64,000 nt of DNA from a bacterium (GTDB lineage Bacteria; Patescibacteriota; Minisyncoccia; Minisyncoccales; GBS-2). Below are positions 1 through 64,000 of the stretch, one piece after another (positions within the stretch are counted from its first letter, which is position 1; each line of letters opens with the position of its first letter). The position numbers and the translations under genes are program-made. Where the stretch lies: NCBI GenBank assembly GCA_036803205.1, contig DAIRUS010000001.1, positions 20,290 through 84,289 of the forward strand, in the 5' to 3' direction. Below the pieces are notes generated by a model that was given only the letters and a program-made list of their open reading frames with translations, was not told the origin of the DNA and did no database searches.

Positions 1-44
1 AAACTAATGAATTAAGAAAAAAAATCCTTCCAATTAAAGAAAGA

Positions 45-1166
45 ATGGCTAAGCTTTCTTTTGCCTTAAAAATGATGAAAGATTGTCCTTTTGACTCTAT
101 CTTCAGTCGCGATGTTTTCGTTTTTACCACCGATTATCTTCAGAAAAAAGCTCCCGGGGTAAGCTGGCAGGTCTCGCGGGTTCCTTTATTTGAAGGTATT
201 AAGAACCCGAGAAGTAATAGTTTTGTTGATTTCTATTGTCCAAAAACCGGCTTCTACTATCTTTCTCCTTCTCCGGACCAAACAGTTGAGGAAATAGTTA
301 AGTTTTGGGGGGTGTCGGATCTTTCGGAACTTAGTCAGATTATTGGAGGTTGGGAGGAAATATTTACCGAGGCTGAACAGGCAACTTCAGTTTCGCCAGA
401 ATATCAGTTAAATATCAGTTGTCCTTTTTCTATTCCTTTCGGAGAGATGATGGAAAAGTTTTTAGAAATATTAGGAGAAATAATAAAGCAGTTAGAAGGT
501 ATTGTTGATTCTCCCTCAATTCTTCCTCCTAAAATTAACGATTACTATCAACTTACTTTCGAATGCAAGCCAGAGAATTGTTCTCCTTTTTGTCGCTGCG
601 TTTCTGACTGTACTTGCCGGTGTTCTTGTACGGGCAGTTCCTGTCCTCTAATGCTTATAATCCAGTCAGCTCTGATTCACTTTGATTTTTCTGGAATAAA
701 AGATAGAATTAAAAAAATCAATTTTAGCCAGATAGAAAAATGGTTAAATGATTGGGAAAAAATAGAAAAGGAGGTGAGAAAAAGAGAAACACCATTAACA
801 AAACAAGGGATTGAAAACCTTTATCAAAAATTTCCCAATTCGCCAGAAATAGTGGCTTTTGAAATTATGGCTTCAAGAATGCACTATTGTTTAGCTCATG
901 CCATGGAGGTAGAAGCAGGCTGGATGTTATCACCCTGTGATGAATACAAGGAAGGGTGTCTAGCGCCAGATGGGAAAAAAGTTGAAAGTATAGAAGATTG
1001 TAAATGTGAAAAATCGCAAGAATGCAGAAATTCTTATCCAGTCCTCCATTCCTATAAATGTGAATATTTAGCGCCAGCTTTTTGGTTAGCTAAGCTTTTT
1101 AAGTTTGATACTGACAAATGCCATCTCTTCAATTATTTTTGTTGCCGACCATTTGAAAGAAAATGA
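45..1166 (+). CDS. Cys-rich hypothetical protein, first gene of a four-gene co-directional cluster; reading frame is open to the window edge, so the gene may be 5'-partial
   Basis: ORF with no stop between window position 3 and the ATG at 45. Cys-rich segment CSPFCRCVSDCTCRCSCTGSSC. ATGA overlap with the next gene (1163). No recognisable catalytic motif. Confidence 0.5.
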   Translation: MAKLSFALKMMKDCPFDSIFSRDVFVFTTDYLQKKAPGVSWQVSRVPLFEGIKNPRSNSFVDFYCPKTGFYYLSPSPDQTVEEIVKFWGVSDLSELSQIIGGWEEIFTEAEQATSVSPEYQLNISCPFSIPFGEMMEKFLEILGEIIKQLEGIVDSPSILPPKINDYYQLTFECKPENCSPFCRCVSDCTCRCSCTGSSCPLMLIIQSALIHFDFSGIKDRIKKINFSQIEKWLNDWEKIEKEVRKRETPLTKQGIENLYQKFPNSPEIVAFEIMASRMHYCLAHAMEVEAGWMLSPCDEYKEGCLAPDGKKVESIEDCKCEKSQECRNSYPVLHSYKCEYLAPAFWLAKLFKFDTDKCHLFNYFCCRPFERK

Positions 1167-2221
1167 AAAAATATTTTTTTACAATTTTCTTAATCATCCT
1201 CTCACTTTTTCCTCTTTTAATTTTTTCCCGGGATTTAGAAGGGAGATACCCGAGAATTGGCGCTTTAACTCTTACCCCTGATGTTCACCCCATCGTTTAT
1301 GGCCAGTATCTTTTTAACTTTGCTCTGGCAGTGATAGGTATTTTTGCCTTCTTCTCTTTAGTTTGGGCAGGTTTTCAATATCTAACTTCTGCCGGAAATG
1401 TTGAGGTCAAAAGAGCGGCAAAAGAGAGAGTGAAAGCTACTTTTTTGACTTTAGCCATCCTTGCTTTCTCTTATTTAATTTTAACCACTTTTAGAAAAGA
1501 GTGGGAAAGAATGGCCTTAATTAGCCCCACTTTAGTAGGAACACCGCCTACTTATCCCACTTATCAATATACTGCTGACCCTTTACTTCATGTTCGCAAT
1601 ACCGCTAAAACAATGAAGGAAATAATAGAAAGTATTAAAGAAGAAAGTAATGATTTTAAAACCTTGCTTGACAATTGTACCTGTGGAAATCTTATTAACA
1701 TTTGTAGTTTTGCTCCAGGTTGTAAAAATGTTGGTTGTGCCGGCGATCCCTGCCCTAATCGCCAAGACATTGAAGAAGAGCAAATAAAACTCAGGTTAAA
1801 ATTAGAAGAGCTTCTTTTTTATCACCGGCTTTTAGTCGATGCTACTACTAAAAAAAATTTGACGGCTGCTTTATGGGGACGTCAGCCAACTCCTCAAATT
1901 GAAAATCAACTCGAAGCTCTTAGGAATTTGGTAGCCAAATTAGAAAACCCTATAAGTAAACTTCGACCCTTAATTCCAGATTATACAAATCTGGCTAATG
2001 AGTGTGAAATTGAAGATCATTGTGAAGGCCAATGCCATACGTTGGCAACAAACAGTATCACCAAATGTTCCCCCGCAACCGCTAATTGCTACTCAAAAAG
2101 TGGTACACCCCTTTGTCCTATGACAAAAGTAAATAATATAAATAGTAATATCAATAATTTGGCTGGGGAAATTGCCAATATCCTCAACGAAATCGAATCT
2201 TTTTCTCTTGGGTTTCAATAA
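1163..2221 (+). CDS. secreted/membrane Cys-rich protein with a VirB2/TrbC-pilin-like module (signal peptide + TM1-SAGN-loop-TM2) and a Cys-rich C-terminal domain
   Basis: N-terminal signal peptide MKKYFFTIFLIILSLFPLLIFS, then hydrophobic helix ...FQYLTSAGN, amphipathic loop VEVKRAAKERVKA, and second hydrophobic helix TFLTLAILAFSYLILTTF. Paralogous to modules in genes 2223-4202 and 4204-5745. The VirB2/TrbC assignment is inferred from architecture only. Confidence 0.55.
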   Translation: MKKYFFTIFLIILSLFPLLIFSRDLEGRYPRIGALTLTPDVHPIVYGQYLFNFALAVIGIFAFFSLVWAGFQYLTSAGNVEVKRAAKERVKATFLTLAILAFSYLILTTFRKEWERMALISPTLVGTPPTYPTYQYTADPLLHVRNTAKTMKEIIESIKEESNDFKTLLDNCTCGNLINICSFAPGCKNVGCAGDPCPNRQDIEEEQIKLRLKLEELLFYHRLLVDATTKKNLTAALWGRQPTPQIENQLEALRNLVAKLENPISKLRPLIPDYTNLANECEIEDHCEGQCHTLATNSITKCSPATANCYSKSGTPLCPMTKVNNINSNINNLAGEIANILNEIESFSLGFQ

Positions 2222-2222
2222 A

Positions 2223-4202
2223 ATGGGGAAGATAAATAAAAAAAAGCTTTCTTTTTTTCTTCTTTTTTTAGTTCCTTGGATAGCTTTGGCTCAGCCCAGC
2301 TTTGAAATTGACTATCCATTGATAACTGGATTTCCCACCCCAACTTTAGGAGGAAAAGTTTCGGCTCAAGATTTGGCTAATTATATCCAATATATTTTCT
2401 ATTTTGCCATTTTAGCTGGTATTATTTTGGCTCTGGTAATTTTAGTTTTAGGGGGTCTTCGCTATCTCTATTCAGCAGGAAATCCCCAGGTTCAATCCCA
2501 AGCCAGAAGCCAAATAACCAATGCTCTTGTTGGCCTTATTTTACTTTTAGTTTCTTATACCCTTCTCGTTACTATTCGACCCGAATTTGGCAAAGTGGTA
2601 CCGGTTCAACTGCGGGAAGCGAAAATAGTAGTTAATACCTTAAGAAGAGTAAGAAGAACTCTACCTTGGCGGGAAATAGTTGAACAGCTTGAACCATCAT
2701 TCGTTCCCCTGGAAGTAACCTATCCGACAGCCGGCGGATTTAGACCCGAGTTTATTCCTTTTACCACCCCGGCAGCTCCCCACCTTTATCCTTTGGAAAA
2801 ATTAGTTGCCCGCTATGGAAGATACCTTTATGATTTTAGTTTTATGGTTGGAGTTATCTTGGCTCTTCTTTTTATAATTATCGGCGGAATAAAACATTTA
2901 ACTGCTGCTGGAAACATTGCTCAGACTGCTGATGCCAGAGACCAAATTTTTTCTTCTCTTTTGGGCTTACTTTTACTCTTAGGTTCTTATCTCATTCTAA
3001 CTTCCTTTCGACCAGAATTTGCCACCATTGACCCGGCAGAATTAGAAGAAACAGAAATAGAAATAGAACCAGGGGTTTATCTTTGTACTCATCCAATGGA
3101 TAATAATATAAACAATGATTTAATGGCCAGGGTTTGTCGCTGTCGGGACTTAAAAACTTTATCTCAAACTTATGGAGGAGGCGAGTTTATAAATCAGTAT
3201 AATAAAGAATGTTTCTTCACAAAAAGACAAAAAAAAGAACTTTCTACCTTTATTTCCCTCAATTGTTTCTTAATTCAAAGTTCAGAAACCCTACCTCCGG
3301 AGTTAATTGGCGAACCGGTTGATATAAAGAAAGTAGAAGAAGAACTAGAAAAATTAAAAGAAAAAAAATTAATTAGCGATGATGAATACAACGAGATTGT
3401 TAATGGATGGAGAGAGTATAATGCGTCTCGATCAGTAGTAGCCTTTACTGCCCTTTATATTAATGGAAATTATGGAGTTATTTTGCACCAAGAAAAAGAT
3501 TTTAAAGGAAGAGGAGATATAATTATGAAACATGACTTCAAAAACGCGCTTCTTCACTTTTTTCCGGGAAACGAAAGTTTTATTAGATATAGCGATGGGA
3601 TTGTTCACAAGCTGAATACGAATTATTTTTATCGCCATGATCCAAAGACCATTAACCTTTCGTCTTTTAAGTCTGTGACTCTTTTTGAAGATAGGGTGGT
3701 AGATTGCGTCTTAAAAACACCGGCGAAAGATTTCTTTGTCGATATTTCAGATTGTCTTGAAATAAAAAATTTTGACGATGTTACATTTTTTTTCTATAAC
3801 GTTCCTGACTTTGGAACTCTGGAAGAAAAAGAGAAAAATCTTGGATATATTGTAATGCAGTGGGCTGAATTTTTCTCTACTACAGGCGGACGCGCAGCAT
3901 TACATACTCTAGCACGTGGTGGCCATGGAGGAAATGTTAACTTATTAACAGATCTGCTCCGAAACCCAATTTATTCTCTCAAACTGCCGGCAGAAGAAAG
4001 ATGGATTGTCGTGGTTGGAGCACATACGTCAAACCAAACAAATGTGCTGGCTCCTTTTTTCTCAAAACTTTATGTTTTAAATAAAAGTGAAAGAAACTTT
4101 GAGGCAACTTATGTCCGAAGTTTCTGTCAAAAAGGTGATCGGGAATATCCCTGTATTAGCCATTTTTTCGCTTATCCAGGGAAAATGGTTAGACAAAAGT
4201 AA
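2223..4202 (+). CDS. secreted Cys-rich protein carrying two tandem copies of the pilin-like module and a large C-terminal domain
   Basis: Signal peptide MGKINKKKLSFFLLFLVPWIALA|QP. Module 1: EIDYP...LRYLYSAGNPQVQSQARSQITNALVGLILLLVSYTLLVTIRPEF. Module 2: EVTYP...IKHLTAAGNIAQTADARDQIFSSLLGLLLLLGSYLILTSFRPEF. C-terminal GNYGVILHQEKDFKG...YPCISHFFAYPG matches the gene 4204-5745 C-terminus. Start taken at MGK, 1 nt after the upstream stop. Confidence 0.6.
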   Translation: MGKINKKKLSFFLLFLVPWIALAQPSFEIDYPLITGFPTPTLGGKVSAQDLANYIQYIFYFAILAGIILALVILVLGGLRYLYSAGNPQVQSQARSQITNALVGLILLLVSYTLLVTIRPEFGKVVPVQLREAKIVVNTLRRVRRTLPWREIVEQLEPSFVPLEVTYPTAGGFRPEFIPFTTPAAPHLYPLEKLVARYGRYLYDFSFMVGVILALLFIIIGGIKHLTAAGNIAQTADARDQIFSSLLGLLLLLGSYLILTSFRPEFATIDPAELEETEIEIEPGVYLCTHPMDNNINNDLMARVCRCRDLKTLSQTYGGGEFINQYNKECFFTKRQKKELSTFISLNCFLIQSSETLPPELIGEPVDIKKVEEELEKLKEKKLISDDEYNEIVNGWREYNASRSVVAFTALYINGNYGVILHQEKDFKGRGDIIMKHDFKNALLHFFPGNESFIRYSDGIVHKLNTNYFYRHDPKTINLSSFKSVTLFEDRVVDCVLKTPAKDFFVDISDCLEIKNFDDVTFFFYNVPDFGTLEEKEKNLGYIVMQWAEFFSTTGGRAALHTLARGGHGGNVNLLTDLLRNPIYSLKLPAEERWIVVVGAHTSNQTNVLAPFFSKLYVLNKSERNFEATYVRSFCQKGDREYPCISHFFAYPGKMVRQK

Positions 4203-4203
4203 A

Positions 4204-5745
4204 ATGAAAAAAATAATTTTAATTTTGTTTTTGATTTTACCCTGGGAAGTTTTTGCCCAAACTTTTCCTTTTGAGGTTACTTATCCGAGACTTGGACCAG
4301 TTACTCTTCCTTCTCCTCAAGTTGTAGTTGAAGACCCAGGTTATTACATCAGATACCTTTACCAGGCAGGAGTAATTGCTGGTGTTGTTCTTGCTCTTTT
4401 TTCTCTTGCTTTCGGTGGTTTTCTTTTTCTTTTTTCAGCCGGAAATGTTAGTCGACAAATAGAATCCAAAGATCGAATCGCTGGTGCTTTTGTCGGCCTT
4501 TTTCTTTTACTTTCTTCTTTTTTAATTTTGAGGACAATTAACCCTGAATTTACAAGATTCCAATTCAGAAGACCCCCATACCCTTTTACCGAAATTGAAG
4601 AAGGTGTCTGGCTTTGTCAGAAGGAAATTAAGGAAACTTACCAAATGAATAATATAGAACATACTTTGACTTTTGAAGCTTATATCGAATCAAGAAGATC
4701 TATAAGAGAGTATTGGTGGCCAAGCCTTGAGATAGAAGAACAAAAAGCCATTCATAATCTTTATTATAATGTCCATAGCAATTGCCATTTAATTTCTATT
4801 AGTCAAGAATTGCCAGAAAATTTTAGAAGAGCCAGACATGTCTATATTGTTGGAAATTATGGAATAGTTTTTCACCGTTTTCCAAACTTCAAAGGTCCCT
4901 ACAAATTAGTGGCGCTTGAGCGAAAGATGTATCTTGATTTGGATAAGAATATAAATCAAATTGAAAGTGGACCTCGACCTCTGTCTTACTTTGTTTTGCG
5001 TAATGAAGAAATTCCCAATTTTTCCGTGACCTTATTTAAAGACTTTAGATTAGATTATCTGGACTCCTTTGCTGTTGACAAGCGGTTATTACCTTTTCAG
5101 GAATATAGGGGAGAGTTCCCACGGCAAGGAACTATCACCTTTTATACTTTCCGAAACTTTCATGAAGATTTGCCTTCCAAATTCCAGAAGCCTGAGAGCA
5201 CTTGCCCTTCTTTCCGAGACCATCAAGGCTTTCCTCGAGAAACTCAAAAATGTTTTAAAACCTATGAGTTTAAAATCGAAAATTTCTTTGTTACCTTTAA
5301 CCAACAGCCCTTTACTGTTAAGATAGGTAATGATTCATTTATAGAAAATTTTTGGGTAGGCACTGTTTCTCTACATTATATTGGCACTATTGATGGTGGA
5401 AAAATTACCAACGGAGTTGAACTGGACAGCTGTTATTCTCTCAAGATTGATACCCCAGGAAAATACTATGAAGGTAAATCTTGGTGGATAGTAATTGTTA
5501 GAGGATATCCTCGGGAAGACTCTTCATCTCTACCTCTACCACCCGTCGACTTAAACATAGATTTGAGGATCTGGGCAATGCAACAACCTCACTTTTGGGG
5601 TGAAGCTTTTGATAAGAGCGACCGAAACCTTGAAGATAATTATGTTTCCTTTTTTTGCGAGGACAAAGCCAGACAAAAAAGATATCCCTGTGTTCACACA
5701 GCAATTGTTTTCCCTGGAAGAATAATTAAGGAAGTAGAAAGATAG
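4204..5745 (+). CDS. secreted Cys-rich protein with one pilin-like module, paralog of 2223-4202
   Basis: Signal peptide MKKIILILFLILPWEVFA|QT. Module: EVTYP...FLFLFSAGNVSRQIESKDRIAGAFVGLFLLLSSFLILRTINPEF, followed by EIEEGVWLC. C-terminal GNYGIVFHRFPNFKG...YPCVHTAIVFPG is paralogous to the previous gene. Start at MKK, 1 nt after the upstream stop. Confidence 0.6.
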   Translation: MKKIILILFLILPWEVFAQTFPFEVTYPRLGPVTLPSPQVVVEDPGYYIRYLYQAGVIAGVVLALFSLAFGGFLFLFSAGNVSRQIESKDRIAGAFVGLFLLLSSFLILRTINPEFTRFQFRRPPYPFTEIEEGVWLCQKEIKETYQMNNIEHTLTFEAYIESRRSIREYWWPSLEIEEQKAIHNLYYNVHSNCHLISISQELPENFRRARHVYIVGNYGIVFHRFPNFKGPYKLVALERKMYLDLDKNINQIESGPRPLSYFVLRNEEIPNFSVTLFKDFRLDYLDSFAVDKRLLPFQEYRGEFPRQGTITFYTFRNFHEDLPSKFQKPESTCPSFRDHQGFPRETQKCFKTYEFKIENFFVTFNQQPFTVKIGNDSFIENFWVGTVSLHYIGTIDGGKITNGVELDSCYSLKIDTPGKYYEGKSWWIVIVRGYPREDSSSLPLPPVDLNIDLRIWAMQQPHFWGEAFDKSDRNLEDNYVSFFCEDKARQKRYPCVHTAIVFPGRIIKEVER

Positions 5746-5746
5746 T

Positions 5747-6238
5747 TTAAGGATAGGGTCTGATGATGACCTTTCTTTCTGGTTCTTTTCCAGTGCTTTG
5801 GGTGGTAACATCTCCTCTGCCGGCTAATTCCAAATGAATGATTCTTCTTTCATAAGCTGGCATCGGTGGCAAAACTTTTTCTTTTTTGGTTAAAGCTACT
5901 TCGTCGGCTAAACTTTTGGCTAAATCTTTTAAGTATTTAATTTTTTTCTTTTTATAATCATTAATATCCAAATCAATATAAAAAACTTCTTTCTCTCCAA
6001 AAAGAGAAGTTACATTGAAGGACTGACGTCTCCTTTTCAAAATCGCCTTGAGAAGGTGTTGAATTTCCAGCAGCGTTTGTCCACCCTCTCCAATTAAAAG
6101 CTGGGAGTCATCACTGGTCAGATTAATCGGTAAAGTTAAATCTTTAGGAAGACCTATCTCAATTTTTACCTCAAAGCCCATTTTTTGGAAAAATTCGCTA
6201 ACAATTTTTTTTATTTCTTCTAGATTTTGAGTCTTCAT
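5747..6238 (-). CDS. jag: Jag/KhpB RNA-binding protein (KH + R3H domains)
   Basis: KH-like N-terminus and R3H-like ERRIIHLELAGRGDVTTQSTGKEPERKVIIRP. Canonical position downstream of yidC. Confidence 0.75.
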   Translation of the reverse strand: MKTQNLEEIKKIVSEFFQKMGFEVKIEIGLPKDLTLPINLTSDDSQLLIGEGGQTLLEIQHLLKAILKRRRQSFNVTSLFGEKEVFYIDLDINDYKKKKIKYLKDLAKSLADEVALTKKEKVLPPMPAYERRIIHLELAGRGDVTTQSTGKEPERKVIIRPYP

Positions 6239-6981
6239 GTTTTTAAAATAAGTTTTTGCTGAATAATGGAATAAAGCGAGCTAACCGACCAATAAAGGGC
6301 AATGGCTGATGGCAATTGAATTAAGATGAAAAAAGAAAAAAAGATTAAAAAATAAGTCATTTGTTTTTGAAATAACTGGGGAAAATTTTTTGAACCAGCT
6401 TCTTTTTTCATTTTTGGTTGAGCGGTCCGCATTTGGAGAAAAGACAAAACGGTTGCCAAAATTATCAAAGGAAAAACTGGCCAATAATAGGTTATTTGGC
6501 TTTCAACGGTTAGACTAAAGGATTTAGAAAGGTCTAAAATCCCTAAAAAGAAGGGGGAAATAGTGGTTGGTTTTGGAACAAAATGATAAAGATTTTTTAG
6601 TTCTAGCTCGGCCAAGCCATTACCAAAGGCTCTTAAAACCAAAAAAAGGGCAATCATTACCGGTATTTGAATCAGAGGAAATAAAAATCCACCAAAGGGG
6701 TTGACTTTTTTCTCTCGCCAAAGTTTAAGCGTTTCTTGAACTTGTTTTTCTTTGTCGCCATTATATTTCTTTTGAATTTCCTGAAGTTGAGGCTGAATTT
6801 CTTGTATTGCCTTCTGAATCTTTAAAGAACGAGTCACAAAAGGATGTAAAATAAGCCTGATAAGAAGGGTTAAAAAAATAATCGCTATTCCCAAATCATG
6901 GCCGGGTAAAAACTGGACAAATAAAATCAAAAGATTAAAGATGGGCCGATAGAATATTGTATTAAAAATTTCTCCAATCAT
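6235..6981 (-). CDS. yidC: membrane protein insertase YidC (short form)
   Basis: Polytopic protein with YidC/Oxa1-like core (PFGGFLFPLIQIPVMIALFLVLR). Lies within rnpA-yidC-jag synteny. Confidence 0.8.
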   Translation of the reverse strand: MIGEIFNTIFYRPIFNLLILFVQFLPGHDLGIAIIFLTLLIRLILHPFVTRSLKIQKAIQEIQPQLQEIQKKYNGDKEKQVQETLKLWREKKVNPFGGFLFPLIQIPVMIALFLVLRAFGNGLAELELKNLYHFVPKPTTISPFFLGILDLSKSFSLTVESQITYYWPVFPLIILATVLSFLQMRTAQPKMKKEAGSKNFPQLFQKQMTYFLIFFSFFILIQLPSAIALYWSVSSLYSIIQQKLILKT

Positions 6982-7313
6982 AGATTAATTTTTTTAAAGA
7001 AATTACTAATTATCTCTTTTATTTCCAAAAATTTTTGATTTTCAATTCCGGGAAGGGCAATGAAAATAGCGTCTATTCCTTTTTTAAAACCCTTTATTTC
7101 TCCCCTGACTGCTTCCGTCATTCTCCTTTTAATTTTATTGCGCAAAACCGCCTTTTTGGAAATTTTTTGAGAGACGATAAAGCCAAATCGGCTATAACCT
7201 AAATTATTTGATAGAAACTTAATAATTAAAAACTTTTCTTTAAAACTTTTTCCTTCTTTAAAGATCTTTTCAAAATCTTTTTTCTTTTTCAATCGATTCT
7301 TCTTTGCTAACAT
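6978..7313 (-). CDS. rnpA: ribonuclease P protein component
   Basis: Basic 111-aa protein, LAKKNRLKKKKDFEKIF...RNKIKRRMTEAVR. Located downstream of rpmH. Confidence 0.8.
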   Translation of the reverse strand: MLAKKNRLKKKKDFEKIFKEGKSFKEKFLIIKFLSNNLGYSRFGFIVSQKISKKAVLRNKIKRRMTEAVRGEIKGFKKGIDAIFIALPGIENQKFLEIKEIISNFFKKINL

Positions 7314-7323
7314 TTTTAGGAGC

Positions 7324-7458
7324 TCAAACTGTTAACCGCCAACGACCTTTCTTTTTTCGACGCAGTAAAACTTTCCTTCCACCAGAAGTAAGCTTTCTTT
7401 TTCTGAAGCCGTGAGTTTTTTTTCTTTTTCTCTTTTTCGGACGATAAGTAATTGACAT
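7324..7458 (-). CDS. rpmH: 50S ribosomal protein L34 (44 aa), absent from the ORF track because it is under 60 aa
   Basis: Manual minus-strand translation gives [44 protein letters not shown], then TGA. This is the canonical L34 sequence and C-terminus, upstream of rnpA. Confidence 0.9.
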
Positions 7459-7491
7459 ATCATCTATTTTACTCCGTCAAAATATTTAAGT

Positions 7492-7500
7492 CAATCCACA
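7492..7500. promoter_or_regulatory. weak DnaA-box-like 9-mer (CAATCCACA, 7/9 to TTATCCACA) in the AT-rich rpmH/dnaA divergent intergenic region
   Basis: Direct sequence match. The region 7459-7604 is AT-rich and lies between rpmH and dnaA. Confidence 0.3.
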
Positions 7501-7604
7501 ATTTTTACCCAGTTTATTAACAAAATTTAGCTTTTTGGCTGTCTTTACTTCTTCTTGACTTTATAATATGATATATAAAGTATTCTTAATTTGGGCTCAC
7601 TCAT

Positions 7605-8960
7605 ATGACCAAAGAAGAACTCTGGCAAGCAGTTTTAGCCCAGATTCAACTAACTATTTCTCCGGCTAATTTTGCTACCTGGTTTAAAGACACGGCAATT
7701 GTTTCCCTTCAAGACGGAGTGGCTTTTATCTCTGTTCCAAATTCTTTCGTTAAAGAATGGCTTGAACAAAAATATAACAAAACTATTTTCAAAATTCTTC
7801 ACAGTTTAGATGAAGGAATTAAAGAGATAAAATACGATTTGGGTAAACCCCGACCAAAAATAATTAAAAAAAGTTTTCCCGTCTTGCCAGAAGAAGGTCA
7901 GTTAGAATTTCCCGAATTTAAAGTTGACAAAGAAACAAATCTTAACCCAAGATATACTTTCGATAATTTTATTGTTGGACCGTGTAATGAATTAGCTCAG
8001 GCTGCCGCCTGGGCTGTCTCCCAAAATCCTGGCCAGATTTACAATCCTCTTTTTATTTACGGTGGAGTTGGCTTAGGAAAAACTCATTTGCTCCAAGCAA
8101 TTGGCAATGAAATAGTTAAAAAATTAAATCAAAGAAAAGTTAGATATGTCCAAACAGAAAAATTTATTTCCAATGTCATTTCAGCCATCCGCAACCACCA
8201 AATCGAACAACTTAAGGCACTATATCAACCGATTGACGTTCTTATTATTGATGATATTCAATTTTTAGCCGGAAAAGAAAAAACTCAAGAAGAGTTTTTT
8301 TATATCTTTAATTCTCTCTATGAAAAAAACAAACAAATCGTTCTTTCTTCCGACCGTTCTCCAAAAGCCATTCCAGCTTTAACCGAAAGGCTAAGGTCTC
8401 GGTTTGAAGGAGGAATGATTGCCGATATTACTTTTCCCGATTTTGAAACCAGGATGGCTATTTTAAAAGCAAAGTGTCAAGAAAGAAAAGGTGAATTTTC
8501 CGATGAAATATTAAATTATATTGCCTCAAATATTCAAAGGAATATTAGAAAATTAGAAGGGGCTTTAAACATTTTACTTGCCCACCGAAAACTTCAAGGA
8601 GATTCGCCCAACCTAGAAACAGCCAAGTCATTACTGAAAGACCTCGTCTTATCTCCAGTAAGAGTTATTAATCCAAAAGAAGTCGTCAGGGCAGTGGCTG
8701 ATTTCTATGATTTAAAGGAAAAAGATCTATTTTCTTCCTCTCGAAAAAAAGAAATTGTCAAACCAAGGCAAATAGCTATGTATCTATTAAGGGAAGAATT
8801 AAAAAACTCTTTCCCTTTTATTGGAAGAAAGTTCGGTGGAAAAGACCACACTACCGCCATTCATGCCTATGAAAAAATCTCCAAAGAAATAGAAAAAAAC
8901 GAAAACCTTCGCGAGGAAATTGCCTTAATTAAACAAAGATTTATTAGTGGAGAAATTTAA
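7605..8960 (+). CDS. dnaA: chromosomal replication initiator protein DnaA
   Basis: AAA+ Walker A GGVGLGKTHLLQAIGNE, Walker B LIIDDIQFL, C-terminal DNA-binding domain. 451 aa. Confidence 0.95.
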   Translation: MTKEELWQAVLAQIQLTISPANFATWFKDTAIVSLQDGVAFISVPNSFVKEWLEQKYNKTIFKILHSLDEGIKEIKYDLGKPRPKIIKKSFPVLPEEGQLEFPEFKVDKETNLNPRYTFDNFIVGPCNELAQAAAWAVSQNPGQIYNPLFIYGGVGLGKTHLLQAIGNEIVKKLNQRKVRYVQTEKFISNVISAIRNHQIEQLKALYQPIDVLIIDDIQFLAGKEKTQEEFFYIFNSLYEKNKQIVLSSDRSPKAIPALTERLRSRFEGGMIADITFPDFETRMAILKAKCQERKGEFSDEILNYIASNIQRNIRKLEGALNILLAHRKLQGDSPNLETAKSLLKDLVLSPVRVINPKEVVRAVADFYDLKEKDLFSSSRKKEIVKPRQIAMYLLREELKNSFPFIGRKFGGKDHTTAIHAYEKISKEIEKNENLREEIALIKQRFISGEI

Positions 8961-9010
8961 AAAAAACAGTGGAAAAAAAGGGTAAAAATATTGGCCGCAA
9001 ATTTCCTAAC

Positions 9011-9043
9011 TTATCAACACTTAATTTCCTTAATTTATCCACA
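9011..9043. promoter_or_regulatory. two DnaA boxes in the dnaA-dnaN intergenic region, candidate oriC element
   Basis: TTATCAACA at 9011-9019 and perfect consensus TTATCCACA at 9035-9043, in the same orientation, within the AT-rich spacer 8961-9108. Confidence 0.7.
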
Positions 9044-9108
9044 CTTTTGTTGGTGTTAAAACAACGTATTTCTCTTAATTTTGTCAAAAACAACAACAAT
9101 TAAACTAT

Positions 9109-10233
9109 ATGAAATTAACAATTCTAAAAGATGTAATGAAAAAAGGTATAGAGGTTGTCGAAAAAATAACTCAAAAAAATCTTACGCTACCTATTCTTCA
9201 AACAACCATTTTTCAAACAGAAAAAAATTTTTTAACTCTCTCATCTACTAATTTAGAAACAGGAGTTATTTGGTGGGGTTTAGCCAGGATAGAAAAAGAA
9301 GGAAAAATTTGTCTACCAACCAAAGTTTTATCTCAACTTATTAGTTTTGTACCGCAAAAATCTATCTCTTTATTTAAAGAAAACTTATCTCTCTGGGTTG
9401 AATGCGAAAATTATAAAACCGAGATTATCGGATTAGACGCGGAAGAATTTCCAATTATTCCAAAAATTCAAACTGAAAATTCCATTTTGGTTGATACCTC
9501 TCTTTTTTGTCAATCTCTTTCTCAAGTTGTTAAAATTCCTTCTCCTTCTACTGCTCGACCGGAAATTTCCGGAGTTCTTTTGAATTTTCAAGAAAATATA
9601 ATCAAAATTGCCGCCACTGATAGTTTCCGTTTAGCCGAGAAAAAATTGTTTTTACCAAACCCTTTTCCTCAAAAACACTCTTTGATTTTACCCCAGAATT
9701 CAGTTAGAGAAATAATTGGCATTTTTGGAGAGTTGGAAGGAGAAATGCGAATTTATATTTCTCCAAAACAAATATGGTTTGAGTCTCTAATGTCGGAAAT
9801 TTCCCACCCTCAAATTCAGTATACTTCTCGTTTGATTGAAGGGGAATATCCAAATTACGAAGAAATTACTCCTAAAAAATTTGGAACCACTGTTTCTCTC
9901 TCAAAAGAGAAATTATTGAACCAGATTAAAACCGCCAGTCTTTTCAGTGGTAAAAACAATGAAATCATAATGAAAATTGACCCAAAAAATGAAACGATAA
10001 CAATCTTAAGTCAAAGTCCTAATTTAGGAAAATACGAAGGTTCTCTTGCCGGAAAGATTAAAGGAGAAAAAGTAGAAATTGCTTTTAACCACCGTTTTTT
10101 AATAGATGGAATTTTAGAAATAAAAAGTCCGGAATTAACCCTTAATCTAACTAATGAAGAAGGTCCAGCCGTTTTAAGACCAGTTGATCTGGAAGATTAT
10201 TTCTATATTCTAATGCCGATTAAAACTATTTAA
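9109..10233 (+). CDS. dnaN: DNA polymerase III beta sliding clamp
   Basis: 374 aa with three-domain clamp architecture, immediately downstream of dnaA. N-terminus MKLTILKDVMKKGIEVVEKI is typical of DnaN. Confidence 0.85.
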   Translation: MKLTILKDVMKKGIEVVEKITQKNLTLPILQTTIFQTEKNFLTLSSTNLETGVIWWGLARIEKEGKICLPTKVLSQLISFVPQKSISLFKENLSLWVECENYKTEIIGLDAEEFPIIPKIQTENSILVDTSLFCQSLSQVVKIPSPSTARPEISGVLLNFQENIIKIAATDSFRLAEKKLFLPNPFPQKHSLILPQNSVREIIGIFGELEGEMRIYISPKQIWFESLMSEISHPQIQYTSRLIEGEYPNYEEITPKKFGTTVSLSKEKLLNQIKTASLFSGKNNEIIMKIDPKNETITILSQSPNLGKYEGSLAGKIKGEKVEIAFNHRFLIDGILEIKSPELTLNLTNEEGPAVLRPVDLEDYFYILMPIKTI

Positions 10234-10238
10234 TTTAT

Positions 10239-12155
10239 TTATTCTGGTTTTAAGAAACTTTCTTTTGGATACTTTGGTAGGACTTGCACTAAAAAATCGT
10301 GAAAAATTGGACCAGCCACCATCATTCCCGGCTGTTTTTTAATTGGCTCATTGTTATTATTTCCTACCCAAATGCCAACAACGATTGAAGGGGTATAACC
10401 AATTGTCCAGGCGTCACGGTAATCTTGACTTGTTCCGGTTTTTACCGCAACTTGATAACCTTCAAAATAAAGCGGGGAGCGAGGACCAAACATCGCTGCC
10501 CGGGCTTCATTGTCTGAGAGAACGTCATTAAGTAATCTAACAGCATTTTTCCCCAAAATTCTTAGTTCGGTTTTTTTATTTTCTTCAAGAATATTACCTT
10601 GAGAATCTTCAATTTTCAAAATGGCAGTGGTTGGTACCTTTAATCCATCATTAGCAAAAACTCCATAAGCTGAAGTCATTTCCAAAAGCTTTACCTCCCA
10701 ACCACCGAGAACAATTGATGGGCCGAAAGGTGGTTTAAGTGTGGTGATACCACAAGCTTGAGCTGTTTCTACGCTTTCTTTCAACCCCGCTAAATAAAGT
10801 AAAACTTTAACTGAGGGAATGTTCAGAGACTGAGCCAAGGCTTCTCTTAAGGTAACTGGGCCTCGGAACTTCCCATCGTAATTTTGGGGAATATATTCTT
10901 TACCGCCCCAGACTCCAAAGTTGGTTAGTTCATCAACGACTACTTTTTTGTCATCATAGCCTTTTTGAAAGGCGGTCACATAAACAAAAGGTTTGAAAGC
11001 CGATCCTGGTTGACGACCCAAATACCCTTCTACCCCGGTGATAACGTTAAATTTTGGATCAAATAAACAATTAACTCCGGCTTGACAACCTTCAGGATAA
11101 GGTTGGGCATAATAATCTCCCGTTCCTATTGTCATTGCCAAAATTTCTCCGGTTTTGGCTGAAATAGCAACTAAAGCCGCGTTATGAGCATTGGCAACCT
11201 TATTTCTTTCAAGCCCCTTTTTGACCACTTCTTCAGCTATTTTTTGTAGCTCCCAATCTAAAGAGGTATAAACCATTAATCCCTTTCGTTCTAAAAATTC
11301 CCGACCATACTTTTTTTCCAATAACTCTTTAACCCATAAAGTGAAATAAGGAGCTTTAAGCTCAACCCTTTTTTCGACAAACTTTATTTCCTCTTTTTTT
11401 GCCTCATCAGCTTTTTCCGGACTTAAATAACCTTTAACTACCATTCGATCTAAAACATAATCTTTTCGCGCCAAAAGCTCTTTTTTTCCGTTTTCGTCAT
11501 AGGGAGAAAGACGATAAGGTGCTTTAATCAAAGAAGCCAAGGTTGCTGCTTCGGCTAAAGAGATTTCCGATACGGATTTTTTAAAATAGGTTTGACTTGC
11601 CTCTTCTACTCCATAGGCATTTTGACCGAATGGTATTTGATTTAAATACCATTCTAAAATTTGATCTTTTGAGTAGCGACGGTCCAGTTCTAAAGCCAAG
11701 ACAATTTCCCTAGTCTTTCTTTGGGCGGTTTTTTCGGCTGATAAAAAAGTTGACCTCACTAACTGTTGAGGGATGGTGGAGCCTCCATAAATTGGCTTTC
11801 CTATCTTTAAATCTTCTAAAATTGCTCTCGCAATTCCTTTCCAATCAATTCCAAAATGAGAATAGAAATTAGCATCTTCAGCCACTATCACCGCCTGTTT
11901 TAAATATTCAGGGATTTCTTCTAAAAGAACCCAGGTTCTTTTTTCTTCGCCATAAACTTCATATAAAATAACTTTTCCCGTTCGGTCGTAAATTTTAGTT
12001 GATTGAGCTAATTGTCTTTCGCTAAATATTTCCGGCCGGGGAAAATCTTTGACATAATAAAAAAATAAAAAAAGAGGTCCGCAAATAAAAAGGAAAAAGA
12101 GCCCCCCTAAAATTTTAAAAATCAAGCTAATTTTATTCTTTTTTTTCTTTGTCAT
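10239..12155 (-). CDS. class A penicillin-binding protein (glycosyltransferase + transpeptidase), PBP1A-like
   Basis: N-terminal TM anchor. GT51 motifs (EDANFYSHFGID, GGSTIPQQL). Transpeptidase SAFKP (SxxK) and KTGT motifs. Confidence 0.85.
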   Translation of the reverse strand: MTKKKKNKISLIFKILGGLFFLFICGPLFLFFYYVKDFPRPEIFSERQLAQSTKIYDRTGKVILYEVYGEEKRTWVLLEEIPEYLKQAVIVAEDANFYSHFGIDWKGIARAILEDLKIGKPIYGGSTIPQQLVRSTFLSAEKTAQRKTREIVLALELDRRYSKDQILEWYLNQIPFGQNAYGVEEASQTYFKKSVSEISLAEAATLASLIKAPYRLSPYDENGKKELLARKDYVLDRMVVKGYLSPEKADEAKKEEIKFVEKRVELKAPYFTLWVKELLEKKYGREFLERKGLMVYTSLDWELQKIAEEVVKKGLERNKVANAHNAALVAISAKTGEILAMTIGTGDYYAQPYPEGCQAGVNCLFDPKFNVITGVEGYLGRQPGSAFKPFVYVTAFQKGYDDKKVVVDELTNFGVWGGKEYIPQNYDGKFRGPVTLREALAQSLNIPSVKVLLYLAGLKESVETAQACGITTLKPPFGPSIVLGGWEVKLLEMTSAYGVFANDGLKVPTTAILKIEDSQGNILEENKKTELRILGKNAVRLLNDVLSDNEARAAMFGPRSPLYFEGYQVAVKTGTSQDYRDAWTIGYTPSIVVGIWVGNNNNEPIKKQPGMMVAGPIFHDFLVQVLPKYPKESFLKPE

Positions 12156-12184
12156 AATCTCAATTTTATGATATCATTTTTAAT

Positions 12185-13390
12185 ATGCAAGCGAAAACTA
12201 CTCTCCAAAAAATTAAAGAGGTTTTAACCAGAGGGGTAGAGAAAATTATTGAAAAAGAGAGTTTGCTTAAGAAATTAAAATCTGGTAAAAAATTGCGAGT
12301 TAAATTAGGCATTGACCCTACTGCCCCGGATCTTCATCTTGGAAATGCCGTTGTTTTATGGAAATTGAAAGAGTTTCAAGATTTAGGGCACACTATTATT
12401 TTGATTATTGGCGATTTCACCGCTCGGATTGGCGATCCTTCCGGCCGATTCTCGCTTAGAAAGATGCTTTCCGAGAAGGAAATTAAAGAGAATATGAAGG
12501 CTTATGAACTTCAAATTGGAAAAATTTTAAACCTTAAAAAGACAAAAATTATTTATAATAGCCGACATTTATCAAACCTCAGGTTTTCGGAAATGTATCG
12601 CCTTTTGCATTTTTTTAGCGTTAACCAGATATTAGAAAGGGATATATTTCGAAAAAGAAGAGAATTAAAAAAACCAATTTGGCTAAATGAATTTTTCTAT
12701 CCAATTTTTCAAGCTTATGATTCGGTCATTGTTAAGGCCGATATAGAAGTCGGCGGTAGCGACCAACTTTTTAATATGTTGATAGGGCGTCAATTACAAC
12801 CTCATTTTGGTCAACCGCCGCAAGATATTATCACCGTAAGGATTTTAGTTGGCACTGACGGAAAGCAAAAGATGAGCAAGAGTTTTAACAACTACATCGG
12901 TATTAACGAATCAGCAAAAGAGCAATTCGGGAAATTAATGTCTATAAAAGACGAGGCTATTTCAGAATACTTTGAACTTTGTACCCGCCTGCCAATGACT
13001 GAAATAAAAAGAGATATTTCCCTTCTTAAAACCGACAAAATTAATCCTCGTGATCTTAAAGCTAAATTAGCCCGGGAAATTGTTTTTTTGTATCATGGGA
13101 AAGAAGCTGCTTTGATGGCAGAAGAGGAATTTAACAGGATTTTTAAAGAAAAAAAATTACCTTCGGAGATGACTGAAGTTAAAATAAAAGAGAGATTTCT
13201 CAACATCTTGGACTTATTAACAAAAACAAGATTAGTTAACTCCAAAAGCGAAGCTAAAAGATTAATTTCTCAAAAAGCAGTTAGAATTGATGGGGTTTTA
13301 AAAGAGGATTGGCGGGAAATGATTGAGATTGAGAAAGGAACGACGGTTAAAATTGGTAAAAGAAAGTTTGCTAAAATAAATCCCCACTAA
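12185..13390 (+). CDS. tyrS: tyrosine--tRNA ligase
   Basis: HIGH-type motif DPTAPDLHLGN, KMSKS motif, C-terminal S4-like domain. Confidence 0.85.
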   Translation: MQAKTTLQKIKEVLTRGVEKIIEKESLLKKLKSGKKLRVKLGIDPTAPDLHLGNAVVLWKLKEFQDLGHTIILIIGDFTARIGDPSGRFSLRKMLSEKEIKENMKAYELQIGKILNLKKTKIIYNSRHLSNLRFSEMYRLLHFFSVNQILERDIFRKRRELKKPIWLNEFFYPIFQAYDSVIVKADIEVGGSDQLFNMLIGRQLQPHFGQPPQDIITVRILVGTDGKQKMSKSFNNYIGINESAKEQFGKLMSIKDEAISEYFELCTRLPMTEIKRDISLLKTDKINPRDLKAKLAREIVFLYHGKEAALMAEEEFNRIFKEKKLPSEMTEVKIKERFLNILDLLTKTRLVNSKSEAKRLISQKAVRIDGVLKEDWREMIEIEKGTTVKIGKRKFAKINPH

Positions 13391-13435
13391 GTTTTAGCGG
13401 GGATTAAATAATTTTTTATTTTCTTAGAAGAAAGC
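13374..13435. terminator. hairpin plus T-tract at the tyrS 3' end, possibly a bidirectional terminator
   Basis: AATCCCCACTAAGTTTTAGCGGGGATT inverted repeat overlapping the tyrS stop, followed by an AT/T-rich run. Confidence 0.35.
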
Positions 13436-13622
13436 TTTTTCTACTCAATTTCTTCTTCTTCAGCTCCTAATCTTTCTTCTCCTTCTTCTAAGCCTTCCTC
13501 TTCATCTTGATAAATCATAGTTTTTTTTGAATAGTAATTTTTTTTCGACCTTTTTATTTATTACTGAAAATAATTATAAACAGACAAAAGTAATTGTCAA
13601 ACTCAGCCCAGAAAAGGTGTGG

Positions 13623-14120
13623 TTAAGGTTTAAAAAAAATCTTTAAAAAACAGGTTAGAGCAATTGCCAAAGCATCGACAGCGTCATCGGATTTTGGCAT
13701 TTCTTTTAGTTTGAGCAAATTTTTTGTCTTTTTTTGAACAAGCCCCTTTTTTGCCCAACCAAAGCCAGTTATCGCTAGTTTGACTTGAAGTGGAGTAAAT
13801 TCATAAACTGGAATTTTATTTTTGGCAGCAGTCAATAAAATTACTCCTTTGGCTTGACTAACCGGAATAGCAGTTTTTAGATTTTTAAAAAAATAGACAT
13901 TTTCGACGGCTAAAATTTTGGGCTGGTATTTTTTGATTAATTTCGAAAGCTCGTTATTGATTTTTTTTAATCGTTCGGCAGAAGAGAAAGAGGGGTTGGT
14001 TTTAATCAGACCATAACCCAAACACTTTAAACTAGTTTTTATGTTTCCTCCCTTGCTTTTTACCTTTATTAGTCCGAAGCCGGTGCTGGCTGTACCTGGG
14101 TCTATTCCTAAAATAACCAT
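13623..14120 (-). CDS. ruvC: crossover junction endodeoxyribonuclease RuvC
   Basis: N-terminus MVILGIDPGTASTGFGLI, RNase H-like fold signature, 165 aa. Confidence 0.85.
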   Translation of the reverse strand: MVILGIDPGTASTGFGLIKVKSKGGNIKTSLKCLGYGLIKTNPSFSSAERLKKINNELSKLIKKYQPKILAVENVYFFKNLKTAIPVSQAKGVILLTAAKNKIPVYEFTPLQVKLAITGFGWAKKGLVQKKTKNLLKLKEMPKSDDAVDALAIALTCFLKIFFKP

Positions 14121-14123
14121 AGT

Positions 14124-14861
14124 TTAAACTTTTAAATTAGAAAAGATTTCTTGAACGCTATCTAATTCATCCAAGGCCTCAAAAAGCTTTAAACAATCCT
14201 CTTTTTCTTTTTCTCCTATCTCAATCATCTCTTTTGGTTTCCAGTCTAAAGTAACTGATTCAATCGCAATTCCCATATCTTGAAATTTTTTTCTTATTTT
14301 TTCTAAGTCTTCAACTTTTGTATAGACATCAAGGGTTTCGTCTTGCCAGTAAAGGTCTTCTGCTCCCGCCTCAATCGCCATCAACTCCAACTCTTCTTTT
14401 TTCTTGATTGGTAATTTTTCTAGATTGATAACTCGTATGGTGAGACATCCTTTTCTTTCAAACAACCACTTCACCGCTCCATCGCCAACCAATTTTCCAT
14501 TATATTGGCTTAAGACTTGTTTAACTTCAGTTAAAGCCCGATTCTTGTTATCAGTAATTCCTTCAATAATCAGCGCAACTCCGGCCGGACCATATGCTTC
14601 AAAAGTAACCTCCTCCAGTTTTTCTTCGGCAAGCTCACCAGTTGCCTTCTTTATTGCTCGTTCGATATTTTCTTGGGGAACATTATAATCACGGGCCATT
14701 TCAATAGCTAATCTCAATTTGGAATTTGTTTCCGGATTTGCCCCGCCCTTCCTGACAGCAATTGAAATTAACCTAGCCATCTTTGAAAAAATTTGGCCTC
14801 TTTTTTGGGCGCTAGCTTCTTTAATTCTTCTAACTGTTTTTGCGTGGCTGTGACCTGACAT
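14124..14861 (-). CDS. yebC: YebC/PmpR family DNA-binding transcriptional regulator
   Basis: MSGHSHAKTVRRIKEASAQKRGQIFSKMARLISIAV..., the canonical YebC N-terminus. 245 aa. Confidence 0.85.
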   Translation of the reverse strand: MSGHSHAKTVRRIKEASAQKRGQIFSKMARLISIAVRKGGANPETNSKLRLAIEMARDYNVPQENIERAIKKATGELAEEKLEEVTFEAYGPAGVALIIEGITDNKNRALTEVKQVLSQYNGKLVGDGAVKWLFERKGCLTIRVINLEKLPIKKKEELELMAIEAGAEDLYWQDETLDVYTKVEDLEKIRKKFQDMGIAIESVTLDWKPKEMIEIGEKEKEDCLKLFEALDELDSVQEIFSNLKV

Positions 14862-14876
14862 ATTTTCTAATCAATT

Positions 14877-15965
14877 TTAATCTATTTTTCTTCGGTAATC
14901 AAATTTCTTTTTGAGAAGTAGAATTGTTAATCCAGAGAAAGCAGCAGTGGTTAGAGCGGGAAGAAAAACAAAAAGAAATTTTGACATTTTTTCTTTTAAA
15001 TCTTCTTGTCCAAAAGGGGTAATGACTGTTGCCAGCTCTTTTTTGTCCGATTCTATTTTTAGAAAAGCCAACTCAGGGTCAACCCAGGCCAATCCTTGTT
15101 TTTTAATTTCTTCCAGTTTCCTTTCTCCAAGTCCTTTTACTCGGGTTAACTCATCTAAAGAGTGAAATGGTCTGGCGCTGATTATTCTTTGAGCCAATAC
15201 TTTACCGATGCCGACTAGCTTCTGGAGTTCTTTTGCCGAGGCAGTGTTTATATCTATTTTGAGAGGTTCGACTATATTCGGGTTAACGGTTGTTTTCGAG
15301 GGGATGAATTGTTCTTGGGGGCGGGATGTTTCCTCGTTAGGTTGAAGAGGCTCTACCTTAGACTCTGATTGGGATTTTTCTTGGAATGATTGAGAAGGAG
15401 GGGTTAATTCAAAATCATTAGCATTATTATTTGTATCCTGATAAAGTCCGGCTATTTTTTTTCTTTCTAATTTTTGATTAGGGCCAGGATTTTCCGGAAA
15501 AGAGTTTCCTTCAAAAAGAAGGTTGTCGAAATCGCCCCAGCCAACAGCGTCAATAATTCGACCGGTGTTTTCTTGCCCCAATCTTAAAGCCACGCCATTA
15601 TTTGGAGCAATAGTTTGGGAGGTTGAAGTCTCGACATTGGAGAGAGCTGTATAATCTTTATTTGTCCAGAGATAATATCCTTTGGCCGGAATTTTAGCGT
15701 TTGGTTCTTTTGACCAGGATTTGATAGTATAATCTTTAGCGCTAGTTTTTGTCCTTTTGACCAATCTGATATAGCTGCCTTGATAATTCCCAAGATAGAT
15801 ATCAGAGTTAGTAGGATTGTAAATTTTTATAAAATCGTCAGAAGTTTTTTCTCCGGCAATTTGAACTTCAACAATTAAAAGCTCGGTGGCTAAAGCTAAT
15901 TTTAGAGGAATTAAAGAGATAAATCCCACCGTTAAGAAAACGTTTATTCTTGACAAATTTCTCAT
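14877..15965 (-). CDS. ComEA-like helix-hairpin-helix DNA-binding protein fused to an N-terminal lamin-tail (LTD) domain, with a C-terminal TM helix
   Basis: HhH pair INTASAKELQKLVGIGKVLAQRI...LTRVKGLGERKLEEIK. LTD-like LLIVEVQIAGEKTSDDFIKIYNP...GYYLW. N-terminal signal/TM and C-terminal hydrophobic tail. Confidence 0.65.
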   Translation of the reverse strand: MRNLSRINVFLTVGFISLIPLKLALATELLIVEVQIAGEKTSDDFIKIYNPTNSDIYLGNYQGSYIRLVKRTKTSAKDYTIKSWSKEPNAKIPAKGYYLWTNKDYTALSNVETSTSQTIAPNNGVALRLGQENTGRIIDAVGWGDFDNLLFEGNSFPENPGPNQKLERKKIAGLYQDTNNNANDFELTPPSQSFQEKSQSESKVEPLQPNEETSRPQEQFIPSKTTVNPNIVEPLKIDINTASAKELQKLVGIGKVLAQRIISARPFHSLDELTRVKGLGERKLEEIKKQGLAWVDPELAFLKIESDKKELATVITPFGQEDLKEKMSKFLFVFLPALTTAAFSGLTILLLKKKFDYRRKID

Positions 15966-16107
15966 AATCTGTTAATATAAGGATTATCCCGGAACCAAGC
16001 CTGGAATTTCTTTCAATTCGGACAACCTGGAGAAGTTCTGGGTTGCTCCTTGAAGAAATTCTGACTTAAGCAGCAAGCTTTTGGCCCCTTTGGTTCCGGG
16101 ATATTTT

Positions 16108-17406
16108 TTATTCAGCAGTCACCCTTTCTATTTCCTCGAAAGTTGTTTTTCCTTCTAAAACTTTAATATATCCATCGAGATGCATTTCGACCATTCCTTT
16201 TTTTATTGCCAGCTCCTTCAAATCGACAATTGAAGGGTTGGTTAAAATAAACCTTTCCATCTCGTCATCGACAACAAAGACTTCAAAAATACCCATCCTT
16301 CCTTTGTAACCGGTAAAATTACAACTTCGACAACCCTTAGTCACAGGAACTTTCATCCATGACCTTAGCTCTTTGACTTTCACGTTTTTAGGAAGACCCT
16401 TAAATGCCTCTTGTAATTTAGTCAAGCGTTCAGACGAAATTAGCTGGAATTGGACGCATTCTTTGCAGACCTTTCTGACTAACCTTTGACCAATAACTAA
16501 ATTTAAGGCGGGAGCGATATTACTTAGTTTTTCTCCTAAAGATTGTAAGCGAGCGACCGTGCCAGCGGCATCATTGGTATGCACGGTGGTAAGGACCAAA
16601 TGACCGGTTAAGGCTGCTTGGAAAGAGATTTGAGCGGTTTCAGAATCGCGGATTTCTCCGACTAAAATAACATCTGGGTCTTGTCTGACAACCGCTCTTA
16701 GGGCATTAGCGAAAGTGTAGCCTTTTGATTCGTCAACTTGACTCTGAGAAACTCCTTTTAAGTGATATTCGATGGGGTCCTCGATAGTGATGATTTTAAT
16801 TTCTGGAGAAGTTAGTTTTTGAAGAAAAGCATAAAGGGTGGTGGTTTTTCCTGAACCAGTCGGACCAGTACAGATAATCATTCCGGTGGGTTTTTTTAGT
16901 TCCTCATAAAAAACTTTCAGCATATCTTCTCTTAAATCAAGGTCTTCCATGCTCACTACCCACTTTGGGTTTAGAATTCTCATTACTATTGCTTCTCCAT
17001 ATTCAGAGGGGAGAGAGGAGGTTCTGATTTCAATCGAGGTATCTTCAATTAAAAGAGAAAAACGACCATCTTGAGGCCGGTTGGTTATATTGAGTTTTAA
17101 ACCGGAGAGAAGTTTCAAACGGGAAAGCAAAGCTTGATAAACAGCAAGGTCTAACAATAAAACATCATGCAAAACTCCGTCAATTCGGATGCGTAAAAGA
17201 ACATTTTCTTTTTTTGGCTCTAGATGGATATCGGAAGCGTCAAGGTAGAGAGTGCCGATTAGGAGGATTTCAACTAAGCCGGTTATTTCTCCGGAGAGAA
17301 GTCTTTCAATTTCTTTCTTGAAATCTAAGATACATTTTATTTTTTCTTTGGCGACCAAAGTTTTTTCCGGTGAAATTTTGACTTGGCCGGTGAGTTTTTC
17401 TCTCAT
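16108..17406 (-). CDS. type II/IV secretion-family ATPase (PilB/GspE/ComGA-like)
   Basis: Walker A ICTGPTGSGKTTTLYAF. Asp box, His box and C-terminal tetracysteine (CKEC...CRSC) typical of PilB/GspE. Adjacent to ComEA-like. Confidence 0.8.
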   Translation of the reverse strand: MREKLTGQVKISPEKTLVAKEKIKCILDFKKEIERLLSGEITGLVEILLIGTLYLDASDIHLEPKKENVLLRIRIDGVLHDVLLLDLAVYQALLSRLKLLSGLKLNITNRPQDGRFSLLIEDTSIEIRTSSLPSEYGEAIVMRILNPKWVVSMEDLDLREDMLKVFYEELKKPTGMIICTGPTGSGKTTTLYAFLQKLTSPEIKIITIEDPIEYHLKGVSQSQVDESKGYTFANALRAVVRQDPDVILVGEIRDSETAQISFQAALTGHLVLTTVHTNDAAGTVARLQSLGEKLSNIAPALNLVIGQRLVRKVCKECVQFQLISSERLTKLQEAFKGLPKNVKVKELRSWMKVPVTKGCRSCNFTGYKGRMGIFEVFVVDDEMERFILTNPSIVDLKELAIKKGMVEMHLDGYIKVLEGKTTFEEIERVTAE

Positions 17407-17506
17407 AATTTTTAAAATTTACATTTTTCTCAATTTCTCTAAAATAGAAGATGGATTAATTCTTCAACTGATTATTTTTGGTTATCTCATTTTTTTAAAT
17501 TTGTCA

Positions 17507-17956
17507 ATGGAGAAAAACTATCTTACCAAAAATTCCTCTCAAACAAAAAAAATAGGAGAATTACTTGCGAAAAATCTTCTCAATAAAGGAATTAAAAAAA
17601 GAGCCTTAGTCATTGGTTTGGAAGGAGATTTGGGTGGTGGAAAAACTACTTTTTTACAAGGATTTGCTAAAGGTTTGGGGATAAAAGAGAAAATTTTAAG
17701 CCCCACCTTTATTATTATGAGAAAATTTAAAATTCGGGATTCAAAATTTAAAACCTTCTATCATTTTGATTGTTATCGGATTGAAAAACCAAAAGAGATA
17801 TTAAAATTGGGTTTTGTAAAGATTCTTTCTGGCCCAAGAAATATTGTCGCTATTGAGTGGCCAGAAAAGGTAAAAAAATTTTTACCGAGGAAAATAATTT
17901 GGGTTAATTTCCAACTTATTAGTAAAAACAGTCGAAAACTTATAATAAAAGAATAA
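17507..17956 (+). CDS. tsaE: tRNA threonylcarbamoyladenosine biosynthesis protein TsaE
   Basis: P-loop GLEGDLGGGKTTFLQGFAKGLG. Start placed at MEKNY; the longer ORF from 17252 overlaps pilB and is probably not translated. Confidence 0.7.
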   Translation: MEKNYLTKNSSQTKKIGELLAKNLLNKGIKKRALVIGLEGDLGGGKTTFLQGFAKGLGIKEKILSPTFIIMRKFKIRDSKFKTFYHFDCYRIEKPKEILKLGFVKILSGPRNIVAIEWPEKVKKFLPRKIIWVNFQLISKNSRKLIIKE

Positions 17957-17988
17957 AAAGAAAAGGAGTTTTGCTCCTTTAATTTGAA

Positions 17989-18939
17989 ATGGAAAAAAAA
18001 AGATTAATCATCATTGATAGTAATTCTATTATTCACCGCGCCTTTCACGCCTTACCGGTTTTGACTACAAAAAAAGGAGAATTGGTTAATGCTGTTTATG
18101 GTTTTTTATTGGTTTTTTTTAAAGCAATCAGGGAGTTCCAACCAGATTTTATTGTTGCCTGTTTCGATTCACCCGGGCCAACTTTTCGTCACAAAAAATT
18201 TGAAGAATACAAAGCAAAAAGACCTCCCACGCCAAAAGATTTAGTTTCTCAATTTCCGAAAGTAAAAGAAATTTTAAATGCCTTTAACGTTTCCATTTTT
18301 GAGAAAAAGGGCTTTGAAGCCGATGATTTAATTGGCACGATTACTAAAAAGTTTCCAGAAATTGAAAAGATTATTTTAAGTGGTGATTTAGATACTTTAC
18401 AGTTAATTGACCCCCAGACCAAAGTTTATCTCCTCAGAAGAGGGGTGAAAGAAACAATTTTATATAATGAAAGCCGGGTTCAGGAAAAATACCAAGGTTT
18501 AGGTCCAGCTGGGCTTGTTGATTTCAAAGCTTTAAGGGGCGATCCTTCTGATAATATTCCGGGATTGCCCGGCATTGGCGAGAAAACCGCTGTTGAGTTG
18601 ATTTTGAAATTCGGCAGTTTAGAAAATTTATACAAAGAGCTTGAAAAAAACTCTGAAAAAACCAAAACCCTTAAACCTAAACTAAAAGAAAATTTATTGA
18701 AATATAAAAAACAGGCAATCCTTGCGGCAGCATTAGTTAAAATTGAAAGAAATATATTATTAGATGTCGATTTAAAAAAATGTCACTGGCAAGAATATGA
18801 TAAGACGAAAGTCGTTCAGTTCCTAAAAGCCCTTGAATTCGAAAGTTTAATTAATCGTCTGCCAGAGCGGAAAGAGGTTCGGGGACAAGAAAAACCAGTT
18901 TTTAAAAAAGAAATTAAAGAAAATCTAAAATTGTTATAA
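17989..18939 (+). CDS. 5'-3' exonuclease (FEN / Pol I N-terminal domain family)
   Basis: LIIIDSNSIIHRAFHALP, acidic clusters, and helix-3-turn-helix GIPGIGEKTA. Confidence 0.8.
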   Translation: MEKKRLIIIDSNSIIHRAFHALPVLTTKKGELVNAVYGFLLVFFKAIREFQPDFIVACFDSPGPTFRHKKFEEYKAKRPPTPKDLVSQFPKVKEILNAFNVSIFEKKGFEADDLIGTITKKFPEIEKIILSGDLDTLQLIDPQTKVYLLRRGVKETILYNESRVQEKYQGLGPAGLVDFKALRGDPSDNIPGLPGIGEKTAVELILKFGSLENLYKELEKNSEKTKTLKPKLKENLLKYKKQAILAAALVKIERNILLDVDLKKCHWQEYDKTKVVQFLKALEFESLINRLPERKEVRGQEKPVFKKEIKENLKLL

Positions 18940-19046
18940 AATTCTACTCAATAGAAGAAAAATTGGCCAACCGAAAACCATCTAAAATTAACTTGTTGGC
19001 AAAACGACAAAAATGGTAGAATGAAAAAAAGAGAAGTCCGAGGGAG

Positions 19047-19688
19047 ATGAAAAAAATAAATAAGCATAAATTTATGACCAATAACCAAATTAATCAGGAG
19101 GAACTTCAGAGATTGCTTGAGCTTCCGGGCAAAGTCAGGGGACAGGTGTTTATAACTGATTTCAAATATATCAAAGAGAAAGAAGGAAAGAGAGGGCTAG
19201 AGATTTTAAAAAAAAGAATGGAAAAATTGGGAAACCCAATTGATTACGAAAGGATAAAAACATTTGATTGGTATCCAGTCGGCCTGAGGGCCGTTTCTTT
19301 GTTGGTTATTAAAGAAACCTTTGGTTTTAGAGAGAAAGAGATTTCTGTAATGGGGAATTCAGCCCCAAAATATTCTTTCATTGTTAAATTGATAATGAAA
19401 TATTTTTTTTCTCTCCACAAAGTTTTTCAAGAGTCCCCAAAGTATTGGAAAAAGCATTATAACGTCGGTGAGCTAGAGACAGTGGAACTTAACGAAAAAG
19501 AAAAATATCTTATTGTCCGTTTAAAAGATTTTAAAGTCCACCCCATTTTATGTAATTACTTATTTGAAGATGGTTATTTTTTAAGACTCGCTCAATATGT
19601 CTTAGAAAGTCCAAACATTACCTCAAGAGAGACTAAGTGTATGTTTAAGGACGACCCCTATCATGAGTGCTTAATAAAGTGGGAATAA
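19047..19688 (+). CDS. V4R-like (4-vinyl-reductase-type) small-molecule-binding domain protein, paralog A
   Basis: C-terminal pattern ELETVELNEKEKYLIVRLKDF...CNYLFEDGYF...ETKCMFKDDPYHECLIKW fits V4R-like G.LE.VE...V...C.f..GY...ETkC..G...C.F (judged from memory). Paralogous to the next gene. Confidence 0.4.
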   Translation: MKKINKHKFMTNNQINQEELQRLLELPGKVRGQVFITDFKYIKEKEGKRGLEILKKRMEKLGNPIDYERIKTFDWYPVGLRAVSLLVIKETFGFREKEISVMGNSAPKYSFIVKLIMKYFFSLHKVFQESPKYWKKHYNVGELETVELNEKEKYLIVRLKDFKVHPILCNYLFEDGYFLRLAQYVLESPNITSRETKCMFKDDPYHECLIKWE

Positions 19689-19691
19689 ATT

Positions 19692-20297
19692 ATGGTCGAC
19701 CCAAAAGAGGAATTTGGAAAATTAAATTTGGAAGCAATTAAAGGCGAGGTAATTGGTCTGGCCCTAGAAAACCATTTTAAATTTATTCTCGAAAAATACG
19801 GTCCAGAGGAAGTAAAGAGGCTTGAGGAAGGTTTGGCAAAATTGGGATATTCTCTTAAACACCAAGAGATAGAAAATTTTAAGTGGTATCCAAGAAAAAT
19901 AGACGAAGCTATCTATTTTGTGCTGAAAAAGATGCTTAACTGGGAAGACGAGATTTTCAGAGAAAGTGGAAAACTAGGAGCAAAAATTTCTTATATTACC
20001 CGGGTTATGATGCGTTATTTTGTTTCGTTAGAACGGATTTTTCAAGAAGTGGGCAACTATTGGCGAAAATACTACACCGTTGGTCATTTAAAGCCAGTGG
20101 AACTTAGCCTTAAAGAAAGATATTTTATTCTGGAGTTAGAAGATTTTCCAATCGTCTGCTCCGAACACTGTCGGTATTGGGAGGGGTATTTTTGGCAAAT
20201 TACCTCTCATGTTTTACCAAAAGAAAATTTAAAACTATGGGAAACAGGCTGTCCTCTTAAAGGAGCCAAGGTCCATCGTTTTAAAGCTACTTGGTAA
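19692..20297 (+). CDS. V4R-like domain protein, paralog B
   Basis: YWRKYYTVGHLKPVELSLKERYFILELEDFPIVCSEHCRYWEGYF...ETGCPLKGAKVHRFKATW aligns with paralog A. Confidence 0.4.
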   Translation: MVDPKEEFGKLNLEAIKGEVIGLALENHFKFILEKYGPEEVKRLEEGLAKLGYSLKHQEIENFKWYPRKIDEAIYFVLKKMLNWEDEIFRESGKLGAKISYITRVMMRYFVSLERIFQEVGNYWRKYYTVGHLKPVELSLKERYFILELEDFPIVCSEHCRYWEGYFWQITSHVLPKENLKLWETGCPLKGAKVHRFKATW

Positions 20298-20309
20298 TTT
20301 TTTATTGGA

Positions 20310-20891
20310 ATGGAGGAAAAAGATTCTCAAAAAATTATTATTGAACAACTTTCCCAGGATTTAGAAGATTTGGGAGGTTATTTACAGGACCTTTGGCAAT
20401 TTTTGCCCTTACCGATTCTTTATGTCAACCCCCTTTTTATTATTCTGGATGTTAATCAGGCCGTGGAAAGGGTTTTTGGCCTTAAAGCAATGGATTTGAT
20501 TGGAGAAAAGATAGAGAAGCTTTTGAAGAGCGAATTGACCGTCAAGATTCTCGAAGAAATTTCAAAAGAAAAAAAAATTGAAAATAGAGAATTAAAGTTA
20601 GTAACCAAAGAAGAAAAGAAAGTGTTTAGCCTCTCGGCCAGCAGTCGTCGAGACGCTGAAGGCAACATTATTGGTTATTATTTTTCTTTCTTTGACATCA
20701 CTCTTTTAAAGGAACTTCAAGAAAAATTAGAAGAAAAGGTAAAGGAGAGAACAAAAGAATTAGAAGAAAAAATTGTTCAACTTGAGACTTTTCAACGACT
20801 TACAGTCGGCCGGGAATTAAAGATGATAGAATTAAAAAAAGAAATAGAAAAATTAAGAACTCAATTGAAAAAGGTCGAAAAAAGGAAATAG
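20310..20891 (+). CDS. cytoplasmic PAS-domain protein with C-terminal signalling-helix/coiled-coil tail
   Basis: PAS-like ILDVNQAVERVFGLKAMDLIGEKIEKLL. S-helix repeat VKERTKELEEK. C-terminal motif FQRLTVGRELKMIELKKEIEKL shared with the 21713 gene and the HK. Confidence 0.6.
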   Translation: MEEKDSQKIIIEQLSQDLEDLGGYLQDLWQFLPLPILYVNPLFIILDVNQAVERVFGLKAMDLIGEKIEKLLKSELTVKILEEISKEKKIENRELKLVTKEEKKVFSLSASSRRDAEGNIIGYYFSFFDITLLKELQEKLEEKVKERTKELEEKIVQLETFQRLTVGRELKMIELKKEIEKLRTQLKKVEKRK

Positions 20892-20900
20892 ATCGTTTTT

Positions 20901-21704
20901 ATGAAAAACATAAATCTCATCTTTGTTTCAATTCTGTCAATTCTGATTGTTGTATTGGTAGGAGGGTTTGTTTATTATTGGTTTTTGTCTTCTCTTGGTA
21001 AAAAAGAAGTTGTTGACCCTAAAATTAAAGAGATAATTAGTCGGGGTAAAATTTTAGTCGGGACGGAAGCCGCTTATCCTCCTATGGAATATTTTGACGA
21101 GACCGGCAATTTTGTCGGTTTTGACATTGATTTAGCCAAAGAAATCGCTTCCGATCTTGGAGTGGGGGTGGATTTTAAAAATCTTCCTTGGGTAGAAATT
21201 TTTGATTCAGTAATGAAAGGCGAAGTCGATATGATAATTTCTGCCATCGCTATTACTCCAGAAAGACTTGAGGCTTTAAGCTTTTCTGATCCCTACCTTA
21301 ATGTTGGCCAGGTTATTGTTACTAAAAAAGATTTAGTCATTCAAGGAGTAGAAGACCTTCAAGGAAAAATTATAGGCGTTCAAAAAGGAACAATAAGTGA
21401 AGAAGAAGCAAAAAAACGCACCGACCTTTCTCTCGTCAAAAGTTATGCCAATTATTCTTTAGTTAAAGAAGCCCTTTTTCGAGGAGAGATTGAAGTAATT
21501 CTGATTGATTACCCGGCCGGAATAAAAATGGTGGCCCAAGACGAGGAGTTGAAAATTGTTGGAGAGCCTTTCACTCAAGAATTTTATAGCGTAGCAGTTC
21601 AGAAAGGTCAAGAGGTTCTTTTGGCGAGAATTAATCAGACAATCAGGAGACTAAAACAAACAGGAAAATTAAGGGCTTTAGAAGAAAAATGGCTGAGCGA
21701 ATAA
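20901..21704 (+). CDS. periplasmic substrate-binding protein, family 3 (amino-acid-binding type), membrane-anchored
   Basis: N-terminal TM, then KILVGTEAAYPPMEYFDETGNFVGFDIDLAKEIA (SBP_bac_3-like). Confidence 0.7.
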   Translation: MKNINLIFVSILSILIVVLVGGFVYYWFLSSLGKKEVVDPKIKEIISRGKILVGTEAAYPPMEYFDETGNFVGFDIDLAKEIASDLGVGVDFKNLPWVEIFDSVMKGEVDMIISAIAITPERLEALSFSDPYLNVGQVIVTKKDLVIQGVEDLQGKIIGVQKGTISEEEAKKRTDLSLVKSYANYSLVKEALFRGEIEVILIDYPAGIKMVAQDEELKIVGEPFTQEFYSVAVQKGQEVLLARINQTIRRLKQTGKLRALEEKWLSE

Positions 21705-21712
21705 TCATCTAA

Positions 21713-22792
21713 ATGAAAATACGACTTTCTCTCCAAATTAAATTAGTTTTAACGACAGCGGTGGTAGTGATTTTTGCTTTTTCAATTTTGGCTTATTTAA
21801 CCATCGAGAGTCAAAGGAAATTTTTTCAATCTATTTTTCAAAATTTAGCTATCAATGTAGCCCAAACTCTTGAGGCTAATATTACTACCAATAAAGACCT
21901 CGAAGATAGGGCTAAACTTTTATCAAATATATTGAAAATAGTCAGTGGAGAGAGTGGGGTTGGGCCCTGGATAGTTTTGATTAATATAAATCTACCCGAC
22001 AATGGCGTCCTTAAAACAGTAGTTTCCAACAATAGTATTTTGATTGGGACAAAACCATCGCCGGAAAATTTTTACACTTATCGTGATGGAAAAACGCGAC
22101 TAAGTAAAATCAAGGGACCAGACCAAACTGAACTATTAAATGTCATTACCCCTATCAATATTGGAGGTGAAAAAGTGGGCACTTATGAGATAAGATTATC
22201 TCTCCAGGAATTAGAAGAGACAATTTCTAAAACTCAGAGACAATTTCTAATAACGACATTTATTTCGGTTACTTTTATTATTTTTAGCCTTTATTTTTTG
22301 ATGAAACTGACGGTTATTAATCCAGTCAAAGAAATGCAACTTGGCATGAAAGAAGTTGGCGAGGGTCATCTTGATTTTCGGATTAAAACGAAAAGAAAAG
22401 ATGAATTTGGAGATTTAATCCTAGGATTTAATCAAATGGTTGACAGGCTTCAAGAAAGTTATCATAAATTAAAAGAGATTCAAAAGAATCTTGAAAAAAT
22501 GGTTCAAGAGAGAACCCAAAAATTAGAGGAGGCCAAATCGGTCCTTGAAATAAAAGTGAGAGCTAGAACTCGAGAATTAAAAGATTTAACCTCTGTTCTT
22601 GAAGAAAAAGTTAGAGAAAGGACCAAAGAACTTCGAGCCAGCCAAGAAGAACTTCAAAAGAAAATTAAGGAATTGGAGAAATTTCAGAAATTAGCGATTG
22701 GTCGAGAGCTAAAAATGGTAGAAATGAAAAAGAAAATTAAAGAGTTGGAAGAAAAATTAAGACCCCAAAACCAAAACGGTTCTCCAAAATGA
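21713..22792 (+). CDS. membrane sensor with HAMP domain and signalling helix but no kinase domain; paralog of the N-terminal half of the HK at 25074
   Basis: Two TM helices flank a periplasmic region. HAMP KDEFGDLILGFNQMVDRL matches the HK's KDEFEDLAITFNEMVKEL. S-helix repeats VQERTQKLEE / VRARTRELKD / VRERTKELRA. Ends in GRELKMVEMKKKIKELEEKL with no HisKA/HATPase. Confidence 0.65.
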   Translation: MKIRLSLQIKLVLTTAVVVIFAFSILAYLTIESQRKFFQSIFQNLAINVAQTLEANITTNKDLEDRAKLLSNILKIVSGESGVGPWIVLININLPDNGVLKTVVSNNSILIGTKPSPENFYTYRDGKTRLSKIKGPDQTELLNVITPINIGGEKVGTYEIRLSLQELEETISKTQRQFLITTFISVTFIIFSLYFLMKLTVINPVKEMQLGMKEVGEGHLDFRIKTKRKDEFGDLILGFNQMVDRLQESYHKLKEIQKNLEKMVQERTQKLEEAKSVLEIKVRARTRELKDLTSVLEEKVRERTKELRASQEELQKKIKELEKFQKLAIGRELKMVEMKKKIKELEEKLRPQNQNGSPK

Positions 22793-23781
22793 CCATAAAG
22801 ACAATTTTAATTGCCTTACTTATCTTTTTTCTTCTTTTTTACTCTCTTTACTTTTGTTGGTATTCTTTCTTTTTTACTCTTCCGGCGGAAAAACTGGAAG
22901 TTTTCCCGCCGGAACAACCGAAAAGAGGACCTGGTGGGAAAGATTATCTTGCCCAAGGGGTGGAAATCTTTGAACTAAGGAAAAATGGCGAGACTGTTTT
23001 TTTGTTTTTACCAAAAGGAGTTGACTTGAATTCTCAACCAGTTCTTTTAGTTTTTTTTCAATTTACTTTTGACCACTGGCAACGTCTTACTAAAAACGCC
23101 AACCTTCTTCATTTAGCTAAAAAAGGAAATATTGTTGTTGTGCCGGTTTATCAAAGGTCAATTTGGGACCCGTTTGATTCCCAAAAATTGATTAGTAAAA
23201 GTTATGAATTAACCAAAGAGGCTTTTGCTAAAATAAGAGAGCTTGCTCCCCAAAACGATTTTTCCAACTTTGCCATTTTAGGAATTTCTTTAGGCAGTGC
23301 AATTGCTACTCAGATTATTAATACCGACCTGCCTTCAACCCAAGCTTTAATTCTTATTGTTCCTACCGAAGGATTACCTTTAATTTCTCCCCGAATTTAT
23401 GGAGTTCCTTTTGGGGATTTAAAAGTACTTTCTTATAATTCTTTTTTGGTTGGTATTTTAGCCGAAAAAGATCACATCGTTTTTCAGTCTCGGATTGAAA
23501 AATTATTTAAACAAGCCGTTCCAAGAGAAAAACATCTTTTCAAAATTCCCTCTGATAATTACGGAAGTCCGCCAGTTATTAGTAACCATTTAAGCTTTTT
23601 TAATCAGTTTAATGTTCTTAATTTTTATGGCTACCTGAAAATTGTTGACGCGACTTTAAGTTGCCTTTTTTACAACCGGGATTGTGCAATTGCCAAAGGA
23701 GAAAGCGAGGAAGCTTTTTCGATGGGAAAATGGAGCGATGGTCGGCCGATTAATCAAATTATAAAAATTTTTCCCAAATAA
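22789..23781 (+). CDS. membrane-anchored alpha/beta-hydrolase-fold protein (esterase/lipase-like)
   Basis: N-terminal TM. Nucleophile elbow GISLGS (GxSxG). Confidence 0.5.
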   Translation: MTIKTILIALLIFFLLFYSLYFCWYSFFFTLPAEKLEVFPPEQPKRGPGGKDYLAQGVEIFELRKNGETVFLFLPKGVDLNSQPVLLVFFQFTFDHWQRLTKNANLLHLAKKGNIVVVPVYQRSIWDPFDSQKLISKSYELTKEAFAKIRELAPQNDFSNFAILGISLGSAIATQIINTDLPSTQALILIVPTEGLPLISPRIYGVPFGDLKVLSYNSFLVGILAEKDHIVFQSRIEKLFKQAVPREKHLFKIPSDNYGSPPVISNHLSFFNQFNVLNFYGYLKIVDATLSCLFYNRDCAIAKGESEEAFSMGKWSDGRPINQIIKIFPK

Positions 23782-23966
23782 GAATTTACGATTAATACTT
23801 TATTGCTATTAACTGTTAGTCGAGAAATAAAAATGATAGAATTAAAAAAAAGAATTAAAGAATCAGAAGAAAAATTAAAAAACAAATAGAAAAAATCATT
23901 ATTTTATCTTTTTGTCAAATTTTCCAAAAAGGTCGGGCTAAACTTTAAACTTTTTTAAATCAAAAT

Positions 23967-25058
23967 ATGGCTAAAAAAATTTGGTTAATTTTGTTTTTAA
24001 ATTTAATAATCCTAATTATTGGTGGTGCAATTTTTCTCTCAAGAAAACCTTCTCCTCCACTTCCTTCCCCAACTAAGGAAAGAGAACTCAATATTTTTAA
24101 TTGGGAAGATTATCTTTCTGAAGAAGTGATTAAAGATTTCGAGGCTAAATTTGGAATTGAAGTTAATCTCGATACTTTTGGAGAGAGCGAAGAAATGTTT
24201 TCGGTTCTCCAGTCACAGCCAGACAAATACGATTTAGTAGTGACCGATGACCGGATGGTGATTTTAATGAAAAATTTAAAATTACTTTCTCCCCTTGATC
24301 ATTCCCAATTACCTAACTTGAAATATCTCAAACCCCAAATGAAGGAAAACGCTTATGATCCCGGTAATATTTATTGTCTTCCCTATGTTTCAGGTTTCAC
24401 CGGAATTGCTATTAATGAAAAACACGTCAAAGATTTTGACGGAAGGCGAAAAATTCTTTGGGACGAAAAATATAAAGGAAAAATTAGTTTACCCAATATT
24501 TCGGAAGAGGTTCTTTTTAACGCCCTTTTTTATCTTGGTTATTCAATTAATACCCCTAATCAAAATCAGTTAGAAGAAGCAATTAATTTAGTTTTAAAAC
24601 AAAAACCTTTAGTCATCGGCTATGACGATCCAATCAGACAAAGAGAATTGCTGATTAACGAAGAGGCCTGGATTGCCTATATTTACTCGACCGAAATTGA
24701 ACCAATTCAAAGAATCAACCCTGACATTAAATTCTTCGCGCCAAAAGAAGGGGTTTTGCTCTGGACTGATAATTGGTGTATTCCTAAAGATGCTCCTCAT
24801 AAAACTGCTGCCCACCAATTTTTGAATTATCTTTTCGAACCAGAGGTAAATGCCAAAAATTCCCAAGTAATTGGAGTAATGACGGTGAACGAAAAAGCTC
24901 AAGATTTTCTTTCGGCCGAATTTAAAAAAAGAATGGAGGGACTTGATTTTCCTTTAGAGGAAGAAACATTTTCGAAAAGTCAATACTTTACCGAAATTTT
25001 GGATATCAAAATCAGGGAAGCAGTTAATCGATTAGAGGCCGAATTGTTTACTGATTAA
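23967..25058 (+). CDS. periplasmic solute-binding protein, family 1 (PotD/PotF polyamine-binding-like), membrane-anchored
   Basis: N-terminal TM, then LNIFNWEDYLSEEVIKDFEAKFGIEVNLDTFGESEEMFSVLQ, the PotD-like N-terminus. Confidence 0.65.
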   Translation: MAKKIWLILFLNLIILIIGGAIFLSRKPSPPLPSPTKERELNIFNWEDYLSEEVIKDFEAKFGIEVNLDTFGESEEMFSVLQSQPDKYDLVVTDDRMVILMKNLKLLSPLDHSQLPNLKYLKPQMKENAYDPGNIYCLPYVSGFTGIAINEKHVKDFDGRRKILWDEKYKGKISLPNISEEVLFNALFYLGYSINTPNQNQLEEAINLVLKQKPLVIGYDDPIRQRELLINEEAWIAYIYSTEIEPIQRINPDIKFFAPKEGVLLWTDNWCIPKDAPHKTAAHQFLNYLFEPEVNAKNSQVIGVMTVNEKAQDFLSAEFKKRMEGLDFPLEEETFSKSQYFTEILDIKIREAVNRLEAELFTD

Positions 25059-25073
25059 TTTTTAAATGAAAAG

Positions 25074-27383
25074 ATGAAAAGTTTTAAAATATCATTTAGA
25101 ACAAAAACTATTTTTGTTTTACTTTTCTTTGGGATGGCGCCTCTTTTTCTGAACGGTCTTTTTACTCTTTTTAGTTCTGAAAGTTTTCTTAAAGCAAGAA
25201 CCAGCCAAAATTTAGAGGAGATAAATAAATTAGTGGCTGGCCAAATTGAAAATTTTATTACTGAAGCCTTCAAGAGTGTTATTATCTTTTCCCAAAACCC
25301 TATTCTTGCCTCGCTAGAAGTTTCCCTAGAAGAAAAAGCATCTGAGATAGAAAAACAAGCTTTTTATTATCCAATCTTTCAGGATATTACCCTTCTTGAT
25401 AGAAATGGTCGCCTTCTTACTTCTTCTTCATTCAAATTTTATGGTAAATGGACGAGTAATTTTTGGTTTTTGGAGGCGAAAGAAAAGAAAAAAGTTGTGA
25501 TGTCTGACCTTTATGCAACGGTTGATGTTACTCAACCAATTTTGGCTTTTTTTGTTCCCATTGTTAATCAAGAAGGAGAAATTAATTTTTTCATCGTTAC
25601 TCAGATTAACACTGATAGATTTTTAGAGATAATTAGTTCAGTTACTGTCGGCGAAAGAGGACAGGTTTTTTTAATCAATTCAAGAGGAGATATTATTGCC
25701 CACCTTTATCGTTCCATTCTTTTTGAAAAAATTTCTCCAACTTATCCTCTAAAAATGGCCAGCCTTATGAAAAAGGGTGAAGTTAATTTTGATTTCCGCG
25801 GGGAAGAAATGATTGGTAATTTTAGGGTTATTGAAAGCTTTCAGCAATATCCCGGCAAAAACTGGCATTTAATTGTAGCCCAACCCAAACAAGAAGCTCT
25901 TAGTTTAGTGAGAGAGATTAGAAATCAAACTATTCTCTTCTTAATCTTCTCTTCTTTAGCCATTATTTTAATCGCCTCTTTTTTGGGTAAATACATCACC
26001 CAACCTTTGGAAAAACTGGCTTTGGCAGCAAAAAAAGTTTCGGCTGGCGATTTCCAGGTTCAGGTAGATATTCACACTAAAGATGAGTTCGAAGATTTGG
26101 CAATTACTTTTAACGAAATGGTGAAAGAATTAAAAAATTTTTACACCTTTTTAGAAGAAACTAAGAAAAATTTGGAAGCCCAAGTGAAAGCGCGGACGGA
26201 AGAACTAGAAGTTTTAGCTAGCAATCTTGAGAAAGAAGTTAGGAGGCGAACAGAAGAGCTTCAAAGAAGAATTCAAGAATTAGGAAACTCAAGAATTGCT
26301 TTAATGAATATCTTAGAGGATGTCGAAGCAGCTAGAAAAAAAGCTGAAGAGGAAAGAGATAAAACCACAGCTTTATTTGTTAATTTTGCCGACGGCCTCT
26401 TATTTTTTGACCAAAAAAACAATTTTTCAATGATTAATCCTCAGGCAGAAATCTTTTTCAACGTTAAGGGAAAAGAAATAATTGGTCGCAACATTCTAGA
26501 GTTTTCCCATCTTCCAGGGCTATCTTCTTTGGTACAATTTTTAGGAAAAGAACCGAGAAAAATTTTTAGAGAAGAACTATTTCTTAGAGAAGATCTGGTT
26601 TTAGAAGTTTCAACCGTCTCTATAGGAGAAACGGGTATCCTGGTTATTTTGCGTGACGTCACCCGAGAAAAAATGGTTGAAAGAATGAAGACCGAATTTG
26701 TTTCTCTTGCTGCTCATCAATTGAGGACACCGCTTTCAGCGATTAAATGGACCCTCCAAATGTTTTTAGAAGGAGATCTGGGCAAGATAACGGAAGAGCA
26801 AAGGGAGTTTGTTGAAAAAACTTATCAGGCAAATGAAAGAATGATTAGATTAATCAACGACCTTTTGAATGTCGCGCGGATTGAAGAAGGAAGATATCTT
26901 TATAAGCCCATCCTTTCCGATCTTGGATTAATTGTTGAATCTGTGGTAGACTTTTATAAAGAGGAGGCTGAAAGAAAAGGGGTTAAAATTAAATTTGAAA
27001 AGAAGGAAAAATTACCAAAGGTTAAAGTGGATGAAGAAAAGATAAAATTAGCCGCTACCAATTTAATTGACAATGCAATCGAGTATACTCCAAAAGGAGG
27101 GGAAGTGACAATTTGCCTTAAAAGTGATAAAAAAGAAATAGAGTTTTCAGTTCAAGATACAGGAATAGGGATTCCCGAAAATCAAAAAGAAAGAGTTTTT
27201 ACCAAATTTTTCAGAGCGGCTAATGCAATGAGAATACAAACGGAAGGAACAGGGTTAGGGCTTTTCATTACAAAAAATATTATTGAAGCTCATAAAGGTC
27301 GAATTTGGTTTCAATCAAAAGAAGGAGAAGGAACAACTTTTTATTTCACCTTACCTATTGCAGAAGAAGGAGAAAATTTTTGA
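25074..27383 (+). CDS. sensor histidine kinase (periplasmic sensor domain, HAMP, S-helix, PAS, HisKA, HATPase_c)
   Basis: Two TM helices around a periplasmic domain. HAMP KDEFEDLAITFNEMV. HisKA H-box FVSLAAHQLRTPLSAI. N-box LIDNAIEYT. G-boxes DTGIGI / GTGLGL. Confidence 0.85.
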   Translation: MKSFKISFRTKTIFVLLFFGMAPLFLNGLFTLFSSESFLKARTSQNLEEINKLVAGQIENFITEAFKSVIIFSQNPILASLEVSLEEKASEIEKQAFYYPIFQDITLLDRNGRLLTSSSFKFYGKWTSNFWFLEAKEKKKVVMSDLYATVDVTQPILAFFVPIVNQEGEINFFIVTQINTDRFLEIISSVTVGERGQVFLINSRGDIIAHLYRSILFEKISPTYPLKMASLMKKGEVNFDFRGEEMIGNFRVIESFQQYPGKNWHLIVAQPKQEALSLVREIRNQTILFLIFSSLAIILIASFLGKYITQPLEKLALAAKKVSAGDFQVQVDIHTKDEFEDLAITFNEMVKELKNFYTFLEETKKNLEAQVKARTEELEVLASNLEKEVRRRTEELQRRIQELGNSRIALMNILEDVEAARKKAEEERDKTTALFVNFADGLLFFDQKNNFSMINPQAEIFFNVKGKEIIGRNILEFSHLPGLSSLVQFLGKEPRKIFREELFLREDLVLEVSTVSIGETGILVILRDVTREKMVERMKTEFVSLAAHQLRTPLSAIKWTLQMFLEGDLGKITEEQREFVEKTYQANERMIRLINDLLNVARIEEGRYLYKPILSDLGLIVESVVDFYKEEAERKGVKIKFEKKEKLPKVKVDEEKIKLAATNLIDNAIEYTPKGGEVTICLKSDKKEIEFSVQDTGIGIPENQKERVFTKFFRAANAMRIQTEGTGLGLFITKNIIEAHKGRIWFQSKEGEGTTFYFTLPIAEEGENF

Positions 27384-27393
27384 AAACGAAACC

Positions 27394-27765
27394 ATGAAAA
27401 AGAAAATTTTATTAGTGGAGGATGAAGAGATAATAAGAAATCTTCTTAAAAAGAAATTAGAACAAGAAGGTTATGAAGTAAAAATAGCGATAGACGGTGA
27501 AGATGGTCTAAAAGCAATGCGGAACGAAAAACCAAACCTTGTTTTGTTAGATATTATCATGCCAAAATTGAGCGGATTTGAAGTGATGGAAGAAATACAA
27601 AAGAACGAAGAATTAAAGATGATTCCGGTTATCGTAATTTCAAATTCAGGCCAGCCAGTTGAATTAGATAAGGCCAAAAAATTAGGGGCAAAAGATTGGT
27701 TAATAAAAACAGAATTTGACCCCCAAGAGGTAGTTGCCAAAGTAGTAAAACAAATAGGGAGATAG
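27394..27765 (+). CDS. single-domain response regulator (receiver only)
   Basis: KKILLVEDEEIIRNLL...LLDIIMPKLSGFEV...KDWLIK. Conserved acidic pocket, phospho-Asp and Lys. Start placed at MKKKILLVEDE. Confidence 0.8.
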   Translation: MKKKILLVEDEEIIRNLLKKKLEQEGYEVKIAIDGEDGLKAMRNEKPNLVLLDIIMPKLSGFEVMEEIQKNEELKMIPVIVISNSGQPVELDKAKKLGAKDWLIKTEFDPQEVVAKVVKQIGR

Positions 27766-27766
27766 T

Positions 27767-28135
27767 ATGGCAAAGAAAATTCTTATTATAGAAGATGACA
27801 AATTTTTGAGAGAGCTTATTTCCCGAAAACTTGAGAATGAAGGATATTCGATTGTTGAAGCTGTTGATGGAGAAGAAGGAATCAAGAAAATAAGAGATGA
27901 ACCTCCAGATTTAGTTTTACTTGATTTAATTTTACCCGGAATTGATGGTTTTGAATTTTTAACCAGAGTAAAACAAGATCCAACTCTAGCTCCCATTCCG
28001 GTTATTGTTTTATCTAATCTTGGGCAGAGGGAAGAAATTGAAAAAGGATTAAAATTGGGAGCGATCGACTACCTGGTGAAAGCTCATTTTACTCCAGGAG
28101 AGATTGTCGAAAAGATTAAAAACGCTCTTAGATAG
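27767..28135 (+). CDS. single-domain response regulator (receiver only)
   Basis: KKILIIEDDKFLRELI...LLDLILPGIDGFEF...IDYLVK. 122 aa, no output domain. Confidence 0.8.
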   Translation: MAKKILIIEDDKFLRELISRKLENEGYSIVEAVDGEEGIKKIRDEPPDLVLLDLILPGIDGFEFLTRVKQDPTLAPIPVIVLSNLGQREEIEKGLKLGAIDYLVKAHFTPGEIVEKIKNALR

Positions 28136-28218
28136 TCTTGAATAGTTAAAGAAGCTTCATATTAAAGGCGTAAAACAGCGAAAAAGATGAAGTGTTTTAG
28201 GGATACGCCTTGATGACT

Positions 28219-29109
28219 ATGCCAGAATTACCAGAGGTTGAAACTACTGTTTTAGATTTAAAGGCAAAGATCCTGAAGAGGACCTTTGTTGACGTTTGGA
28301 CGGATTCAAAAAATTTAATTAAAAAACCAGAAAGCTTTGAGAAATTTAAAAAAGAAATTAAAGGAAAAAAAATTAAAAACATTTGGCGCCGGGGAAAGAA
28401 TATTATTTTTGAGTTGAGACAAACCGGAGTGAGACCAAAACTTTTTTTATTAATCCACCAAAAAATGACCGGGCATTTGCTTTTGGGAAAATGGAAATTA
28501 GAAAGAGAGAGATGGCAGGCAAAAAATCCCGGCCCCTTGGCTGAAGATCCGATGAATAGATTTTTGCATCTGATATTTTGGTTAAACGATGGTCAAATGC
28601 TAGCTCTTTCTGATTTAAGGAAATTTGCCAAAGCAGAATTATTAGATGAAAAAGATTTAGAAAAGGAACTAAGTGCTTTGGGTCCAGAACCTTTGGAAAA
28701 AGATTTTACTTTTGAAAAATTTAGAAAGTGTTTGGCTAAAAAAAAGAAAGGAAAAATAAAACAAGTTTTAATGGATCAAAAAGTTATTGCTGGAATCGGC
28801 AATATTTATTCTGATGAAATTTTATGGGAGGCAAGGGTGCATCCCTTTAAAGAGATTAGACAATTGGACAAAGAGGAAATGAAGAAAATTTATCAGGCGA
28901 CAAAAAAAATCTTACTAAAAGCAGTTGAGTTAGGTGGCGAATCAATTTCTGATTACCGAAAACCTTCCGGAGAAAAAGGAGGTTTTGATCCTTTAAGAAA
29001 GGTTTATCGTCGAGAAGGTGAAAAATGTTCTCTCTGTGGAGTTATTATTAAAAGAACAAAACTAGCCGGGAGATCAGCTCATTTTTGTCCCCAGTGCCAA
29101 AAACTATGA
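28219..29109 (+). CDS. mutM: formamidopyrimidine-DNA glycosylase (Fpg/MutM)
   Basis: N-terminus MPELPEVETT (catalytic Pro2/Glu3). H2TH domain. C-terminal zinc finger CSLCG...CPQCQK. Start placed at MPELPEV. Confidence 0.85.
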   Translation: MPELPEVETTVLDLKAKILKRTFVDVWTDSKNLIKKPESFEKFKKEIKGKKIKNIWRRGKNIIFELRQTGVRPKLFLLIHQKMTGHLLLGKWKLERERWQAKNPGPLAEDPMNRFLHLIFWLNDGQMLALSDLRKFAKAELLDEKDLEKELSALGPEPLEKDFTFEKFRKCLAKKKKGKIKQVLMDQKVIAGIGNIYSDEILWEARVHPFKEIRQLDKEEMKKIYQATKKILLKAVELGGESISDYRKPSGEKGGFDPLRKVYRREGEKCSLCGVIIKRTKLAGRSAHFCPQCQKL

Positions 29110-30059
29110 TTATATTTTTATATGGAACTGATACCTACAGATCTAGACAGAAGCTAAACGAGATTATCGAACATTACCAAAAACTCCACAAAAGTGGGTT
29201 GAATTTAATTTCTTTTGAAGGAGAAAAATTAGATTTCTCAGATTTCAAAAATACCCTCAATTCTTCTTCAATGTTTAAAGAGAAAAAATTGATAATTTTA
29301 AAAGAGATTTTTTCTAATCCAGTTTTTAAAGAAGAATTTTTAAAAGAAAAAGAGAAACTGGTTAAGGTTAAAGATATAATTTTAATCTATGAAAAAAAAG
29401 AAATTAACCCTAACGATTCTTTCTTTCGATTTCTCAAAAAAAATTCCAAATTTCAAGAATTTAATCCTTTAAGGGCTGAGAAATTAGAGAATTGGGTTAA
29501 AAGAGAGTTTTTAAAATATGGCAGAGAAATTGAAAGAGAGGCTTTAGATAGACTAATTGAATTCGTCGGCAATAACCTTTGGCAGATGGCAAACGAAATT
29601 AAAAAATTGGTTAATTATAAAGGATATAAAGGAAGAGAAAAAATTAAAATTAAAGATGTTCAACTTTTGGTCAGACCAAAGATTGAAACCGATATTTTTA
29701 GAACCATTGGCGCAATATCCGAAAGAAAAAAACCCTTGGCTTTACGCTTTCTTCATCAGCATTTAGAAAAAGGCGAGAACCCCTTATATTTATTGGTAAT
29801 GATTAACTTTCAGTTTCGAAATTTACTCGCCTTGCGGTCTCAATTGATGAATAAGGGTCGAATGTTTCAAATAAATGACTTAAGCAAAAAATTAGGATTA
29901 CCCCCCTTGGTAATCGGAAAGTTAATTCCTCAGGCCAGAAAATTTTCCTTAGAGGAATTAAAAAAAATCTACCAAAAAATATTTGAAGTAGATCTTAGTA
30001 TTAAGACCGGGAAAATAAAACCAGAAATAGCCTTAGATTTACTTATCACTGAGATTTGA
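29106..30059 (+). CDS. holA: DNA polymerase III delta subunit
   Basis: MIIFLYGTDTYRSRQKLNEII... delta-subunit N-terminus. About 318 aa. ATGA overlap with the fpg stop. Confidence 0.65.
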   Translation: MIIFLYGTDTYRSRQKLNEIIEHYQKLHKSGLNLISFEGEKLDFSDFKNTLNSSSMFKEKKLIILKEIFSNPVFKEEFLKEKEKLVKVKDIILIYEKKEINPNDSFFRFLKKNSKFQEFNPLRAEKLENWVKREFLKYGREIEREALDRLIEFVGNNLWQMANEIKKLVNYKGYKGREKIKIKDVQLLVRPKIETDIFRTIGAISERKKPLALRFLHQHLEKGENPLYLLVMINFQFRNLLALRSQLMNKGRMFQINDLSKKLGLPPLVIGKLIPQARKFSLEELKKIYQKIFEVDLSIKTGKIKPEIALDLLITEI

Positions 30060-30309
30060 AGATTAATTTTGTAATCCTTGATTTTTTCCTAGCAGCAGTA
30101 TTTTTCTTGATGAGAGCTTTTTTAGCTGCCTTATCTAAAACTTTATAAACTTGGGGCAACAATTTTTTTGCCTCTTCAATCTTCTTTTGAGAAACCAATC
30201 TCTTTACCTCTTTAATTAGGCTTTTTATTTTTTCTTTTTTTTGGATATTTCTGGCCCTTCTTTTTAAATTTTGACGAAGGGCTTTTTTTGCTGATTTAGT
30301 AATAGGCAT
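30046..30309 (-). CDS. rpsT: 30S ribosomal protein S20
   Basis: MPITKSAKKALRQNLKRRARNIQKKEKIKSLIKEV...; 87 aa, basic. Confidence 0.85.
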   Translation of the reverse strand: MPITKSAKKALRQNLKRRARNIQKKEKIKSLIKEVKRLVSQKKIEEAKKLLPQVYKVLDKAAKKALIKKNTAARKKSRITKLIFKSQ

Positions 30310-30371
30310 TTTTTTAGATTAACATATTTTGAAAGTTTTTTCAATATGTTAAAATAAAAATTGATTTTATT

Positions 30372-30800
30372 ATGGAAAAACCTTCAATCCAAGGAGAACC
30401 CCCACTTGAAAAAGGAATGTCAGCTGAAGAACATCCTGAAATTGAAGAATTAAAAAAGAGAATTGAAAAACTGGAAGCGCGTTTAGAAAGAAAAAAAATA
30501 CCCGAGGAAAGAGAAAAGATTATTAAACAGGAAATTAAGGCTTACCTTCAAAGGATTCAAAAAATGCCTTCTTTTGCCGCTCCTCGGACAGCGAGAGATG
30601 AAGCAAAAGAAATAGCAGTTCTTCCCCCCAGCCAACAAGTTGGAGCCTTAATTTCTCTTGTTTTTGAAAAAAGCTTAAAAGAAGCAATCTCGATTGCTAG
30701 GACCCTTAATAATCCAGCGATTTTAGACGAATTTCATGATATTTTAGTTGACCGTTATTATCAAACTCTTGTTGAAAAAGGAATTTTAAAATCTTTATAA
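30372..30800 (+). CDS. hypothetical coiled-coil protein, translationally coupled to the downstream T4CP gene
   Basis: Charged coiled-coil N-terminus. Stop lies 3 nt before the T4CP start. No recognisable motif. Confidence 0.4.
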   Translation: MEKPSIQGEPPLEKGMSAEEHPEIEELKKRIEKLEARLERKKIPEEREKIIKQEIKAYLQRIQKMPSFAAPRTARDEAKEIAVLPPSQQVGALISLVFEKSLKEAISIARTLNNPAILDEFHDILVDRYYQTLVEKGILKSL

Positions 30801-30802
30801 AA

Positions 30803-33265
30803 ATGCCATTTTTTTTCTTGAATTTGATTTTCTTTTTCTTATTTCTTTTTATACTATTTTTTATCATTTACCTCTTTTTAAGGGGTGGGAAAATAAAAGG
30901 TTTTTTTAATCGGAGTATGAACCTGGCTCTTTTTTTGGTCACTCTTCCTCAACGGATTGAAAAAGAAATTTCTTTGCCAGAACATCTCAAGCTAGCCGAA
31001 CAATTCTATGCTTCTTTAGCTGGTCTTCAAGAAAAAAATAAATTTTTAAAATTTTTAATCGGCAATCCGGTCTTAGTTTTCGAAATTGCTGTCCATCGAA
31101 TTGGAGAGGAAATTTATTTTTATGTCGCTTGCCCCCGATCGATTTCTCAGTTAATGGAGAAGCAAATTCTCGGCTTTTGGCCCAAAGCCCAAGTTCAGCC
31201 GGTTTCTGACTATAATATTTTCAATCCGGTTGGTTTTTCGGTTGGGAGCGAGGCTTTTTTGGCAAAGTCAGCTGTTTTACCATTGAAATCTTCAAAAGAT
31301 TTTGGAACCGATCCCCTTTCAGCTATCACTTCGGTTTTTACCAAATTAGCCCGCGAAGGAGAAGGAGCGGCTATTCAAATTTTATTTCGACCGAGTCAAT
31401 CTCAAATTAAGAAAATTAGTCAGAACGTGATTAATCTATTAAAAGGCGGAATGCAACTTGAAGGAGCTTTAAAAAATGCTCAGGCAGCCACCGGTATTGG
31501 CGGTTTTCTTAAAGTCCCAGGTGAAATCTTCTCAGCTAAACCTATTCAAACAACAAAAACCTCTGAGAAAACTTTTTTTCCGCCACCAATCACCGCCGAA
31601 CAACAAGAGATTATATCTACCCTTGATAAAAAATCAGCCCAACCTCTTTTTGATGTTAATCTAAGAATTTTAACCTCTGCCCTCACCGAAATCAGGGCTC
31701 AAGAAATTCTTAGCCAATTGGAGATTTCTTTTGGACAATTCAACAGCCCGGTTTTAAATCAGATTAAATTTAAAAAACTCTCAGGCCGGAGGTTAAAAGA
31801 GCTTTTTTATAATTTTTCTTTTAGAATTTTTAATGAGTCGGCAACAATGCTTCTTTCTTCAGAAGAATTAGCCAATCTTTATCATTTTCCCTCTTCAAGC
31901 TTGCTCACCCCTTACATCAAATGGTTGAAAGGCAGACAGGCTCCTCCGCCCCCAAATCTTCCCCGAGAAGGCATTATTATTGGCAAAAATGTTTTTCGCT
32001 CTGAAGAAAGGTTGGTTCCAATTTTGAGAGACGACCGACGACGTCACTTTTATATCATCGGCCAGACAGGAACGGGAAAATCAGTTTTACTCCAAGAGAT
32101 GATGAGGCAAGATATGAGGGTTGGCGAAGGCGTAGCCTTGATTGATCCCCACGGCGATTTAGCCGAAAGAGTTTTAGGATTGATTCCTTCTTCTCGGATT
32201 GAAGATGTGATCTATTTTGATCCTGGGGATATTGAAAGACCGCTTGGTTTAAATATGCTTGAATACGATATTAAATTTCCCGAATCAAAAATTTTTGTTG
32301 TCAATGAGCTTTTGGAAATTTTTGAAAAACTCTATAATCTCAAAGCCTTAGGTTTTGGGGGGCCGGTTTTCGAGCAATATATGAGAAATGCCCTTTTATT
32401 GGTAATGGAAGATCCCGAATCGGGAAACACTTTAATTGAAGTCCCAAGAGTTTTAGCTGATAAAGATTTTCGGAAATATAAACTTTCGCGCTGCCAAAAT
32501 ATAGTAGTCAAAAATTTCTGGGAGTTAGAAGCAGAAAAAGTCGGCGGAGAAGCGGCTTTAGCCAATATGGTTCCTTACCTCACCAGTAAAATGAATATTT
32601 TTATTGCCAACGATTTAGTCCGACCGATTATTGCTCAACAATCTTCTTCTTTTAATTTCCGAGAAGTAATGGATCAAGGAAAAATTTTAATTATTAACCT
32701 TTCTAAAGGCAAATTGGGTGATATAAATAGTTATCTTTTAGGAATGATTACTGTGGGTAAAATTTTAATTGCTGCTTTTTCTCGGGCCGATATTCCCGAA
32801 GAAAAGAGGCGGGATTTTTATCTTTATATTGATGAATTTCATAATGTGACCACCAGAACGATTATTTCCGCCCTAGCTGAAGCAAGAAAATATCGGCTCA
32901 ATTTAATTCTTTCCCATCAATTCATCGGGCAACTTGACGAAGAAACGAGGAAGGCTATTTTTGGCAACGTTGGTTCAATGTTAACCTTTAGATTAGGACC
33001 TGACGATGCAAAATATTTGATTACTGAGTATGAACCGGTTTTTGATGAAAATGACTTTGTTAACCTCGACAATTATAATGCCGCCCTACGCCTTCTGATT
33101 AATGGTGAAGCTTCCAAACCTTTTAACATTGTTACTTTTCCGCCGAGCAAAAGTAATCCTGAGGTTGCTAAACTTGTAAAAGAATATTCCCGTGCTAAAT
33201 ATGGTCGTGACCGTACCTTAGTAGAGTCAGATCTCTATCAGCGACTTTCAAAAAGTTATTTTTAA
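30803..33265 (+). CDS. type IV secretion coupling protein (TrwB/TraD/VirD4 family ATPase)
   Basis: N-terminal TM helices. Walker A FYIIGQTGTGKSVLLQEMM, then VALIDPHGDL (compare TrwB ...GATGTGKSVLLREL...VIVDPNGDM, recalled from memory). Walker B YLYIDEFHNV (T4CP-type DEF). LILSHQ. Confidence 0.75.
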   Translation: MPFFFLNLIFFFLFLFILFFIIYLFLRGGKIKGFFNRSMNLALFLVTLPQRIEKEISLPEHLKLAEQFYASLAGLQEKNKFLKFLIGNPVLVFEIAVHRIGEEIYFYVACPRSISQLMEKQILGFWPKAQVQPVSDYNIFNPVGFSVGSEAFLAKSAVLPLKSSKDFGTDPLSAITSVFTKLAREGEGAAIQILFRPSQSQIKKISQNVINLLKGGMQLEGALKNAQAATGIGGFLKVPGEIFSAKPIQTTKTSEKTFFPPPITAEQQEIISTLDKKSAQPLFDVNLRILTSALTEIRAQEILSQLEISFGQFNSPVLNQIKFKKLSGRRLKELFYNFSFRIFNESATMLLSSEELANLYHFPSSSLLTPYIKWLKGRQAPPPPNLPREGIIIGKNVFRSEERLVPILRDDRRRHFYIIGQTGTGKSVLLQEMMRQDMRVGEGVALIDPHGDLAERVLGLIPSSRIEDVIYFDPGDIERPLGLNMLEYDIKFPESKIFVVNELLEIFEKLYNLKALGFGGPVFEQYMRNALLLVMEDPESGNTLIEVPRVLADKDFRKYKLSRCQNIVVKNFWELEAEKVGGEAALANMVPYLTSKMNIFIANDLVRPIIAQQSSSFNFREVMDQGKILIINLSKGKLGDINSYLLGMITVGKILIAAFSRADIPEEKRRDFYLYIDEFHNVTTRTIISALAEARKYRLNLILSHQFIGQLDEETRKAIFGNVGSMLTFRLGPDDAKYLITEYEPVFDENDFVNLDNYNAALRLLINGEASKPFNIVTFPPSKSNPEVAKLVKEYSRAKYGRDRTLVESDLYQRLSKSYF

Positions 33266-33421
33266 TTTACCATTTATTTAATTTATAATTATATATATAA
33301 CCAAATTTTGAATTTAGTAGAAAAAAGAGTAGAAAGAGGCAGGAAAAAGAGATTAAAAGACTTCACAAAAAAAGTCACCAAATAAAAAAAAGGTCGAAAA
33401 TAAATCATAAAAATAAAAAAT

Positions 33422-34102
33422 ATGCCTGAGTTTGGATTTCAATTTGAAGGGAAACCTCAACAACCTAAAACGGAAAGAAGAGAAGACAGAGAAGAAAGGG
33501 AAAGAAGAGAAAAAATAGCCCATGTTCAGGAACTTGTTTCACCCACTAGCAAAAGAGACGACCTTTATGAACTGATAACAAGGGAAGTTTACAAAGGAAG
33601 TGACTTGCAAGAAGAGCGTAAAGCCAGATTAAGGGAAATTGGATACGACCCTAATTACTTAGAACAAGTAGGGAAAGATAATATAAGGCGCTGGGAAGAA
33701 TTGATAAATAAAACAAGCTTTGAAGGAGGATTATCTCCACGAGAACAGGAAGAATCCAAAAGGCTTTTTGGTTTATGTTTTAGAGAACAAGAAGGAAAAG
33801 GATTTCGGCATTCTGAATTAACTATCGGAGCTATGACTGAATTTTCAAGACAAATAGGAAAGCTAATGGCGGCAGGATTAGAAGGAGACCCTAAAAAACG
33901 AGAGGAAACATTTTTTGGATCGTCGTCGGTCGAAATTTCGCCCCAAATGGTAGAAAGATTTGTTAAAGAAAGAAACTCAGAAAAGATGGAAGAAGTTGCC
34001 AAAAAGATGAATTCTATTATTGAAAAAATTGAGAGTCCAGATAAGCAAAAACAATATACGGCGATCAGAGGATTTTTATTTCGAGAATCCAAAGAAAAAT
34101 AA
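33422..34102 (+). CDS. hypothetical charged (K/E/R-rich) protein
   Basis: ORF only. Low-complexity N-terminus. No motif recognised. Confidence 0.4.
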   Translation: MPEFGFQFEGKPQQPKTERREDREERERREKIAHVQELVSPTSKRDDLYELITREVYKGSDLQEERKARLREIGYDPNYLEQVGKDNIRRWEELINKTSFEGGLSPREQEESKRLFGLCFREQEGKGFRHSELTIGAMTEFSRQIGKLMAAGLEGDPKKREETFFGSSSVEISPQMVERFVKERNSEKMEEVAKKMNSIIEKIESPDKQKQYTAIRGFLFRESKEK

Positions 34103-34205
34103 GACGTTAAAGTAGAACGAAAATTTGCCTCGTACGTCTAAAAAATAAAAGTAAAAACATTGGAAAGTTTATCGGCCAGAAATAGAAAAAGAAAATAAAA
34201 TTATT

Positions 34206-35006
34206 ATGCCTTTTGAACAAGAAAAATTTGAAAGACCACCGGAAATAAATCCAAAACAAGAAGGTAAAGAAAAAAAAGAAAAGGAGGAAGAAAAATTCAG
34301 AGAATTTTTAGCTCAACAAATTTCTCGTCCAGAAGGTGAGTGGAGTGAAGAATTTAGAAATTATATTAAAAAAAAGGATCGTGAAAAAACCGATTGTGAA
34401 AAAACCGCCGAGATTCTAGAAAGATCTATAGAAGAAGAACAGCAATTAACATTTGAAAGGTATCTTAAGGGACTGGATTTAAGGGAAGAAGATTTAAGGA
34501 GAAAAAGGATATTGGATTTGGGTTGTGGAAAGGGAGAATTTGTAAAAGAATGTTTGGAAAGAAAATTAACTTCTAAGGCTTATGGTTTAGATTTAAAAGT
34601 AGAACCCTCAGACCATTTTATCCAAGGGAACTTTGAAGATAAAGCCTCTTTTTCAAAAATTCCTCAAGAAGAATTCGACTATATTGTCTCTTTTGGCGCC
34701 ATAGAAGCTCCGGCCTCTGAAGAAGAGGAAGGGGTTTTTAATCCAAGAGCAACATTAAAGAATGCTTTAGGTGTACTTAAAGAAAATGGCGAGATTAGAA
34801 TTTATCCTCTTCGTAGAGCCCCTCCTGAAAGTGGATTAAAAGGAATTGAATTTGCCAGAAAGAAATGGATGGAGACATTAGAAACTTTATTTAAAGAAGA
34901 GAACATTAAATATGAACTGAAACCAATTGATATTGGGGTAGATGGAAAAAAACCCGATGTTTGGTTAAAGGAAGTTTTAATAATTAAAAAAGGAAAATCT
35001 CGTTAA
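34206..35006 (+). CDS. hypothetical protein with class I SAM-methyltransferase-like motif I
   Basis: RILDLGCGKGEFVKE... (motif I) ...LDLK (motif II acidic). Highly charged N-terminal 90 aa. Confidence 0.45.
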   Translation: MPFEQEKFERPPEINPKQEGKEKKEKEEEKFREFLAQQISRPEGEWSEEFRNYIKKKDREKTDCEKTAEILERSIEEEQQLTFERYLKGLDLREEDLRRKRILDLGCGKGEFVKECLERKLTSKAYGLDLKVEPSDHFIQGNFEDKASFSKIPQEEFDYIVSFGAIEAPASEEEEGVFNPRATLKNALGVLKENGEIRIYPLRRAPPESGLKGIEFARKKWMETLETLFKEENIKYELKPIDIGVDGKKPDVWLKEVLIIKKGKSR

Positions 35007-35052
35007 TTTCTACGCTTCAAAAAAAGAAAAGCGTTAATAATCAAAAAAAATA

Positions 35053-35907
35053 ATGAAATTTGAAAAATTTGAAAGTTTTAGCCAAAAGATTGAACAAGTC
35101 GGAAGCAGAGAACAGAAAGAAAGAGACATAGAGAGAAAGAGGGGGATAGAAACGTTAAATAGCAAAATTGAAGAAGACGTCGAAAGATTAAGAGAATTTT
35201 TACCACTGACAGCTGAAGGTCGCATTGATCCTAATAGTTTTGAAGAAGTTTATTCTCGAGAGAAAATAGAAGAGGATAAAAAATGGACACAAGCTAAAGA
35301 AGAAGAATATAAAAGTAGAGGAAATCCCGAGGCGAGAAAAAAGGGAGAATTAAGGGAAAAAGTTACCCTATTAATTTTGAATAAATTTTTCGGGCCATTA
35401 ATAACGGTTAGAACGGCAGAGATAGATGATAAGAAGCGACATAGCGATTTTCTTTTTTTTGACCCGGAAAGTGGAAAGGTGATTTGCGGAGCCGATAGTG
35501 GTTCGCCGGAAGGACCACTGCATCAAGAAAAAAAGAAAACGATTTTTGAAAAAAACATAGGGGTTTTGCCAGGAGAAGGAGGGGTGAAAATAGATTACGG
35601 AGCGATTTTAAGGAAAAGAGGCGACAAGATTGAAACCATTCTTACTTCTCTTTCTCGTCTTCCTCTTTTTGGCGTTTACATTTCAGATAATGAAATGGAA
35701 GAATATTTGCAGACTTTAGGTCGTCAAGATTACTCAGAAACCGAAAAAATAGAAAGAAAAATCGCTCGAAATATCACCCAAAATTTTCAAGAACAAGCTG
35801 CAACATTAAAAAAAGAAAAATTGCACCCGAGGGTAGCTGAAGGAATCGAATCTTTTGAAAAAGTTTTGAACTCTATTTCGAAAAATTTAGAAAATAAAGA
35901 ACAATAA
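35053..35907 (+). CDS. hypothetical protein, paralog A of a two-member family
   Basis: KGELREKVTLLILNKFFGPLITVRTAEIDDKKRHSDFLFFDPESGKVICGAD... aligns with the next gene. Confidence 0.45.
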   Translation: MKFEKFESFSQKIEQVGSREQKERDIERKRGIETLNSKIEEDVERLREFLPLTAEGRIDPNSFEEVYSREKIEEDKKWTQAKEEEYKSRGNPEARKKGELREKVTLLILNKFFGPLITVRTAEIDDKKRHSDFLFFDPESGKVICGADSGSPEGPLHQEKKKTIFEKNIGVLPGEGGVKIDYGAILRKRGDKIETILTSLSRLPLFGVYISDNEMEEYLQTLGRQDYSETEKIERKIARNITQNFQEQAATLKKEKLHPRVAEGIESFEKVLNSISKNLENKEQ

Positions 35908-35911
35908 CACT

Positions 35912-36754
35912 ATGCCATTTGAAAGTCTTGAAAAAAGACCTTCTATTTCAGAGAAAAAAGATGAATCTCGCGAAAAGCTTGAAACTATACTCGGAAAACT
36001 GGCTGAAGGGCTAGGCAAATTAGGTTTTCCGATAGATACAGAATGCCGGATTAAACCCGAAGTTTTTTCAAAAATAATTCCATCGGAAGAAATTAAAAGG
36101 GATTTAAAATATGTTGGAGAAATGGAAGAAAAATTTTCGGCCGAAGATAAAAGTAAAGAAAAAAAGGGTGAATTGTTAGAAATGTATGTTACTCTTTTAT
36201 TGAATAAATATTTAAACAAAGAAAAATTTGCCATTGTGAGAACTTCGAGATATGACGATATTAAAAATGGTGCCGATCATCTTTTCCTTGATATTAAAAC
36301 GGGCGAAGTTGTTGGTATTTTTGATGTCGTTTCGGCTGTGGGAGATGAACGTCACAGAGAAAAAACTCAGAATTTTTTTGAAAATAATTTAGGTAAATTA
36401 CTGGGGGGAACCGAAATCAAATATGGGATAGGGATAAAAAAAGAAGATGGCAAAATTTTATTTGAACCTCGCTCTTATACAAAAACGCCCCTTCCTCTTT
36501 TTTGTCTTGCTCTTAGCCCAGAAGAACTAGAAACGGCTATTAAAAAATTTAATTCTCCAGAAAAAGAGGATAGGGAGTATGAAAGAAAAATGGCGCTTTA
36601 TTTTTTACTTTGCCTTCAATATCAATGCGAACTTTTAGAGAAAAAAGAATTAGTTTTAAAACCAACGCTTTACGAGAAAGTCAAGCATTTAAAAGAGAAC
36701 CTAGATCCTATCGTGAAAAAACATCAAGAAGACCTCAGGTTAAGGAATTTTTAA
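35912..36754 (+). CDS. hypothetical protein, paralog B
   Basis: KGELLEMYVTLLLNKYLNKEKFAIVRTSRYDDIKNGADHLFLDIKTGEVVGIFD... aligns with the previous gene. Only 4 nt separate the two. Confidence 0.45.
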   Translation: MPFESLEKRPSISEKKDESREKLETILGKLAEGLGKLGFPIDTECRIKPEVFSKIIPSEEIKRDLKYVGEMEEKFSAEDKSKEKKGELLEMYVTLLLNKYLNKEKFAIVRTSRYDDIKNGADHLFLDIKTGEVVGIFDVVSAVGDERHREKTQNFFENNLGKLLGGTEIKYGIGIKKEDGKILFEPRSYTKTPLPLFCLALSPEELETAIKKFNSPEKEDREYERKMALYFLLCLQYQCELLEKKELVLKPTLYEKVKHLKENLDPIVKKHQEDLRLRNF

Positions 36755-38678
36755 TTTCTTTAATTAAATCTCTAATTTTAGCTGCTCTTTCAAAGTCTAA
36801 ATTGCGGGCTGCTTCTCTCATCTCTTTTTCTAATAATTTTTTATCTCTAATTATCCAAAATTCCGAAGTCACCGCTTTTTCTTTCTGAACAAATGGCCAG
36901 TCCCTAATTGGCTTAATAATCGGCTGAGGAGTAATTTTCTGTTTTTTATTATATTCCATCTGAATTTTCCGCCTTCTTTTCACCTCCTTAATAGCCGCCT
37001 TCATTGATTTTGTGATTTTGTCAGCATACAAAATGACATGACCCTGAGGATGCCTAGCTGCCCGGCCCATCGTTTGAATTAAAGTTGTCTCTGACCTTAA
37101 AAATCCTTCTTTATCAGCATCTAAAATTGCCACCAAAGCCACTTCCGGCAAATCTAACCCTTCTCTTAATAGATTTATTCCAACCAAAACATCATATTTT
37201 CCCTCTCTTAAATCCCTTAAAATTTGCGGCCTTTCTAAGGTTTTTACTTCTGAATGAAGCCACTGGGTTTTGATTTTGTTTTCGGCAAGATAATCAGAAA
37301 TGGCTTCAGCTAATCTTTTGGTCAAAGTTAAAACTAAAATCCTTTGTTTTTCTTTAATTCTCTTTTTAATTTCCTCAATTAAATCTTTGACCTGATTTTT
37401 AGTTGGTCTAATTTCAATTGAAGGCTCTAATAATCCCGTTGGCCTGATTAATTGTTCAACAATAAACTTCTTGCCAGCTTTTTTTCTTTCCTCTTCAGCC
37501 GGCGTTGCCGAGACATAAATTATTTGACAAGCTCTTTCTTCAAATTCTTTATAGGTTAGAGGCCGATTATCAATTGCTGAAGGTAGCCTAAAGCCATATT
37601 CAATTAAACTTTTTTTTCTTGCCCGGTCTTGATTAGCCATGGCCTGAAGCTGAGGAAGAGTTTGATGGGATTCATCAATAAAAATTAAAAAGTCTTTTGG
37701 GAAATAATCAATTAAGGTAAAAGGTGCTTCAGCTGGTTTTCTGAATTCTAAATGCCTGGAATAATTTTCAATCCCATGACAATAACCCGTCTCTTTTATC
37801 ATTTCTAAATCATAATTGGTTCTTTGTTCTAATCTTTGAGCTTCCAAAAACTTTTTCTCTTTTCTTAATTTTTTTAATTGTTCTTCTAACTCTAATTTTA
37901 TATTTTCTAAAGCGATATTTAATTTTTCCTGGGGGGTAACCCAAAAGTGGGCAGGATACAGCCGGTATTTAGTATTCAGTGTTTTGTATTTAGGCGTCAA
38001 AGAAGGCTGGGCAATCGAAATCTTGTTAATTTCGTCACCAAAAAATTCAACTCTCAAGATTTTCCCTCCAGTAACCAAATAAATATCAATGATATCTCCT
38101 CTGACTCGAAAAGTGCCTGGCTTAAAATTAACATCGTTTCTTTGATATTGCAGGGAGGTAAGGTAAGAAATCAACTCCTTTCTTTTAATTTTTTTGCCCG
38201 ATTTAATTTCCAAAGATACTTTCTGATAGTCTTGAGGAGAGCCAATGTTATAAATACAAGAAACCGAAGCAACAATAATAATATCTTTCCTAGTTAATAA
38301 ATCTTGGACAGCCGCATGTCTTAATCTATCAATTTCTTCATTAATTTTGGCGTCTTTCTCAATATAAGTGTCGGTTTGGGGAATATAGGCTTCTGGCTGA
38401 TAATAGTCATAGTAGCTTACAAAAAAATGAACAGCATTATTGGGAAAAAATTCTTTAAATTCTTGATAAAGTTGAGCGCAGAGTGTTTTATTGGGAGAGA
38501 TAACGAGGGTTGGTTTTTGAATATTTTTAATTACCCATCCCATCGTAACCGTTTTTCCGCTGCCGGTTACACCCAAAAGAATCTGTCTTTTTACTCCTGA
38601 TTTCAAATTCTTAACAAGCATCTTAATCGCTTGAGATTGGTCGCCTCTCGGTTTTAACAAATATTTCTCATCGAACAT
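36735..38678 (-). CDS. uvrB: excinuclease ABC subunit B
   Basis: Walker A GVTGSGKT. Helicase motifs. Beta-hairpin region. C-terminal UvrB/UvrC-interaction helix ...DFERAAKIRD. 647 aa. Confidence 0.9.
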   Translation of the reverse strand: MFDEKYLLKPRGDQSQAIKMLVKNLKSGVKRQILLGVTGSGKTVTMGWVIKNIQKPTLVISPNKTLCAQLYQEFKEFFPNNAVHFFVSYYDYYQPEAYIPQTDTYIEKDAKINEEIDRLRHAAVQDLLTRKDIIIVASVSCIYNIGSPQDYQKVSLEIKSGKKIKRKELISYLTSLQYQRNDVNFKPGTFRVRGDIIDIYLVTGGKILRVEFFGDEINKISIAQPSLTPKYKTLNTKYRLYPAHFWVTPQEKLNIALENIKLELEEQLKKLRKEKKFLEAQRLEQRTNYDLEMIKETGYCHGIENYSRHLEFRKPAEAPFTLIDYFPKDFLIFIDESHQTLPQLQAMANQDRARKKSLIEYGFRLPSAIDNRPLTYKEFEERACQIIYVSATPAEEERKKAGKKFIVEQLIRPTGLLEPSIEIRPTKNQVKDLIEEIKKRIKEKQRILVLTLTKRLAEAISDYLAENKIKTQWLHSEVKTLERPQILRDLREGKYDVLVGINLLREGLDLPEVALVAILDADKEGFLRSETTLIQTMGRAARHPQGHVILYADKITKSMKAAIKEVKRRRKIQMEYNKKQKITPQPIIKPIRDWPFVQKEKAVTSEFWIIRDKKLLEKEMREAARNLDFERAAKIRDLIKEIKNSLT

Positions 38679-39151
38679 ATTTTATTTTATGTTATAATTA
38701 AGTATAACAACAAAATAAATCTTTACGAAAACTATCTTTTGAGATCAACATTTTTAGAGGTAATATTTAAAGAATGGTGACTACGCTATGAACCTGTGAA
38801 ACGACTTTGCTAACAATATAATAATCGTAATATCAATGTTATTTGGAGCTATATATATCTGACTGCTACCTATTTTTTAATCAGTAGAAAAAGAAAAATT
38901 TTATCTTCCGAAAAGTTTCTTTTTTTCTTTTTTGGTTTTGTGTTTTTTAAGTTCTTTATTATACGGAATTAATTCATTTCTGGATATCATCTGGGGTCGT
39001 GTTTCTAATATAAATTACTTGATATTTTCTTTTGTCTATATTATTTATTTTCTTCAACTTATTTCCAACTTTTTATATTTTTAAGATCTAATTTAAAAAA
39101 AACAGTTAAATGAATATAAACTCAACAATAATATAAAAAGTTAAAAAAATT

Positions 39152-40387
39152 ATGGAAAAAATGCCGAGATTTTTTTTAGAAAAATTAATGTCTCTTCCCC
39201 ACAGAGGAAATGCAACCCCTGAAATTGAAAAGGCGGCAGAAATTATTTTAGAAGAATACAAAAAACATAATGTTAAGGGAGAAATTTACGAATTCAAAAG
39301 TGCCGAGCAAAGCCATTATTTAATGAGTTTCATTACCACTCTTTTTATTATTGCTCTTATATTAAAACTTTTTAATAATTTTATTTTATCGCTTATTTTT
39401 TATTTTTTAGGTTGGGTTTTTTATCTTAATTGGCTTCCAATTTGGCAACGCTTTTCTCTTTTATTTCGTTCTTTTTCGGCAAAAGGGATTTTTGCTGAAG
39501 TTCCTTCTAGAGAAAAAGGAAAACATACTCTTGTTGTTAGTGCTCATTATGACACCCCACATGCAACACTTGGATTAAACATTTTACGAGCGATTAATAA
39601 AACAAATTTTGGACGAAAACTTTTTTCGCAAAATGAAAATCTCCTTTTTTTCCTTAGGGGCCCTCTTTTTCTTTTTAATATTGCTATTATATTTTTAGGA
39701 ATCATTATTTTTCTTTCTCTAAAATGGTTTTTACTTCTTTTTTTTATCCCCCTTATTTTATTTTTATTAGCCCTTTTTTTGCATTTACATATGGCTTTTT
39801 CCTCACCGGTTCCGGGAGCCTTTGATAATGGTTCCGGGACGGCCGTTGTTATGGCTTTGGCAGTTTACTTTGCTCAAAATCCTTTAAAAAATATTCGTTT
39901 AATATTTTTAACCAATCCATGCGAAGAAGGATACATTGATGGTTTTAAAGAATTTTTTAAAAAGGCAAAAATAAATAAAGAAAACACCTATTTTATAGTT
40001 CTAGACGGTGTGGGTGCAAAAAACTTAAAGATAGTTTATAAAGAGTTATCTCAGGCAATAGGAAAAACTGTTCGTTGTGACCCAATATTAAAACCATTGA
40101 TTGCTGAATTAATTGCCAGCGAAGAAAAATTTAATCAAATAAAAGAATTTTTTCTTCCGGTTCAATCTGATGCTACCAATATTTTAAAAAGAGGGGGAAA
40201 GACAGCTTTTATTTTAACTTCTATTAACGATGATGGCTTTGTTGATTTTTACCATCAACCAGAAGATACTATTGATAAAATTAATTTTAATACTCTTAAT
40301 TTATCTTATCAGTTTATGATTAAACTCCTTCAAAGGGTAAATGATTTTTTAAACTCAAAAAGCGAAAATGAAAAAAATAATTCCTAA
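39152..40387 (+). CDS. polytopic membrane protein with embedded M28-family zinc peptidase motifs
   Basis: TLVVSAHYDTPH and PGAFDNGSGTAVVMALA (M28 HxD / D-N-G-S-G signatures), interleaved with multiple hydrophobic helices. Confidence 0.55.
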   Translation: MEKMPRFFLEKLMSLPHRGNATPEIEKAAEIILEEYKKHNVKGEIYEFKSAEQSHYLMSFITTLFIIALILKLFNNFILSLIFYFLGWVFYLNWLPIWQRFSLLFRSFSAKGIFAEVPSREKGKHTLVVSAHYDTPHATLGLNILRAINKTNFGRKLFSQNENLLFFLRGPLFLFNIAIIFLGIIIFLSLKWFLLLFFIPLILFLLALFLHLHMAFSSPVPGAFDNGSGTAVVMALAVYFAQNPLKNIRLIFLTNPCEEGYIDGFKEFFKKAKINKENTYFIVLDGVGAKNLKIVYKELSQAIGKTVRCDPILKPLIAELIASEEKFNQIKEFFLPVQSDATNILKRGGKTAFILTSINDDGFVDFYHQPEDTIDKINFNTLNLSYQFMIKLLQRVNDFLNSKSENEKNNS

Positions 40388-41573
40388 TTTTTTCTTAAGT
40401 TTTTATCATTTTTCCTTAGCCTTTTTGGGAACTCTTTTTTATGGACTTCCCTCGAAAAAAATAAAGGTGATTGGAATTACTGGTACTAACGGCAAAACTA
40501 CGGTTTCTGAAATGGTAAACCAAATTTTTGAAAAAGCCGGTTTTAAAGTTGCTTTATCAAATTCTATTCGCTTTAAAATTGACAAAAGCGAATCTTTAAA
40601 CAAACTAAGAATGACAATGCCTGGTAGAGCTTTTTTACAAAAATTTTTGAGGAGGGCAATAAAAGAAAATTGTCAATACGCAATCTTAGAAGTTACCTCA
40701 GAGGGAATTAAACAATATCGGCATAAATTTATTAATTTTGAAATAGCTGTTTTTACCAATTTAAGCCCAGAACACATTGAAGCTCACGGTTCTTACGAAA
40801 AATATAGAGAAGCCAAAGGAAAACTTTTTCAAGAAACAAAAAACATTCATATTATAAACACCGACGATAAAGAAGCCAATTTTTTCCTTAAATTTCCAGC
40901 TAAAAGAAAAATTACTTTTGGCTTAGAACAAGGAGAAATCAATAATCGAGAGCTAAATTTAAAATTGAAAATCCCCGGTCAGTTTAATATTTATAATGCT
41001 TTGGCGGCAATTTCTATTGCTTACTCTCAGGGAGTAGATAAAAATTTTGCCAAAGAGGTAGTCGAAAATTTTGAAGGGGCACCCGGAAGGATGGAATTAG
41101 TTATTGCAAAACCCTTTAAGGTTTTTGTTGATTATGCTTTTACACCGGCGGCTTTAGAAAAAGTTTATCAAACTCTTATTAAACTAAATAATGAAACTCA
41201 CAAATCTCCCTCTAATTTAATTTGCGTTTTGGGTTCTTGTGGAGGGGGAAGAGATAGGTGGAAAAGGCCGGTTTTAGGGGCTTTGGCAAAAAATTATTGT
41301 CAAGAAGTAATTATTACTAACGAAGATCCTTATAATGAAGACCCAATGGAAATTATAAATCAAGTTGCTAAAGGAGTAGGCGAAAAAGCAAAAAAAATAT
41401 TAGACCGCAGGGAAGCGATTAGAGAAGCCTTAAAAATAGCAAAAGAAAATGATATTGTAATTATTACCGGTAAAGGTTGCGAGCCCTCAATTTGTATTAA
41501 AGGCAAAAAAATTCCTTGGGATGACAGAGATGTGGTAAGAGAAGAATTCAACCGATTATTTAATCAACAATAA
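40368..41573 (+). CDS. Mur ligase family protein (MurE/MurF/MurT-like)
   Basis: Central-domain P-loop IGITGTNGKTTVSEM plus Mur ligase middle and C-terminal domains. Too short (401 aa) to assign specificity. Confidence 0.65.
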   Translation: MKKIIPNFFLSFYHFSLAFLGTLFYGLPSKKIKVIGITGTNGKTTVSEMVNQIFEKAGFKVALSNSIRFKIDKSESLNKLRMTMPGRAFLQKFLRRAIKENCQYAILEVTSEGIKQYRHKFINFEIAVFTNLSPEHIEAHGSYEKYREAKGKLFQETKNIHIINTDDKEANFFLKFPAKRKITFGLEQGEINNRELNLKLKIPGQFNIYNALAAISIAYSQGVDKNFAKEVVENFEGAPGRMELVIAKPFKVFVDYAFTPAALEKVYQTLIKLNNETHKSPSNLICVLGSCGGGRDRWKRPVLGALAKNYCQEVIITNEDPYNEDPMEIINQVAKGVGEKAKKILDRREAIREALKIAKENDIVIITGKGCEPSICIKGKKIPWDDRDVVREEFNRLFNQQ

Positions 41574-41631
41574 CCTCCTGTAATATCATTGCCATGGCTT
41601 TCTTATTACAGGAGATTAGAGGAATTAAGAT

Positions 41632-42063
41632 ATGGAGAAATATGAAATTTTAGAACATAGGGCAGATCTAAAAATCAGGATTTTTGGTAAAACCAAAAAA
41701 GAATTATTTCAGAATGCCCTTTTAGGAATGAGTGAAAGTATGAAGGCCGAAATTGAAAGCCCGGCAGAAAAAGTAAAAAGAAAAGTTAGAATAGAATCGT
41801 TTGATTTGCCTTCTTTATTGGTTGATTTTTTAAGCGAGATTCTTTATTTGAGTCAGGTTAATAAAGAGGTCTATTTTGAGGTGAAGTTTAAAAAATTTTT
41901 TGTTCCGTTAACAAGCTCAAGACAGGCTGAAATAGAGTGTGAACTAATCGGTCAAAAAGTAGAGAGATTCGGCAAAGACATAAAGGCGGTGACTTATCAC
42001 GATTTGGACATTCGTCAGAGAAAAAATAAAACCTGGCAGGCAACAGTGCTTTTTGATATATAA
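41632..42063 (+). CDS. archease (RtcB activator)
   Basis: YEILEHRADLKIRIFGKTKKELFQNALLGM matches the archease N-terminus (consensus recalled: [30 protein letters not shown]). 143 aa, upstream of rtcB. Confidence 0.75.
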   Translation: MEKYEILEHRADLKIRIFGKTKKELFQNALLGMSESMKAEIESPAEKVKRKVRIESFDLPSLLVDFLSEILYLSQVNKEVYFEVKFKKFFVPLTSSRQAEIECELIGQKVERFGKDIKAVTYHDLDIRQRKNKTWQATVLFDI

Positions 42064-42192
42064 GTTGGTTTTTAGGTTTAATTTTTTCAATCTCTATTGA
42101 TTTGACTTTCCCACAGGAATACCACAAGATTTTTTAATTGGGCTAGATAAGAAAGCCTTTTCTTTTTAGAAAACTTAAGCTAAAATGGGAAT

Positions 42193-43641
42193 ATGATTTC
42201 AAAAAAAGATTTTAGAAAAATTTCAGAGTTTCTTTGGGAAATTCCAAAAACTTTTAGGGCAAATATGCGAGTTCCGGCAAGAATTTATGTTTCTGAAAAG
42301 ATGTTAGAAGAAGTATTTCGAGATCAATCGATTCCTCAATTAATCAATGGCACCACCCTTCCGGGAATAGTAAAATATGGCATTGCCATGCCTGACTGCC
42401 ATGAAGGATATAGTGTGCCTATCGGATTTGTTGGGGCATTAAGAGTTTCTGACGGAATTATTTCTCCTGGAGCAGCAGGGTTTGATTTGAATTGTGGAAT
42501 GAAACTTTTAAAATCGGAATTATCAGAAAAAGATATAAAGCCATATTTAGAGAAGCTGGCAACAGAAATTCAGAAAGAAGTACCTTCGGGACTTGGCCGA
42601 GGAGGACAAATAAAACTTTCTTTTGAGGAGATTAATAAAATTTTAGAGGGCGGAGCTCAAAAGATGGTCCAACAAGGTTTTGGCGAGAAAGAAGATATAG
42701 AAAATTGTGAATCTCATGGAAGATTAAACTGGGCCGACGCCTCAACTGTTTCTTCGCGAGCTAAAAATCGAGGAAGGGACCAGTTGGGAACCTTGGGAAG
42801 CGGAAATCATTTCCTCGAAATTCAAAAGGTGGCTGAGGTTTTTGATGAGAAAACAGCCGAAGCTTTTGGATTGTTTAAAGACCAAATTGTAACGATGATT
42901 CATACCGGTTCGCGCGGGCTCGGACATCAGGTTTGTACTGATTATTTAAGGGAATTTATTCCGGTAATGGAAAAAAAGTATAAAATCAATGTTCCTGATA
43001 GAGAATTTGCCTGTGTACCATTCAATTCGCCAGAGGGTCGAAGGTATTTTTCAGCTATGGCCTCGGCCGCCAATTATGCCTGGGCTAATCGCCAAATGAT
43101 CGCCCACTTTATTAGAAAAGCCTGGAAGTCAGTTTTGGGTGAGAAAGACAGTTATTTGGTGGCTCTTTATGATGTTGCTCACAATATTATTAAAAAGGAA
43201 AAATATATTATTGATGGTAAAGAAATTGAAGTGATTGTTCATCGTAAAGGATCCACCCGGGCTTTTCCTCCGGGCCACCCGGAAATCCCTGAAAGATATC
43301 GAAATGTCGGTCAACCAGTTTTAATTCCCGGCTCAATGGGAACTGCCTCTTACGTTCTAGTTGGAACCAGAGAAGGAGAGGAAGCTTTTTTCTCGACTTG
43401 TCATGGCGGAGGTCGGACAATGTCTCGACACGAAGCCATGAGACGAGTTTCTGGAAAAGAAGTAGTAAAAAGTTTAGAATCAAAAGGAATTATTGTTAAG
43501 TGCCGGTCTTTGAGGGGTATTGCCGAAGAGGCGCCCCTAGCATATAAAAACATTGATGAGGTAGTAGAGATAGTCCATAATGCTGGTCTATCAAAAAAAG
43601 TAGCAAAATTGATGCCATTGGCAGTAATTAAGGGAGAATAA
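42193..43641 (+). CDS. rtcB: RNA-splicing ligase RtcB
   Basis: RtcB motifs DLNCGM, GSGNHF, HRKGSTRA, plus C-terminal His/Cys metal ligands. 482 aa. Confidence 0.85.
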   Translation: MISKKDFRKISEFLWEIPKTFRANMRVPARIYVSEKMLEEVFRDQSIPQLINGTTLPGIVKYGIAMPDCHEGYSVPIGFVGALRVSDGIISPGAAGFDLNCGMKLLKSELSEKDIKPYLEKLATEIQKEVPSGLGRGGQIKLSFEEINKILEGGAQKMVQQGFGEKEDIENCESHGRLNWADASTVSSRAKNRGRDQLGTLGSGNHFLEIQKVAEVFDEKTAEAFGLFKDQIVTMIHTGSRGLGHQVCTDYLREFIPVMEKKYKINVPDREFACVPFNSPEGRRYFSAMASAANYAWANRQMIAHFIRKAWKSVLGEKDSYLVALYDVAHNIIKKEKYIIDGKEIEVIVHRKGSTRAFPPGHPEIPERYRNVGQPVLIPGSMGTASYVLVGTREGEEAFFSTCHGGGRTMSRHEAMRRVSGKEVVKSLESKGIIVKCRSLRGIAEEAPLAYKNIDEVVEIVHNAGLSKKVAKLMPLAVIKGE

Positions 43642-43860
43642 ATGGACTAAAAATTAAGGTCCAAAATGGAAAATTATAGTTTAAAATTTAAAAACTTTGA
43701 AAACCTAACAACCCCTTTTTTTCTATGGAAAGACATCGTTTGCCAAGGTCAATCAGAAAGTTTATTCGAGAGGAAAAGGCGAGAATTCGGCGAGAAGTTT
43801 TAGATTTGCAACAACAAGAAAAATTAATCACTCAGCTTTATCAAAAATTTTTCAATCAAT

Positions 43861-44808
43861 ATGCGAATAAGAGAAATATTCAATCTGGCGATTCAAAAGG
43901 GGATTGAGGCCGATTTTCGGGGGAAAAAGACCATTGAAGAGATTTTGGTCAGAAAAAGAGAAAAATATCAAAAACTTTCTGAAAAAGAAAAAGATTATTT
44001 TGACAAAGAGGCATTAAAAAATCCCTATTTAGATTCAAGGATTTTAAACATCGCTCAAGAGAAAGAAGTTAAAAAAGTTTTGGTTGGCATTGATATTGAA
44101 CCAGCCGAAATTTTAATGGCAAAAGAAATTGGCGGAATTGATTTAGTTATTTCTCATCACCCCTTAGGAAAAGGTTTAGCTAATTTACATGAAGTAATGG
44201 AGCTGCAGTGCGATATTTTGAATTTATATGGCCTGCCAATTAATGTAGCGGAAAAATTGATGAAAGAAAAAATTTCTGAAGTGGCAAGAGGAATAAACAG
44301 AGTGAACCATCAGAGAACAGTTGATGCGGCAAAAATTTTAGGATTAAATTTAATGTGTCTCCACACTGTCACCGACAATTTAGCCGCCAAATTTTTAAAA
44401 GCAAAAGTAGAGAAGGAAAATAGTTTAATGAGATTAGAAGATTTATTGGATCTTTTGAAAGAAATCCCGGAATACAAAGAAGCGGCAAAAATTGGAGCTG
44501 GCCCAAAAATTTTCGTTGGCGACAAAGAAGCAAGATGTGGCAAAATTGCGGTTACTGAAATTACTGGTGGAACCGAGGGCTCACCAAAGATTTATGAAAA
44601 AATGGCCATTGCTGGAATTGGAACCGTCATTGGAATGCATATGGAAGAAGAGCATAAAAAAGAAGCCGAAATAGCTAACATTAACGTTGTCATTGCTGGT
44701 CACATGAGTTCGGATTCTTTGGGAATGAATCTTTTTTTGGATGAATTAGAAAAGAGGGGAATTGAAATTATACCCTGCTCGGGATTAATTAGAGTCCAAC
44801 GGTTTTGA
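43861..44808 (+). CDS. Nif3/YqfO-family dinuclear-metal-centre protein
   Basis: VLVGIDIEPAEILMAKEIGGIDLVISHHPL (NIF3 HHP motif) and C-terminal IAGHMSSDSLG (GHY.SE-like). Confidence 0.55.
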   Translation: MRIREIFNLAIQKGIEADFRGKKTIEEILVRKREKYQKLSEKEKDYFDKEALKNPYLDSRILNIAQEKEVKKVLVGIDIEPAEILMAKEIGGIDLVISHHPLGKGLANLHEVMELQCDILNLYGLPINVAEKLMKEKISEVARGINRVNHQRTVDAAKILGLNLMCLHTVTDNLAAKFLKAKVEKENSLMRLEDLLDLLKEIPEYKEAAKIGAGPKIFVGDKEARCGKIAVTEITGGTEGSPKIYEKMAIAGIGTVIGMHMEEEHKKEAEIANINVVIAGHMSSDSLGMNLFLDELEKRGIEIIPCSGLIRVQRF

Positions 44809-44896
44809 TTTTCCTTAATTTTTCTGGCAAAGCAATAAATTGAGATTTTTACAAAATTAATTGGCCCAAAAGCCAGTTTTTTGATAAAATTAAAGT

Positions 44897-46039
44897 ATGC
44901 GCACAGGGATTGCCACGATTCCGTTAGATTATGGCCGTTGTCCGCGATGGCTTTTTGAGAGAATGAAGAGATTGAGTCGAAGTATTGTCATAGCTATTGT
45001 TGAAGAATTTGGGGTTGAAGAATTTTTAAAGCGTCTTTCCGATCCCATATGGTTTCAGAGTTTTGGATGCGTCCTTGGTTTTGACTGGAATAGCAGCGGT
45101 CTGGGGGTTACTACCCTAGGTGCCCTAAAAGTGGGGCTTTTTGATCTCCAAGACCGGTTGGGAATTTATGTTTGCGGTGGCAAAAGAGAATCGAGAAAGA
45201 CGCCGGAAGAGATTATTGCTTACGGAATATCGCGGGGTTTTGATTTTGCCAACAATTTAGTTTATGCCTCAAAAATGGCAGCGAAGGTTGATTCAGCTTT
45301 AATTCAGGATAATTATTCTCTTTATCATCATAATTTTATTTTTACCAAAGATGGCAAGTGGATTGTAATTCAGCAGGGAATGAATTTGGAGAACCAAACT
45401 GCCCGACGTTACCATTGGCTTTCTTCAAGTTTAAGGAGTTTTACTGAAGAACCTCACTCTGGGATTATTTCTGGCTCAAAATTAAGATTAAAACCTTTAA
45501 ATTTGGTTGCCAAAGAAAGCAAGGAAAATAAAGAAATTTCGACCGAATTAGTTAGAGAGGAGCCAAAAACATTTTTACGCGATATTAAATTAATTTCAGA
45601 AAAATCAAATACCTTAATTAAACAAAGAAGATTTGAAAATTTTGCCGAAATAGAATTAAAAAATGTTGAATTTCGTCACCATCCAGTTGAAAAAGAGAAA
45701 TTTGATTTAAGAAGATTAGAAAAAACCATTTTTGTTGCCCACGGAGAAAAACCAGAAAACTTTGAGAAGCTTTTATCTTTAAAAGGAGTAGGACCAAAAA
45801 CCATTCGAGCCCTTTCTTTAGTTAGCGAATTAATCTATGGTGCTCCACCATCTTATGAGGACCCAGCTCGTTATTCTTTCGCCGTGGGTGGGAAAGACCA
45901 TACGCCAATGCCAATTCAACGAGATGTTTATGACCAACTATTATCTATAATGGAAAAAGGAATTAAAAAAGCAAAAATTTTTCACCGAGAAAAAATAGAA
46001 GCCCAAAGGAGATTATATGGTTTGGTTAAAAATAACTAA
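44897..46039 (+). CDS. uncharacterised conserved protein (DUF763-like), with an HhH-like segment
   Basis: N-terminus ...CPRWLFERMKRLSRSIV... recalled as DUF763-like (from memory). KGVGPKTIRAL HhH. Assignment uncertain. Confidence 0.3.
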   Translation: MRTGIATIPLDYGRCPRWLFERMKRLSRSIVIAIVEEFGVEEFLKRLSDPIWFQSFGCVLGFDWNSSGLGVTTLGALKVGLFDLQDRLGIYVCGGKRESRKTPEEIIAYGISRGFDFANNLVYASKMAAKVDSALIQDNYSLYHHNFIFTKDGKWIVIQQGMNLENQTARRYHWLSSSLRSFTEEPHSGIISGSKLRLKPLNLVAKESKENKEISTELVREEPKTFLRDIKLISEKSNTLIKQRRFENFAEIELKNVEFRHHPVEKEKFDLRRLEKTIFVAHGEKPENFEKLLSLKGVGPKTIRALSLVSELIYGAPPSYEDPARYSFAVGGKDHTPMPIQRDVYDQLLSIMEKGIKKAKIFHREKIEAQRRLYGLVKNN

Positions 46040-46108
46040 TTAAAAGGTTGCAAAAATTGTTCCATTGAGTGAAAAGCCAGAAAAAATATTTTAAAGACAG
46101 AAAAAAAT

Positions 46109-46309
46109 ATGAGCAAAGAAACTCCTAAAAGAAGTCAGATTGAAATACGGAAAAAAAGAAAGAGGAAAGAAAAAATCAAAAAATTGAAGGAAAAATATTT
46201 AGTAGCTCAAACCCAAGAGGAAAAACAAAAAATAATTGAAAAAATTCTAAAAATCGCGCCTCATTATCCAATTGCGGAAATTTTGAAGTTTAATGAATCT
46301 AAAAAGTAA
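46109..46309 (+). CDS. small lysine-rich hypothetical protein (66 aa)
   Basis: ORF only. Overlaps the downstream gene start by 17 nt. Low-complexity basic sequence. Confidence 0.25.
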   Translation: MSKETPKRSQIEIRKKRKRKEKIKKLKEKYLVAQTQEEKQKIIEKILKIAPHYPIAEILKFNESKK

Positions 46310-47141
46310 GGAATTTTTGAATTTTTTTTTCATCGAAGCATTTTTATTTTCCTTAACCTTAATTGCGGGGGTTTTTTCAGCAAAAAGAATTCAAAAATTT
46401 TCTTCTTCACAAGAAATTGAGATACCTCCCGTTTCTCTTTTGTATTTTATTTTAAGCTTTGCTATTGCCACTCTCTTTATTTTTTTGCTTGTTAAATTTT
46501 TAAAGAGAAAATTACTAAAAGGAAAAATTTATAAAACCCTTTTTCTTTTCACTGTTTTTTTGAGCGGATTAACTTTTTTTGAAATTTGGTTTGGCGAACC
46601 TTTAGCTCTCTTTTTAATTTCTCTTTTAATTTTTTGGTGGGTTAAAAAACCAAATGTTTTGAATCAAGACCTTTTGATGGTTTTCGGAATAGCCGGCATT
46701 TCAAGCATTTTAGGATTGGGACTAAAACCAGAGCCAATAGTCTTTATTTTAATTTTATTTTCAATTTATGATTTTGTTGCTGTTTATAAAACGAAACATA
46801 TGGTAGAAATGGCAAAGGAAATGATAGAACAAAAAACAATTTTTGGGTTTGTCATTCCTCAAGATATTTTTTCTTTTAGAGAAAGCTTATTAAATGTTCA
46901 ACCTGGAGGTAAATTTCTTGTTCTAGGAGGAGGAGACGTTGCCCTTCCTCTTTTATTTTCGGTTTCCCTTTTGCCGAGCGGATTCTTAAATTCAATCATT
47001 GTTGCCGCCTTTTCTCTCCTCGGCCTTTTTATCAGTTTCTACATTTTTACCCATCAAAAAGTTCGCCGACCTATCCCCGCTCTTCCCCCAATTGCCTTTT
47101 TTTCAATTATTGGTTTTTTGCTCATAAGAATTTTGTGGTAA
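46293..47141 (+). CDS. presenilin / signal-peptide-peptidase-like GxGD intramembrane aspartyl protease
   Basis: Polytopic protein with motifs in order YD (FSIYDFVAVY), GxGD (LVLGGGDVALPLL), PAL (RPIPALPPIAFF), at spacings matching archaeal presenilin homologs. Confidence 0.6.
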   Translation: MNLKSKEFLNFFFIEAFLFSLTLIAGVFSAKRIQKFSSSQEIEIPPVSLLYFILSFAIATLFIFLLVKFLKRKLLKGKIYKTLFLFTVFLSGLTFFEIWFGEPLALFLISLLIFWWVKKPNVLNQDLLMVFGIAGISSILGLGLKPEPIVFILILFSIYDFVAVYKTKHMVEMAKEMIEQKTIFGFVIPQDIFSFRESLLNVQPGGKFLVLGGGDVALPLLFSVSLLPSGFLNSIIVAAFSLLGLFISFYIFTHQKVRRPIPALPPIAFFSIIGFLLIRILW

Positions 47142-47156
47142 ACTGAAATAATTTCA

Positions 47157-47516
47157 ATGTTGGATAAAAATAAAAAATATCTCCAGATTGCCTTAAATAG
47201 CACTCTTGAGGAGGTAAGAGCAGTTATTAATCAAATTCCCTTAGATGAAAGAATTATTATTGAAACAGGTCTCCCCTGATTAAAGCTCACGGCTCGATGG
47301 AAATTAGGCAAAGAATCAGAAATTCCTTTTCACGAGATTGCCAGGATTAAAAATGAATGCGATATTATGGTAGCTATTGCCGGTGGAGATACCATTCAAG
47401 AAGTTCAACAGGCAACTTTTAATGATACCGACATCGTCGTTTCCTGGAAATCTTTTTACCAAAGGACAACTGAAACCATCCAATTAACCGAGGAGTTTTT
47501 GAAAGAAATTAGATAA
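47157..47516 (+). pseudogene. 3-hexulose-6-phosphate synthase / OMP-decarboxylase-family pseudogene (in-frame TGA plus large internal deletion)
   Basis: N-terminus YLQIALNSTLEEVRAVINQIPLDERIIIETGLP*LK matches HPS LQLALD...VDIVEIGTPVIK. In-frame TGA at 47277-47279. C-terminus IARIKNECDIMVAIAGGDTIQEV...TDIVV matches the HPS C-terminal barrel strands. About 110 aa of the middle is missing. Confidence 0.6.
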
Positions 47517-47559
47517 GAGTAAATTGGAACCTTTTAATAATTCTTTTTTCTTTCAACAA

Positions 47560-48260
47560 TTAAAGATTTTATCCCCTCCAAGATTTCTACCGGCAAAGCA
47601 AAAACTATGGTCTTTGATGGGTCAGTTGAAGTTTGTCAATTGTCTGTAAAGTTCTCAAAGATAATCCACCAGGAATTACTCCTAAAATTTCAGCTGCTTT
47701 TTAAAGATTTTCAGATGCTTTCAGTTCTCCTTCTCATTTAATAATTAAGACCCTTCTTTCTCTTTCAGTTTCTGCCTGAGCAGCCATTGTTCTTTTCATT
47801 GCTGCTGGTAACTTAATGTCTTGCATTTTTATTGCCGTAACATCAATTCCCCAGGGATCAGTTTCTGTATCTACCACTTTTTTGATTTCGCTGGCAATTC
47901 TTTCTCTTTCCGTAAGCAAAGTATCAAGCTCTACTCCACCGACAATGTCTCGCATTGCTGCCAAAGCATATTGCGAGGTGGCATAAGAATAATTCTCAAT
48001 TTTTAAAATAGCATCCTCTGCCCTTATTACTCGAAAATAAACGACTGCATTTATTCCTAATGGAATATTGTCTTTTGTAATGGCCTCTTGGCGAGGAATG
48101 TCAACCGTAGTGATTCTCATGTCAACTTTTATCATTCTTTGAATGCCGGGAAAAATCTAACGGAGTCCGGAAGAACAGTTCTGCTATATTTGCCTAAAGT
48201 TAAAACCACTCCTCTTTCCTATTCATTCACTATCCGTAATCCTCGTAACCAAAAAACTAC
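47560..48260 (-). pseudogene. SPFH/band-7 (stomatin/HflK-like) pseudogene with nonsense codons and frameshifts
   Basis: The ORF at 47734-48135 encodes only the band-7 core (VDMRITTVDIPRQEAITKDNIPLGINAVVYFRV...). Homology continues upstream in another frame (ERGVVLTLGKYSRTVLPDSVRFFPAFKE, across a TAG). Downstream it continues through TGA and TAA (LIIK*EGELKASENL*KAAEILGVIPGGLSLRTLQT), then in a shifted frame (SKTIVFALPVEIL). No TM anchor is present. Confidence 0.7.
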
Positions 48261-48325
48261 CAAAAAAACTAAAAAATATACAAGAATCTTCCCCATTAAT
48301 TTATTAAATTTAAACCAATTTTAGA

Positions 48326-48353
48326 TTGCCAACCTTTTGATCATTTGTATAAT
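48326..48353 (+). promoter_or_regulatory. sigma70-like promoter upstream of the UDG gene
   Basis: -35 TTGCCA (48326-48331), 16-nt spacer, -10 TATAAT (48348-48353), 11 nt before the ATG at 48365. Confidence 0.4.
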
Positions 48354-48364
48354 ACTAACAAAAT

Positions 48365-48919
48365 ATGCTAAAAAAAGAAGCGTTAGAAAAATTAAATCAA
48401 AAAATTAGAAGTTGCCGAAAATGTCTTTTATGGAGAAAAAGAAAAAATGTTGTCCCGGGAGAAGGATCTGTTGATGGGAAATTAATGTTGATAGCTCAGG
48501 CGCCAGGTATTGAGGAAGATAAATTAGGCGGTCCCTTTGTGGGGCGAGCCGGCAAACTTTTAAATCATTTGTTAAAATTAACCGGCATTAAAAGAGAAAA
48601 AGTTTTTATTACTTCTTGTTTAAAATGTCTTCCCCAACCACCGATAAATAGAAAGCCCAAAAAAGAAGAAATTGAAAACTGCTTGCCTTATTTAAAAAAA
48701 CAAATTGAAATCATCAATCCCAAAAGATTTATTTTATTAGGCGAGGTTGCTTTTTCGGTATTTTTCCCAAATAAAAAGTTAAAAGATTTTCGAGGAAGAT
48801 GGATTAAAAAAGAGGACAAAGAATTTTTTGTTACCTACCATCCGGCGGCTGGTCTTCGCTTTCCGAAAATCAAAAAAATTTTGGAAAAAGATTTTAGAAA
48901 ATTTGTTTCTGGCCATTAA
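48365..48919 (+). CDS. uracil-DNA glycosylase, family 4
   Basis: SCRKCLLWRKRKNVVPGEGSVDGKLMLIAQAPGIEEDKLGGPFVGRAGKLL, the family-4 UDG signature (GEGP/GE.PG..ED..G.PF.G.AG). Confidence 0.8.
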   Translation: MLKKEALEKLNQKIRSCRKCLLWRKRKNVVPGEGSVDGKLMLIAQAPGIEEDKLGGPFVGRAGKLLNHLLKLTGIKREKVFITSCLKCLPQPPINRKPKKEEIENCLPYLKKQIEIINPKRFILLGEVAFSVFFPNKKLKDFRGRWIKKEDKEFFVTYHPAAGLRFPKIKKILEKDFRKFVSGH

Positions 48920-48989
48920 AATTCATTCATTTCTAAAAAAAGACCATCAACACAAGTTCTCAATCCTCTTTTTGTCGTCCAAGAACCAC

Positions 48990-49790
48990 AAAGCCCTATT
49001 CCGCCTTTAGTTAAAAAACTTAAGGCAAAATAAACTCTTTCTTTTGGCAAAAAAATTTTTTCAATTCCAATTGTTTTTTTCAATCATTTCTTTCGGCCCA
49101 CAATTTAAAATAAAATCACCTTCTTTTTTATTTCCTTTCCCAAAAATTTTAGCCCCAAAACTTTATTTATTTTTTCGTCGGCCCCTCTCTTTCTTTTTTT
49201 AAAATAGGCAAAATCCAAATTTCCTAAAAGTTTAGCCAAAGCCCCTCCTTTAGCTAAAGAACCTTTATCAGGAGCTATTACCTGCCAATCTTTTTTATTT
49301 TTAATGATTTTTTTATTGCCATTGAAAAAGGAAAATAAGCCTCAACCTCTATAAGCTTTATTCCGACTTTTTTGTAAAAATTTTTGATGTCTTTGCTATG
49401 GAGGTCGCAGGTAGTTACTTTTTTTGGTGTCAACTGCGGCCAATAATTTTACCAAAAGTTTTTCCGAGATTGGCTCTTTTTTTTCTGGAGTTGTTTTTTT
49501 ATTTTGTCTTGAGGAGGGTAAAGAAGGAAAAATTAAAATAATTTCTTTTACCCCATTTTCTCTAATGGCTTCGATAATTAAAAGAGTTTCTAAAATTGTT
49601 TTATTGGGATTTGGAGTGGTAGTTTGATAAACAAAAATTTTTTCTGGCTAACATTTTCCAAAAGTTGAACGTAAATTTTCCCACAGGCAAATTTTTTGAT
49701 GATAATTTTGCCAAATTTTAAATTTGCCAATTTAGCTAATTTTTCAGCACTCTTTTTATCAGCGCTCCCAGAAAATAAAATTTTTTCCAT
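48990..49790 (-). pseudogene. prs: ribose-phosphate pyrophosphokinase (prs) pseudogene, multiple frameshifts
   Basis: Minus-strand translations in three different frames match Prs in order. N-terminus: KILFSGSADKKSAEKLAKLANLKFGKIIIKKFACGKIYVQLLENVSQKKFLFI (residual ORF 49590-49790). Then ETLLIIEAIRENGVKEIILIFPSLPSSRQNKK, then VTTCDLHSKDIKNFY, then IAPDKGSLAKGGALAKLLGNLDFAYFKKRKRGADEKINKVLG. Low-coordinate boundary is approximate. Confidence 0.7.
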
Positions 49791-49793
49791 TTT

Positions 49794-50174
49794 CTAAACT
49801 GCTTTATTTTTGTTAACTAAATTTTCTATTGCCATTATGGCAACCTCACAATCGGTAATTAAAGGAACCCCTTTTTCTACTGCTTTTTGCCGAATTAATT
49901 TGCCATCGTTTATTTCCTTAAGGCTTTCTTTTTTTCTGCTTGGAATGTTAATAATTAAATCAAACACTCTCTTTTTTAAAAGATCAGCAATACCCAATCC
50001 TTTTTTCTTTTCTTTTTCAGACATTTTGTAGACCCGAAGGGCACGAATTCCATGTCTTTTTAAAAATTTATGAGTACCTCTTGTGGCATAGAGGACATAG
50101 TTTTGGTTTTGGGCTAATTTTTTAATTGACGGAAGCAAGAGTTTCTTATTTTCAATTCTTCCAACGGAAAGCAA
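49794..50174 (-). CDS. stand-alone MGS-like domain protein (CarB C-terminal / PurH N-terminal type fold)
   Basis: NYVLYATRGTHKFLKRHGIRALRVYK...DLIINIPSRKK...IRQKAVEKGVPLITD resembles the methylglyoxal-synthase-like domain (from memory). 126 aa, no fused catalytic domain. Confidence 0.4.
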   Translation of the reverse strand: MLSVGRIENKKLLLPSIKKLAQNQNYVLYATRGTHKFLKRHGIRALRVYKMSEKEKKKGLGIADLLKKRVFDLIINIPSRKKESLKEINDGKLIRQKAVEKGVPLITDCEVAIMAIENLVNKNKAV

Positions 50175-50177
50175 AAT

Positions 50178-51329
50178 TTATTTTGGAAAAAGAGAAAATA
50201 TAGCTGCCTTTCCATATCTTTTTTCATCCCAATCTCCAGTTTGTCTATTTAAGAGTGAAAAAATTGCCACCTTTCTTATGTCTTTTTCACCAAAAAGATA
50301 TTGAAGAAAGCGTTCATTACCAATACCATAACCAGCATGAGGGTTGGTTAGTTTGTTTTTGATGACATTGAGATACCATTCAAAATCACTGTATTCTCCA
50401 CCACGCTCCAAATGTAATTTAAACATCGTAGAGGTTAACAACCTTTCCCTAAGCTTTTCAAAGTTACACTCTCTAACTGCTGAACCTACTCCTTCTCCGG
50501 CATAAGGAAAGATTACATCAGCAGACAAAACCACTCGCGGATCTTTTGTCCAAACCTTCATATTAAAGAATTTAATTTCTTTTGGGTACTTCATAATAAA
50601 AACAGGAGACTCTTTTTTAAGAGAAGAGATTTTTTTCCTAATTGAGCCGTTATTTAAGTATTGAACAATCAGTGCCTCATGTTCAGCCTTTAAATCGTCA
50701 CCAAATTTAATCTTTGGATAACCATTTTTGTTTAATATTTTGATTGCCTCTTCGTAAGTGATTCTTAAAAATGGTCTTTCAACAGCTTCTTTTAATTTTT
50801 GAGTATTACGCCTATAAACCTTTTCTAGTATTTCTTCATAGTTTTTTAAGATATTTTTTATTGCTGATTTGATAGTAGATTCGATGTGATTTAATAAGGT
50901 TTCATACATTTTGTCTTCATCATATTTTTCCCTATTCATTCCAGCCAAGGTGCAATCAAATTCTTCTTCTGTTAGAAGAAATTGTTTTAAATGACGCTTG
51001 TCCTCTTTTTCTTCGTCTCTGCCAGAATGAATGACCGTCCAAACGCCGGGGAAAGATTGAAGCGCTTGTTCAAGATATAGTTGACCAGTTTGGGCAAAAA
51101 AAAGAGGTAAAGAAAGGCGATTATAAATTCTAAATAAAGTATCGATGTTCTCGCAGGCTCCTGTTATACCAACAATAACTGGTACATCAACGTAGGTTAA
51201 GCTTCTTTTTTGAAATTCAAAAAAACAGCCTTCTTTGAAGGCTTGGCTAATTTTTACTAAGTTGGCGAAATGTTTTTTAAACTCGATGTTAATTTCTTTA
51301 TTTTCGACGTTAAGATTAACTTGTGACAT
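50178..51329 (-). CDS. class IIb aminoacyl-tRNA-synthetase-like catalytic core without an anticodon-binding domain (archaeal-type AsnA asparagine-synthetase-like)
   Basis: Motif-2 region FAQTGQLYLEQALQSFPGVWTVIHSGRDEEKEDKRHLKQFLLTEEEF (compare SPQLYKQ...ERVFEI..FRNE...RHL.EF.MLE). Motif 3 HAGYGIGNERFLQYLFG. No N-terminal OB-fold domain. Confidence 0.45.
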   Translation of the reverse strand: MSQVNLNVENKEINIEFKKHFANLVKISQAFKEGCFFEFQKRSLTYVDVPVIVGITGACENIDTLFRIYNRLSLPLFFAQTGQLYLEQALQSFPGVWTVIHSGRDEEKEDKRHLKQFLLTEEEFDCTLAGMNREKYDEDKMYETLLNHIESTIKSAIKNILKNYEEILEKVYRRNTQKLKEAVERPFLRITYEEAIKILNKNGYPKIKFGDDLKAEHEALIVQYLNNGSIRKKISSLKKESPVFIMKYPKEIKFFNMKVWTKDPRVVLSADVIFPYAGEGVGSAVRECNFEKLRERLLTSTMFKLHLERGGEYSDFEWYLNVIKNKLTNPHAGYGIGNERFLQYLFGEKDIRKVAIFSLLNRQTGDWDEKRYGKAAIFSLFPK

Positions 51330-51508
51330 AGGAGCTAAAAATTTCTCCCCTTTGGGAGTAACAGACCTTTAATATAAGTTTTAGATTTTTCCAGCATAAA
51401 AAAAACTGCCCCTTGGGCAATTTTCTGACTTTCGGGTGCGACTTTTTCTTTTTTTGACACATTTTTAAAAATTTTACTCATCCAAGAATTTTTGTCAAGA
51501 GAAGTAAT

Positions 51509-53128
51509 TCACAGTCTTTTTGTCATGTAAGTATTTTTAAGTTTGTATCCCAATTTTCTAAAATATTCTCTTGCCCCGGTACTAGAAATTGCTACCATTT
51601 TTTTTAAGCCAAATTCTTTTTTAGTGATTTTTTCTGCTTCTTTGATTAATTTTTTTCCCAGACCCTGATGTTGGGGAGCGATTTTTTTGACTCCGATTGG
51701 CACTGACTGGCCAAAAGTTTTAATTTCTCGGATTATTGCCGACTCTTTTAATATCGGCAGAACCGATAAAAGCCGGGTTTCTCTTGAAACAAAAGAGGGG
51801 AGGCGAAGACGGATGAGGCTATAAAGCTTTGTTCTATTTTTATTTTCAAAACTGAGAAAAATTTCCTTTCCGCCAGAAGCCTCATAATCCAGGCGGAAAA
51901 AAGACAGCCTTTCTTTTGGGTCATAATTTTCTTTTACTTCTCGACACCTGATGCATTTACATTGCCATTTTTCTTTTTTTATCTCTTTAGCCAAAATTTG
52001 TCGGATGTTAGAAATTTTTGCTCCACCAGCAATGATTTTTTGAGATGGGATATCTCTAGCAATTCTTTGGATTCTGACATAATAAGGAATTTTCTTTTTG
52101 ATTTTTTTTATAAGCTTGAATAAAGTTTTTTTAGAATAAGGCTTATATTTCCCAGTTTGCCACCACTGATAGAGCGGCGCTTCTTTTAATAAAGCGCAGG
52201 GATAGATTTTTAAATAATCTGGCTGAAAATCAGGATTTTGAAATAATTCCTCAAACATTTTTTCATCTTTTTTTACATTGGAGCCCGGCAAATTCGGCAT
52301 TATTTGATACAAAACCTTAAAACCGGCATCTTTTAAAAATTTGGTTGCCAAAATTGTTTCTTTTACGCCGTGTCCTCGTAAATTTAATTTTAAAACATCA
52401 TCATAAATCGACTGAACCCCCAATTCAACCATAGTTATTCCTAATTTCCTCAACCATAAAATTTCTTTTTCGTTTATAAAATCAGGCCTAGTTTCAATAG
52501 ATAATCCAACAATTCTATGCCTTGCCTTTTCATTTAATTTTTGCGCCCTCTCTAATTCCTGTAAAACAAATGCCATGGCATTTATTTTACAGTTGGATGG
52601 ATTTTTGTTGTTGCAGGCTTGGAAACACCTTTTAATAAACCAGGCTTGATATTTTTTGGGATAATAACTCCAGGTTCCACCGACTATTCTCAATTCAATT
52701 TTATCAGTGGGATGTCCTTCATTTTCTAGCGTTTCAATTCTTTTTTTCACTTGTAGATAAGGGTCGTAATTTAATCTTTTTGCCCTTTCGACGGCTGGCT
52801 CTCCAGAAAGATAGCTTTTGGGAATACCTTTTTCAATTGGACAATAAAGACATTTGCCAGGACAGAGATAGGGCTTGGTTAAAACCGAGACATTAACAAT
52901 TCCAGAAAGAGAACGAATTGGTCGCGTTTTAAGTAACCTTTCAATTCTTTCAGATTTTTTAATTCTTTTCTTTCTGAGTAATTTCTGATAAACTCTTAAT
53001 AGCTCGATATTGCTTGGGCAAGAGATTTTATATTTTTTTGTTACTTCTCTCTTTAAAAAATCCAAATCAACCTCATTTTTTATTCGGCTTTTAATTAATT
53101 CGCTGATTACAAGTTCATTAACATTCAT
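51509..53128 (-). CDS. elp3: Elp3-type radical-SAM/GNAT protein (tRNA wobble-uridine carboxymethyl modification enzyme homolog)
   Basis: Radical-SAM cysteine cluster LCPGKCLYCP. Elp3-like core. C-terminal GNAT motif QHQGLGKKLIKEAEKI. 539 aa. Confidence 0.75.
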   Translation of the reverse strand: MNVNELVISELIKSRIKNEVDLDFLKREVTKKYKISCPSNIELLRVYQKLLRKKRIKKSERIERLLKTRPIRSLSGIVNVSVLTKPYLCPGKCLYCPIEKGIPKSYLSGEPAVERAKRLNYDPYLQVKKRIETLENEGHPTDKIELRIVGGTWSYYPKKYQAWFIKRCFQACNNKNPSNCKINAMAFVLQELERAQKLNEKARHRIVGLSIETRPDFINEKEILWLRKLGITMVELGVQSIYDDVLKLNLRGHGVKETILATKFLKDAGFKVLYQIMPNLPGSNVKKDEKMFEELFQNPDFQPDYLKIYPCALLKEAPLYQWWQTGKYKPYSKKTLFKLIKKIKKKIPYYVRIQRIARDIPSQKIIAGGAKISNIRQILAKEIKKEKWQCKCIRCREVKENYDPKERLSFFRLDYEASGGKEIFLSFENKNRTKLYSLIRLRLPSFVSRETRLLSVLPILKESAIIREIKTFGQSVPIGVKKIAPQHQGLGKKLIKEAEKITKKEFGLKKMVAISSTGAREYFRKLGYKLKNTYMTKRL

Positions 53129-53819
53129 GGAGATTGAATATGCAAAATTCTTATTAGAAAAGACTCGCCGAGATTATAACCTAATTGCCGAAGAGTTTTC
53201 AAGAACAAGAGAAAAGCCATGGGAAGAAATAAGATTTTTATTCGATAATTATCTAAATCCTAAAGAGAAGGTTTTAGATTTAGGTTGCGGTAACGGTCGT
53301 TATTTTGAATTTTTTAAAGAAAAAAATGTTGATTATTTAGGAGTGGATAATTCGGAAAAATTAATAGAAATTGCTAAAAATAAATATCCTTCAGGAAGAT
53401 TTCAAACAGAAGATGCTTTAAGTTTATCATTTCCAAACGAGTTTTTTGATAAGGTTTATAGCATTGCCGTTTTACATCACATTCCCTCAAAAAAATTGCG
53501 ACTCAGGTTTTTAAAGGAGGCAAGAAGAGTTCTTAAACTAAAAGGACAATTGATTTTAACCGTTTGGAAATGCCATCGGCCAAAAGAATTGTATCTATTA
53601 TTTAAATATACAATTTTAAAAATATTTAGAAAATCTAAATTAGATTGGAAAGATATTTTTAAACCGTGGGGAAAAAAAATTGCAAGATATTATCATTGTT
53701 TTTCGGAAAAAGAGTTAAGAGATTTAATTGAAAAATCGGGATTTAATCTAAAAAAAATTGGGATAGTAAAAAATAAAAAAGGAAACAGAAAGAATCTTTA
53801 TTTAGTTGCCGAAAAATAA
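53127..53819 (+). CDS. class I SAM-dependent methyltransferase
   Basis: Motif I VLDLGCGNGRYF. Motif II VDYLGVDNS. Post I/II VYSIAVLHH. Start at MEIEYAKF; its ATG overlaps the divergent elp3 start codon by 2 nt. Confidence 0.65.
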   Translation: MEIEYAKFLLEKTRRDYNLIAEEFSRTREKPWEEIRFLFDNYLNPKEKVLDLGCGNGRYFEFFKEKNVDYLGVDNSEKLIEIAKNKYPSGRFQTEDALSLSFPNEFFDKVYSIAVLHHIPSKKLRLRFLKEARRVLKLKGQLILTVWKCHRPKELYLLFKYTILKIFRKSKLDWKDIFKPWGKKIARYYHCFSEKELRDLIEKSGFNLKKIGIVKNKKGNRKNLYLVAEK

Positions 53820-53822
53820 ATT

Positions 53823-53894
53823 GTCCCTATAGCTTAATGGATAAAGCACAACCCTCCGGAGGTTGGGATCTCCGTTCGAGTCGGAGTAGGGACA
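53823..53894 (+). tRNA. tRNA-Arg (anticodon CCG)
   Basis: Cloverleaf: acceptor GTCCCTA/TAGGGAC. D-arm GCTT-AATGGATA-AAGC. Anticodon stem CAACC/GGTTG with loop CTCCGGA (CCG). T-arm CTCCG-TTCGAGT-CGGAG. Discriminator A. CCA not encoded. Confidence 0.85.
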
Positions 53895-53997
53895 CAAACA
53901 TATAAAATTGAAACTCCAAAAAGATGGTTTTGCCTAATTAAATTTTAGCATTCCTCAGTTAAAGGCTTGACAGGCAATTTTGAAAAATTAAAATAAT

Positions 53998-54126
53998 GAT
54001 GAGGGGGGAAACGAGTTTTTCTCGTTGGGCAACAATTCCCGTTGTTGGAGACAAAAGGATATCCCCAGCGACGCCCAATCTGGGTTCGAACTGAAGTCAA
54101 AAACAACAGGAATTGTATCCTCCCTC
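53998..54126 (+). ncRNA. candidate structured small RNA (unknown class) closed by a long-range stem and followed by an intrinsic terminator
   Basis: GAGGGGGGA (54002) pairs with TCCTCCCTC (54119). Internal hairpins AACGAG-TTTTT-CTCGTT, CAACAA-ttcccg-TTGTTG, GGATATCC, CCCA-atc-TGGG, GTTCGAAC. Not a tRNA cloverleaf. Confidence 0.3.
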
Positions 54127-54175
54127 ACCAAAACCGTTAGAGCAGACCCTCTGACGGTTTTTGGTTCTTTATTTT
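54127..54175 (+). terminator. rho-independent terminator
   Basis: CCAAAACCGTTAGAG-CAGACC-CTCTGACGGTTTTTGG perfect extended hairpin, followed by TTCTTTATTTTCATTTTC. Confidence 0.65.
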
Positions 54176-54203
54176 CATTTTCTAGTGTGCTAAATTAAAA
54201 TAT

Positions 54204-54785
54204 ATGAAATACAAAATAGCTGTTTCTGGAGCAGCTCAAATTAACCATTGCTGCAAAGAAATAATAGAAATTTCTAAGGAAGTTGGCAGAGAAATCGCCA
54301 GACAAAATTGTGTTTTAATTACTGGGGCAACAACCGGCGTTCCTTATTTTGCGGCTTTAGGCTGTCAAGAGGTTGGGGGTTTTTCGGTTGGTTTTTCTCC
54401 TGCCGCTTCTGAAGCCGCTCATTTAAAGACCTATAAATTGCCAGTTGATGCTTTTAATGTGATGATTTATACTGGCGCTGATTATGTGGGCAGAAATGTT
54501 ATTATGACTAAATCGGCTGATGGAGTAATTATTATCTGTGGACGAATAGGAACCCTACACGAATTTGCTACCGCTTTTGAGATCCAAAAACCAATCGGTG
54601 TTTTAGAAGGAAGTGGAGGAACAGCAGATAAAATAAAACAAATTGCTACCGGTCCTTACCGCGGGGTAAAAAAGATTATTTATGAAAAAGATCCAAAAAG
54701 GTTAGTTGAAAGGCTGATTAGAGAGATTAAAAAAGAAAAGCAACTAAACTCAAAAATTCAAAGGTCGAAAAAGTTATTTAAATAA
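54204..54785 (+). CDS. Rossmann-fold nucleotide-binding protein of the LOG/DprA-like (SLOG, TIGR00725-like) family
   Basis: KIAVSGAAQ...VLITGATTGVPYFAALG...IICGRIGTLHEFATAFEIQKPIGVLEGSGGTADKI pattern (from memory). Confidence 0.4.
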   Translation: MKYKIAVSGAAQINHCCKEIIEISKEVGREIARQNCVLITGATTGVPYFAALGCQEVGGFSVGFSPAASEAAHLKTYKLPVDAFNVMIYTGADYVGRNVIMTKSADGVIIICGRIGTLHEFATAFEIQKPIGVLEGSGGTADKIKQIATGPYRGVKKIIYEKDPKRLVERLIREIKKEKQLNSKIQRSKKLFK

Positions 54786-54791
54786 ATCATT

Positions 54792-55046
54792 ATGAATGAG
54801 GAAGGAAAATTAATTGGTAGGGTCGCTCACTATTTTGGTAAAATTGGAGTGGCGGTGGTTGAATTATCTGATAAACTAAAAGTTGGTGAGACTATTCGGA
54901 TCGTTGGCGGAGAAACCGATTTTAATCAAACGGTTGAATCGATGGAAATTGAACATGAGAAAGTTCAAGAGGCAAAAGCCGGAGATTCAGTAGGGCTAAA
55001 AGTTAGTCAAAAAGTTAAGGAAGGCTACAAAGTTTATAAGCTATAA
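54792..55046 (+). CDS. small beta-barrel protein resembling EF-Tu domain 2 (stand-alone)
   Basis: IGRVAHYFGKIGVAVVELSDKLKVGETIRIVGGETDFNQTVESMEIEHEKVQEAKAGDSVGLKV resembles translation-factor domain-2 barrels (from memory). Confidence 0.35.
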   Translation: MNEEGKLIGRVAHYFGKIGVAVVELSDKLKVGETIRIVGGETDFNQTVESMEIEHEKVQEAKAGDSVGLKVSQKVKEGYKVYKL

Positions 55047-55138
55047 TTTAAACAATCCGAATTTATATCGGATACTCAGAAGAAAAATTAAAGATATTCT
55101 TATAATTCGGGCACTATTCCTAAATTCGGATTGATTTT

Positions 55139-55570
55139 ATGGAATTTTTTTTCCAGTTAATTTTGGCTATTTTTTTGGGAGCTTTTATTGGTTTGGAAAG
55201 AGAAATTAAAAGAAAAGAGGCCGGACTGAGGACTTATAGTTTAGTGACCTTAGGAACTTGTCTTTTTACTATCATCGCCTTTGAGTTATTTAACTTTTAT
55301 GAAGGGAAAGTTGGTATTGTCCTTGATCCTTCGCGAATCATTCAGGCAATCGCTACCGGAATTGGTTTTATTGGAGCGGGAGTAATTTTCCGGCAAGGCG
55401 AAGGGATTATTGGTTTAACTACCGCTGCCGGGCTTTGGGTGGCAGCAGCTATCGGAGTCGCTATTGCCGTAAAATTTTATTCTTTAGCTATTTTCACTGC
55501 TTTTTTAACAGTTTTTGTCCTCTCTATCTTTGGACTTTTAGAAGAGAAGGTTTTGAAAACGAAAGGATAA
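55139..55570 (+). CDS. MgtC/SapB family membrane protein (transmembrane domain only)
   Basis: LILAIFLGAFIGLEREIKRKEAGLRTYSLVTLGTCLF...IATGIGFIGAGVIFRQGEGIIGLTTAAGLWVAAAIGVAIA. Confidence 0.75.
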   Translation: MEFFFQLILAIFLGAFIGLEREIKRKEAGLRTYSLVTLGTCLFTIIAFELFNFYEGKVGIVLDPSRIIQAIATGIGFIGAGVIFRQGEGIIGLTTAAGLWVAAAIGVAIAVKFYSLAIFTAFLTVFVLSIFGLLEEKVLKTKG

Positions 55571-55597
55571 ACTACCAGCTTAGAAATAACAATAGTT

Positions 55598-56860
55598 ATG
55601 GTTTTTATTACTGATTTTCATATCCACTCGAAATATTCTAGAGCTACTAGTAAAGATATGAACCTGGAGAATCTTGATAAGTGGGCAAGAATCAAAGGCA
55701 TTAAGGTTTTAGGGACAGGAGATTTTACTCATCCTCAATGGCTAAAAGAATTAAAAGAAAAATTGGAACCGGCCGAAGTCGGACTTCTTAAGTTAAAATT
55801 CAATCAGCAATCAGTGCGTTTTATTCTAACCACTGAAGTTAGCTGTGTTTATTCCAAAAAAGGAAAAGTTAGAAAAATTCATATTGTAATTTTCGCCCCT
55901 TCTTTTGAAAGCGTTGACAAAATTAACGCCCATTTGAGTTGGATTGGCAATCTCAAAGCTGATGGCCGACCAATTTTAGGATTAGATGTCAAAGAATTAG
56001 CTAAAGTTGTTTTAAACATCTCTCCAGACTGTTTTATTGTTCCAGCTCATATTTGGACCCCTCACTTTAGTTTATTTGGCTCGCGTTCCGGTTTTGATTC
56101 AATAGAAGAGAGTTTTGAAGAGTATTCGAAATATGTTTTTGCTGGCGAAACCGGCTTAAGCTCAAATCCGGCCATGAATTGGCGGTGGTCAGCCTTAGAT
56201 AAAATTACTTTAATCTCAAATAGCGATAGCCATTCGCCATCGCGTATTGGCCGAGAAGCTAATGTTTTTGAGGGCGAAGAAATAAACTACAATTCTATTA
56301 TTGGAGCGATAAAACACAGAGGTTCAACCTTTGCCAATTTAAAATTGATTTATACGATTGAATTTTTTCCCGAAGAAGGAAAATATCATTATGACGGTCA
56401 CCGGCTTTGCGGAATTTCTTTATCTCCAAAAGAAACCAAAAAGTATAATGAAATCTGCCCGGTTTGTGGTCGACCTTTAACAATCGGAGTTTTAAATCGG
56501 ATTGAACAATTAGCTGATCGACCGGAAGGTTTTAAACCAGAAGGCGCCATTCCTTTCAAAAGTTTAATCCCTCTCGAAGAAATCATTGCCGATGCCATAT
56601 CGCAGAGCCGGGGGACAGTTGAAGTAGAAAAAGAATACAAAAGTTTAATAGAAAAATTTGGCTCGGAATTTGAGGTTTTAATTAATACTAAAAGAGAAGA
56701 TTTAGAAAAAGCTACCTTGCCAGAGATCGCCGAAGGAATAATCAGGGTCAGAGAAGGGAGAGTGAAGATTGAACCTGGCTATGATGGGGTTTATGGAAAA
56801 GTTAACCTTTTTTCTCAGAGAGAGCAAAAATTAACTTCTCGCCAAAAGACCTTGTTTTAA
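55598..56860 (+). CDS. endonuclease Q-like protein (PHP domain + C-terminal zinc finger)
   Basis: MVFITDFHIHSKYSRATSKDM (compare archaeal EndoQ DLHIHSRYSRATS, from memory). PHP-type His/Asp ligands. CPVCGRPLTIGVLNRIEQLADR zinc-finger region. 420 aa. Confidence 0.6.
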   Translation: MVFITDFHIHSKYSRATSKDMNLENLDKWARIKGIKVLGTGDFTHPQWLKELKEKLEPAEVGLLKLKFNQQSVRFILTTEVSCVYSKKGKVRKIHIVIFAPSFESVDKINAHLSWIGNLKADGRPILGLDVKELAKVVLNISPDCFIVPAHIWTPHFSLFGSRSGFDSIEESFEEYSKYVFAGETGLSSNPAMNWRWSALDKITLISNSDSHSPSRIGREANVFEGEEINYNSIIGAIKHRGSTFANLKLIYTIEFFPEEGKYHYDGHRLCGISLSPKETKKYNEICPVCGRPLTIGVLNRIEQLADRPEGFKPEGAIPFKSLIPLEEIIADAISQSRGTVEVEKEYKSLIEKFGSEFEVLINTKREDLEKATLPEIAEGIIRVREGRVKIEPGYDGVYGKVNLFSQREQKLTSRQKTLF

Positions 56861-56863
56861 TTT

Positions 56864-57742
56864 ATGAAAGTGGGTATACCAAGAGCTTTAATTTATTGGA
56901 AAAGACCCTATTTCTGGGAGAATTTTTTTGAAAATTTAGGACTTGAGGTCTTACTTTCGCCAATGACAAATAAAGAAATTATTGAGACGGGAGTGAAGAC
57001 TTCTGACCCGGAAAATTGTTTTTCCAATAAGGTTTATTGGGGACATTTGTTGTGGCTTGAGGGAAAATGTAATTTTATTTTTGTTCCGAGATTAAAGACA
57101 AACGAAGAGAAGTTAGAATACTGTCCGAAATTTTTTGGGATTCCAGACTTGGCAAAAATTTTGGTTAAAACCCCAATTTTAACCGAAATTTTTGACGAAA
57201 GAAAAGAAAAATTTGAGAAAACCCTTGAAAAATTAGGGCAGAAATTAAAGAAAACCAAAAAGGAGGTAAAAGAAGCGTTAGAAAAAACTCTTTTGAGAGA
57301 AAAAGAAGCGAAAGAAAAAGAGCGCAAAAAATTTTTTGAAAAAATTAGTTCCAAAAAGAAAAAAATTATTTTGATTTCCCACCCCTATAATTTATATGAT
57401 GAATATATTAATCTAAAAATGGGAGAAAGGTTGCAAAAATTGGGATCTGAGGTAATATTTATAGACGAAATTCCCGCTAATAAATTACAAGCTGAATGGC
57501 CAAAGTTTCACTGGGAATTTGGTAAAGAAATAATGGAGAAAATTGATGAGATTTTGAAGCACGAAATTTCTGGGGCAATCCAAATTTCTTCTTTTGCCTG
57601 TGGTTGCGATGCTGTCCTGAAAGAATTTGTTGAAAAAAGAGTCAAAGAAGCCAAAGTCCCATTCTTATACCTAATCATTGATGAACACACCGGCGAAGCC
57701 GGTTTTCAGACAAGGTTAGAAGCCTTTGTTGATACAATATGA
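56864..57742 (+). CDS. CoA-substrate-specific-enzyme-activase-associated domain protein (DUF2229 / 2-hydroxyacyl-CoA-dehydratase-like), part 1
   Basis: Ends ...SSFACGCDAVLKEF...HTGEAGFQTRLEAFVDTI, paralogous to the next gene's C-terminus (EQVAEAGINTRLEAFVD). Family assignment from memory. Confidence 0.45.
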   Translation: MKVGIPRALIYWKRPYFWENFFENLGLEVLLSPMTNKEIIETGVKTSDPENCFSNKVYWGHLLWLEGKCNFIFVPRLKTNEEKLEYCPKFFGIPDLAKILVKTPILTEIFDERKEKFEKTLEKLGQKLKKTKKEVKEALEKTLLREKEAKEKERKKFFEKISSKKKKIILISHPYNLYDEYINLKMGERLQKLGSEVIFIDEIPANKLQAEWPKFHWEFGKEIMEKIDEILKHEISGAIQISSFACGCDAVLKEFVEKRVKEAKVPFLYLIIDEHTGEAGFQTRLEAFVDTI

Positions 57743-58809
57743 TACCAATTGTTACTTTTGCTAGATGGGGCAATTATACAATTGCTTTTAAAACCCTATT
57801 TGAACAACTAGGGGTAAAAGTTATTTCTCCAGAAAAGACAACTTCTCAAACGATTACTGAAGGAGCAAAAATTGCACCGGAGATGTATTGCTTTCCTTTG
57901 AAAGTTAATTTAGGGAATTATTTAGAGGCAATCAGGAAAGGAGCCAACACTATTTTTATGGCTACCGCCTTGAGTGGTTCTTGTCGTTTGAGGTATTATG
58001 GTATAGTTCAGGATAAGGTTTTGAGAGAGGCTGGTTATCAACCAAACTTTATCATTTTCGATCAAAACCTCAAAGACATCTACTTTAAACTAAAAAAAAT
58101 TTCTAAAGCTTCCTTCTGGCAAATTTTAAAGGCGGCAAAATTTTGTCTTAGAAAGCTAAGGCTTGTTGAGAAATTAGAAAAAAAGGCTCAATATATAAGA
58201 CCGAGAGAGATTGAAAAAGGAGCAATTGATAGATTGCTGAATGAAGCTTTTTTAAAGCTCGAGAAGATAAATAAAGAAAAAGATTTTTCAAATTTTCAAA
58301 AAGAGATTTTCAAAAAAGTTTCAGAAATTAGAATAGATAAAGATAGGGACGTGCCGAAAGTAGGTTTGATTGGAGAAATTTATACAGTTTGTGATCCGAT
58401 AGTAAATTTTGAGGTTGAAAAGAAATTAGGCCAAAAAGGCTTTGAGGTTCATCGTGAAATGGACTTAACTTATCACCTAAAGAAAAAAATTTTTCTCTGG
58501 AAAGATTGGATAATCCAAAAAGAAATAAATCCCTATTTACGTTCCACGGTTGGTGGTCATGGTCGAGATGCCATTTACGAAATGCTAAAATATACGAAAG
58601 AAGGTTTTGATGGAATAATTCATCTATTGCCGGCTATGTGTATGCCAGAGGTAACCGTTAGGCCAATTTTAGAAAAAATTCACCAAGAATCGGGCATCCC
58701 ATTTTTGTCGCTTTCATTAGATGAACAAGTGGCTGAGGCCGGAATTAATACCCGGCTTGAAGCTTTTGTTGATGTCGTTGAAAATTACTATGCAAGAAAA
58801 AAAGCTTAA
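57739..58809 (+). CDS. CoA-substrate-specific-enzyme-activase-associated domain protein (DUF2229/HGD-D-like), part 2
   Basis: Cys-containing SGSCRLRYYG, LLPAMCMPEV. C-terminal AEAGINTRLEAFVD. ATGA overlap with the previous gene. Confidence 0.45.
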   Translation: MIPIVTFARWGNYTIAFKTLFEQLGVKVISPEKTTSQTITEGAKIAPEMYCFPLKVNLGNYLEAIRKGANTIFMATALSGSCRLRYYGIVQDKVLREAGYQPNFIIFDQNLKDIYFKLKKISKASFWQILKAAKFCLRKLRLVEKLEKKAQYIRPREIEKGAIDRLLNEAFLKLEKINKEKDFSNFQKEIFKKVSEIRIDKDRDVPKVGLIGEIYTVCDPIVNFEVEKKLGQKGFEVHREMDLTYHLKKKIFLWKDWIIQKEINPYLRSTVGGHGRDAIYEMLKYTKEGFDGIIHLLPAMCMPEVTVRPILEKIHQESGIPFLSLSLDEQVAEAGINTRLEAFVDVVENYYARKKA

Positions 58810-59770
58810 AACTTATTTGGGAATTGATGTGGGCTCCTTGACCATAAAGATTGTTCTGATTAACAAAGAAAATCAGGTTTTATATTCAACTTATGAAAGG
58901 ACGGGCGGAAGACCGATTGAAGCTATTCAAAATGGCTTGAAAGCTTTAAAAAATTGGATTTTAAACCACAATCCAGAAATTGAAATTTGTGGAGTGGGAA
59001 CTACTGGTTCGGCCAGATATTTGGCGGGAGTAATTATTGGCGCTGACTTAATCAAAAACGAAATTACTGCCCATGCTAGAGGAGTAACCAGTTTTCTTCC
59101 TGCTGTCAAAACAGTGATTGAAATTGGTGGCCAGGATTCAAAAATTATCATTTTGGAAAATGGCACAGTTGTAGATTTTGCTTTAAATTTAGTTTGTGCC
59201 GCTGGTTGCGGCTCTTTTCTTGATGCACAGGCGTTTCGACTAGGAATTCCAGTGAAGATGTTTGGCGAATTGGCTTTGAAATCAAAAAATCCCACCACCC
59301 TAGGTAGTCGTTGTACAGTATTTTGCGAATCAGACATGATTCACAAACAACAAATTGGCCATAAAACCGAAGATATTATAGCTGGACTTTGTCAGGGATT
59401 GGCAAGGAACTTTTTATCTAATGTTGCTAGAGGTAAAAAGATTTTGCCACCAATTGTTTTTTTGGGAGGAGTTTCAGAAAATGTGGGAATGAGAAAAGCG
59501 TTTGAAGAAGCTTTAGGCCAAAAAATTATTGTCCCCTCCTATAATACGGTGATGGGGGCATTCGGAGTAGCTTTGTTGGTTAAGGAAAATCCTCCTCAAG
59601 AAACAAAATTTTTAGGTTTTGAAATTTCTGACAAAGATATAAGATGTACTTCCTTTCAATGCCAGGGATGTCCCAATCGCTGCGAAGTAATTGAAGCCAG
59701 AATTGAAGAAAAAATTATTGCCCGTTGGGGAGATCGTTGCGGAAAGTGGTCGAATCTAACTTCCACTTAA
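58790..59770 (+). CDS. BadF/BadG/BcrA/BcrD-type ATPase (CoA-substrate-specific enzyme activase, HgdC-like)
   Basis: LGIDVGSLTIKIVL (ASKHA phosphate-1). GVGTTGSAR. IGGQDSK. Cluster-bridging cysteines CAAGCGSFLD. C-terminal CxxC..C. Start placed at MQEKKLKTY. Confidence 0.7.
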   Translation: MQEKKLKTYLGIDVGSLTIKIVLINKENQVLYSTYERTGGRPIEAIQNGLKALKNWILNHNPEIEICGVGTTGSARYLAGVIIGADLIKNEITAHARGVTSFLPAVKTVIEIGGQDSKIIILENGTVVDFALNLVCAAGCGSFLDAQAFRLGIPVKMFGELALKSKNPTTLGSRCTVFCESDMIHKQQIGHKTEDIIAGLCQGLARNFLSNVARGKKILPPIVFLGGVSENVGMRKAFEEALGQKIIVPSYNTVMGAFGVALLVKENPPQETKFLGFEISDKDIRCTSFQCQGCPNRCEVIEARIEEKIIARWGDRCGKWSNLTST

Positions 59771-59852
59771 CCACCCAACACTGCCTATTTATTATTGCGA
59801 TCGCAATAATTGTGAGGCAGTAAAAATCTTATTAAGGCTTTATAAGGTTTAT

Positions 59853-60368
59853 ATGGAGGTTTTAGAAGTTATTAAAAATCGCCGGAGTATTCGGAAATTT
59901 GAAAAAAAAGAAATCCCAATAGAGGTTTTTGATAAATTAGCTGAATCTTTAATTTGGGCACCGAGCGCGGGTAATCTCCAATCGAGGAAATTTTATTTTA
60001 TTTTTAATCAGGAAATTAAAGAAAAATTAGCTGAGGCTGCTTTGAACCAAGATTTTATTGCTCAAGCCCCTTTAGTGATTGTTGGTTGCGCTGACGATAA
60101 AATCGTTTTTAGATATGGAGAGCGGGGGAAAAATCTTTATTCAATTTGTGACGTTTCGGCTTCAATTGAGAATATGATGATTTTGGCTACCGAATTTGGT
60201 TTGGGCAGTTGTTGGGTTGGTGCTTTTGATGAAAAAGAAGTGGCGAAAATTTTAAATTTACCAGAAAATTTAAGACCGGTGGTCATCTGTCCTATTGGCT
60301 ACCCCGCCGAGAAACCTTCGGCTCCTCCGCGGGTCTCAAAAAAAGAGGCAGTAAATCTCATTAAATAA
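59853..60368 (+). CDS. nitroreductase family protein
   Basis: VIKNRRSIRKFEKKEIPIEV...APSAGNLQ nitroreductase signature. 171 aa. Confidence 0.8.
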   Translation: MEVLEVIKNRRSIRKFEKKEIPIEVFDKLAESLIWAPSAGNLQSRKFYFIFNQEIKEKLAEAALNQDFIAQAPLVIVGCADDKIVFRYGERGKNLYSICDVSASIENMMILATEFGLGSCWVGAFDEKEVAKILNLPENLRPVVICPIGYPAEKPSAPPRVSKKEAVNLIK

Positions 60369-60379
60369 AATCTTTTTCT

Positions 60380-60742
60380 ATGATTGAAGAGTATTATTTT
60401 GGTTTAATTACTATTGATGGGAAAACTTACAATCACGATATTGAGGTCCGTTGGACGGGGGAAGTTTTGAAATGGCAGAGAGCTGAAAGTCATGTGATTG
60501 ATGTTGAAGATGTAAAACGAGCAGTTGAGCAGAATCCAGAAACGATTATTATTGGAACCGGTGAAGGAGGGGTGGCCAAGGTGACTGAAGGGGCTCAAAA
60601 ATTTATCAAGGAAAAAGGGATTGAGTTAATTATTGATTTGACCGAGCAGGCAATCAAAACCTTCAACATTAGAAAAGAAGAATCAAAAGAAGGGGAAGGC
60701 AGAGAAGAAAGGGTAATCGGTCTCTTTCATTTGACATGTTAA
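60380..60742 (+). CDS. Mth938-like domain protein (DUF498)
   Basis: GLITIDGKTYNHDIEV...TIIIGTGEGGVAKVTEGAQKFIKEKGIELIIDLTEQAIKTFN matches the Mth938 pattern (from memory). Confidence 0.55.
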   Translation: MIEEYYFGLITIDGKTYNHDIEVRWTGEVLKWQRAESHVIDVEDVKRAVEQNPETIIIGTGEGGVAKVTEGAQKFIKEKGIELIIDLTEQAIKTFNIRKEESKEGEGREERVIGLFHLTC

Positions 60743-60897
60743 TTTAATTTGTTAAAATAAGGTAGACGGATAAGTCGAAGTATCTTAAATTAAGTCTTCA
60801 ATAATTTTTTTTAAAAATTAGAGAAGGCCAAATAAGTAGAGCGACTTAGAGTCAACAAAGGTCGCTTTTAATTTTATTTGCTAATTAAAGCGAATTT

Positions 60898-61083
60898 ATG
60901 GCCTTCAAAAAATTTGAACCAAGAGGGGATTTTACTCCCCGCCAGATGGTTAAAGGAAATTGGAAATGTACTGATTGTGGAGTAGAAATAACCGAGCTAC
61001 CATTTGAACCAGCCCCCGATAGACCAATTTACTGTCGAGATTGTTGGGCGAAAAGAAGAAAAGAAAGACCAAGGCGCTTCTAG
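60898..61083 (+). CDS. small zinc-ribbon protein (CxxC...CxxC)
   Basis: NWKCTDCGVEITELPFEPAPDRPIYCRDCW. 61 aa, basic C-terminus. Confidence 0.45.
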   Translation: MAFKKFEPRGDFTPRQMVKGNWKCTDCGVEITELPFEPAPDRPIYCRDCWAKRRKERPRRF

Positions 61084-61092
61084 TCTCCAGCA

Positions 61093-61125
61093 AAAGCTCC
61101 GCTAATAGCGGGGCTTTTTGTTATA
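61093..61125 (+). terminator. rho-independent terminator after the zinc-ribbon gene
   Basis: GCTCCGCTAATAGCGGGGC hairpin followed by TTTTTGTT. Confidence 0.6.
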
Positions 61126-61223
61126 ATAAAAACCTTTTTTAAAAACAACTAAAAAGTTGTTATAATAAACTAATTAATCCCCAATCAAACAAAGGTTGAA
61201 TAATTAAAAAAAGAAGGCTAAAT

Positions 61224-62804
61224 ATGCCAGAAGAAAAGAGAGAACAATTTTTAAGCTTTCAACCTCAGGAAATTTCCTTCCGGGAGAAAAAACCTAAACC
61301 GAAAGTCTTCACCTCGATTTTGATTTTGGTCCTAATTCTTTTTGCCGGATTGATCGGAATTTTAGCTTCTAGAATGTGGGATCCGCTTTGGAATCCTTTT
61401 CGACCAGCACCAGAAAGAGTAATTGAAAAAATGTTTTTAGAAATGAAAAAAATCAAAACTTCCCAGAGGAAAGCCGGGTTTTCAATAAAAGGAGAGAACG
61501 GAGAAAAATTAGAACTGACTATCAAAACAGAAGGAAAAATAGACAAGATTAACCCCGAAAATCCAAAAATTGAAGAACGTTTTGACCTCCTTTTCCAAAG
61601 TGATTTTGAAGAAACGCCCCTGGGCATAAAATTTGCTTTTAGTGGAGAGTCGAAGGTAATAGATAATGTTTTTTATATAAAATTTACTAAATTGCCCTCA
61701 ATCCCTGGCTTAGAAATAATTGGGGTAATTTTTCCTTCAATTAGAGACCAATGGATTAAAATCGATAAAGAGTCATTGATTGAATATATGAAAAAAGTCT
61801 TTCCCGAGAAATGGACGCCAGAAACGGAAAGGATGATAAAGGAAAGTTTCGAAAGGCAAAAAACTTTCGAAAAGGAGGCTGGAGAAAGACTAGAAGAGAT
61901 TTTGAGGAACAAAAAGCTTTTTATCGTAAAAAAAGAATTGCCTGATGAAAAAATTGAGGGAGTAAAAGTTTATCACTATGTCATTAGTCTGAACCATGAA
62001 GAAATTATCCGAACCATTCCTGAAATTTTAAAGGTAGTCGAAGAAACAGTATTAAAAGAATATGGAGCCTCACCAACAATAGAGATGGATGAAGAGTTTG
62101 AGAAAAAAATGAGAGCAATTTTTGATAAGATTGGAGAAATAGAAGGAGAGCTTTGGATCGGGAAAAAAGACTATCTTCTTTATCGGGTTAAAGGGAAAAA
62201 AGTTTTTGACTTGAGCAAATTAACTGAAAATAAAGAAAAAGGTTATTTCACAATTAAGATAGAGATTGAAAATTCTCGATTTAATCAGCCAGTGGAAATT
62301 AGTCTTCCTGCTGAATTTAAAACCATCGAAGAAGCTTTAGATCCACTCTTCCAGGGAATAAAAAAAAGAGGACAAGCGGCAGCAGACCTCCAGCTCAAAA
62401 TGTCTCTTAACTATTTGTATTTTTTAGCCAAAGAAATATATTCGAAAGAAAAGTCGTACAAGAATCTTTGTCTTAATTTTACCCTTAATGAAAATGAGAA
62501 AAATTATGGAAAAGATTTGTTCCAGCTAGAAAATGATATTAAAGAAATTCAAGGAGGGCGATTAAAACTTTCTTGCTATAGCCTAACTGACTCTTATTGT
62601 GTGACCGCTGATTTAGTTTCGAGAGTGGGTAAATTCTGCCTAGATTCTTCAGGTAAAGTTTGGGAAATTAGTGCCACTTCTAGCTGCATAGGAGGTACTT
62701 CAAAAGACCCTTATCGTTGTCCCGAAGCCAAAACAGAGGAGATTCAACCTTACGAATTGGAATTTCCCCTAGAAGAGTTATTTCTCCCTCAAACTTCACC
62801 CTAG
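61224..62804 (+). CDS. membrane-anchored hypothetical protein with C-terminal Cys-rich domain
   Basis: N-terminal TM (VFTSILILVLILFAGLIGILA). C-terminal cysteines C..C...C..C.....C. No motif recognised. Confidence 0.45.
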   Translation: MPEEKREQFLSFQPQEISFREKKPKPKVFTSILILVLILFAGLIGILASRMWDPLWNPFRPAPERVIEKMFLEMKKIKTSQRKAGFSIKGENGEKLELTIKTEGKIDKINPENPKIEERFDLLFQSDFEETPLGIKFAFSGESKVIDNVFYIKFTKLPSIPGLEIIGVIFPSIRDQWIKIDKESLIEYMKKVFPEKWTPETERMIKESFERQKTFEKEAGERLEEILRNKKLFIVKKELPDEKIEGVKVYHYVISLNHEEIIRTIPEILKVVEETVLKEYGASPTIEMDEEFEKKMRAIFDKIGEIEGELWIGKKDYLLYRVKGKKVFDLSKLTENKEKGYFTIKIEIENSRFNQPVEISLPAEFKTIEEALDPLFQGIKKRGQAAADLQLKMSLNYLYFLAKEIYSKEKSYKNLCLNFTLNENEKNYGKDLFQLENDIKEIQGGRLKLSCYSLTDSYCVTADLVSRVGKFCLDSSGKVWEISATSSCIGGTSKDPYRCPEAKTEEIQPYELEFPLEELFLPQTSP

Positions 62805-62851
62805 GCAGGCTTGTTAAAGCTCTTCAAGAAGTAAAATTTATATTTTCCTAA

Positions 62852-63751
62852 ATGTTGCCCAATTATTTAATTCTTTCTAAAGAAGAAATAGATTTTAGAA
62901 TTAAAAAACTTTTTAAAAAGTTAGAAAAGTGCGAAATTTGTCCAAGAAAATGCCGCAAAAATAGATTAAAGGAAGAAAGGGGATATTGTAATTTAGGTTT
63001 TTTGCCAATGGTTTCAGCTTATCATCCTCATTTTGGCGAAGAAAGCGTTTTGGTGGGAAAATATGGCTCAGGAACAATTTTTTTCACCTCTTGTAATCTT
63101 ACCTGTCTCTATTGCCAAAATTATGAAATTTCTCAATTAAGAATTGGCAAAGAAATTTCTTTTGAGGAATTGACGGAAATGATGATTAGTTTACAAAATC
63201 GAGGTTGTCACAATATCAATTTAGTCACTCCCACCTCTCAAGTCCCCCAAATTGTCAAAGCTCTCTCAATTGCCATTGAAAAAGGTTTGAAAATTCCTAT
63301 AGTTTACAACACCAATGCCTATGATTCGGTTGAGACCTTACAATTATTAGACGGCATTATAGATATTTATATGCCTGATGCTAAATATTCAGATGATAAA
63401 ATTGCTCTGAGATATTCTAATGCCCAAAATTATTTTGAAATAATGAAGTTGGCGATAAAAGAAATGTACCATCAGGTAGGCGATTTAATTTTGAATGAGG
63501 ATGGGATAGCTGTTAAAGGTTTATTAGTAAGACACTTGGTTTTGCCAAATGGATTGGCTGGTTCTGAAAAAATTTTTCAATTTTTAGCTAAAGAAATTTC
63601 AAAAAATGTATTTTTAAACATCATGGATCAGTACTGGCCTGCCTGGGAGGCTTTTGAATGCCCTGAGCTTTCAAGGAAAATTTCTGAACAAGAATATCAA
63701 AGAACAATTGACTTAGCCAAAAAAGCCGGCTTAAAAAGACTTTACCGATGA
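62852..63751 (+). CDS. radical SAM protein resembling the AmmeMemoRadiSam-system radical SAM enzyme / PflX-like activase
   Basis: N-terminal auxiliary cluster CEICPRKCRK...GYC. Radical-SAM CNLTCLYCQNYEIS. Family assignment from memory. Confidence 0.5.
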   Translation: MLPNYLILSKEEIDFRIKKLFKKLEKCEICPRKCRKNRLKEERGYCNLGFLPMVSAYHPHFGEESVLVGKYGSGTIFFTSCNLTCLYCQNYEISQLRIGKEISFEELTEMMISLQNRGCHNINLVTPTSQVPQIVKALSIAIEKGLKIPIVYNTNAYDSVETLQLLDGIIDIYMPDAKYSDDKIALRYSNAQNYFEIMKLAIKEMYHQVGDLILNEDGIAVKGLLVRHLVLPNGLAGSEKIFQFLAKEISKNVFLNIMDQYWPAWEAFECPELSRKISEQEYQRTIDLAKKAGLKRLYR

Positions 63752-64000
63752 AAAAATTTTTTCTTTTTTGGACAATTTTTCTTTTTGTCGCTATTTTTTT
63801 TGATTTTTTCTTTTAGTTGAAATCGGAAAATTTGAAAGGGAAATTTCTGAGATTTTTTAACTCAGATACCTGCCCCCTTTTTAAAGTGTCGGTTTCAGCC
63901 AATTACTCTTTTTTTGGGGGTGATATTATGTTGGCAAGGGGAGTTAAGGAAATGGTTGAAAAATATGGCCAAGGTGATTATAAATTCCCTTTTTAAAAAA

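Follow-up and report, generated by a model that had tools for sequence, protein, structure and literature searches.

The window, a stretch of 64 kb of bacterial DNA that we analysed as a whole, contains a family-4 uracil-DNA glycosylase (UDG) gene set among what look like pieces of larger genes, raising the questions of whether these pieces record true gene decay, how far such decay extends and why it occurred. The earlier note on this DNA had described three pseudogenes around an intact UDG gene within 2.6 kb (47157–49790). All of these are present as described and the localized cluster stands, but the right edge of the zone lies at 50180, where an in-frame TAA splits a further gene; the observation is thus confirmed, for a zone (47157–50180) larger than had been stated. 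In these ~3 kb, damaged HPS-like, SPFH, pyrDK, prs and AsnRS-paralog::MGS genes surround the intact UDG gene, with 14 disabling lesions that could be placed at coordinates by comparison with intact orthologs (features in Table 1). Five disrupted genes in six consecutive ones, out of ~66, correspond to P ~3e-5 (3e-4 if they are counted as four independent units), a clustering beyond chance. Large ORFs are missing over long stretches of the window only at 47142–48364 and 48920–50177, and the remainder is densely coding with genes of full size. Scans of the window for Rfam families and tRNAs found nothing in the decay zone and a sole tRNA-Arg elsewhere (53823–53895), and exact look-up of the window ORF 28210–29109 and of P0135 returned no record.

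The window also encodes archease, RtcB, DUF763, ELP3 and a presenilin-like SPP, which prompted consideration of an archaeal (DPANN) origin. This is ruled out by the bacterial genes dnaA, dnaN, yidC, rnpA, ruvC and that for a class A PBP in the window, and by GreA, encoded on the contig directly past it. Judged by this gene content, the host is a CPR (Parcubacteria-like) bacterium.

Remnants and lesions in the decay zone

Table 1. Features of the decay zone and its right flank, in window coordinates.
Feature	Coordinates	Strand	Basis and remarks
HPS-like (OMP-decarboxylase/HUMPS superfamily) pseudogene	47157..47516	+	tblastn with intact orthologs, codon-level comparison
SPFH/Band-7 pseudogene	47534..48296	-	ATG 48296, stop 47536-47534; comparison with L019 ortholog
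Promoter-like site TTGCCA-16-TATAAT	48326..48353	+	11/12 consensus matches, upstream of UDG; consensus match only
Family-4 uracil-DNA glycosylase (UDG), 184 aa, intact	48365..48919	+	Pfam UDG 6e-32; TIGR00758
Relic of pyrD-pyrK fusion gene (dihydroorotate dehydrogenase + electron-transfer subunit), ~67 aa C-terminal	48916..49120	-	L019 PyrDK match; NCBIfam PyrK 1.8e-7
prs (ribose-phosphate diphosphokinase) pseudogene	49105..49790	-	ATG 49790; TIGR01251
Junction of ~3.2-kb deletion	49106..49117	-	window vs L019 nucleotides at both parental sites
MGS-like domain ORF, 126 aa	49794..50174	-	TTG start; Pfam MGS 3e-17
In-frame TAA splitting AsnRS-paralog::MGS	50178..50180	-	PK*ILLSVG vs PKHILLSIG
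AsnRS-paralog, 383 aa, otherwise intact (asparagine-synthetase-A-like; class II aaRS core without anticodon domain)	50181..51329	-	Pfam tRNA-synt_2 7.6e-31; NCBIfam on L019 ortholog

Both surviving ends of the HPS-like gene show 79–81% identity (tblastn) to intact orthologs from L008, L012 and L019, the last being the closest relative found (~78% amino acid identity). An internal deletion had been noticed in this gene, and one of ~0.41 kb, with its junction near 47312, indeed takes out residues ~53–188 of the 255-aa ortholog; the in-frame TGA at 47277–47279, previously counted as a lesion itself, is only apparent and is due to the loss of 1 bp near 47270, the true frame running on as SPLIKAHG up to the junction. 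Codon-level comparison finds few shared bases at most at this junction, leaving microhomology there unsupported. The remnant might also have joined the N-terminus and C-terminus of two tandem paralogs, such as those in L006, L009 and L010; this was rejected, as both ends are closest to the long gene type that L019, L008 and L012 carry in a single copy. Because the intact L019 ortholog falls under the equivalog cut-off of HxlA (TIGR03128; 99.7 against 200), we label the gene 'HPS-like' only, though the PDB sequence matches of this ortholog are to 3-hexulose-6-phosphate synthases only. Among NCBIfam models, the HPS half of Fae-Hps fits this ortholog best (170.9 against a cut-off of 274), and it passes Pfam OMPdecase (57 against 27).

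The SPFH gene, a gene for a membrane scaffold, is the most heavily damaged, with four nonsense codons and two 1-bp deletions. The TGA, TAA, TAG and at least two frameshifts seen previously all map, together with a second TAG: TAG 48221–48219 (Tyr in relatives), TAG 48159–48157 (Trp), TGA 47736–47734 (Ser), TAA 47703–47701 (Gln) and deletions near 48170 and near 47625. No uninterrupted SPFH domain with an anchor exists in the real frames, and the PF01145 domain is recognized only after repair (Pfam Band_7, 2e-33). A transmembrane segment had been thought absent, but the N-terminal hydrophobic segment MGKILVYFLVFLVVFWL is kept, as in the orthologs, and is separated from the domain by lesions. 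Against the intact 258-aa L019 ortholog, identity is 89% over the central 183 codons and 84% over the whole repaired alignment; among 5.8 billion proteins there was no intact SPFH above 87% identity.

In prs, where at least three frameshifts had been claimed, three are found, all in A-runs: 49643–49638 (−1), 49425–49419 (+1) and 49302–49298 (−1). With these corrected, the 228-aa product scores 136.8 bits on TIGR01251 (cut-off 113) over profile positions 3–199 of 309. The gene is cut off after residue 234, ending VILF, before the DDxVDTG PRPP-binding loop (DDMVDTG in L019), and a complete Prs with a DDxxDTG loop in one frame is thus lacking. Identity to the intact 312-aa Prs of L019 (P0001) is 60%, and no intact Prs above this value was found among the same 5.8 billion proteins. 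The adjoining segment, which had also been read as prs, is actually left over from the C-terminal end of a pyrD-pyrK fusion gene. It shows 59% identity to L019 PyrDK over query residues 231–291 (it was also aligned to PyrDK residues 410–522), carries a +1 frameshift in the A7 run 49080–49074 and has two of the four Fe-S cysteines replaced (C to G and C to W); what is left covers profile positions 171–231 of 254 rather than the FAD/NAD domains with a four-cysteine 2Fe-2S site expected of PyrK.

Given that, in the closest relative found, all genes, prs-pyrE-pyrF-pyrDK among them, are intact and stand in the same order, ~3.2 kb must have been lost from the window, taking prs codons 235–312, pyrE, pyrF and pyrDK codons 1–454. 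Translated in the prs frame, the prs/pyrK junction, GATTTTATTTTA, gives VILF, and in the pyrK frame, DFIL; in contrast to the HPS deletion junction, it lies within a ~10–12-nt similar stretch, a short homology common to both parental sites. The pyrK tail with its degenerate Fe-S cysteines and the truncation of prs at residue 234 therefore place the deletion in the lineage of the window. This loss had gone unnoticed in the earlier note. It removed pyrE, pyrF and most of pyrDK, i.e., late steps of de novo pyrimidine synthesis, beside the damage to prs and the HPS-like gene, and so strengthens the previous reading of the loss of PRPP synthetase and a pentose enzyme as metabolic reduction.

The UDG gene, in agreement with the previous description of it as intact and served by a good promoter, is an unbroken ORF with a full-length match to TIGR00758 (167.2 bits against a cut-off of 125.3, residues 17–180), preceded by a promoter-like consensus match (Table 1). 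CRKC, SCLKC and ENC, with the cysteines expected for an Fe-S cluster, and the HPAAG motif can be seen in the sequence of this putatively active family-4 enzyme. At the other edge of the zone, the in-frame TAA separates the AsnRS-paralog from the MGS domain, which are a single ORF in 24 of 26 relatives with MGS as the C-terminal domain; the codon at this position is His in most relatives and also Tyr, Gln, Arg or Thr.

Reproducibility of the lesions and the genetic code

Every lesion of the window recurs in four further assemblies (L001, L002, L003 and L067) that are 99.93–100% identical to it, the samples numbering four. These assemblies were built by MEGAHIT, SPAdes and the pipelines of Logan and JGI, and the contig name of the SPAdes assembly gives 28.7x coverage. 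The fragment proteins are recorded by NCBI, JGI, ENA and Logan; none of the corresponding 90% clusters has a longer member. Sequencing or assembly errors in genes that are really intact could be suspected from the fact that four of the seven 1-bp indels fall in A5–A7 runs, that all the prs and pyrK frameshifts lie in A-runs, typical sites of such errors, and that the difference of L001 at 51398 and the UDG frameshift of L067 are changes of A-run length. However, five assemblies from four samples share every lesion, and the four nonsense substitutions, the 0.41-kb deletion and the 3.2-kb deletion with its gene relic cannot be homopolymer errors; this replication and these lesion types effectively refute assembly error, which we regard as extremely improbable. 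Restoration of the frames by recoding, whether through an alternative code, stop readthrough or programmed frameshifting, might come to mind because some CPR lineages reassign UGA. In the window, however, TAG, TGA and TAA each occur both as a lesion and as a normal terminator; the stops of its 51 large ORFs (36 TAA, 11 TGA and four TAG) indicate the standard genetic code and so exclude recoding. Moreover, the frameshifts run in both directions, and the DNA itself is missing for the whole of pyrE and pyrF and for much of HPS, prs and pyrDK, leaving the chance of recoding next to nil.

Ancestral gene order and end states in relatives

Intact versions of every broken gene were found in the orthologous regions of relatives, a comparison that the earlier note had suggested. 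In L019, the order is HPS-like, SPFH, UDG, pyrDK, pyrF, pyrE, prs, AsnRS-paralog::MGS and ELP3, and the HPS, SPFH, prs and pyrDK remnants all align to these genes in the same order, establishing their syntenic homology. Intact HPS and SPFH genes adjoin UDG in L006, L008, L009, L010 and L012. In L066, prs-pyrE-pyrF-pyrDK adjoins UDG and SPP, which makes the place of the pyr operon beside UDG older than the window lineage; the upstream part of that operon holds a pyrC-like gene, pyrB::pyrI and an OTCase-like gene. Clean end states that have no relics are seen as SPP-UDG-ELP3 in L014 and DUF763-UDG in L004, and since these relatives cleanly lack one or both UDG flanks, the window represents an intermediate state. 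Together with the intact syntenic orthologs and the fixation of the lesions in five near-identical assemblies, these clean losses uphold the previous reading of localized decay with metabolic reduction under way.

The AsnRS-paralog::MGS gene is the first gene of the pyr operon in this clade, the window copy having a stop between both domains. A role as substitute for PyrB/PyrC, conceivable because pyrBI occupies this operon slot in L066, was rejected on the basis of L030, in which an OTCase-like gene, pyrB and a pyrC-like gene lie directly upstream of the fusion gene. In the literature, nothing relevant was found on an AsnA-MGS fusion in pyrimidine metabolism.

Counting of lineage-specific amino acid changes in the window against those in L019 gives 15 vs 3 for HPS (p=0.008), 30 vs 16 for prs (p=0.054) and 18 vs 11 for SPFH, an excess that is not significant. 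The control genes are balanced (UDG 22/16, ELP3 42/32, AsnRS-paralog 26/29), as is MGS (10 vs 10). The excesses in HPS and prs may reflect relaxed constraint. Given that its halves show no acceleration, the AsnRS-paralog/MGS split may be very recent or harmless.

Possible courses of the decay and their bearing

We consider it very likely that the locus records genuine, recent and probably still ongoing decay in a CPR bacterium, best accounted for by relaxed selection on a module leading from pentose phosphate through PRPP to UMP. UMP synthesis would have been lost or become dispensable, for example, where nucleotides come from a host or the environment, and the supply of PRPP by prs and of pentose phosphate by the HPS-like gene would therefore have been left with no consumer. 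Such genes would drift under the usual bacterial deletion bias and slippage in AT-runs. A ~3.2-kb deletion between two short, similar A/T-rich sequences left the last ~67 pyrK codons attached to the front two-thirds of prs and took out pyrE and pyrF, and prs gained its three homopolymer frameshifts afterwards or had them already. The HPS-like gene succumbed to its 1-bp and ~0.41-kb deletions and SPFH to its nonsense mutations and 1-bp deletions, with UDG being retained, perhaps under its own promoter (a consensus match only). This one-module account does not explain SPFH, which has no obvious link to nucleotide metabolism and yet is hardest hit.

That last point would fit an alternative in which both UDG flanks form an unstable, mutation- and deletion-prone region that loses genes whatever their function, the nucleotide link being incidental. 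All combinations of presence and absence on the UDG flanks occur among relatives, the UDG gene is itself damaged in the sister strain L067 (P108T, and +1 in the A-run 48694–48700, giving a 114-aa product), and strain polymorphisms are ~four-fold denser in the zone (six of 13–15 variable sites in 14–18% of the compared sequence, p ~0.01–0.02). Neutral evolution of dead genes also predicts denser polymorphism, however, and UDG, AsnRS-paralog, MGS and ELP3, in or beside the zone, show no excess of amino acid change, while the damaged genes on the prs side are one operon and one pathway; hence, we hold regional instability to be rather improbable. Loss by selection, as adaptive inactivation or streamlining for economy in place of neutral drift, appears similarly doubtful. 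It would accord with the six disabling lesions of SPFH against few extra missense changes and with the streamlining proposed for groundwater Parcubacteria (PMC11188291), but one lesion suffices to inactivate a gene, so that later ones are neutral in any case; the ~2.5 kb of dead DNA still carried runs contrary to strong selection for compactness, and the counts are too low to be tested statistically.

It is also conceivable, if on balance unlikely, that some fragments still work as split genes, namely AsnRS-paralog and MGS as two polypeptides or a 133-aa SPFH core. The AsnRS-paralog and MGS halves are intact, evolve at the rate of L019 and are split in every strain seen, with a TTG one codon (3 nt) past the TAA. 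Set against this are the one fused ORF of nearly all relatives, inspection of the sequence ahead of the TTG, which reveals no Shine-Dalgarno-like element, and the lack of both membrane anchor and C-terminal region in the SPFH core ORF. A more far-reaching extension of relaxed selection, for which we see little probability, is a coordinated collapse of the whole supply line fructose-6-P -> ribulose/ribose-5-P -> PRPP -> UMP, with the AsnRS-paralog, joined to a CarB-type allosteric (MGS-like) domain, as a conserved, uncharacterised member of CPR pyrimidine clusters. If so, the window would be a natural knock-out series that links pyrimidine synthesis to AsnRS-paralog::MGS and possibly also to HPS-like and SPFH, a pair always inherited together; no gene for the carbamoyl-phosphate (or equivalent donor) step was seen in any pyrimidine cluster examined, and AsnRS-paralog::MGS might supply that donor.

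Returning to relaxed selection, comparable relics are familiar from Mycobacterium leprae, Rickettsia prowazekii and Sodalis, in which nonsense mutations, frameshifts in homopolymers and deletions put biosynthetic genes out of action and deletion bias later erased the relics. The window shows the same kinds of lesions and persisting relics; the pseudogenes of those organisms, however, are spread chromosome-wide, whereas decay in the 64 kb is confined to ~3 kb and the rest is tightly packed. With the canonical pyrimidine operon (pyrB, pyrC, pyrD/K, pyrF, pyrE) with prs, the clade shares a likewise tightly packed prs-pyrE-pyrF-pyrD::pyrK (in L019), but its operon begins with AsnRS-paralog::MGS, and all that the window retains of this operon's prs and pyr genes is a pyrK tail of 67 aa and the 5' part of prs, with its frameshifts. 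In groundwater Parcubacteria, pseudogenes make up ~5–10% of genes and were read as genes on their way out during streamlining (PMC11188291, Environ Microbiome 2024); hence, the locus adds one more case to a process already known, real but ordinary gene loss caught half-way. In both cases, pseudogenes accumulate in the same bacterial group, but that study counted them genome-wide with Pseudofinder, whereas here one locus is followed through each of its lesions, next to the ancestral type and clean end states in relatives. Similarly, the patchy metabolism of CPR bacteria has been ascribed to genes being lost or laterally transferred (PMC7304191, BMC Biol 2020), with nucleotide, PRPP and pentose-phosphate functions likewise varying among related genomes; there, losses were inferred from presence and absence on a tree, whereas the window displays a loss directly as an intermediate.

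Losses of nucleotide synthesis in CPR bacteria are normally deduced from absence, and here a full series is available, from intact operon through a half-erased one with datable relics to clean deletions. It exemplifies a concrete route of pathway loss in small genomes, in which DNA between similar short A/T-rich sequences is deleted, A-runs slip and nonsense mutations arise. Part of the clade, to judge from its genes, would still be able to run at least the late pyrimidine steps. The 40–133-aa ORFs called at this locus in public assemblies are gene fragments, a point of caution for annotation.

Content and lesions of the zone around the UDG gene

Six-frame translation and the ORF list yield only fragments across 47100-49800, save for a 184-aa family-4 uracil-DNA glycosylase (UDG), and full-size ORFs densely fill the rest of the 64-kb window. 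Once frames are joined, three genes become recognizable, viz., an HPS-like gene of the OMP-decarboxylase/HUMPS superfamily, whose remnant retains both protein ends, an SPFH/Band_7 gene (Pfam 2e-33), and prs, represented by the N-terminal two-thirds of a ribose-phosphate diphosphokinase (Pribosyltran_N 9e-25, TIGR01251 136.8 bits). The earlier note had described an in-frame TGA and an internal deletion in the HPS-like gene; the deletion is borne out, and the TGA proves to be a product of a 1-bp deletion near 47270. In the SPFH gene, the TGA, TAA, TAG, and at least two frameshifts that it listed are borne out, two 1-bp deletions being mapped, but the supposed lack of a TM segment is not, an N-terminal membrane segment being present. 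At least three frameshifts had been claimed for prs, and three were mapped, all in A-runs; the UDG likewise stands as intact, a complete family-4 enzyme by its TIGR00758 match (167 bits, cut-off 125), and the good promoter of the note corresponds to a near-consensus promoter-like site. Five disrupted genes fall within six consecutive ones, out of ~66 genes (P ~3e-5; treating the disrupted genes as four independent units gives ~3e-4). The standard genetic code applies: of 51 large ORFs, 36 end in TAA, 11 in TGA, and 4 in TAG.

At the prs/pyrK junction, the prs frame (…KKVILF) passes directly into the pyrK frame (DFILNCGP…), and the common stretch GATTTTATTT(TA) is similar to each of the two parental sites of L019, the closest relative found. 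The pattern fits a ~3.2-kb deletion between two short stretches of similar sequence, which would have removed the prs 3' end, pyrE, pyrF, and pyrDK codons 1-454.

Features in the window, with amino-acid changes unique to the window or to L019 (three-taxon relative-rate count; two-sided binomial p; n.s., not significant)
Feature	Position	Lesion or content	Window vs L019	p
Putative origin region	6978-10233	rnpA-yidC-(KH/R3H protein) minus strand, dnaA-dnaN plus; ~290-bp gap 7314-7604
Archaea-typical gene run	41632-47141, 51509-53128
HPS-like		1-bp deletion near 47270; ~0.41-kb deletion, junction near 47312	15 vs 3	0.008
SPFH	47534-48296	TAG 48221-19 (Tyr), TAG 48159-57 (Trp), TGA 47736-34 (Ser), TAA 47703-01 (Gln); 1-bp deletions near 48170 and near 47625	18 vs 11	n.s.
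Promoter-like site of UDG	48326-48353
UDG	48365-48919	complete	22 vs 16	n.s.
UDG changes in L067	48686, 48694-48700	L067:11467-11811
pyrK relic		+1 in A7 run 49080-74; two of four Fe-S cysteines gone
prs/pyrK junction	49117-49106
prs		-1 in A-run 49643-38; +1 in A7 49425-19; -1 in A5 49302-298; ends after residue 234	30 vs 16	0.054
AsnRS-paralog/MGS	49794-51329	in-frame TAA 50178-80 between two domains	26 vs 29 (AsnRS-paralog); 10 vs 10 (MGS)	n.s.; n.s.
A-run differing between strains	51398
ELP3			42 vs 32	n.s.

The locus in near-identical assemblies

The lesions are not an artefact. An exact-protein look-up recovered the locus in four further assemblies, viz., ENA ERZ27245459 (MEGAHIT), Logan SRR5214706, ENA ERZ1744544 (SPAdes, 28.7x coverage per the contig name), and JGI 3300010288; each matches the window at 99.93-100% identity and is collinear with it across the zone, and all lesions are therefore common to them. 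The few SNPs between the assemblies show that they do not all derive from one data set. The fragment products are recorded by NCBI, JGI, ENA, and Logan, their 90%-identity clusters hold no longer member, and a search of 5.8 billion proteins turned up intact SPFH at no more than 87% identity and intact Prs at no more than 60%. Six of the 13-15 variable sites among the near-identical strains lie within the 3-kb zone (p ~0.01-0.02).

In the JGI assembly (L067, 99.95% identical), the UDG has P108T together with a +1 in an A7 run, which shortens the product to 114 aa; this gene, too, may be decaying in some of the population, or the single assembly may contain a homopolymer error. Upstream of the AsnRS-paralog and adjoining ELP3, an A-run differs in length between the window and the near-identical L001, and the ELP3 call in L001 is 518 aa long, whereas that in L067 has 539 aa, as does the ORF in the window.

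Gene order in relatives and probable loss of a pyrimidine module

Searching GTDB genomes with the UDG recovered relatives that are 65-76% identical in amino acids and have the order DUF763, SPP (presenilin-type signal-peptide peptidase), HPS-like (one or two tandem copies), SPFH (opposite strand), UDG, and ELP3 (opposite strand), in which the HPS-like and SPFH genes are intact; both are absent without relics in L014 (SPP-UDG-ELP3) and L004 (DUF763-UDG). A metagenome scan with the AsnRS-paralog recovered L019 (~78% identical), whose genes are all intact with family assignments confirmed: ELP3, AsnRS-paralog::MGS (one 504-aa ORF), Prs (312 aa), PyrE-like (228), PyrF (299), PyrD::PyrK (522), UDG, SPFH (258), and HPS-like (255). 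The pyr operon beside the UDG is ancestral to the clade, because a third lineage, L066, also has it (a pyrC-like gene, pyrB::pyrI, an OTCase-like gene, then prs-pyrE-pyrF-pyrDK-UDG-SPP). The window occupies a state between those of L019 and L014.

On the prs side, the genes make up one operon and one pathway, from PRPP via OMP to UMP. The ribulose-monophosphate route run in reverse supplies pentose phosphate, and the HPS-like enzyme (assigned only as such) would on that ground do so here. We propose that selection was relaxed on this PRPP-to-UMP/pentose-phosphate module, with subsequent neutral decay, which accounts for the greater part of the zone; inherent instability of the region around the UDG may also have contributed. 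Judging from the relative-rate counts, the HPS-like gene and prs were probably the first to die, and the SPFH lesions and the TAA split look recent. SPFH falls outside the account by relaxed selection on the module. It always accompanies the HPS-like gene in relatives (both present at six loci, both missing at three), and separate mutations inactivated the two here, which hints at a functional link. Pseudogenes are reported to make up 5-10% of genes in groundwater Parcubacteria (PMC11188291), and it is established that CPR metabolism is patchy as a result of gene loss and lateral transfer (PMC7304191); the zone is a clear, well-resolved case of a process already described and does not constitute a new type of feature.

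The SPFH family is very conserved in Parcubacteria (77-87% identity in the best-scoring 120 clusters listed). The SPFH gene of the window has six disabling lesions, but its lineage-specific amino-acid changes number only 18 (vs 11 in L019), small numbers whose disabling-to-missense ratio, by rough estimate rather than computation, exceeds the neutral-decay expectation. Two tandem HPS-like paralogs occur at L006:2283-3727, L009:7808-9144, and L010:3490-4936: a copy with a GYP motif (263 aa with a ~45-aa insertion in L006 and L010, 227 aa without it in L009) is paired with a short GTP-motif copy of ~218 aa. A single long GTP-motif copy is present in the window, L019, L008, and L012.

The UDG is 72-84% identical to Thermodesulfobacteria sequences on two MAG contigs (L005, L007) and in the isolate Thermodesulfobacterium hydrogeniphilum DSM 14290 (L013:10001-10339, covering UDG residues 67-179 only). 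As this is as high as among CPR relatives, it suggests lateral transfer between the two groups. The 158-aa UDG called beside the intact pyr operon at L066:7850-8326 aligns only to window residues 1-115 and may be truncated.

The AsnRS-paralog::MGS fusion and the source organism

The gene split by the TAA joins a class II aaRS core that lacks an anticodon domain with an MGS-like domain similar to the allosteric domain of CarB (L019:8001-9515; L020-L061), and 24 of 26 CPR loci encode it as one ORF. The gene immediately precedes pyrD/pyrK/pyrE/pyrF, accompanied by prs in L019 and by an aspartase-like lyase in L024; in L030, an OTCase-like gene, pyrB, and a pyrC-like gene come before it. None of the gene clusters examined showed a carbamoyl-phosphate synthase, and we found no literature on the fusion.

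Gene content places the source organism among CPR bacteria despite several archaeal-looking genes, because the window (GC ~34%) encodes DnaA, DnaN, YidC, RnpA, a class A PBP, and RuvC, along with type-IV-pilin-like proteins, GreA is encoded on the contig just past its edge, and relatives are labeled Paceibacterota, Patescibacteria, or Parcubacteria. The archaea-typical run comprises archease, RtcB, NIF3-like, DUF763, DUF6800, SPP, and an ELP3-like radical-SAM/GNAT protein. The rnpA to dnaN arrangement looks like the chromosomal origin region.

Follow-up and report, generated by a model that had tools for sequence, protein, structure and literature searches.

Reductive genome evolution that proceeds through pseudogenes and operon deletions is familiar from Mycobacterium leprae, Rickettsia and recently host-restricted insect symbionts. 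Among the CPR bacteria, genome size is typically around 1 Mb. The CPR/Patescibacteria are reported to have a reduced metabolic capacity (PMC9166423; PMC5113843). Their genomes are densely coding, which has been taken to mean that pseudogenes are few (PMC9166423), and they differ from one another in their PRPP and nucleoside metabolism (PMC5113843). The locus described here lies in a 64-kb stretch of a CPR contig (64,000 nt, GC content of 34.5%; hereafter the window), and literature searches found no published description of it. It contains a broken gene for ribose-phosphate pyrophosphokinase (prs), which is very probably a recently inactivated remnant bordering a deletion in which a CPR pyrimidine de novo operon was lost. 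The first-pass annotation of this DNA had noted the decayed prs gene and missed the larger event, a ~3.2-kb prs-pyrE-pyrF-pyrD/K deletion accompanied by two nearby pseudogenes.

Identity and extent of the prs remnant

The prs remnant occupies 49108..49790 on the minus strand. By frameshift-aware and DNA alignment, it matches codons 1-234 of prs in a syntenic relative, L003 (GCA_900174595.1), where the gene is intact and encodes 312 aa; ~228 remnant codons share 61% amino acid identity with this protein. The Pfam family Pribosyltran_N (PF13793) matches two fragments that lie in different frames (E=3.6e-06 for the first and 2.9e-14 for the second), and the hand-stitched prs sequence matches it with an E value of 9.8e-25 (87 bits, cut-off 25), consistent with one domain split over two frames. 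A Prs HMM run against the six-frame stop-to-stop segments of the whole window detects four adjacent fragments only, at 49793-49108. The corrected prs frame comprises 226 codons and 0 stops, whereas the other two frames contain 19 stops each; together with the Prs matches, this places the homology far beyond chance. With the stitched remnant as the query, a large protein search retrieved only eight relatives, and the best Prs relatives are P0001 (GCA_900174595.1; 312 aa, 61% identity) and P0002 (MBT9174074.1; 306 aa, 50%), both from loci syntenic with the window. A metagenome scan for nearer relatives returned a single locus, L095, which at 49% identity is no closer than L003. Rfam and tRNA scans of the prs region gave no matches.

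The gene is broken by three 1-nt indels, all at or next to A6-A7 runs, as located by frameshift-aware alignment to P0001 and P0002 and by a three-way DNA alignment. On the minus strand, these lesions leave in-frame segments at 49790-49638, 49635-49426, 49424-49308 and 49305-49108. At 49636..49637, one nucleotide is missing at an AAAAAA/TTTTT (A6/T5) junction and two orphan bases are left. At 49425, one nucleotide has been gained adjoining an A7 run, such that the window reads ACCAAAAAAAGTAAC where L003 reads AAAAAAA-TAAT. At 49306..49307, one nucleotide is missing after an A7 run (AATAAAAAAA-TCATT). The longest ORF that starts at the ATG at 49790 (minus strand) encodes 66 aa, MEKILFSGSADKK…KKFACGKIYVQLLENVSQKK, and gene callers annotate a 66-aa 'Pribosyltran_N' protein at this site. 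In three-frame translation, the prs-like stretches switch back and forth between two minus-strand frames; the third frame that had been counted earlier belongs to a remnant of the pyrD-pyrK fusion gene (pyrD/K). The original diagnosis of a decayed ribose-phosphate pyrophosphokinase gene is upheld by the PF13793 matches to the fragments and the stitched sequence, by the 61% identity to P0001 and by the three frameshifts. The extent then assigned to it, 48990-49790, needs to be divided: 49108-49790 is prs, and 48990-49107 is the tail of pyrD/K (tblastn E=3e-17).

Four conserved Prs blocks had been reported from this stretch. The N-terminal region, SLPSSRQNKK (49524-49495) and CDLHS (49409-49395) are found at the described places, and the pyrophosphate loop APDKGS (49275-49258) is also kept. 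The SLPSSRQNKK segment was, however, mistaken for a decayed loop, as the Prs of intact relatives carries an identical SRQNKK, which is a native motif of that clade. The fourth block, the PRPP-binding loop, is absent. The homology to Prs stops sharply at …KKKVILF (49128-49108) and is followed by a TAA at 49107-49105; in the alignments, neither the loop DDMVDTGET, which is the PRPP/ribose-5-phosphate loop of the intact relatives, nor the C-terminal ~78 codons have a counterpart in the remnant. For the fragment before the junction, Pfam gives a weak and partial match to PF00156 (E=0.023). Instead of a single uninterrupted Prs ORF of ~290-320 aa, the locus holds three frameshifts and then the TAA, and where a C-terminal PRTase-type domain with its DDxxDTGxT loop (PF00156/PF14572) would be encoded, the DNA is the pyrD/K tail. 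Because the C-terminal domain is missing, PRPP synthetase activity would not be expected from the remnant.

Two other accounts of the end of the stub were rejected. The stretch past 49108 does not represent a heavily mutated Prs C-terminus: frameshift-aware alignment there yields noise, and the sequence is the pyrD/K tail. An alternative genetic code or stop recoding is contradicted by the TAA and TGA at the stub end, which coincide with the end of homology, and by the surrounding genes, which read normally in table 11.

The deletion junction and the intact operon in relatives

The relative L003 shares the order of the window flank (MJ0043_C, MgtC, methyltransferase and Elp3-like radical-SAM genes). 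In L003 these genes are followed by an AsnRS-like/MGS fusion (504 aa), prs (312), pyrE (228), pyrF (299) and a pyrD-pyrK fusion (522), beyond which lie a convergent uracil-DNA glycosylase gene (UDG), a Band_7 gene (258) and an OMPdecase-family gene (255). A second relative, L004, has the order pyrC, pyrB/I, an OTCase-like gene, prs, pyrE, pyrF, pyrD/K, UDG and SPP; the order in L095 is similar, and prs, pyrE, pyrF and pyrD/K are all intact in L003, L004 and L095. With NCBIfam models, L003 prs reaches 216 bits for TIGR01251 (cut-off 113) and L003 pyrF reaches 282 bits for TIGR02127 (cut-off 110.6). The best match of L003 pyrE is pyrE, below its cut-off, and pyrD and pyrK are the best models for L003 pyrD/K, also below their cut-offs, with Pfam DHO_dh and DHODB_Fe-S_bind above theirs.

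Several observations concern these relatives in their own right. The L004 contig (GCA_018725565.1, QLUR01000047.1) is labelled Syntrophomonadaceae/Bacillota. In gene order, and at 50-81% amino acid identity, its prs, pyr, UDG and SPP genes agree with the CPR clade, and the contig is probably mis-binned. In L004 (271-1098), L095 (1220-2032) and L048 (7536-8201), pyrB/pyrI is adjoined by a gene for a short ~275-aa protein with no significant Pfam match. On the basis of a PDB sequence match to 3d6n (E=2.5e-31), this protein is predicted to be a dihydroorotase, a compact PyrC missed by profile annotation; the 5' end of the L004 ORF may be incompletely delimited. Directly 3' of the pyr-prs operon of a Beckwithbacteria relative, at L023 15031-15654 (minus strand), lies an IS200-like (Y1_Tnp) transposase gene, so that in this relative a mobile element adjoins the same operon that was lost from the window lineage.

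Comparison of L003 with the window by blastn aligns L003 1991-8702 with window 55772-49108 and L003 11887-12618 with window 49131-48383. Between L003 8702 and 11887, ~3.2 kb has been deleted, which in L003 holds the 3' end of prs, the whole of pyrE and pyrF and ~455 codons of pyrD/K, and prs codon ~234 is joined to pyrD/K codon ~458. The junction (49108..49120, minus strand) falls in an A-rich/TTATTT stretch, and the two L003 breakpoints resemble each other in this sequence. Its ten bases GATTTTATTT are read doubly, as VILF of prs and as DFIL of pyrD/K: the sequence reads …KKKVILF in the prs frame (49128-49108) and DFILNCGP in the pyrD/K frame (49117-49094). Given these similar short A/T-rich stretches at the breakpoints, the deletion was probably mediated by microhomology. 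A reading of the L003/L004 operon as a lineage-specific insertion is contradicted by the two gene stubs at the window junction.

The second of these stubs is the 3' remnant of the pyrD-pyrK fusion, the gene for dihydroorotate dehydrogenase B. It spans 48916..49117 on the minus strand and consists of the last ~65 codons plus the stop, from the electron-transfer/Fe-S domain. By tblastn, residues 468-522 of L003 PyrDK (the last 55) match window 49083-48919 at 64% identity (E=3e-17), and the L004 PyrDK tail matches the same region with an E value of 1.6e-16. In a DNA alignment, the homology extends upstream of 49083 in another frame, as DFILNCGPKEM, and the remnant carries its own +1 frameshift near 49080. 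Two of the four Fe-S cysteines are replaced, C to G and C to W (KGGIGLCGSWTT vs KCGVGICGSCAT). The remnant thus falls short of a functional PyrD-PyrK, which would have a DHO_dh domain and a complete PyrK with four Fe-S cysteines.

The divergence between the prs stub and L003 is 0.24, 0.21 and 0.42 at codon positions 1, 2 and 3, respectively. Because third positions dominate and in-frame stops are absent, most of this divergence appears to predate inactivation, which would make the pseudogene young. The ratio of the mean first- and second-position divergence to the third-position divergence is 0.53 for the prs stub and 0.26-0.46 for neighbouring genes. When unique amino acid changes were counted in the window and in L003 with L004 as the outgroup, 30 vs 17 were found for prs (p=0.058) and 13 vs 4 for the pyrD/K tail (p=0.029), and the intact UDG control gave 10 vs 13. 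Overall, this is a modest signal of relaxed constraint on the window branch, and it may partly reflect a fast-evolving Prs clade. The closest intact relative has only ~75% DNA identity to the window, too little to order or date the lesions.

Genes that flank the remnants

Upstream of the prs remnant, on the minus strand, lie genes for a 383-aa AsnRS-core-like protein (50178-51329) and a 126-aa MGS-like domain (49794-50174). In L003 and most relatives these two form one ORF (504 aa in L003), which is the first gene of the operon there. In the window, they are split by an in-frame TAA at 50178-50180 (minus strand), where L003 has a His codon, and the MGS-like ORF has a TTG start one codon past this stop. 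The TAA is present in every assembly of the window strain and may be either a tolerated gene split or an early step of pseudogenisation; the split coincides with the loss of the pyr genes. The AsnRS-like protein has the PF00152 catalytic core and no anticodon-binding domain, and its MGS partner is of the CarB type (carbamoyl-phosphate-synthetase type). Its closest PDB entries are AsnRS structures (e.g. 1x54, E=2.6e-29), and it reaches the cut-off of none of the NCBIfam asnS/asnA models.

Elsewhere, the AsnRS-like/MGS gene is found at L003 6497-8011, L023 10001-11488 and L034 9944-11446, as well as in many of L005-L084. The nearest loci by this neighbour come from MAGs labelled Roizmanbacteria, Beckwithbacteria, Microgenomates, Gottesmanbacteria and Patescibacteria, among similar names. 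In ~23 of 82 loci, the AsnRS-like gene stands directly upstream of pyrD, pyrE, pyrF, prs or pyrG, and it is also found with HPS-PHI in L034; loci with the pyr pairing include CPR bacteria as well as contigs that bear the labels Hymenobacter, Armatimonadetes and Pseudobacteriovorax. In many relatives, the AsnRS-like gene is retained with no pyr gene within 10 kb, which makes the association patchy in the group. Literature searches found no published description of the fusion. The protein may act as an enzyme linked to pyrimidine metabolism or as an Asn synthetase under nucleotide control; a more specific proposal, tentative and rather doubtful, is that it represents an uncharacterised adenylate-forming enzyme with a pyrimidine link and not simply an asparagine synthetase. 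The idea that it substitutes for dihydroorotase in an ATP-dependent manner is weakened by L004, L095 and L048, which encode the short dihydroorotase together with pyrB/pyrI.

On the far side of the deleted operon lies the intact gene for a family-4 uracil-DNA glycosylase (48365..48919, plus strand; NCBIfam TIGR00758, 167 bits vs a cut-off of 125), which is convergent with the remnants and occupies the same position in L003 and L004. In the JGI 3300010288 variant (L093), one extra T is present in a T-run of this gene at window 48701, with five SNPs nearby, and the gene caller gives only 114 aa; this could be an early sign of UDG decay in the JGI population or an assembly error.

Two further dead genes follow, both within 2 kb of the prs remnant. 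An SPFH/Band_7 pseudogene (47537..48311, minus strand) shares 83% identity with its intact L003 counterpart (258 aa) and contains four in-frame stops (48221, 48159, 47736 and 47703) and two frameshifts (~48173 and ~47625). The same contig encodes a second, intact Band_7 protein of 390 aa ~10 kb before the window begins (L096 2821-3993 on the ENA contig), and with this paralogue present the decayed copy may have been expendable. A 3-hexulose-6-phosphate-synthase-like pseudogene of the OMPdecase/HUMPS family (HPS-like; 47157..47516, plus strand) is intact in L003 (255 aa), where the homologue is closest to 3-hexulose-6-phosphate synthase, below the curated cut-off. The pseudogene keeps codons 1-43 and 189-255; ~145 codons (~44-188) are deleted, with a TGA at the junction (47277). 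Its joint loss with prs and the pyr genes would make metabolic sense along a route from pentose phosphate to PRPP to UMP, since HPS and PHI share a cluster with pyrD, pyrF and pyrG in L034 (AsnRS-like/MGS-pyrD-pyrF-HPS-PHI-pyrG-PRTase).

Decay is limited to ~3 kb. In the rest of the 64-kb window, the ORFs are long and dense, and genes syntenic with L003 are of full length. The window also carries dnaA, dnaN, rnpA, yidC, PBP, type-IV-secretion-pilin-like (PF18895) and T4SS-like genes. It includes a replication-origin-type set (rnpA, yidC, jag / dnaA, dnaN) and archaeal-flavoured genes (presenilin-like SPP, Elp3-like radical-SAM, MJ0043_C, and archease with RtcB), which together lie at ~6980-10233, 46293-47141, 51509-53128 and 41632-43641. 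The organism is a CPR (Patescibacteria) bacterium, probably Microgenomates-like. A DPANN archaeon, which the Elp3-like, SPP and MJ0043_C genes might suggest, is rejected on account of dnaA, dnaN, rnpA, yidC and the PBP gene and because the closest loci belong to CPR bacteria.

Interpretation and comparison with known systems

All three prs indels lie in a classic error context, at or next to A6-A7 runs, and the first-pass annotation had allowed that homopolymer errors might hide an intact ~310-aa ORF. Such an artefact, with prs intact in the organism, is exceedingly improbable. Four further assemblies, each from a different sample (ENA ERZ27245459, Logan SRR5214706, JGI 3300010288 and ENA ERZ1744544), match region 48920-49790 with 100% identity; the window is itself a separate assembly at NCBI, and different assemblers were used, judging by the contig naming. 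Each of two small ORFs, the 126-aa neighbour and the 66-aa stub, occurs on four or five contigs of those four assemblies. Outside the remnant, SNPs or indels distinguish at least three of the four from the window: the ERZ27245459 contig at 51405, 50921, 47285 and 46068, the Logan contig at 50921 and the JGI strain at six sites. Because the remnant is identical across assemblies that differ elsewhere, the lesions are real: they have become fixed in a natural population, and homopolymer miscalls are excluded as their source. Moreover, indel correction cannot restore a ~310-aa ORF, because the catalytic C-terminal part has been physically deleted: the corrected ORF still ends at the TAA at 49107-49105 and still lacks the DDMVDTGET loop and the ~78 C-terminal codons. 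Scarcely more credible is continued expression of prs, whether through programmed frameshifting, transcriptional slippage or a phase-variable switch, or as a truncated N-terminal-domain regulatory protein. Poly-A runs can support slippage, and the 226 corrected codons contain 0 stops, but recent inactivation explains the lack of stops equally well. Expression would need three independent corrections in alternating directions and would yield a product without the catalytic PRTase-type domain that ends in out-of-frame pyrD/K sequence; in addition, the downstream partner genes are gone.

A different question is whether the decayed gene was a redundant copy, with a canonical-type prs elsewhere in the genome serving salvage phosphoribosyltransferases or NAD synthesis, such that PRPP synthesis is kept. 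This is compatible with a recently inactivated remnant at the edge of an operon deletion and differs from it only in the physiological consequence; we regard it as possible, if unlikely. In its favour, five Microgenomates-like loci (L016, L018, L023, L043 and L044) carry a prs that is only 28-33% identical to the L003 type, so that two Prs types circulate in the group. Against it, no second Prs was detected by HMM in the window or by Pfam in ~83 kb of the contig, and each relative has one prs only within the stretch examined. Across the same ~83 kb, no member of a Prs or phosphoribosyltransferase family was seen (Pfam, and the Prs HMM over the 64-kb window).

The locus is a genuine young pseudogene cluster that combines a unitary pseudogene with an operon deletion, that is, ordinary gene loss. 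The disabling lesions are reproduced in the four other assemblies, and an intact orthologue is present in synteny (the 312-aa prs of L003 with the same flanks, and the intact prs of L004 and L095). The ancestor had the order [AsnRS-like/MGS]-prs-pyrE-pyrF-pyrD/K followed by the convergent UDG gene, as is intact in L003 and, from prs to UDG, in L004. A ~3.2-kb deletion in the window lineage fused prs codon ~234 to pyrD/K codon ~458; Prs thereby lost its ribose-5-phosphate/PRPP loop and its C-terminal domain, pyrE and pyrF disappeared entirely, and little of pyrD/K was left. The three poly-A indels in the prs stub, the one in the pyrD/K stub and the loss of Fe-S cysteines make up the rest of the decay. 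From these sequences we infer that the operon no longer yields PRPP, OMP or UMP and that the prs remnant itself is without function. The organism, a tiny CPR bacterium that is probably host-dependent, would no longer make UMP de novo, at least by way of this operon, and would have to import its pyrimidines in the form of nucleotides, nucleosides or bases, which agrees with the reduced metabolism generally reported for CPR bacteria. The locus may document how a CPR lineage recently became wholly dependent on external pyrimidines across its population. The earlier premise that Prs is near-universal is a weak one here, given that CPR metabolism is reduced (PMC9166423; PMC5113843) and that many relatives are without pyr genes beside the AsnRS-like neighbour.

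As a clean example of a CPR bacterium shedding a biosynthetic module, through a deletion, homopolymer indels and the loss of neighbours, the locus leaves the general picture unchanged. Its value lies in the intermediates, which show the mechanism and direction of gene loss in a group usually described as already streamlined. It also advises caution in automated metabolic reconstruction, where the 66-aa 'Pribosyltran_N' stub could be scored as Prs.

Compared with known families, the remnant is closest to class I-like Prs (TIGR01251; PF13793 with PF00156/PF14572), in the divergent clade of P0001 and P0002 (50-61% identity), with which it shares the N-terminal domain, the SRQNKK segment, (C)xLHS and APDKGS. 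In contrast to functional class I-like Prs, it has no continuous ORF, and the ribose-5-phosphate/PRPP loop and C-terminal domain are deleted; judged from its sequence, it would be unable to act as a functional member of the family. With phase-variable contingency genes the locus has in common the indels at poly-A tracts, but it differs from them in combining three indels with an irreversible 3.2-kb deletion and in showing no variation in tract length at the prs lesions across five assemblies. The closer likeness is to reductive evolution in host-restricted bacteria, in which homopolymer indels, nonsense mutations and deletions between short similar sequences likewise occur and functionally linked genes are lost together. 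Unlike in those bacteria, decay is here confined to ~3 kb of an otherwise intact and dense 64-kb window, and since CPR genomes are reported to have a high coding density and few pseudogenes (PMC9166423), a cluster caught mid-decay is somewhat unusual for this group.

Follow-up and report, generated by a model that had tools for sequence, protein, structure and literature searches.

We have found in the window (the whole stretch of 64 kb analysed here, from a bacterium of the Patescibacteria (CPR), Parcubacteria/Paceibacterales-like) a set of three overlapping genes, Red1, Red2 and Act, which judged from their sequences are a split, colinear homolog of the fused giant proteins named "CoA-substrate-specific enzyme activase". 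We give an about even chance to the reading that this module is a split radical enzyme of the BCR/HAD superfamily, from the PlsA/PlsR/Ger branch, that reduces scavenged phospholipids at their sn-1 acyl ester. The machinery itself is well supported, and its homology and colinearity, the conservation of its ligands, its fold and its behaviour as a cassette were all observed.

The four plus-strand open reading frames of the initial annotation were confirmed. The first (ORF1, 55598..56860, 420 aa) encodes an EndoQ-family nuclease with a PHP domain, a Zn-binding domain and a helical domain at the C-terminus, and ends 3 nt before Red1 (ORF2, 56864..57742, 292 aa), a DUF2229-type catalytic subunit with an HGD-D C-terminal tail. 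Red2 (ORF3, 57739..58809, 356 aa), a second, paralogous DUF2229/HGD-D-tail subunit in the PlsR-equivalent position, overlaps Red1 by ATGA, and Act (ORF4, 58790..59770, 326 aa), an HgdC/HadI-type ATPase, overlaps Red2 by 20 nt, so that the proposed tight coupling of the three genes holds. It is almost certain that the ATPase begins at 58790 (326 aa) and not at 58721, since both the source contig and homologs have it called there. In the 82-nt spacer downstream of Act there is an inverted repeat read from the sequence (CTGCCT...AGGCAG, 59781..59820, plus strand), enclosing a 20-nt perfect palindrome (ATTATTGCGATCGCAATAAT, 59791-59810), that may mark where the transcription unit ends or may be a regulatory site; having no T-run, it was not picked up by the terminator scan. 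Next on the plus strand come a nitroreductase-family flavoprotein (59853..60368; PF00881, 1.3e-34) and a DUF498/Mth938-like gene (60380..60742; PF04430, 4.8e-19), the latter being the downstream flank of the cassette site and lying outside the cassette. A nitroreductase gene is also found 3' of Act in L006, L015, L023, L024 and L027 and is missing at most other loci, and is therefore an optional accessory.

The Pfam search recovered all three families suggested for the module (PF01869, PF09989 and PF06050), and the two proteins upstream of the ATPase were not assigned to unrelated families. PF09989 was found in ORF2 (2.8e-46, model positions 1-217 of 218) and in ORF3 (8.7e-16), while PF06050 matched both in their C-terminal ca. 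60 residues only (2e-07 for the ORF3 tail). Together with the alignment of ORF2 to ORF3 (26% identity, E=3e-17), this bears out their description as paralogous DUF2229 proteins with an HGD-D tail. Both had been said to end in a shared T/NTRLEAFVD; TRLEAFVD is indeed present in the two, but it is preceded by Q in ORF2 (QTRLEAFVD) and by N in ORF3 (NTRLEAFVD), never by T, and ORF3 runs 11 residues past the motif. Residues C52, C87 and C246 of Red1 and C51, C82 and C301 of Red2 are invariant in all architectures, and H61 of Red1 is invariant as well. Red2 has more than 1600 homologs, the top 120 of them at 67-77% identity, and such identity across more than 100 clusters shows strong purifying selection. 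Act was correctly recognized as a BadF/BadG/BcrA/BcrD [4Fe-4S]-bridging ATPase (PF01869, 4.4e-48; TIGR00241, 194.8 bits; CAAGCGSFLD motif in ORF4). Its bridging-cluster cysteines (C136 and C175) are invariant across architectures, as are the four (C291, C294, C298 and C317) of an Act2-type C-terminal tail, F-x-C-x2-C-x-N-x-C...C. Relatives have inteins, whose insertion points are precisely C136 in Act and C301 in Red2.

The fused proteins (1327-1431 aa) have the order Act1, Act2, Red1, Red2. Act of the window is 45-48% identical to their Act2, tail included, Red1 is 28-31% identical to their Red1 region (E 1e-34 to 1e-43), and Red2 20-23% to their Red2 part (E 1e-13 to 1e-22). For fused forms as a whole, the identities are 27-31% for Red1 over its full length (E 1e-25 to 1e-43) and 20-26% for Red2. 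Half-fused architectures also exist, namely Red1-Red2 (ca. 730 aa), Act-Red1-Red2 (ca. 1050-1090 aa) and Act1-Act2-Red1 (ca. 1015-1070 aa), and none of the predicted Fe-S cysteines differs between the split and the fused forms. The fused comparators of ca. 1390 aa are Desulfobacterota proteins, from the phylum of the characterised Desulfatibacillum alkenivorans Ger, and the comparison of cysteines and tail covered PlsA-type proteins in fused or half-fused form, none of them a characterised sequence. The proposed homology to the giants is supported; in gene order, Red1 followed by Red2 is kept and the single Act comes last in the window. Reduced genomes are not alone in having the split form, since Monoglobus (Clostridia) has the identical Red1-Red2-Act order.

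On its alignment, ORF1 is a full-length, bona fide deaminated-base/AP-site DNA-repair nuclease of the EndoQ family. PfuEndoQ (PDB 5zb8) matches its residues 2-404 (E=1e-48, phmmer against PDB; 34% identity), which agrees with the assignment made for this PHP and zinc-finger protein, and the three-domain architecture is common to the enzymes of P. furiosus (PDB 5ZB8 and 7K30), Bacillus pumilus and B. subtilis; TIGR00375 gave 178.6 bits, under the family cut-off. Residues 7-18 read FHIHSKYSRATS. Mapped onto PfuEndoQ, the PHP catalytic metal ligands are intact (6/6), as proposed, R114 and H195 are both kept and the majority of the lesion-pocket residues are retained. In the clade alignment, a His replaces the first Zn cysteine across the whole CPR EndoQ clade, and W144 is changed to H in the window's protein only. 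Archaeal EndoQ binds PCNA through a PIP box. At the equivalent position ORF1 has a C-terminal protein-interaction tail, Q-K-T-L-F, resembling the bacterial beta-clamp motif (Q-x-T-L-F) and not the PIP box; the nuclease is probably recruited by the beta clamp. The statement that EndoQ is mostly archaeal fails for metagenomes, where 562 of the first 599 pattern matches were relatives of ORF1 (the best 80 of the 562 at 52-74% identity).

One could think of EndoQ and the reductase as a single functional system, e.g., one in which a nucleic-acid lesion is repaired or modified by radical chemistry and then incised. The short gap between EndoQ and Red1 contains no signal, and EndoQ lies directly 5' of the module in 32/41 evaluable loci representing Parcubacteria species, including some where synteny further out is disrupted (L023 and L024, both within the 41, and L006 in a separate look-up). 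However, the module adjoins EndoQ in just 7/71 EndoQ loci of related CPR genomes (52-74% identity to ORF1), and more distant copies of it (L009, L010, L030, L040, L042 and L048) have no EndoQ and adjoin GyrB, MetRS, ThyX or FtsX. In the close relatives L061 and L066, DUF498 directly follows EndoQ and the three-gene module is absent; the module is therefore a separable cassette, whose three genes come and go together between EndoQ and DUF498. Besides, EndoQ has its own clamp-binding-like tail and complete nuclease site, the cluster is within a longer mixed operon with SLOG, EF-Tu-D2-like and MgtC genes, and an apparent EndoQ-Red1 fusion in L050 was rejected as a masked run of N. The pairing implied by the initial annotation thus does not hold and a single system is extremely unlikely; EndoQ is an independent neighbour, which the cassette happens to follow in one Parcubacteria lineage.

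Going by the names that the module proteins have in databases ("2-hydroxyacyl-CoA dehydratase" and "acyl-CoA dehydratase activase"), one would expect a 2-hydroxyacyl-CoA dehydratase of the classical kind, or an enzyme of benzoyl-CoA-reductase or DCCP type, with its activator. Act does match MbdQ (3.8e-42) and HgdC (1.3e-35) in the PDB strongly, and HadI as well, and with HgdAB/HgdC, HadBC/HadI, BzdNOPQ, MbdONPQ and DCCP/DCCP-R the module has in common a homodimeric ASKHA ATPase, a bridging [4Fe-4S] cluster and ATP-driven electron injection. The catalytic fold is also common, as all of the top 20 Foldseek matches for the AF2 model of Red2 (pLDDT 88) were BCR/HAD/DCCP catalytic subunits (BzdNO, DCCP, HadBC, MbdON), and there is the PF06050 tail. 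Yet TM-scores reach only 0.42-0.60 at 11-16% identity, the solved HAD/DCCP subunits, like PF06050, match each Red protein in its final ca. 60 residues only, the body of each is DUF2229 with a long helical insertion, and there are three invariant cluster cysteines per subunit instead of the six of the double-cubane site. In line with the doubt raised about a 2-hydroxyacyl-CoA pathway, acyl-CoA pathway genes are absent from the 64 kb, as are CoA-ester and amino-acid fermentation genes, and we consider such an enzyme very improbable.

Closer systems are found among the fused proteins of B-B-D-H-D-D-H architecture, i.e., PlsA/PlsR (anaerobic plasmalogen synthase; Clostridium perfringens CPE1194/1195, Q8XL48/Q8XL47, and a single-gene PlsA in Enterococcus faecalis, Q835P9) and Ger (glycerol ester reductase; Thermotoga maritima Tmari_0479/AGL49404, D. 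alkenivorans SHJ90043). Their products are vinyl or alkyl ethers, which they make from the sn-1 esters of diacyl lipids under anoxic conditions only, and Ger is oxygen-sensitive and acts on finished lipids. The view that the Firmicutes and Thermotogae proteins have an unknown substrate is consequently outdated; as they act on membrane glycerolipids and not on CoA esters, a reduced genome is no argument against the known chemistry. PlsA/PlsR combines, as in the window, a BcrAD/BadFG activase with two DUF2229/HGD-D-tail reductase modules in Red1-then-Red2 order, the C. perfringens PlsR being a stand-alone Red2 in an already partly split system, and PlsA-type fused or half-fused proteins have the same invariant cysteines and Act2-type Cys-rich tail. 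Ger belongs to the same family with the same architecture logic, but is a single polypeptide of ca. 1400 aa with two activase domains, while the window has three separate genes with one activase, placed last, instead of tandem Act1-Act2. Published surveys set a minimum query coverage of 30%, which is out of reach for stand-alone subunits of 290-360 aa, so that split forms have probably gone uncounted.

By analogy with these enzymes, we infer that an Act homodimer would hold a single [4Fe-4S] cluster, to which each chain contributes C136 and C175, take an electron from a low-potential donor and, with ATP hydrolysis, pass it to a Red1/Red2 heterodimer, on which it would dock probably via its Cys-rich tail. 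Each Red subunit would carry one three-Cys [4Fe-4S] cluster, and the reduced pair would reduce and dehydrate the sn-1 acyl ester of a ready-made glycerophospholipid, giving a 1-alk-1'-enyl (plasmalogen) or 1-alkyl ether lipid. Since this chemistry acts on finished diacyl lipids, it would suit a CPR bacterium unable to make lipids and taking those of its host. DPANN archaea rely on partner cells for lipids. Ger homologs have been reported there too, and the literature describes CPR bacteria as having no lipid synthesis.

Several observations count against this reading. Every confirmed alkyl-ether producer is reported to have the "BB" tandem activase, in whose place there is here a single Act gene; Red2 is only 20-26% identical to fused forms and has uncharacterised proteins as its nearest non-CPR relatives; in some relatives Red2 and Act occur and Red1 could not be detected in the vicinity; the 64 kb contain neither a lipid gene nor a ferredoxin; and at Crystal Geyser, source of several genomes with the module, the CPR-enriched 0.1-um lipid fraction had acylglycerol lipids only. 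It is possible, though we find it rather unlikely, that the same machinery, as an ATP-driven reductase or dehydratase working at low potential, acts on a carbonyl or ester compound that is not a lipid or is otherwise unknown; this would add another class of substrates to the BCR/HAD superfamily, and the module would not be an ether-lipid enzyme. The one activase and the acylglycerols would fit this too, as would the low identity of Red2 to fused forms, the nearest non-CPR relatives of Red2 (uncharacterised stand-alone or Red1-Red2 proteins, with 0 of the top 150 representatives above 770 aa), the unrelated housekeeping neighbours in other genomes, which give no pathway hint, and the literature view that alkyl and alkenyl products are indistinguishable by sequence. 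On the other hand, in the literature found all DUF2229 proteins of known function act on the glycerolipid sn-1 ester, the module has the entire colinear domain set, every ligand and the Act2-type tail in common with the fused forms, and an unbroken series of fusion states connects these with the split ones. If the ether-lipid reading is right, a CPR/Parcubacteria bacterium with a tiny genome would possess a three-gene, split version of the ATP-driven Fe-S enzyme with which other anaerobes make ether lipids or plasmalogens from the ester lipids of their membranes.

The four open reading frames that the initial annotation had placed on the + strand were recovered at exactly those positions, with corrections that are only cosmetic: an EndoQ-like gene (ORF1, 55598-56860), the genes for two DUF2229 reductase subunits, Red1 (ORF2, 56864-57742) and Red2 (ORF3, 57739-58809), and that for an activating ATPase, Act (ORF4, 58790-59770). 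ORF1 and Red1 are joined by TAA, 3 nt and ATG, Red1 and Red2 by an ATGA overlap, and Red2 and Act overlap by 20 nt, given the Act start at 58790, which agrees with the homologs and with the call on the source contig. The proposed families also held in Pfam. Red1 matched PF09989 (DUF2229, 2.8e-46) with a PF06050 (HGD-D) tail at residues 225-292, Red2 matched PF09989 (8.7e-16) with a PF06050 tail at residues 287-345, and Act matched PF01869 (4.4e-48), as well as the NCBIfam model TIGR00241 "acyl-CoA dehydratase activase" (194.8 bits); NCBIfam had no model for Red1 or Red2. The two subunits are thus DUF2229 proteins and not members of unrelated families, and they are paralogs of each other (26% identity, E=3e-17). 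The closest named homologs were from Candidatus Paceibacterales, Nealsonbacteria and Parcubacteria.

The residues expected to hold the Fe-S clusters are conserved well beyond the split genes. C136 and C175 of Act (the bridging-cluster cysteines of HgdC-type activators), C52, C87, C246 and H61 of Red1, and C51, C82 and C301 of Red2 show no or almost no variation, whether the proteins are split, half-fused or fused. By sequence, Act matched MbdQ, HgdC and HadI, and the AlphaFold2 model of Red2 (pLDDT 88.3, pTM 0.87) matched only the catalytic subunits of benzoyl-CoA reductase, double-cubane cluster proteins (DCCP) and 2-hydroxyisocaproyl-CoA dehydratase (top 20 structural matches at E 3e-9 to 2e-5, TM 0.42-0.60 and 11-16% identity; next match at E=3e-2). 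These matches could suggest a classical enzyme of the benzoyl-CoA-reductase/2-hydroxyacyl-CoA-dehydratase (BCR/HAD) superfamily or a DCCP, but we see little likelihood of either. The fold is common to the 2-hydroxyacyl-CoA dehydratases (HgdAB/HadBC), yet a full-length match of Red1 and Red2 to PF06050 or to solved subunits fails, the PF06050 similarity in both proteins, and their sequence resemblance to solved HAD and DCCP subunits, being confined to the C-terminal ~60 residues. Nor is the six-cysteine [8Fe-9S] site of DCCP matched, as each Red subunit has three invariant cysteines.

The domain set of the module, a PF01869 activase and two PF09989 modules, each with a PF06050 tail, is instead that of the PlsA/PlsR/Ger family. 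The plsA-plsR operon of C. perfringens is an anaerobic plasmalogen synthase according to papers citing Jackson et al. (2021), and the synthase is a single gene in E. faecalis, Lactococcus and Bifidobacterium. The homologs in T. maritima and D. alkenivorans are the glycerol ester reductase Ger, which forms 1-alkyl ethers and is built as B-B-D-H-D-D-H. The description of the fused giants as proteins of unknown substrate is therefore outdated, since in the literature PlsA/PlsR and Ger act on glycerolipids. Fused proteins came from a search with a Red1-Red2 fusion and served as the reference on which we mapped those of the window. Three of these (P0398, P0397 and P0344, 1327-1431 aa) have the order Act1, Act2, Red1, Red2, and each window part mapped colinearly and over its full length to its counterpart region (Act, Red1 or Red2). 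Act was 45-48% identical to Act2 from end to end, C-terminal tail included (E 1e-62 to 1e-95), Red1 28-31% identical to the fused Red1 region (E 1e-34 to 1e-43) and Red2 20-23% identical to the fused Red2 region (E 1e-13 to 1e-22). The tail, F-x-C-x2-C-x-N-x-C...C, is found in split Acts and in Act2 and is absent from Act1. While PlsA and Ger have a tandem activase (BB), which according to the literature every confirmed producer of alkyl ethers has kept, the window module has only one Act gene, of the Act2 type; by analogy with HgdC and HadI, an Act homodimer could replace the tandem.

Every state of fusion was found, from three separate genes, also seen in Monoglobus pectinilyticus (a split operon, in a tblastn search of plasmids), through Red1-Red2 (~730 aa), Act-Red1-Red2 (~1050-1090 aa) and Act1-Act2-Red1 (~1015-1070 aa, in our reading the type of C. 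perfringens PlsA) to full fusion. A search seeded with P0398 returned only proteins from MAGs. The families themselves are known and databases already give the split proteins a generic annotation. What seems not to have been described, as far as the literature could be searched, is the PlsA/Ger family in fully split form, as a cassette of three genes with a single activase that is widespread and strongly conserved among Parcubacteria: queries on DUF2229, on COG3580/COG3581, on EndoQ with CPR (Patescibacteria) and on plasmalogen with Patescibacteria returned nothing on a split form or on CPR. The published survey of Ger applied a 30% coverage filter, by which stand-alone subunits of the size of Red1, Red2 or Act would be left out.

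At E<=1e-5 Red2 had more than 1600 homologs; in the top 120 clusters identity was 67-77% and length ~356 aa. Homologs of three of the four cluster genes (Act, Red2 and EndoQ) are interrupted by inteins exactly at catalytic residues, all with canonical C...HN|C boundaries and some with LAGLIDADG homing-endonuclease domains. In Act they lie directly before C136 (L037:11056-13290, L012:3546-5780, L052:11440-13701, L030:11758-13272 and L051:11259-13469), in Red2 at C301 (cleanly before it in L045:9995-12016, at about that position in L036:10001-12103) and in the EndoQ of L045 (1195-3690) directly after a metal-ligand His. Insertion at such residues fits active enzymes under selection. The subunit composition of the family is variable, as three Parcubacteria loci (L036, L038 and L041) have Red2, usually with Act, and no Red1 detected within ~10 kb, and another (L010) has three DUF2229 genes ahead of Act.

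The initial annotation had presented the EndoQ-like gene and the module together, and the Red-side genome survey, seeded with five sequences and biased towards close relatives, pointed the same way: EndoQ was immediately 5' of the module in 32 of 41 evaluable species-representative loci, 548 nt away in one and not there in eight. The adjacency persists even where the Elp3-SLOG-EF-Tu-D2-MgtC synteny is broken (survey loci L023 and L024, and L006 in a separate look-up). Seen from the EndoQ side, the picture is different. The module was present in only 7 of 71 evaluable loci among the best 80 (52-74% identity), and distant modules without EndoQ adjoin GyrB, MetRS, ThyX, FtsX or S-layer genes. There are also empty sites: in L061 (7989-9637) and L066 (2632-4486) the same upstream genes lead to EndoQ and then directly to DUF498, and in L065 and L068 EndoQ is followed by a zinc-finger gene, in all four without Red1-Red2-Act. 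These relatives display a clean presence/absence polymorphism of the three genes. A functional coupling between EndoQ and the module, for which the close packing of the genes and their adjacency in 32 of 41 loci had spoken, was rejected on the 7 of 71 loci and the empty sites L061 and L066, and we leave it little probability. From the EndoQ-side loci, the empty sites and the distant modules it follows that Red1-Red2-Act, with or without a nitroreductase, is a separable cassette of which EndoQ is independent, and which occupies the site between EndoQ and DUF498 in one Parcubacteria lineage. An apparent EndoQ-Red1 fusion in L050 was discarded, as a masked run of N lies across the junction.

ORF1 itself is predicted to be a genuine, although divergent, EndoQ-family repair nuclease, on the grounds of its full-length alignment, its ligands, most of its pocket residues and its C-terminal tail. 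Residues 2-404 align to 2-382 of the P. furiosus enzyme (5zb8, E=1e-48), covering the PHP, Zn-binding and C-terminal helical domains, and PF27218 MJ0043_C is annotated for it on the source contig. The TIGR00375 score (178.6 bits) is below the trusted cut-off of 326.6 in NCBIfam; the clade is a divergent bacterial one. We mapped the published PfuEndoQ residues (PMC5961232) through the 5zb8 alignment and alignments of the CPR clade. Counterparts of the metal ligands (H8, H10, E76, H84, H139 and D193) and of two essential residues, R114 and H195, are all kept, as H8, H10, E80, H95, R124, H151, D210 and H212, so that the PHP metal site proposed at the outset is intact. In the lesion pocket T142, E167, G169, L170 and N191 (PfuEndoQ numbering) are kept and L168 is changed to T; W144, the proposed base-stacking wedge of PfuEndoQ, is His at ORF1 residue 156 in the window only, and Trp in all other aligned CPR homologs. 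In the zinc site (C249, C252, C268 and C271 in PfuEndoQ), His takes the place of the first cysteine both in the window and in every aligned CPR homolog ("GKYHYDGHRxC") and the other three cysteines are kept, which makes an HC3 zinc site plausible in CPR EndoQ.

The protein ends in Q-x-T-L-F (QKTLF, 56843-56860), as do its relatives in L006, L012, L019, L023, L034, L039, L051 and L058, the sole exception among aligned CPR EndoQ being L029, which ends in Q-G-I-L-L. We take this tail to resemble the bacterial beta-clamp-binding motif QL[SD]LF. Archaeal EndoQ binds PCNA through a C-terminal PIP box, which the CPR tail parallels, and CPR EndoQ is probably tethered to the beta-clamp. In a metagenome scan with family-wide EndoQ motifs, 562 of the first 599 pattern matches proved to be relatives, and EndoQ is common in CPR bacteria, something apparently unreported in the searchable literature. 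Three base-damage repair enzymes are found in these 64 kb of a very small genome, namely Fpg (28210-29109), a UDG-superfamily glycosylase (48365-48919) and EndoQ (55598-56860), together with RuvC, UvrB and a 5'-3' exonuclease. For uracil, UDG is redundant with EndoQ, a situation also reported in Methanosarcina.

The rest of the window contains a replication-origin region, pilus and T4SS-like genes, a PBP, sensor kinases and the above repair genes. The probable chromosomal origin (5747-10233) comprises a jag/khpB-like gene, yidC, dnaA (7605-8960) and dnaN (9109-10233), with the cumulative GC-skew minimum beside it at ~10-12 kb. There are also an archease and RtcB RNA-ligase pair (41632-43641) and an Elp3-like radical-SAM/acetyltransferase gene (51509-53128), the latter syntenic with EndoQ in many Parcubacteria, together with the SLOG gene and an EF-Tu-domain-2-like mini-protein. 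No lipid, CoA-ester or ferredoxin genes were seen among the 40 further window ORFs scanned and the immediate neighbours of the cluster. The strongest promoter-like sites were 5' of the SLOG gene (53967) and 5' of the zinc-finger gene (60731), and none was seen before EndoQ, so the cluster seems to lie inside a longer operon of mixed function; the scans for promoters and terminators hardly rose above background and give only weak context. An inverted repeat (59781-59820), 11 nt past the Act stop, contains the 20-nt perfect palindrome ATTATTGCGATCGCAATAAT (59791-59810); as it has no T-run, either a terminator or an operator is conceivable. In some relatives the module is followed, within a few kb, by genes for a mevalonate-pathway kinase/decarboxylase, IspH (LytB) or the flippase-like LPG_synthase_TM (L003:12870-16895; L004:10832-11698 and 15697-16704; L007:12910-13926), a possible lipid or isoprenoid context.

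How would the module work? Two Act chains would share a bridging [4Fe-4S] cluster as a homodimer and, at the expense of ATP, drive a low-potential electron into a heterodimer of Red1 and Red2 with two three-cysteine [4Fe-4S] clusters, a prediction well supported by homology, ligands and fold. The substrate would be the acyl ester at sn-1 of a glycerophospholipid that has already been made, converted to a vinyl-ether or alkyl-ether lipid. By analogy, we give this ether-lipid activity an even chance, since PlsA/PlsR and Ger are the only DUF2229 enzymes of known function that we found and they act on finished diacyl lipids, which suits CPR, described as lacking lipid synthesis. DPANN archaea likewise depend on partner cells for lipids. 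Homologs of Ger have been reported in them. Against an ether-lipid product stand the low identity of Red2 to the fused forms, the absence of proteins >770 aa among the top 150 nearest representatives of Red2, the one Act gene versus the BB tandem of confirmed ether producers, and the finding of only acylglycerols in a lipid fraction enriched in CPR from Crystal Geyser, where several of the genomes with the module come from. It is possible, if rather doubtful, that the same Red1/Red2/Act machinery acts on another substrate. We would only tentatively propose that the split clade of lipid-auxotrophic Parcubacteria (20-31% identical to fused PlsA/Ger, with its single Act2-type activase) makes no ether lipids and applies ATP-driven radical machinery to a different substrate, as a new BCR/HAD reaction class. 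In a weaker version, the split module could be the first lipid-remodelling enzyme of CPR, turning stolen ester lipids into ether lipids.

CPR bacteria are believed to obtain the lipids of their membranes from hosts, and an enzyme of the PlsA/Ger type, working on finished lipids, is of the kind that a lipid scavenger could use. Many Parcubacteria have the cassette, which is conserved at about 70% identity and has been invaded by inteins. If the split module does yield ether products, ether-lipid or plasmalogen formation would be added to the biology of CPR, the range of organisms that may produce the bacterial ether-lipid biomarkers of anoxic settings would widen, and a fully split, single-activase enzyme would be shown to be workable. 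If it makes no ether lipids, it would point to new chemistry in the BCR/HAD family of radical enzymes.
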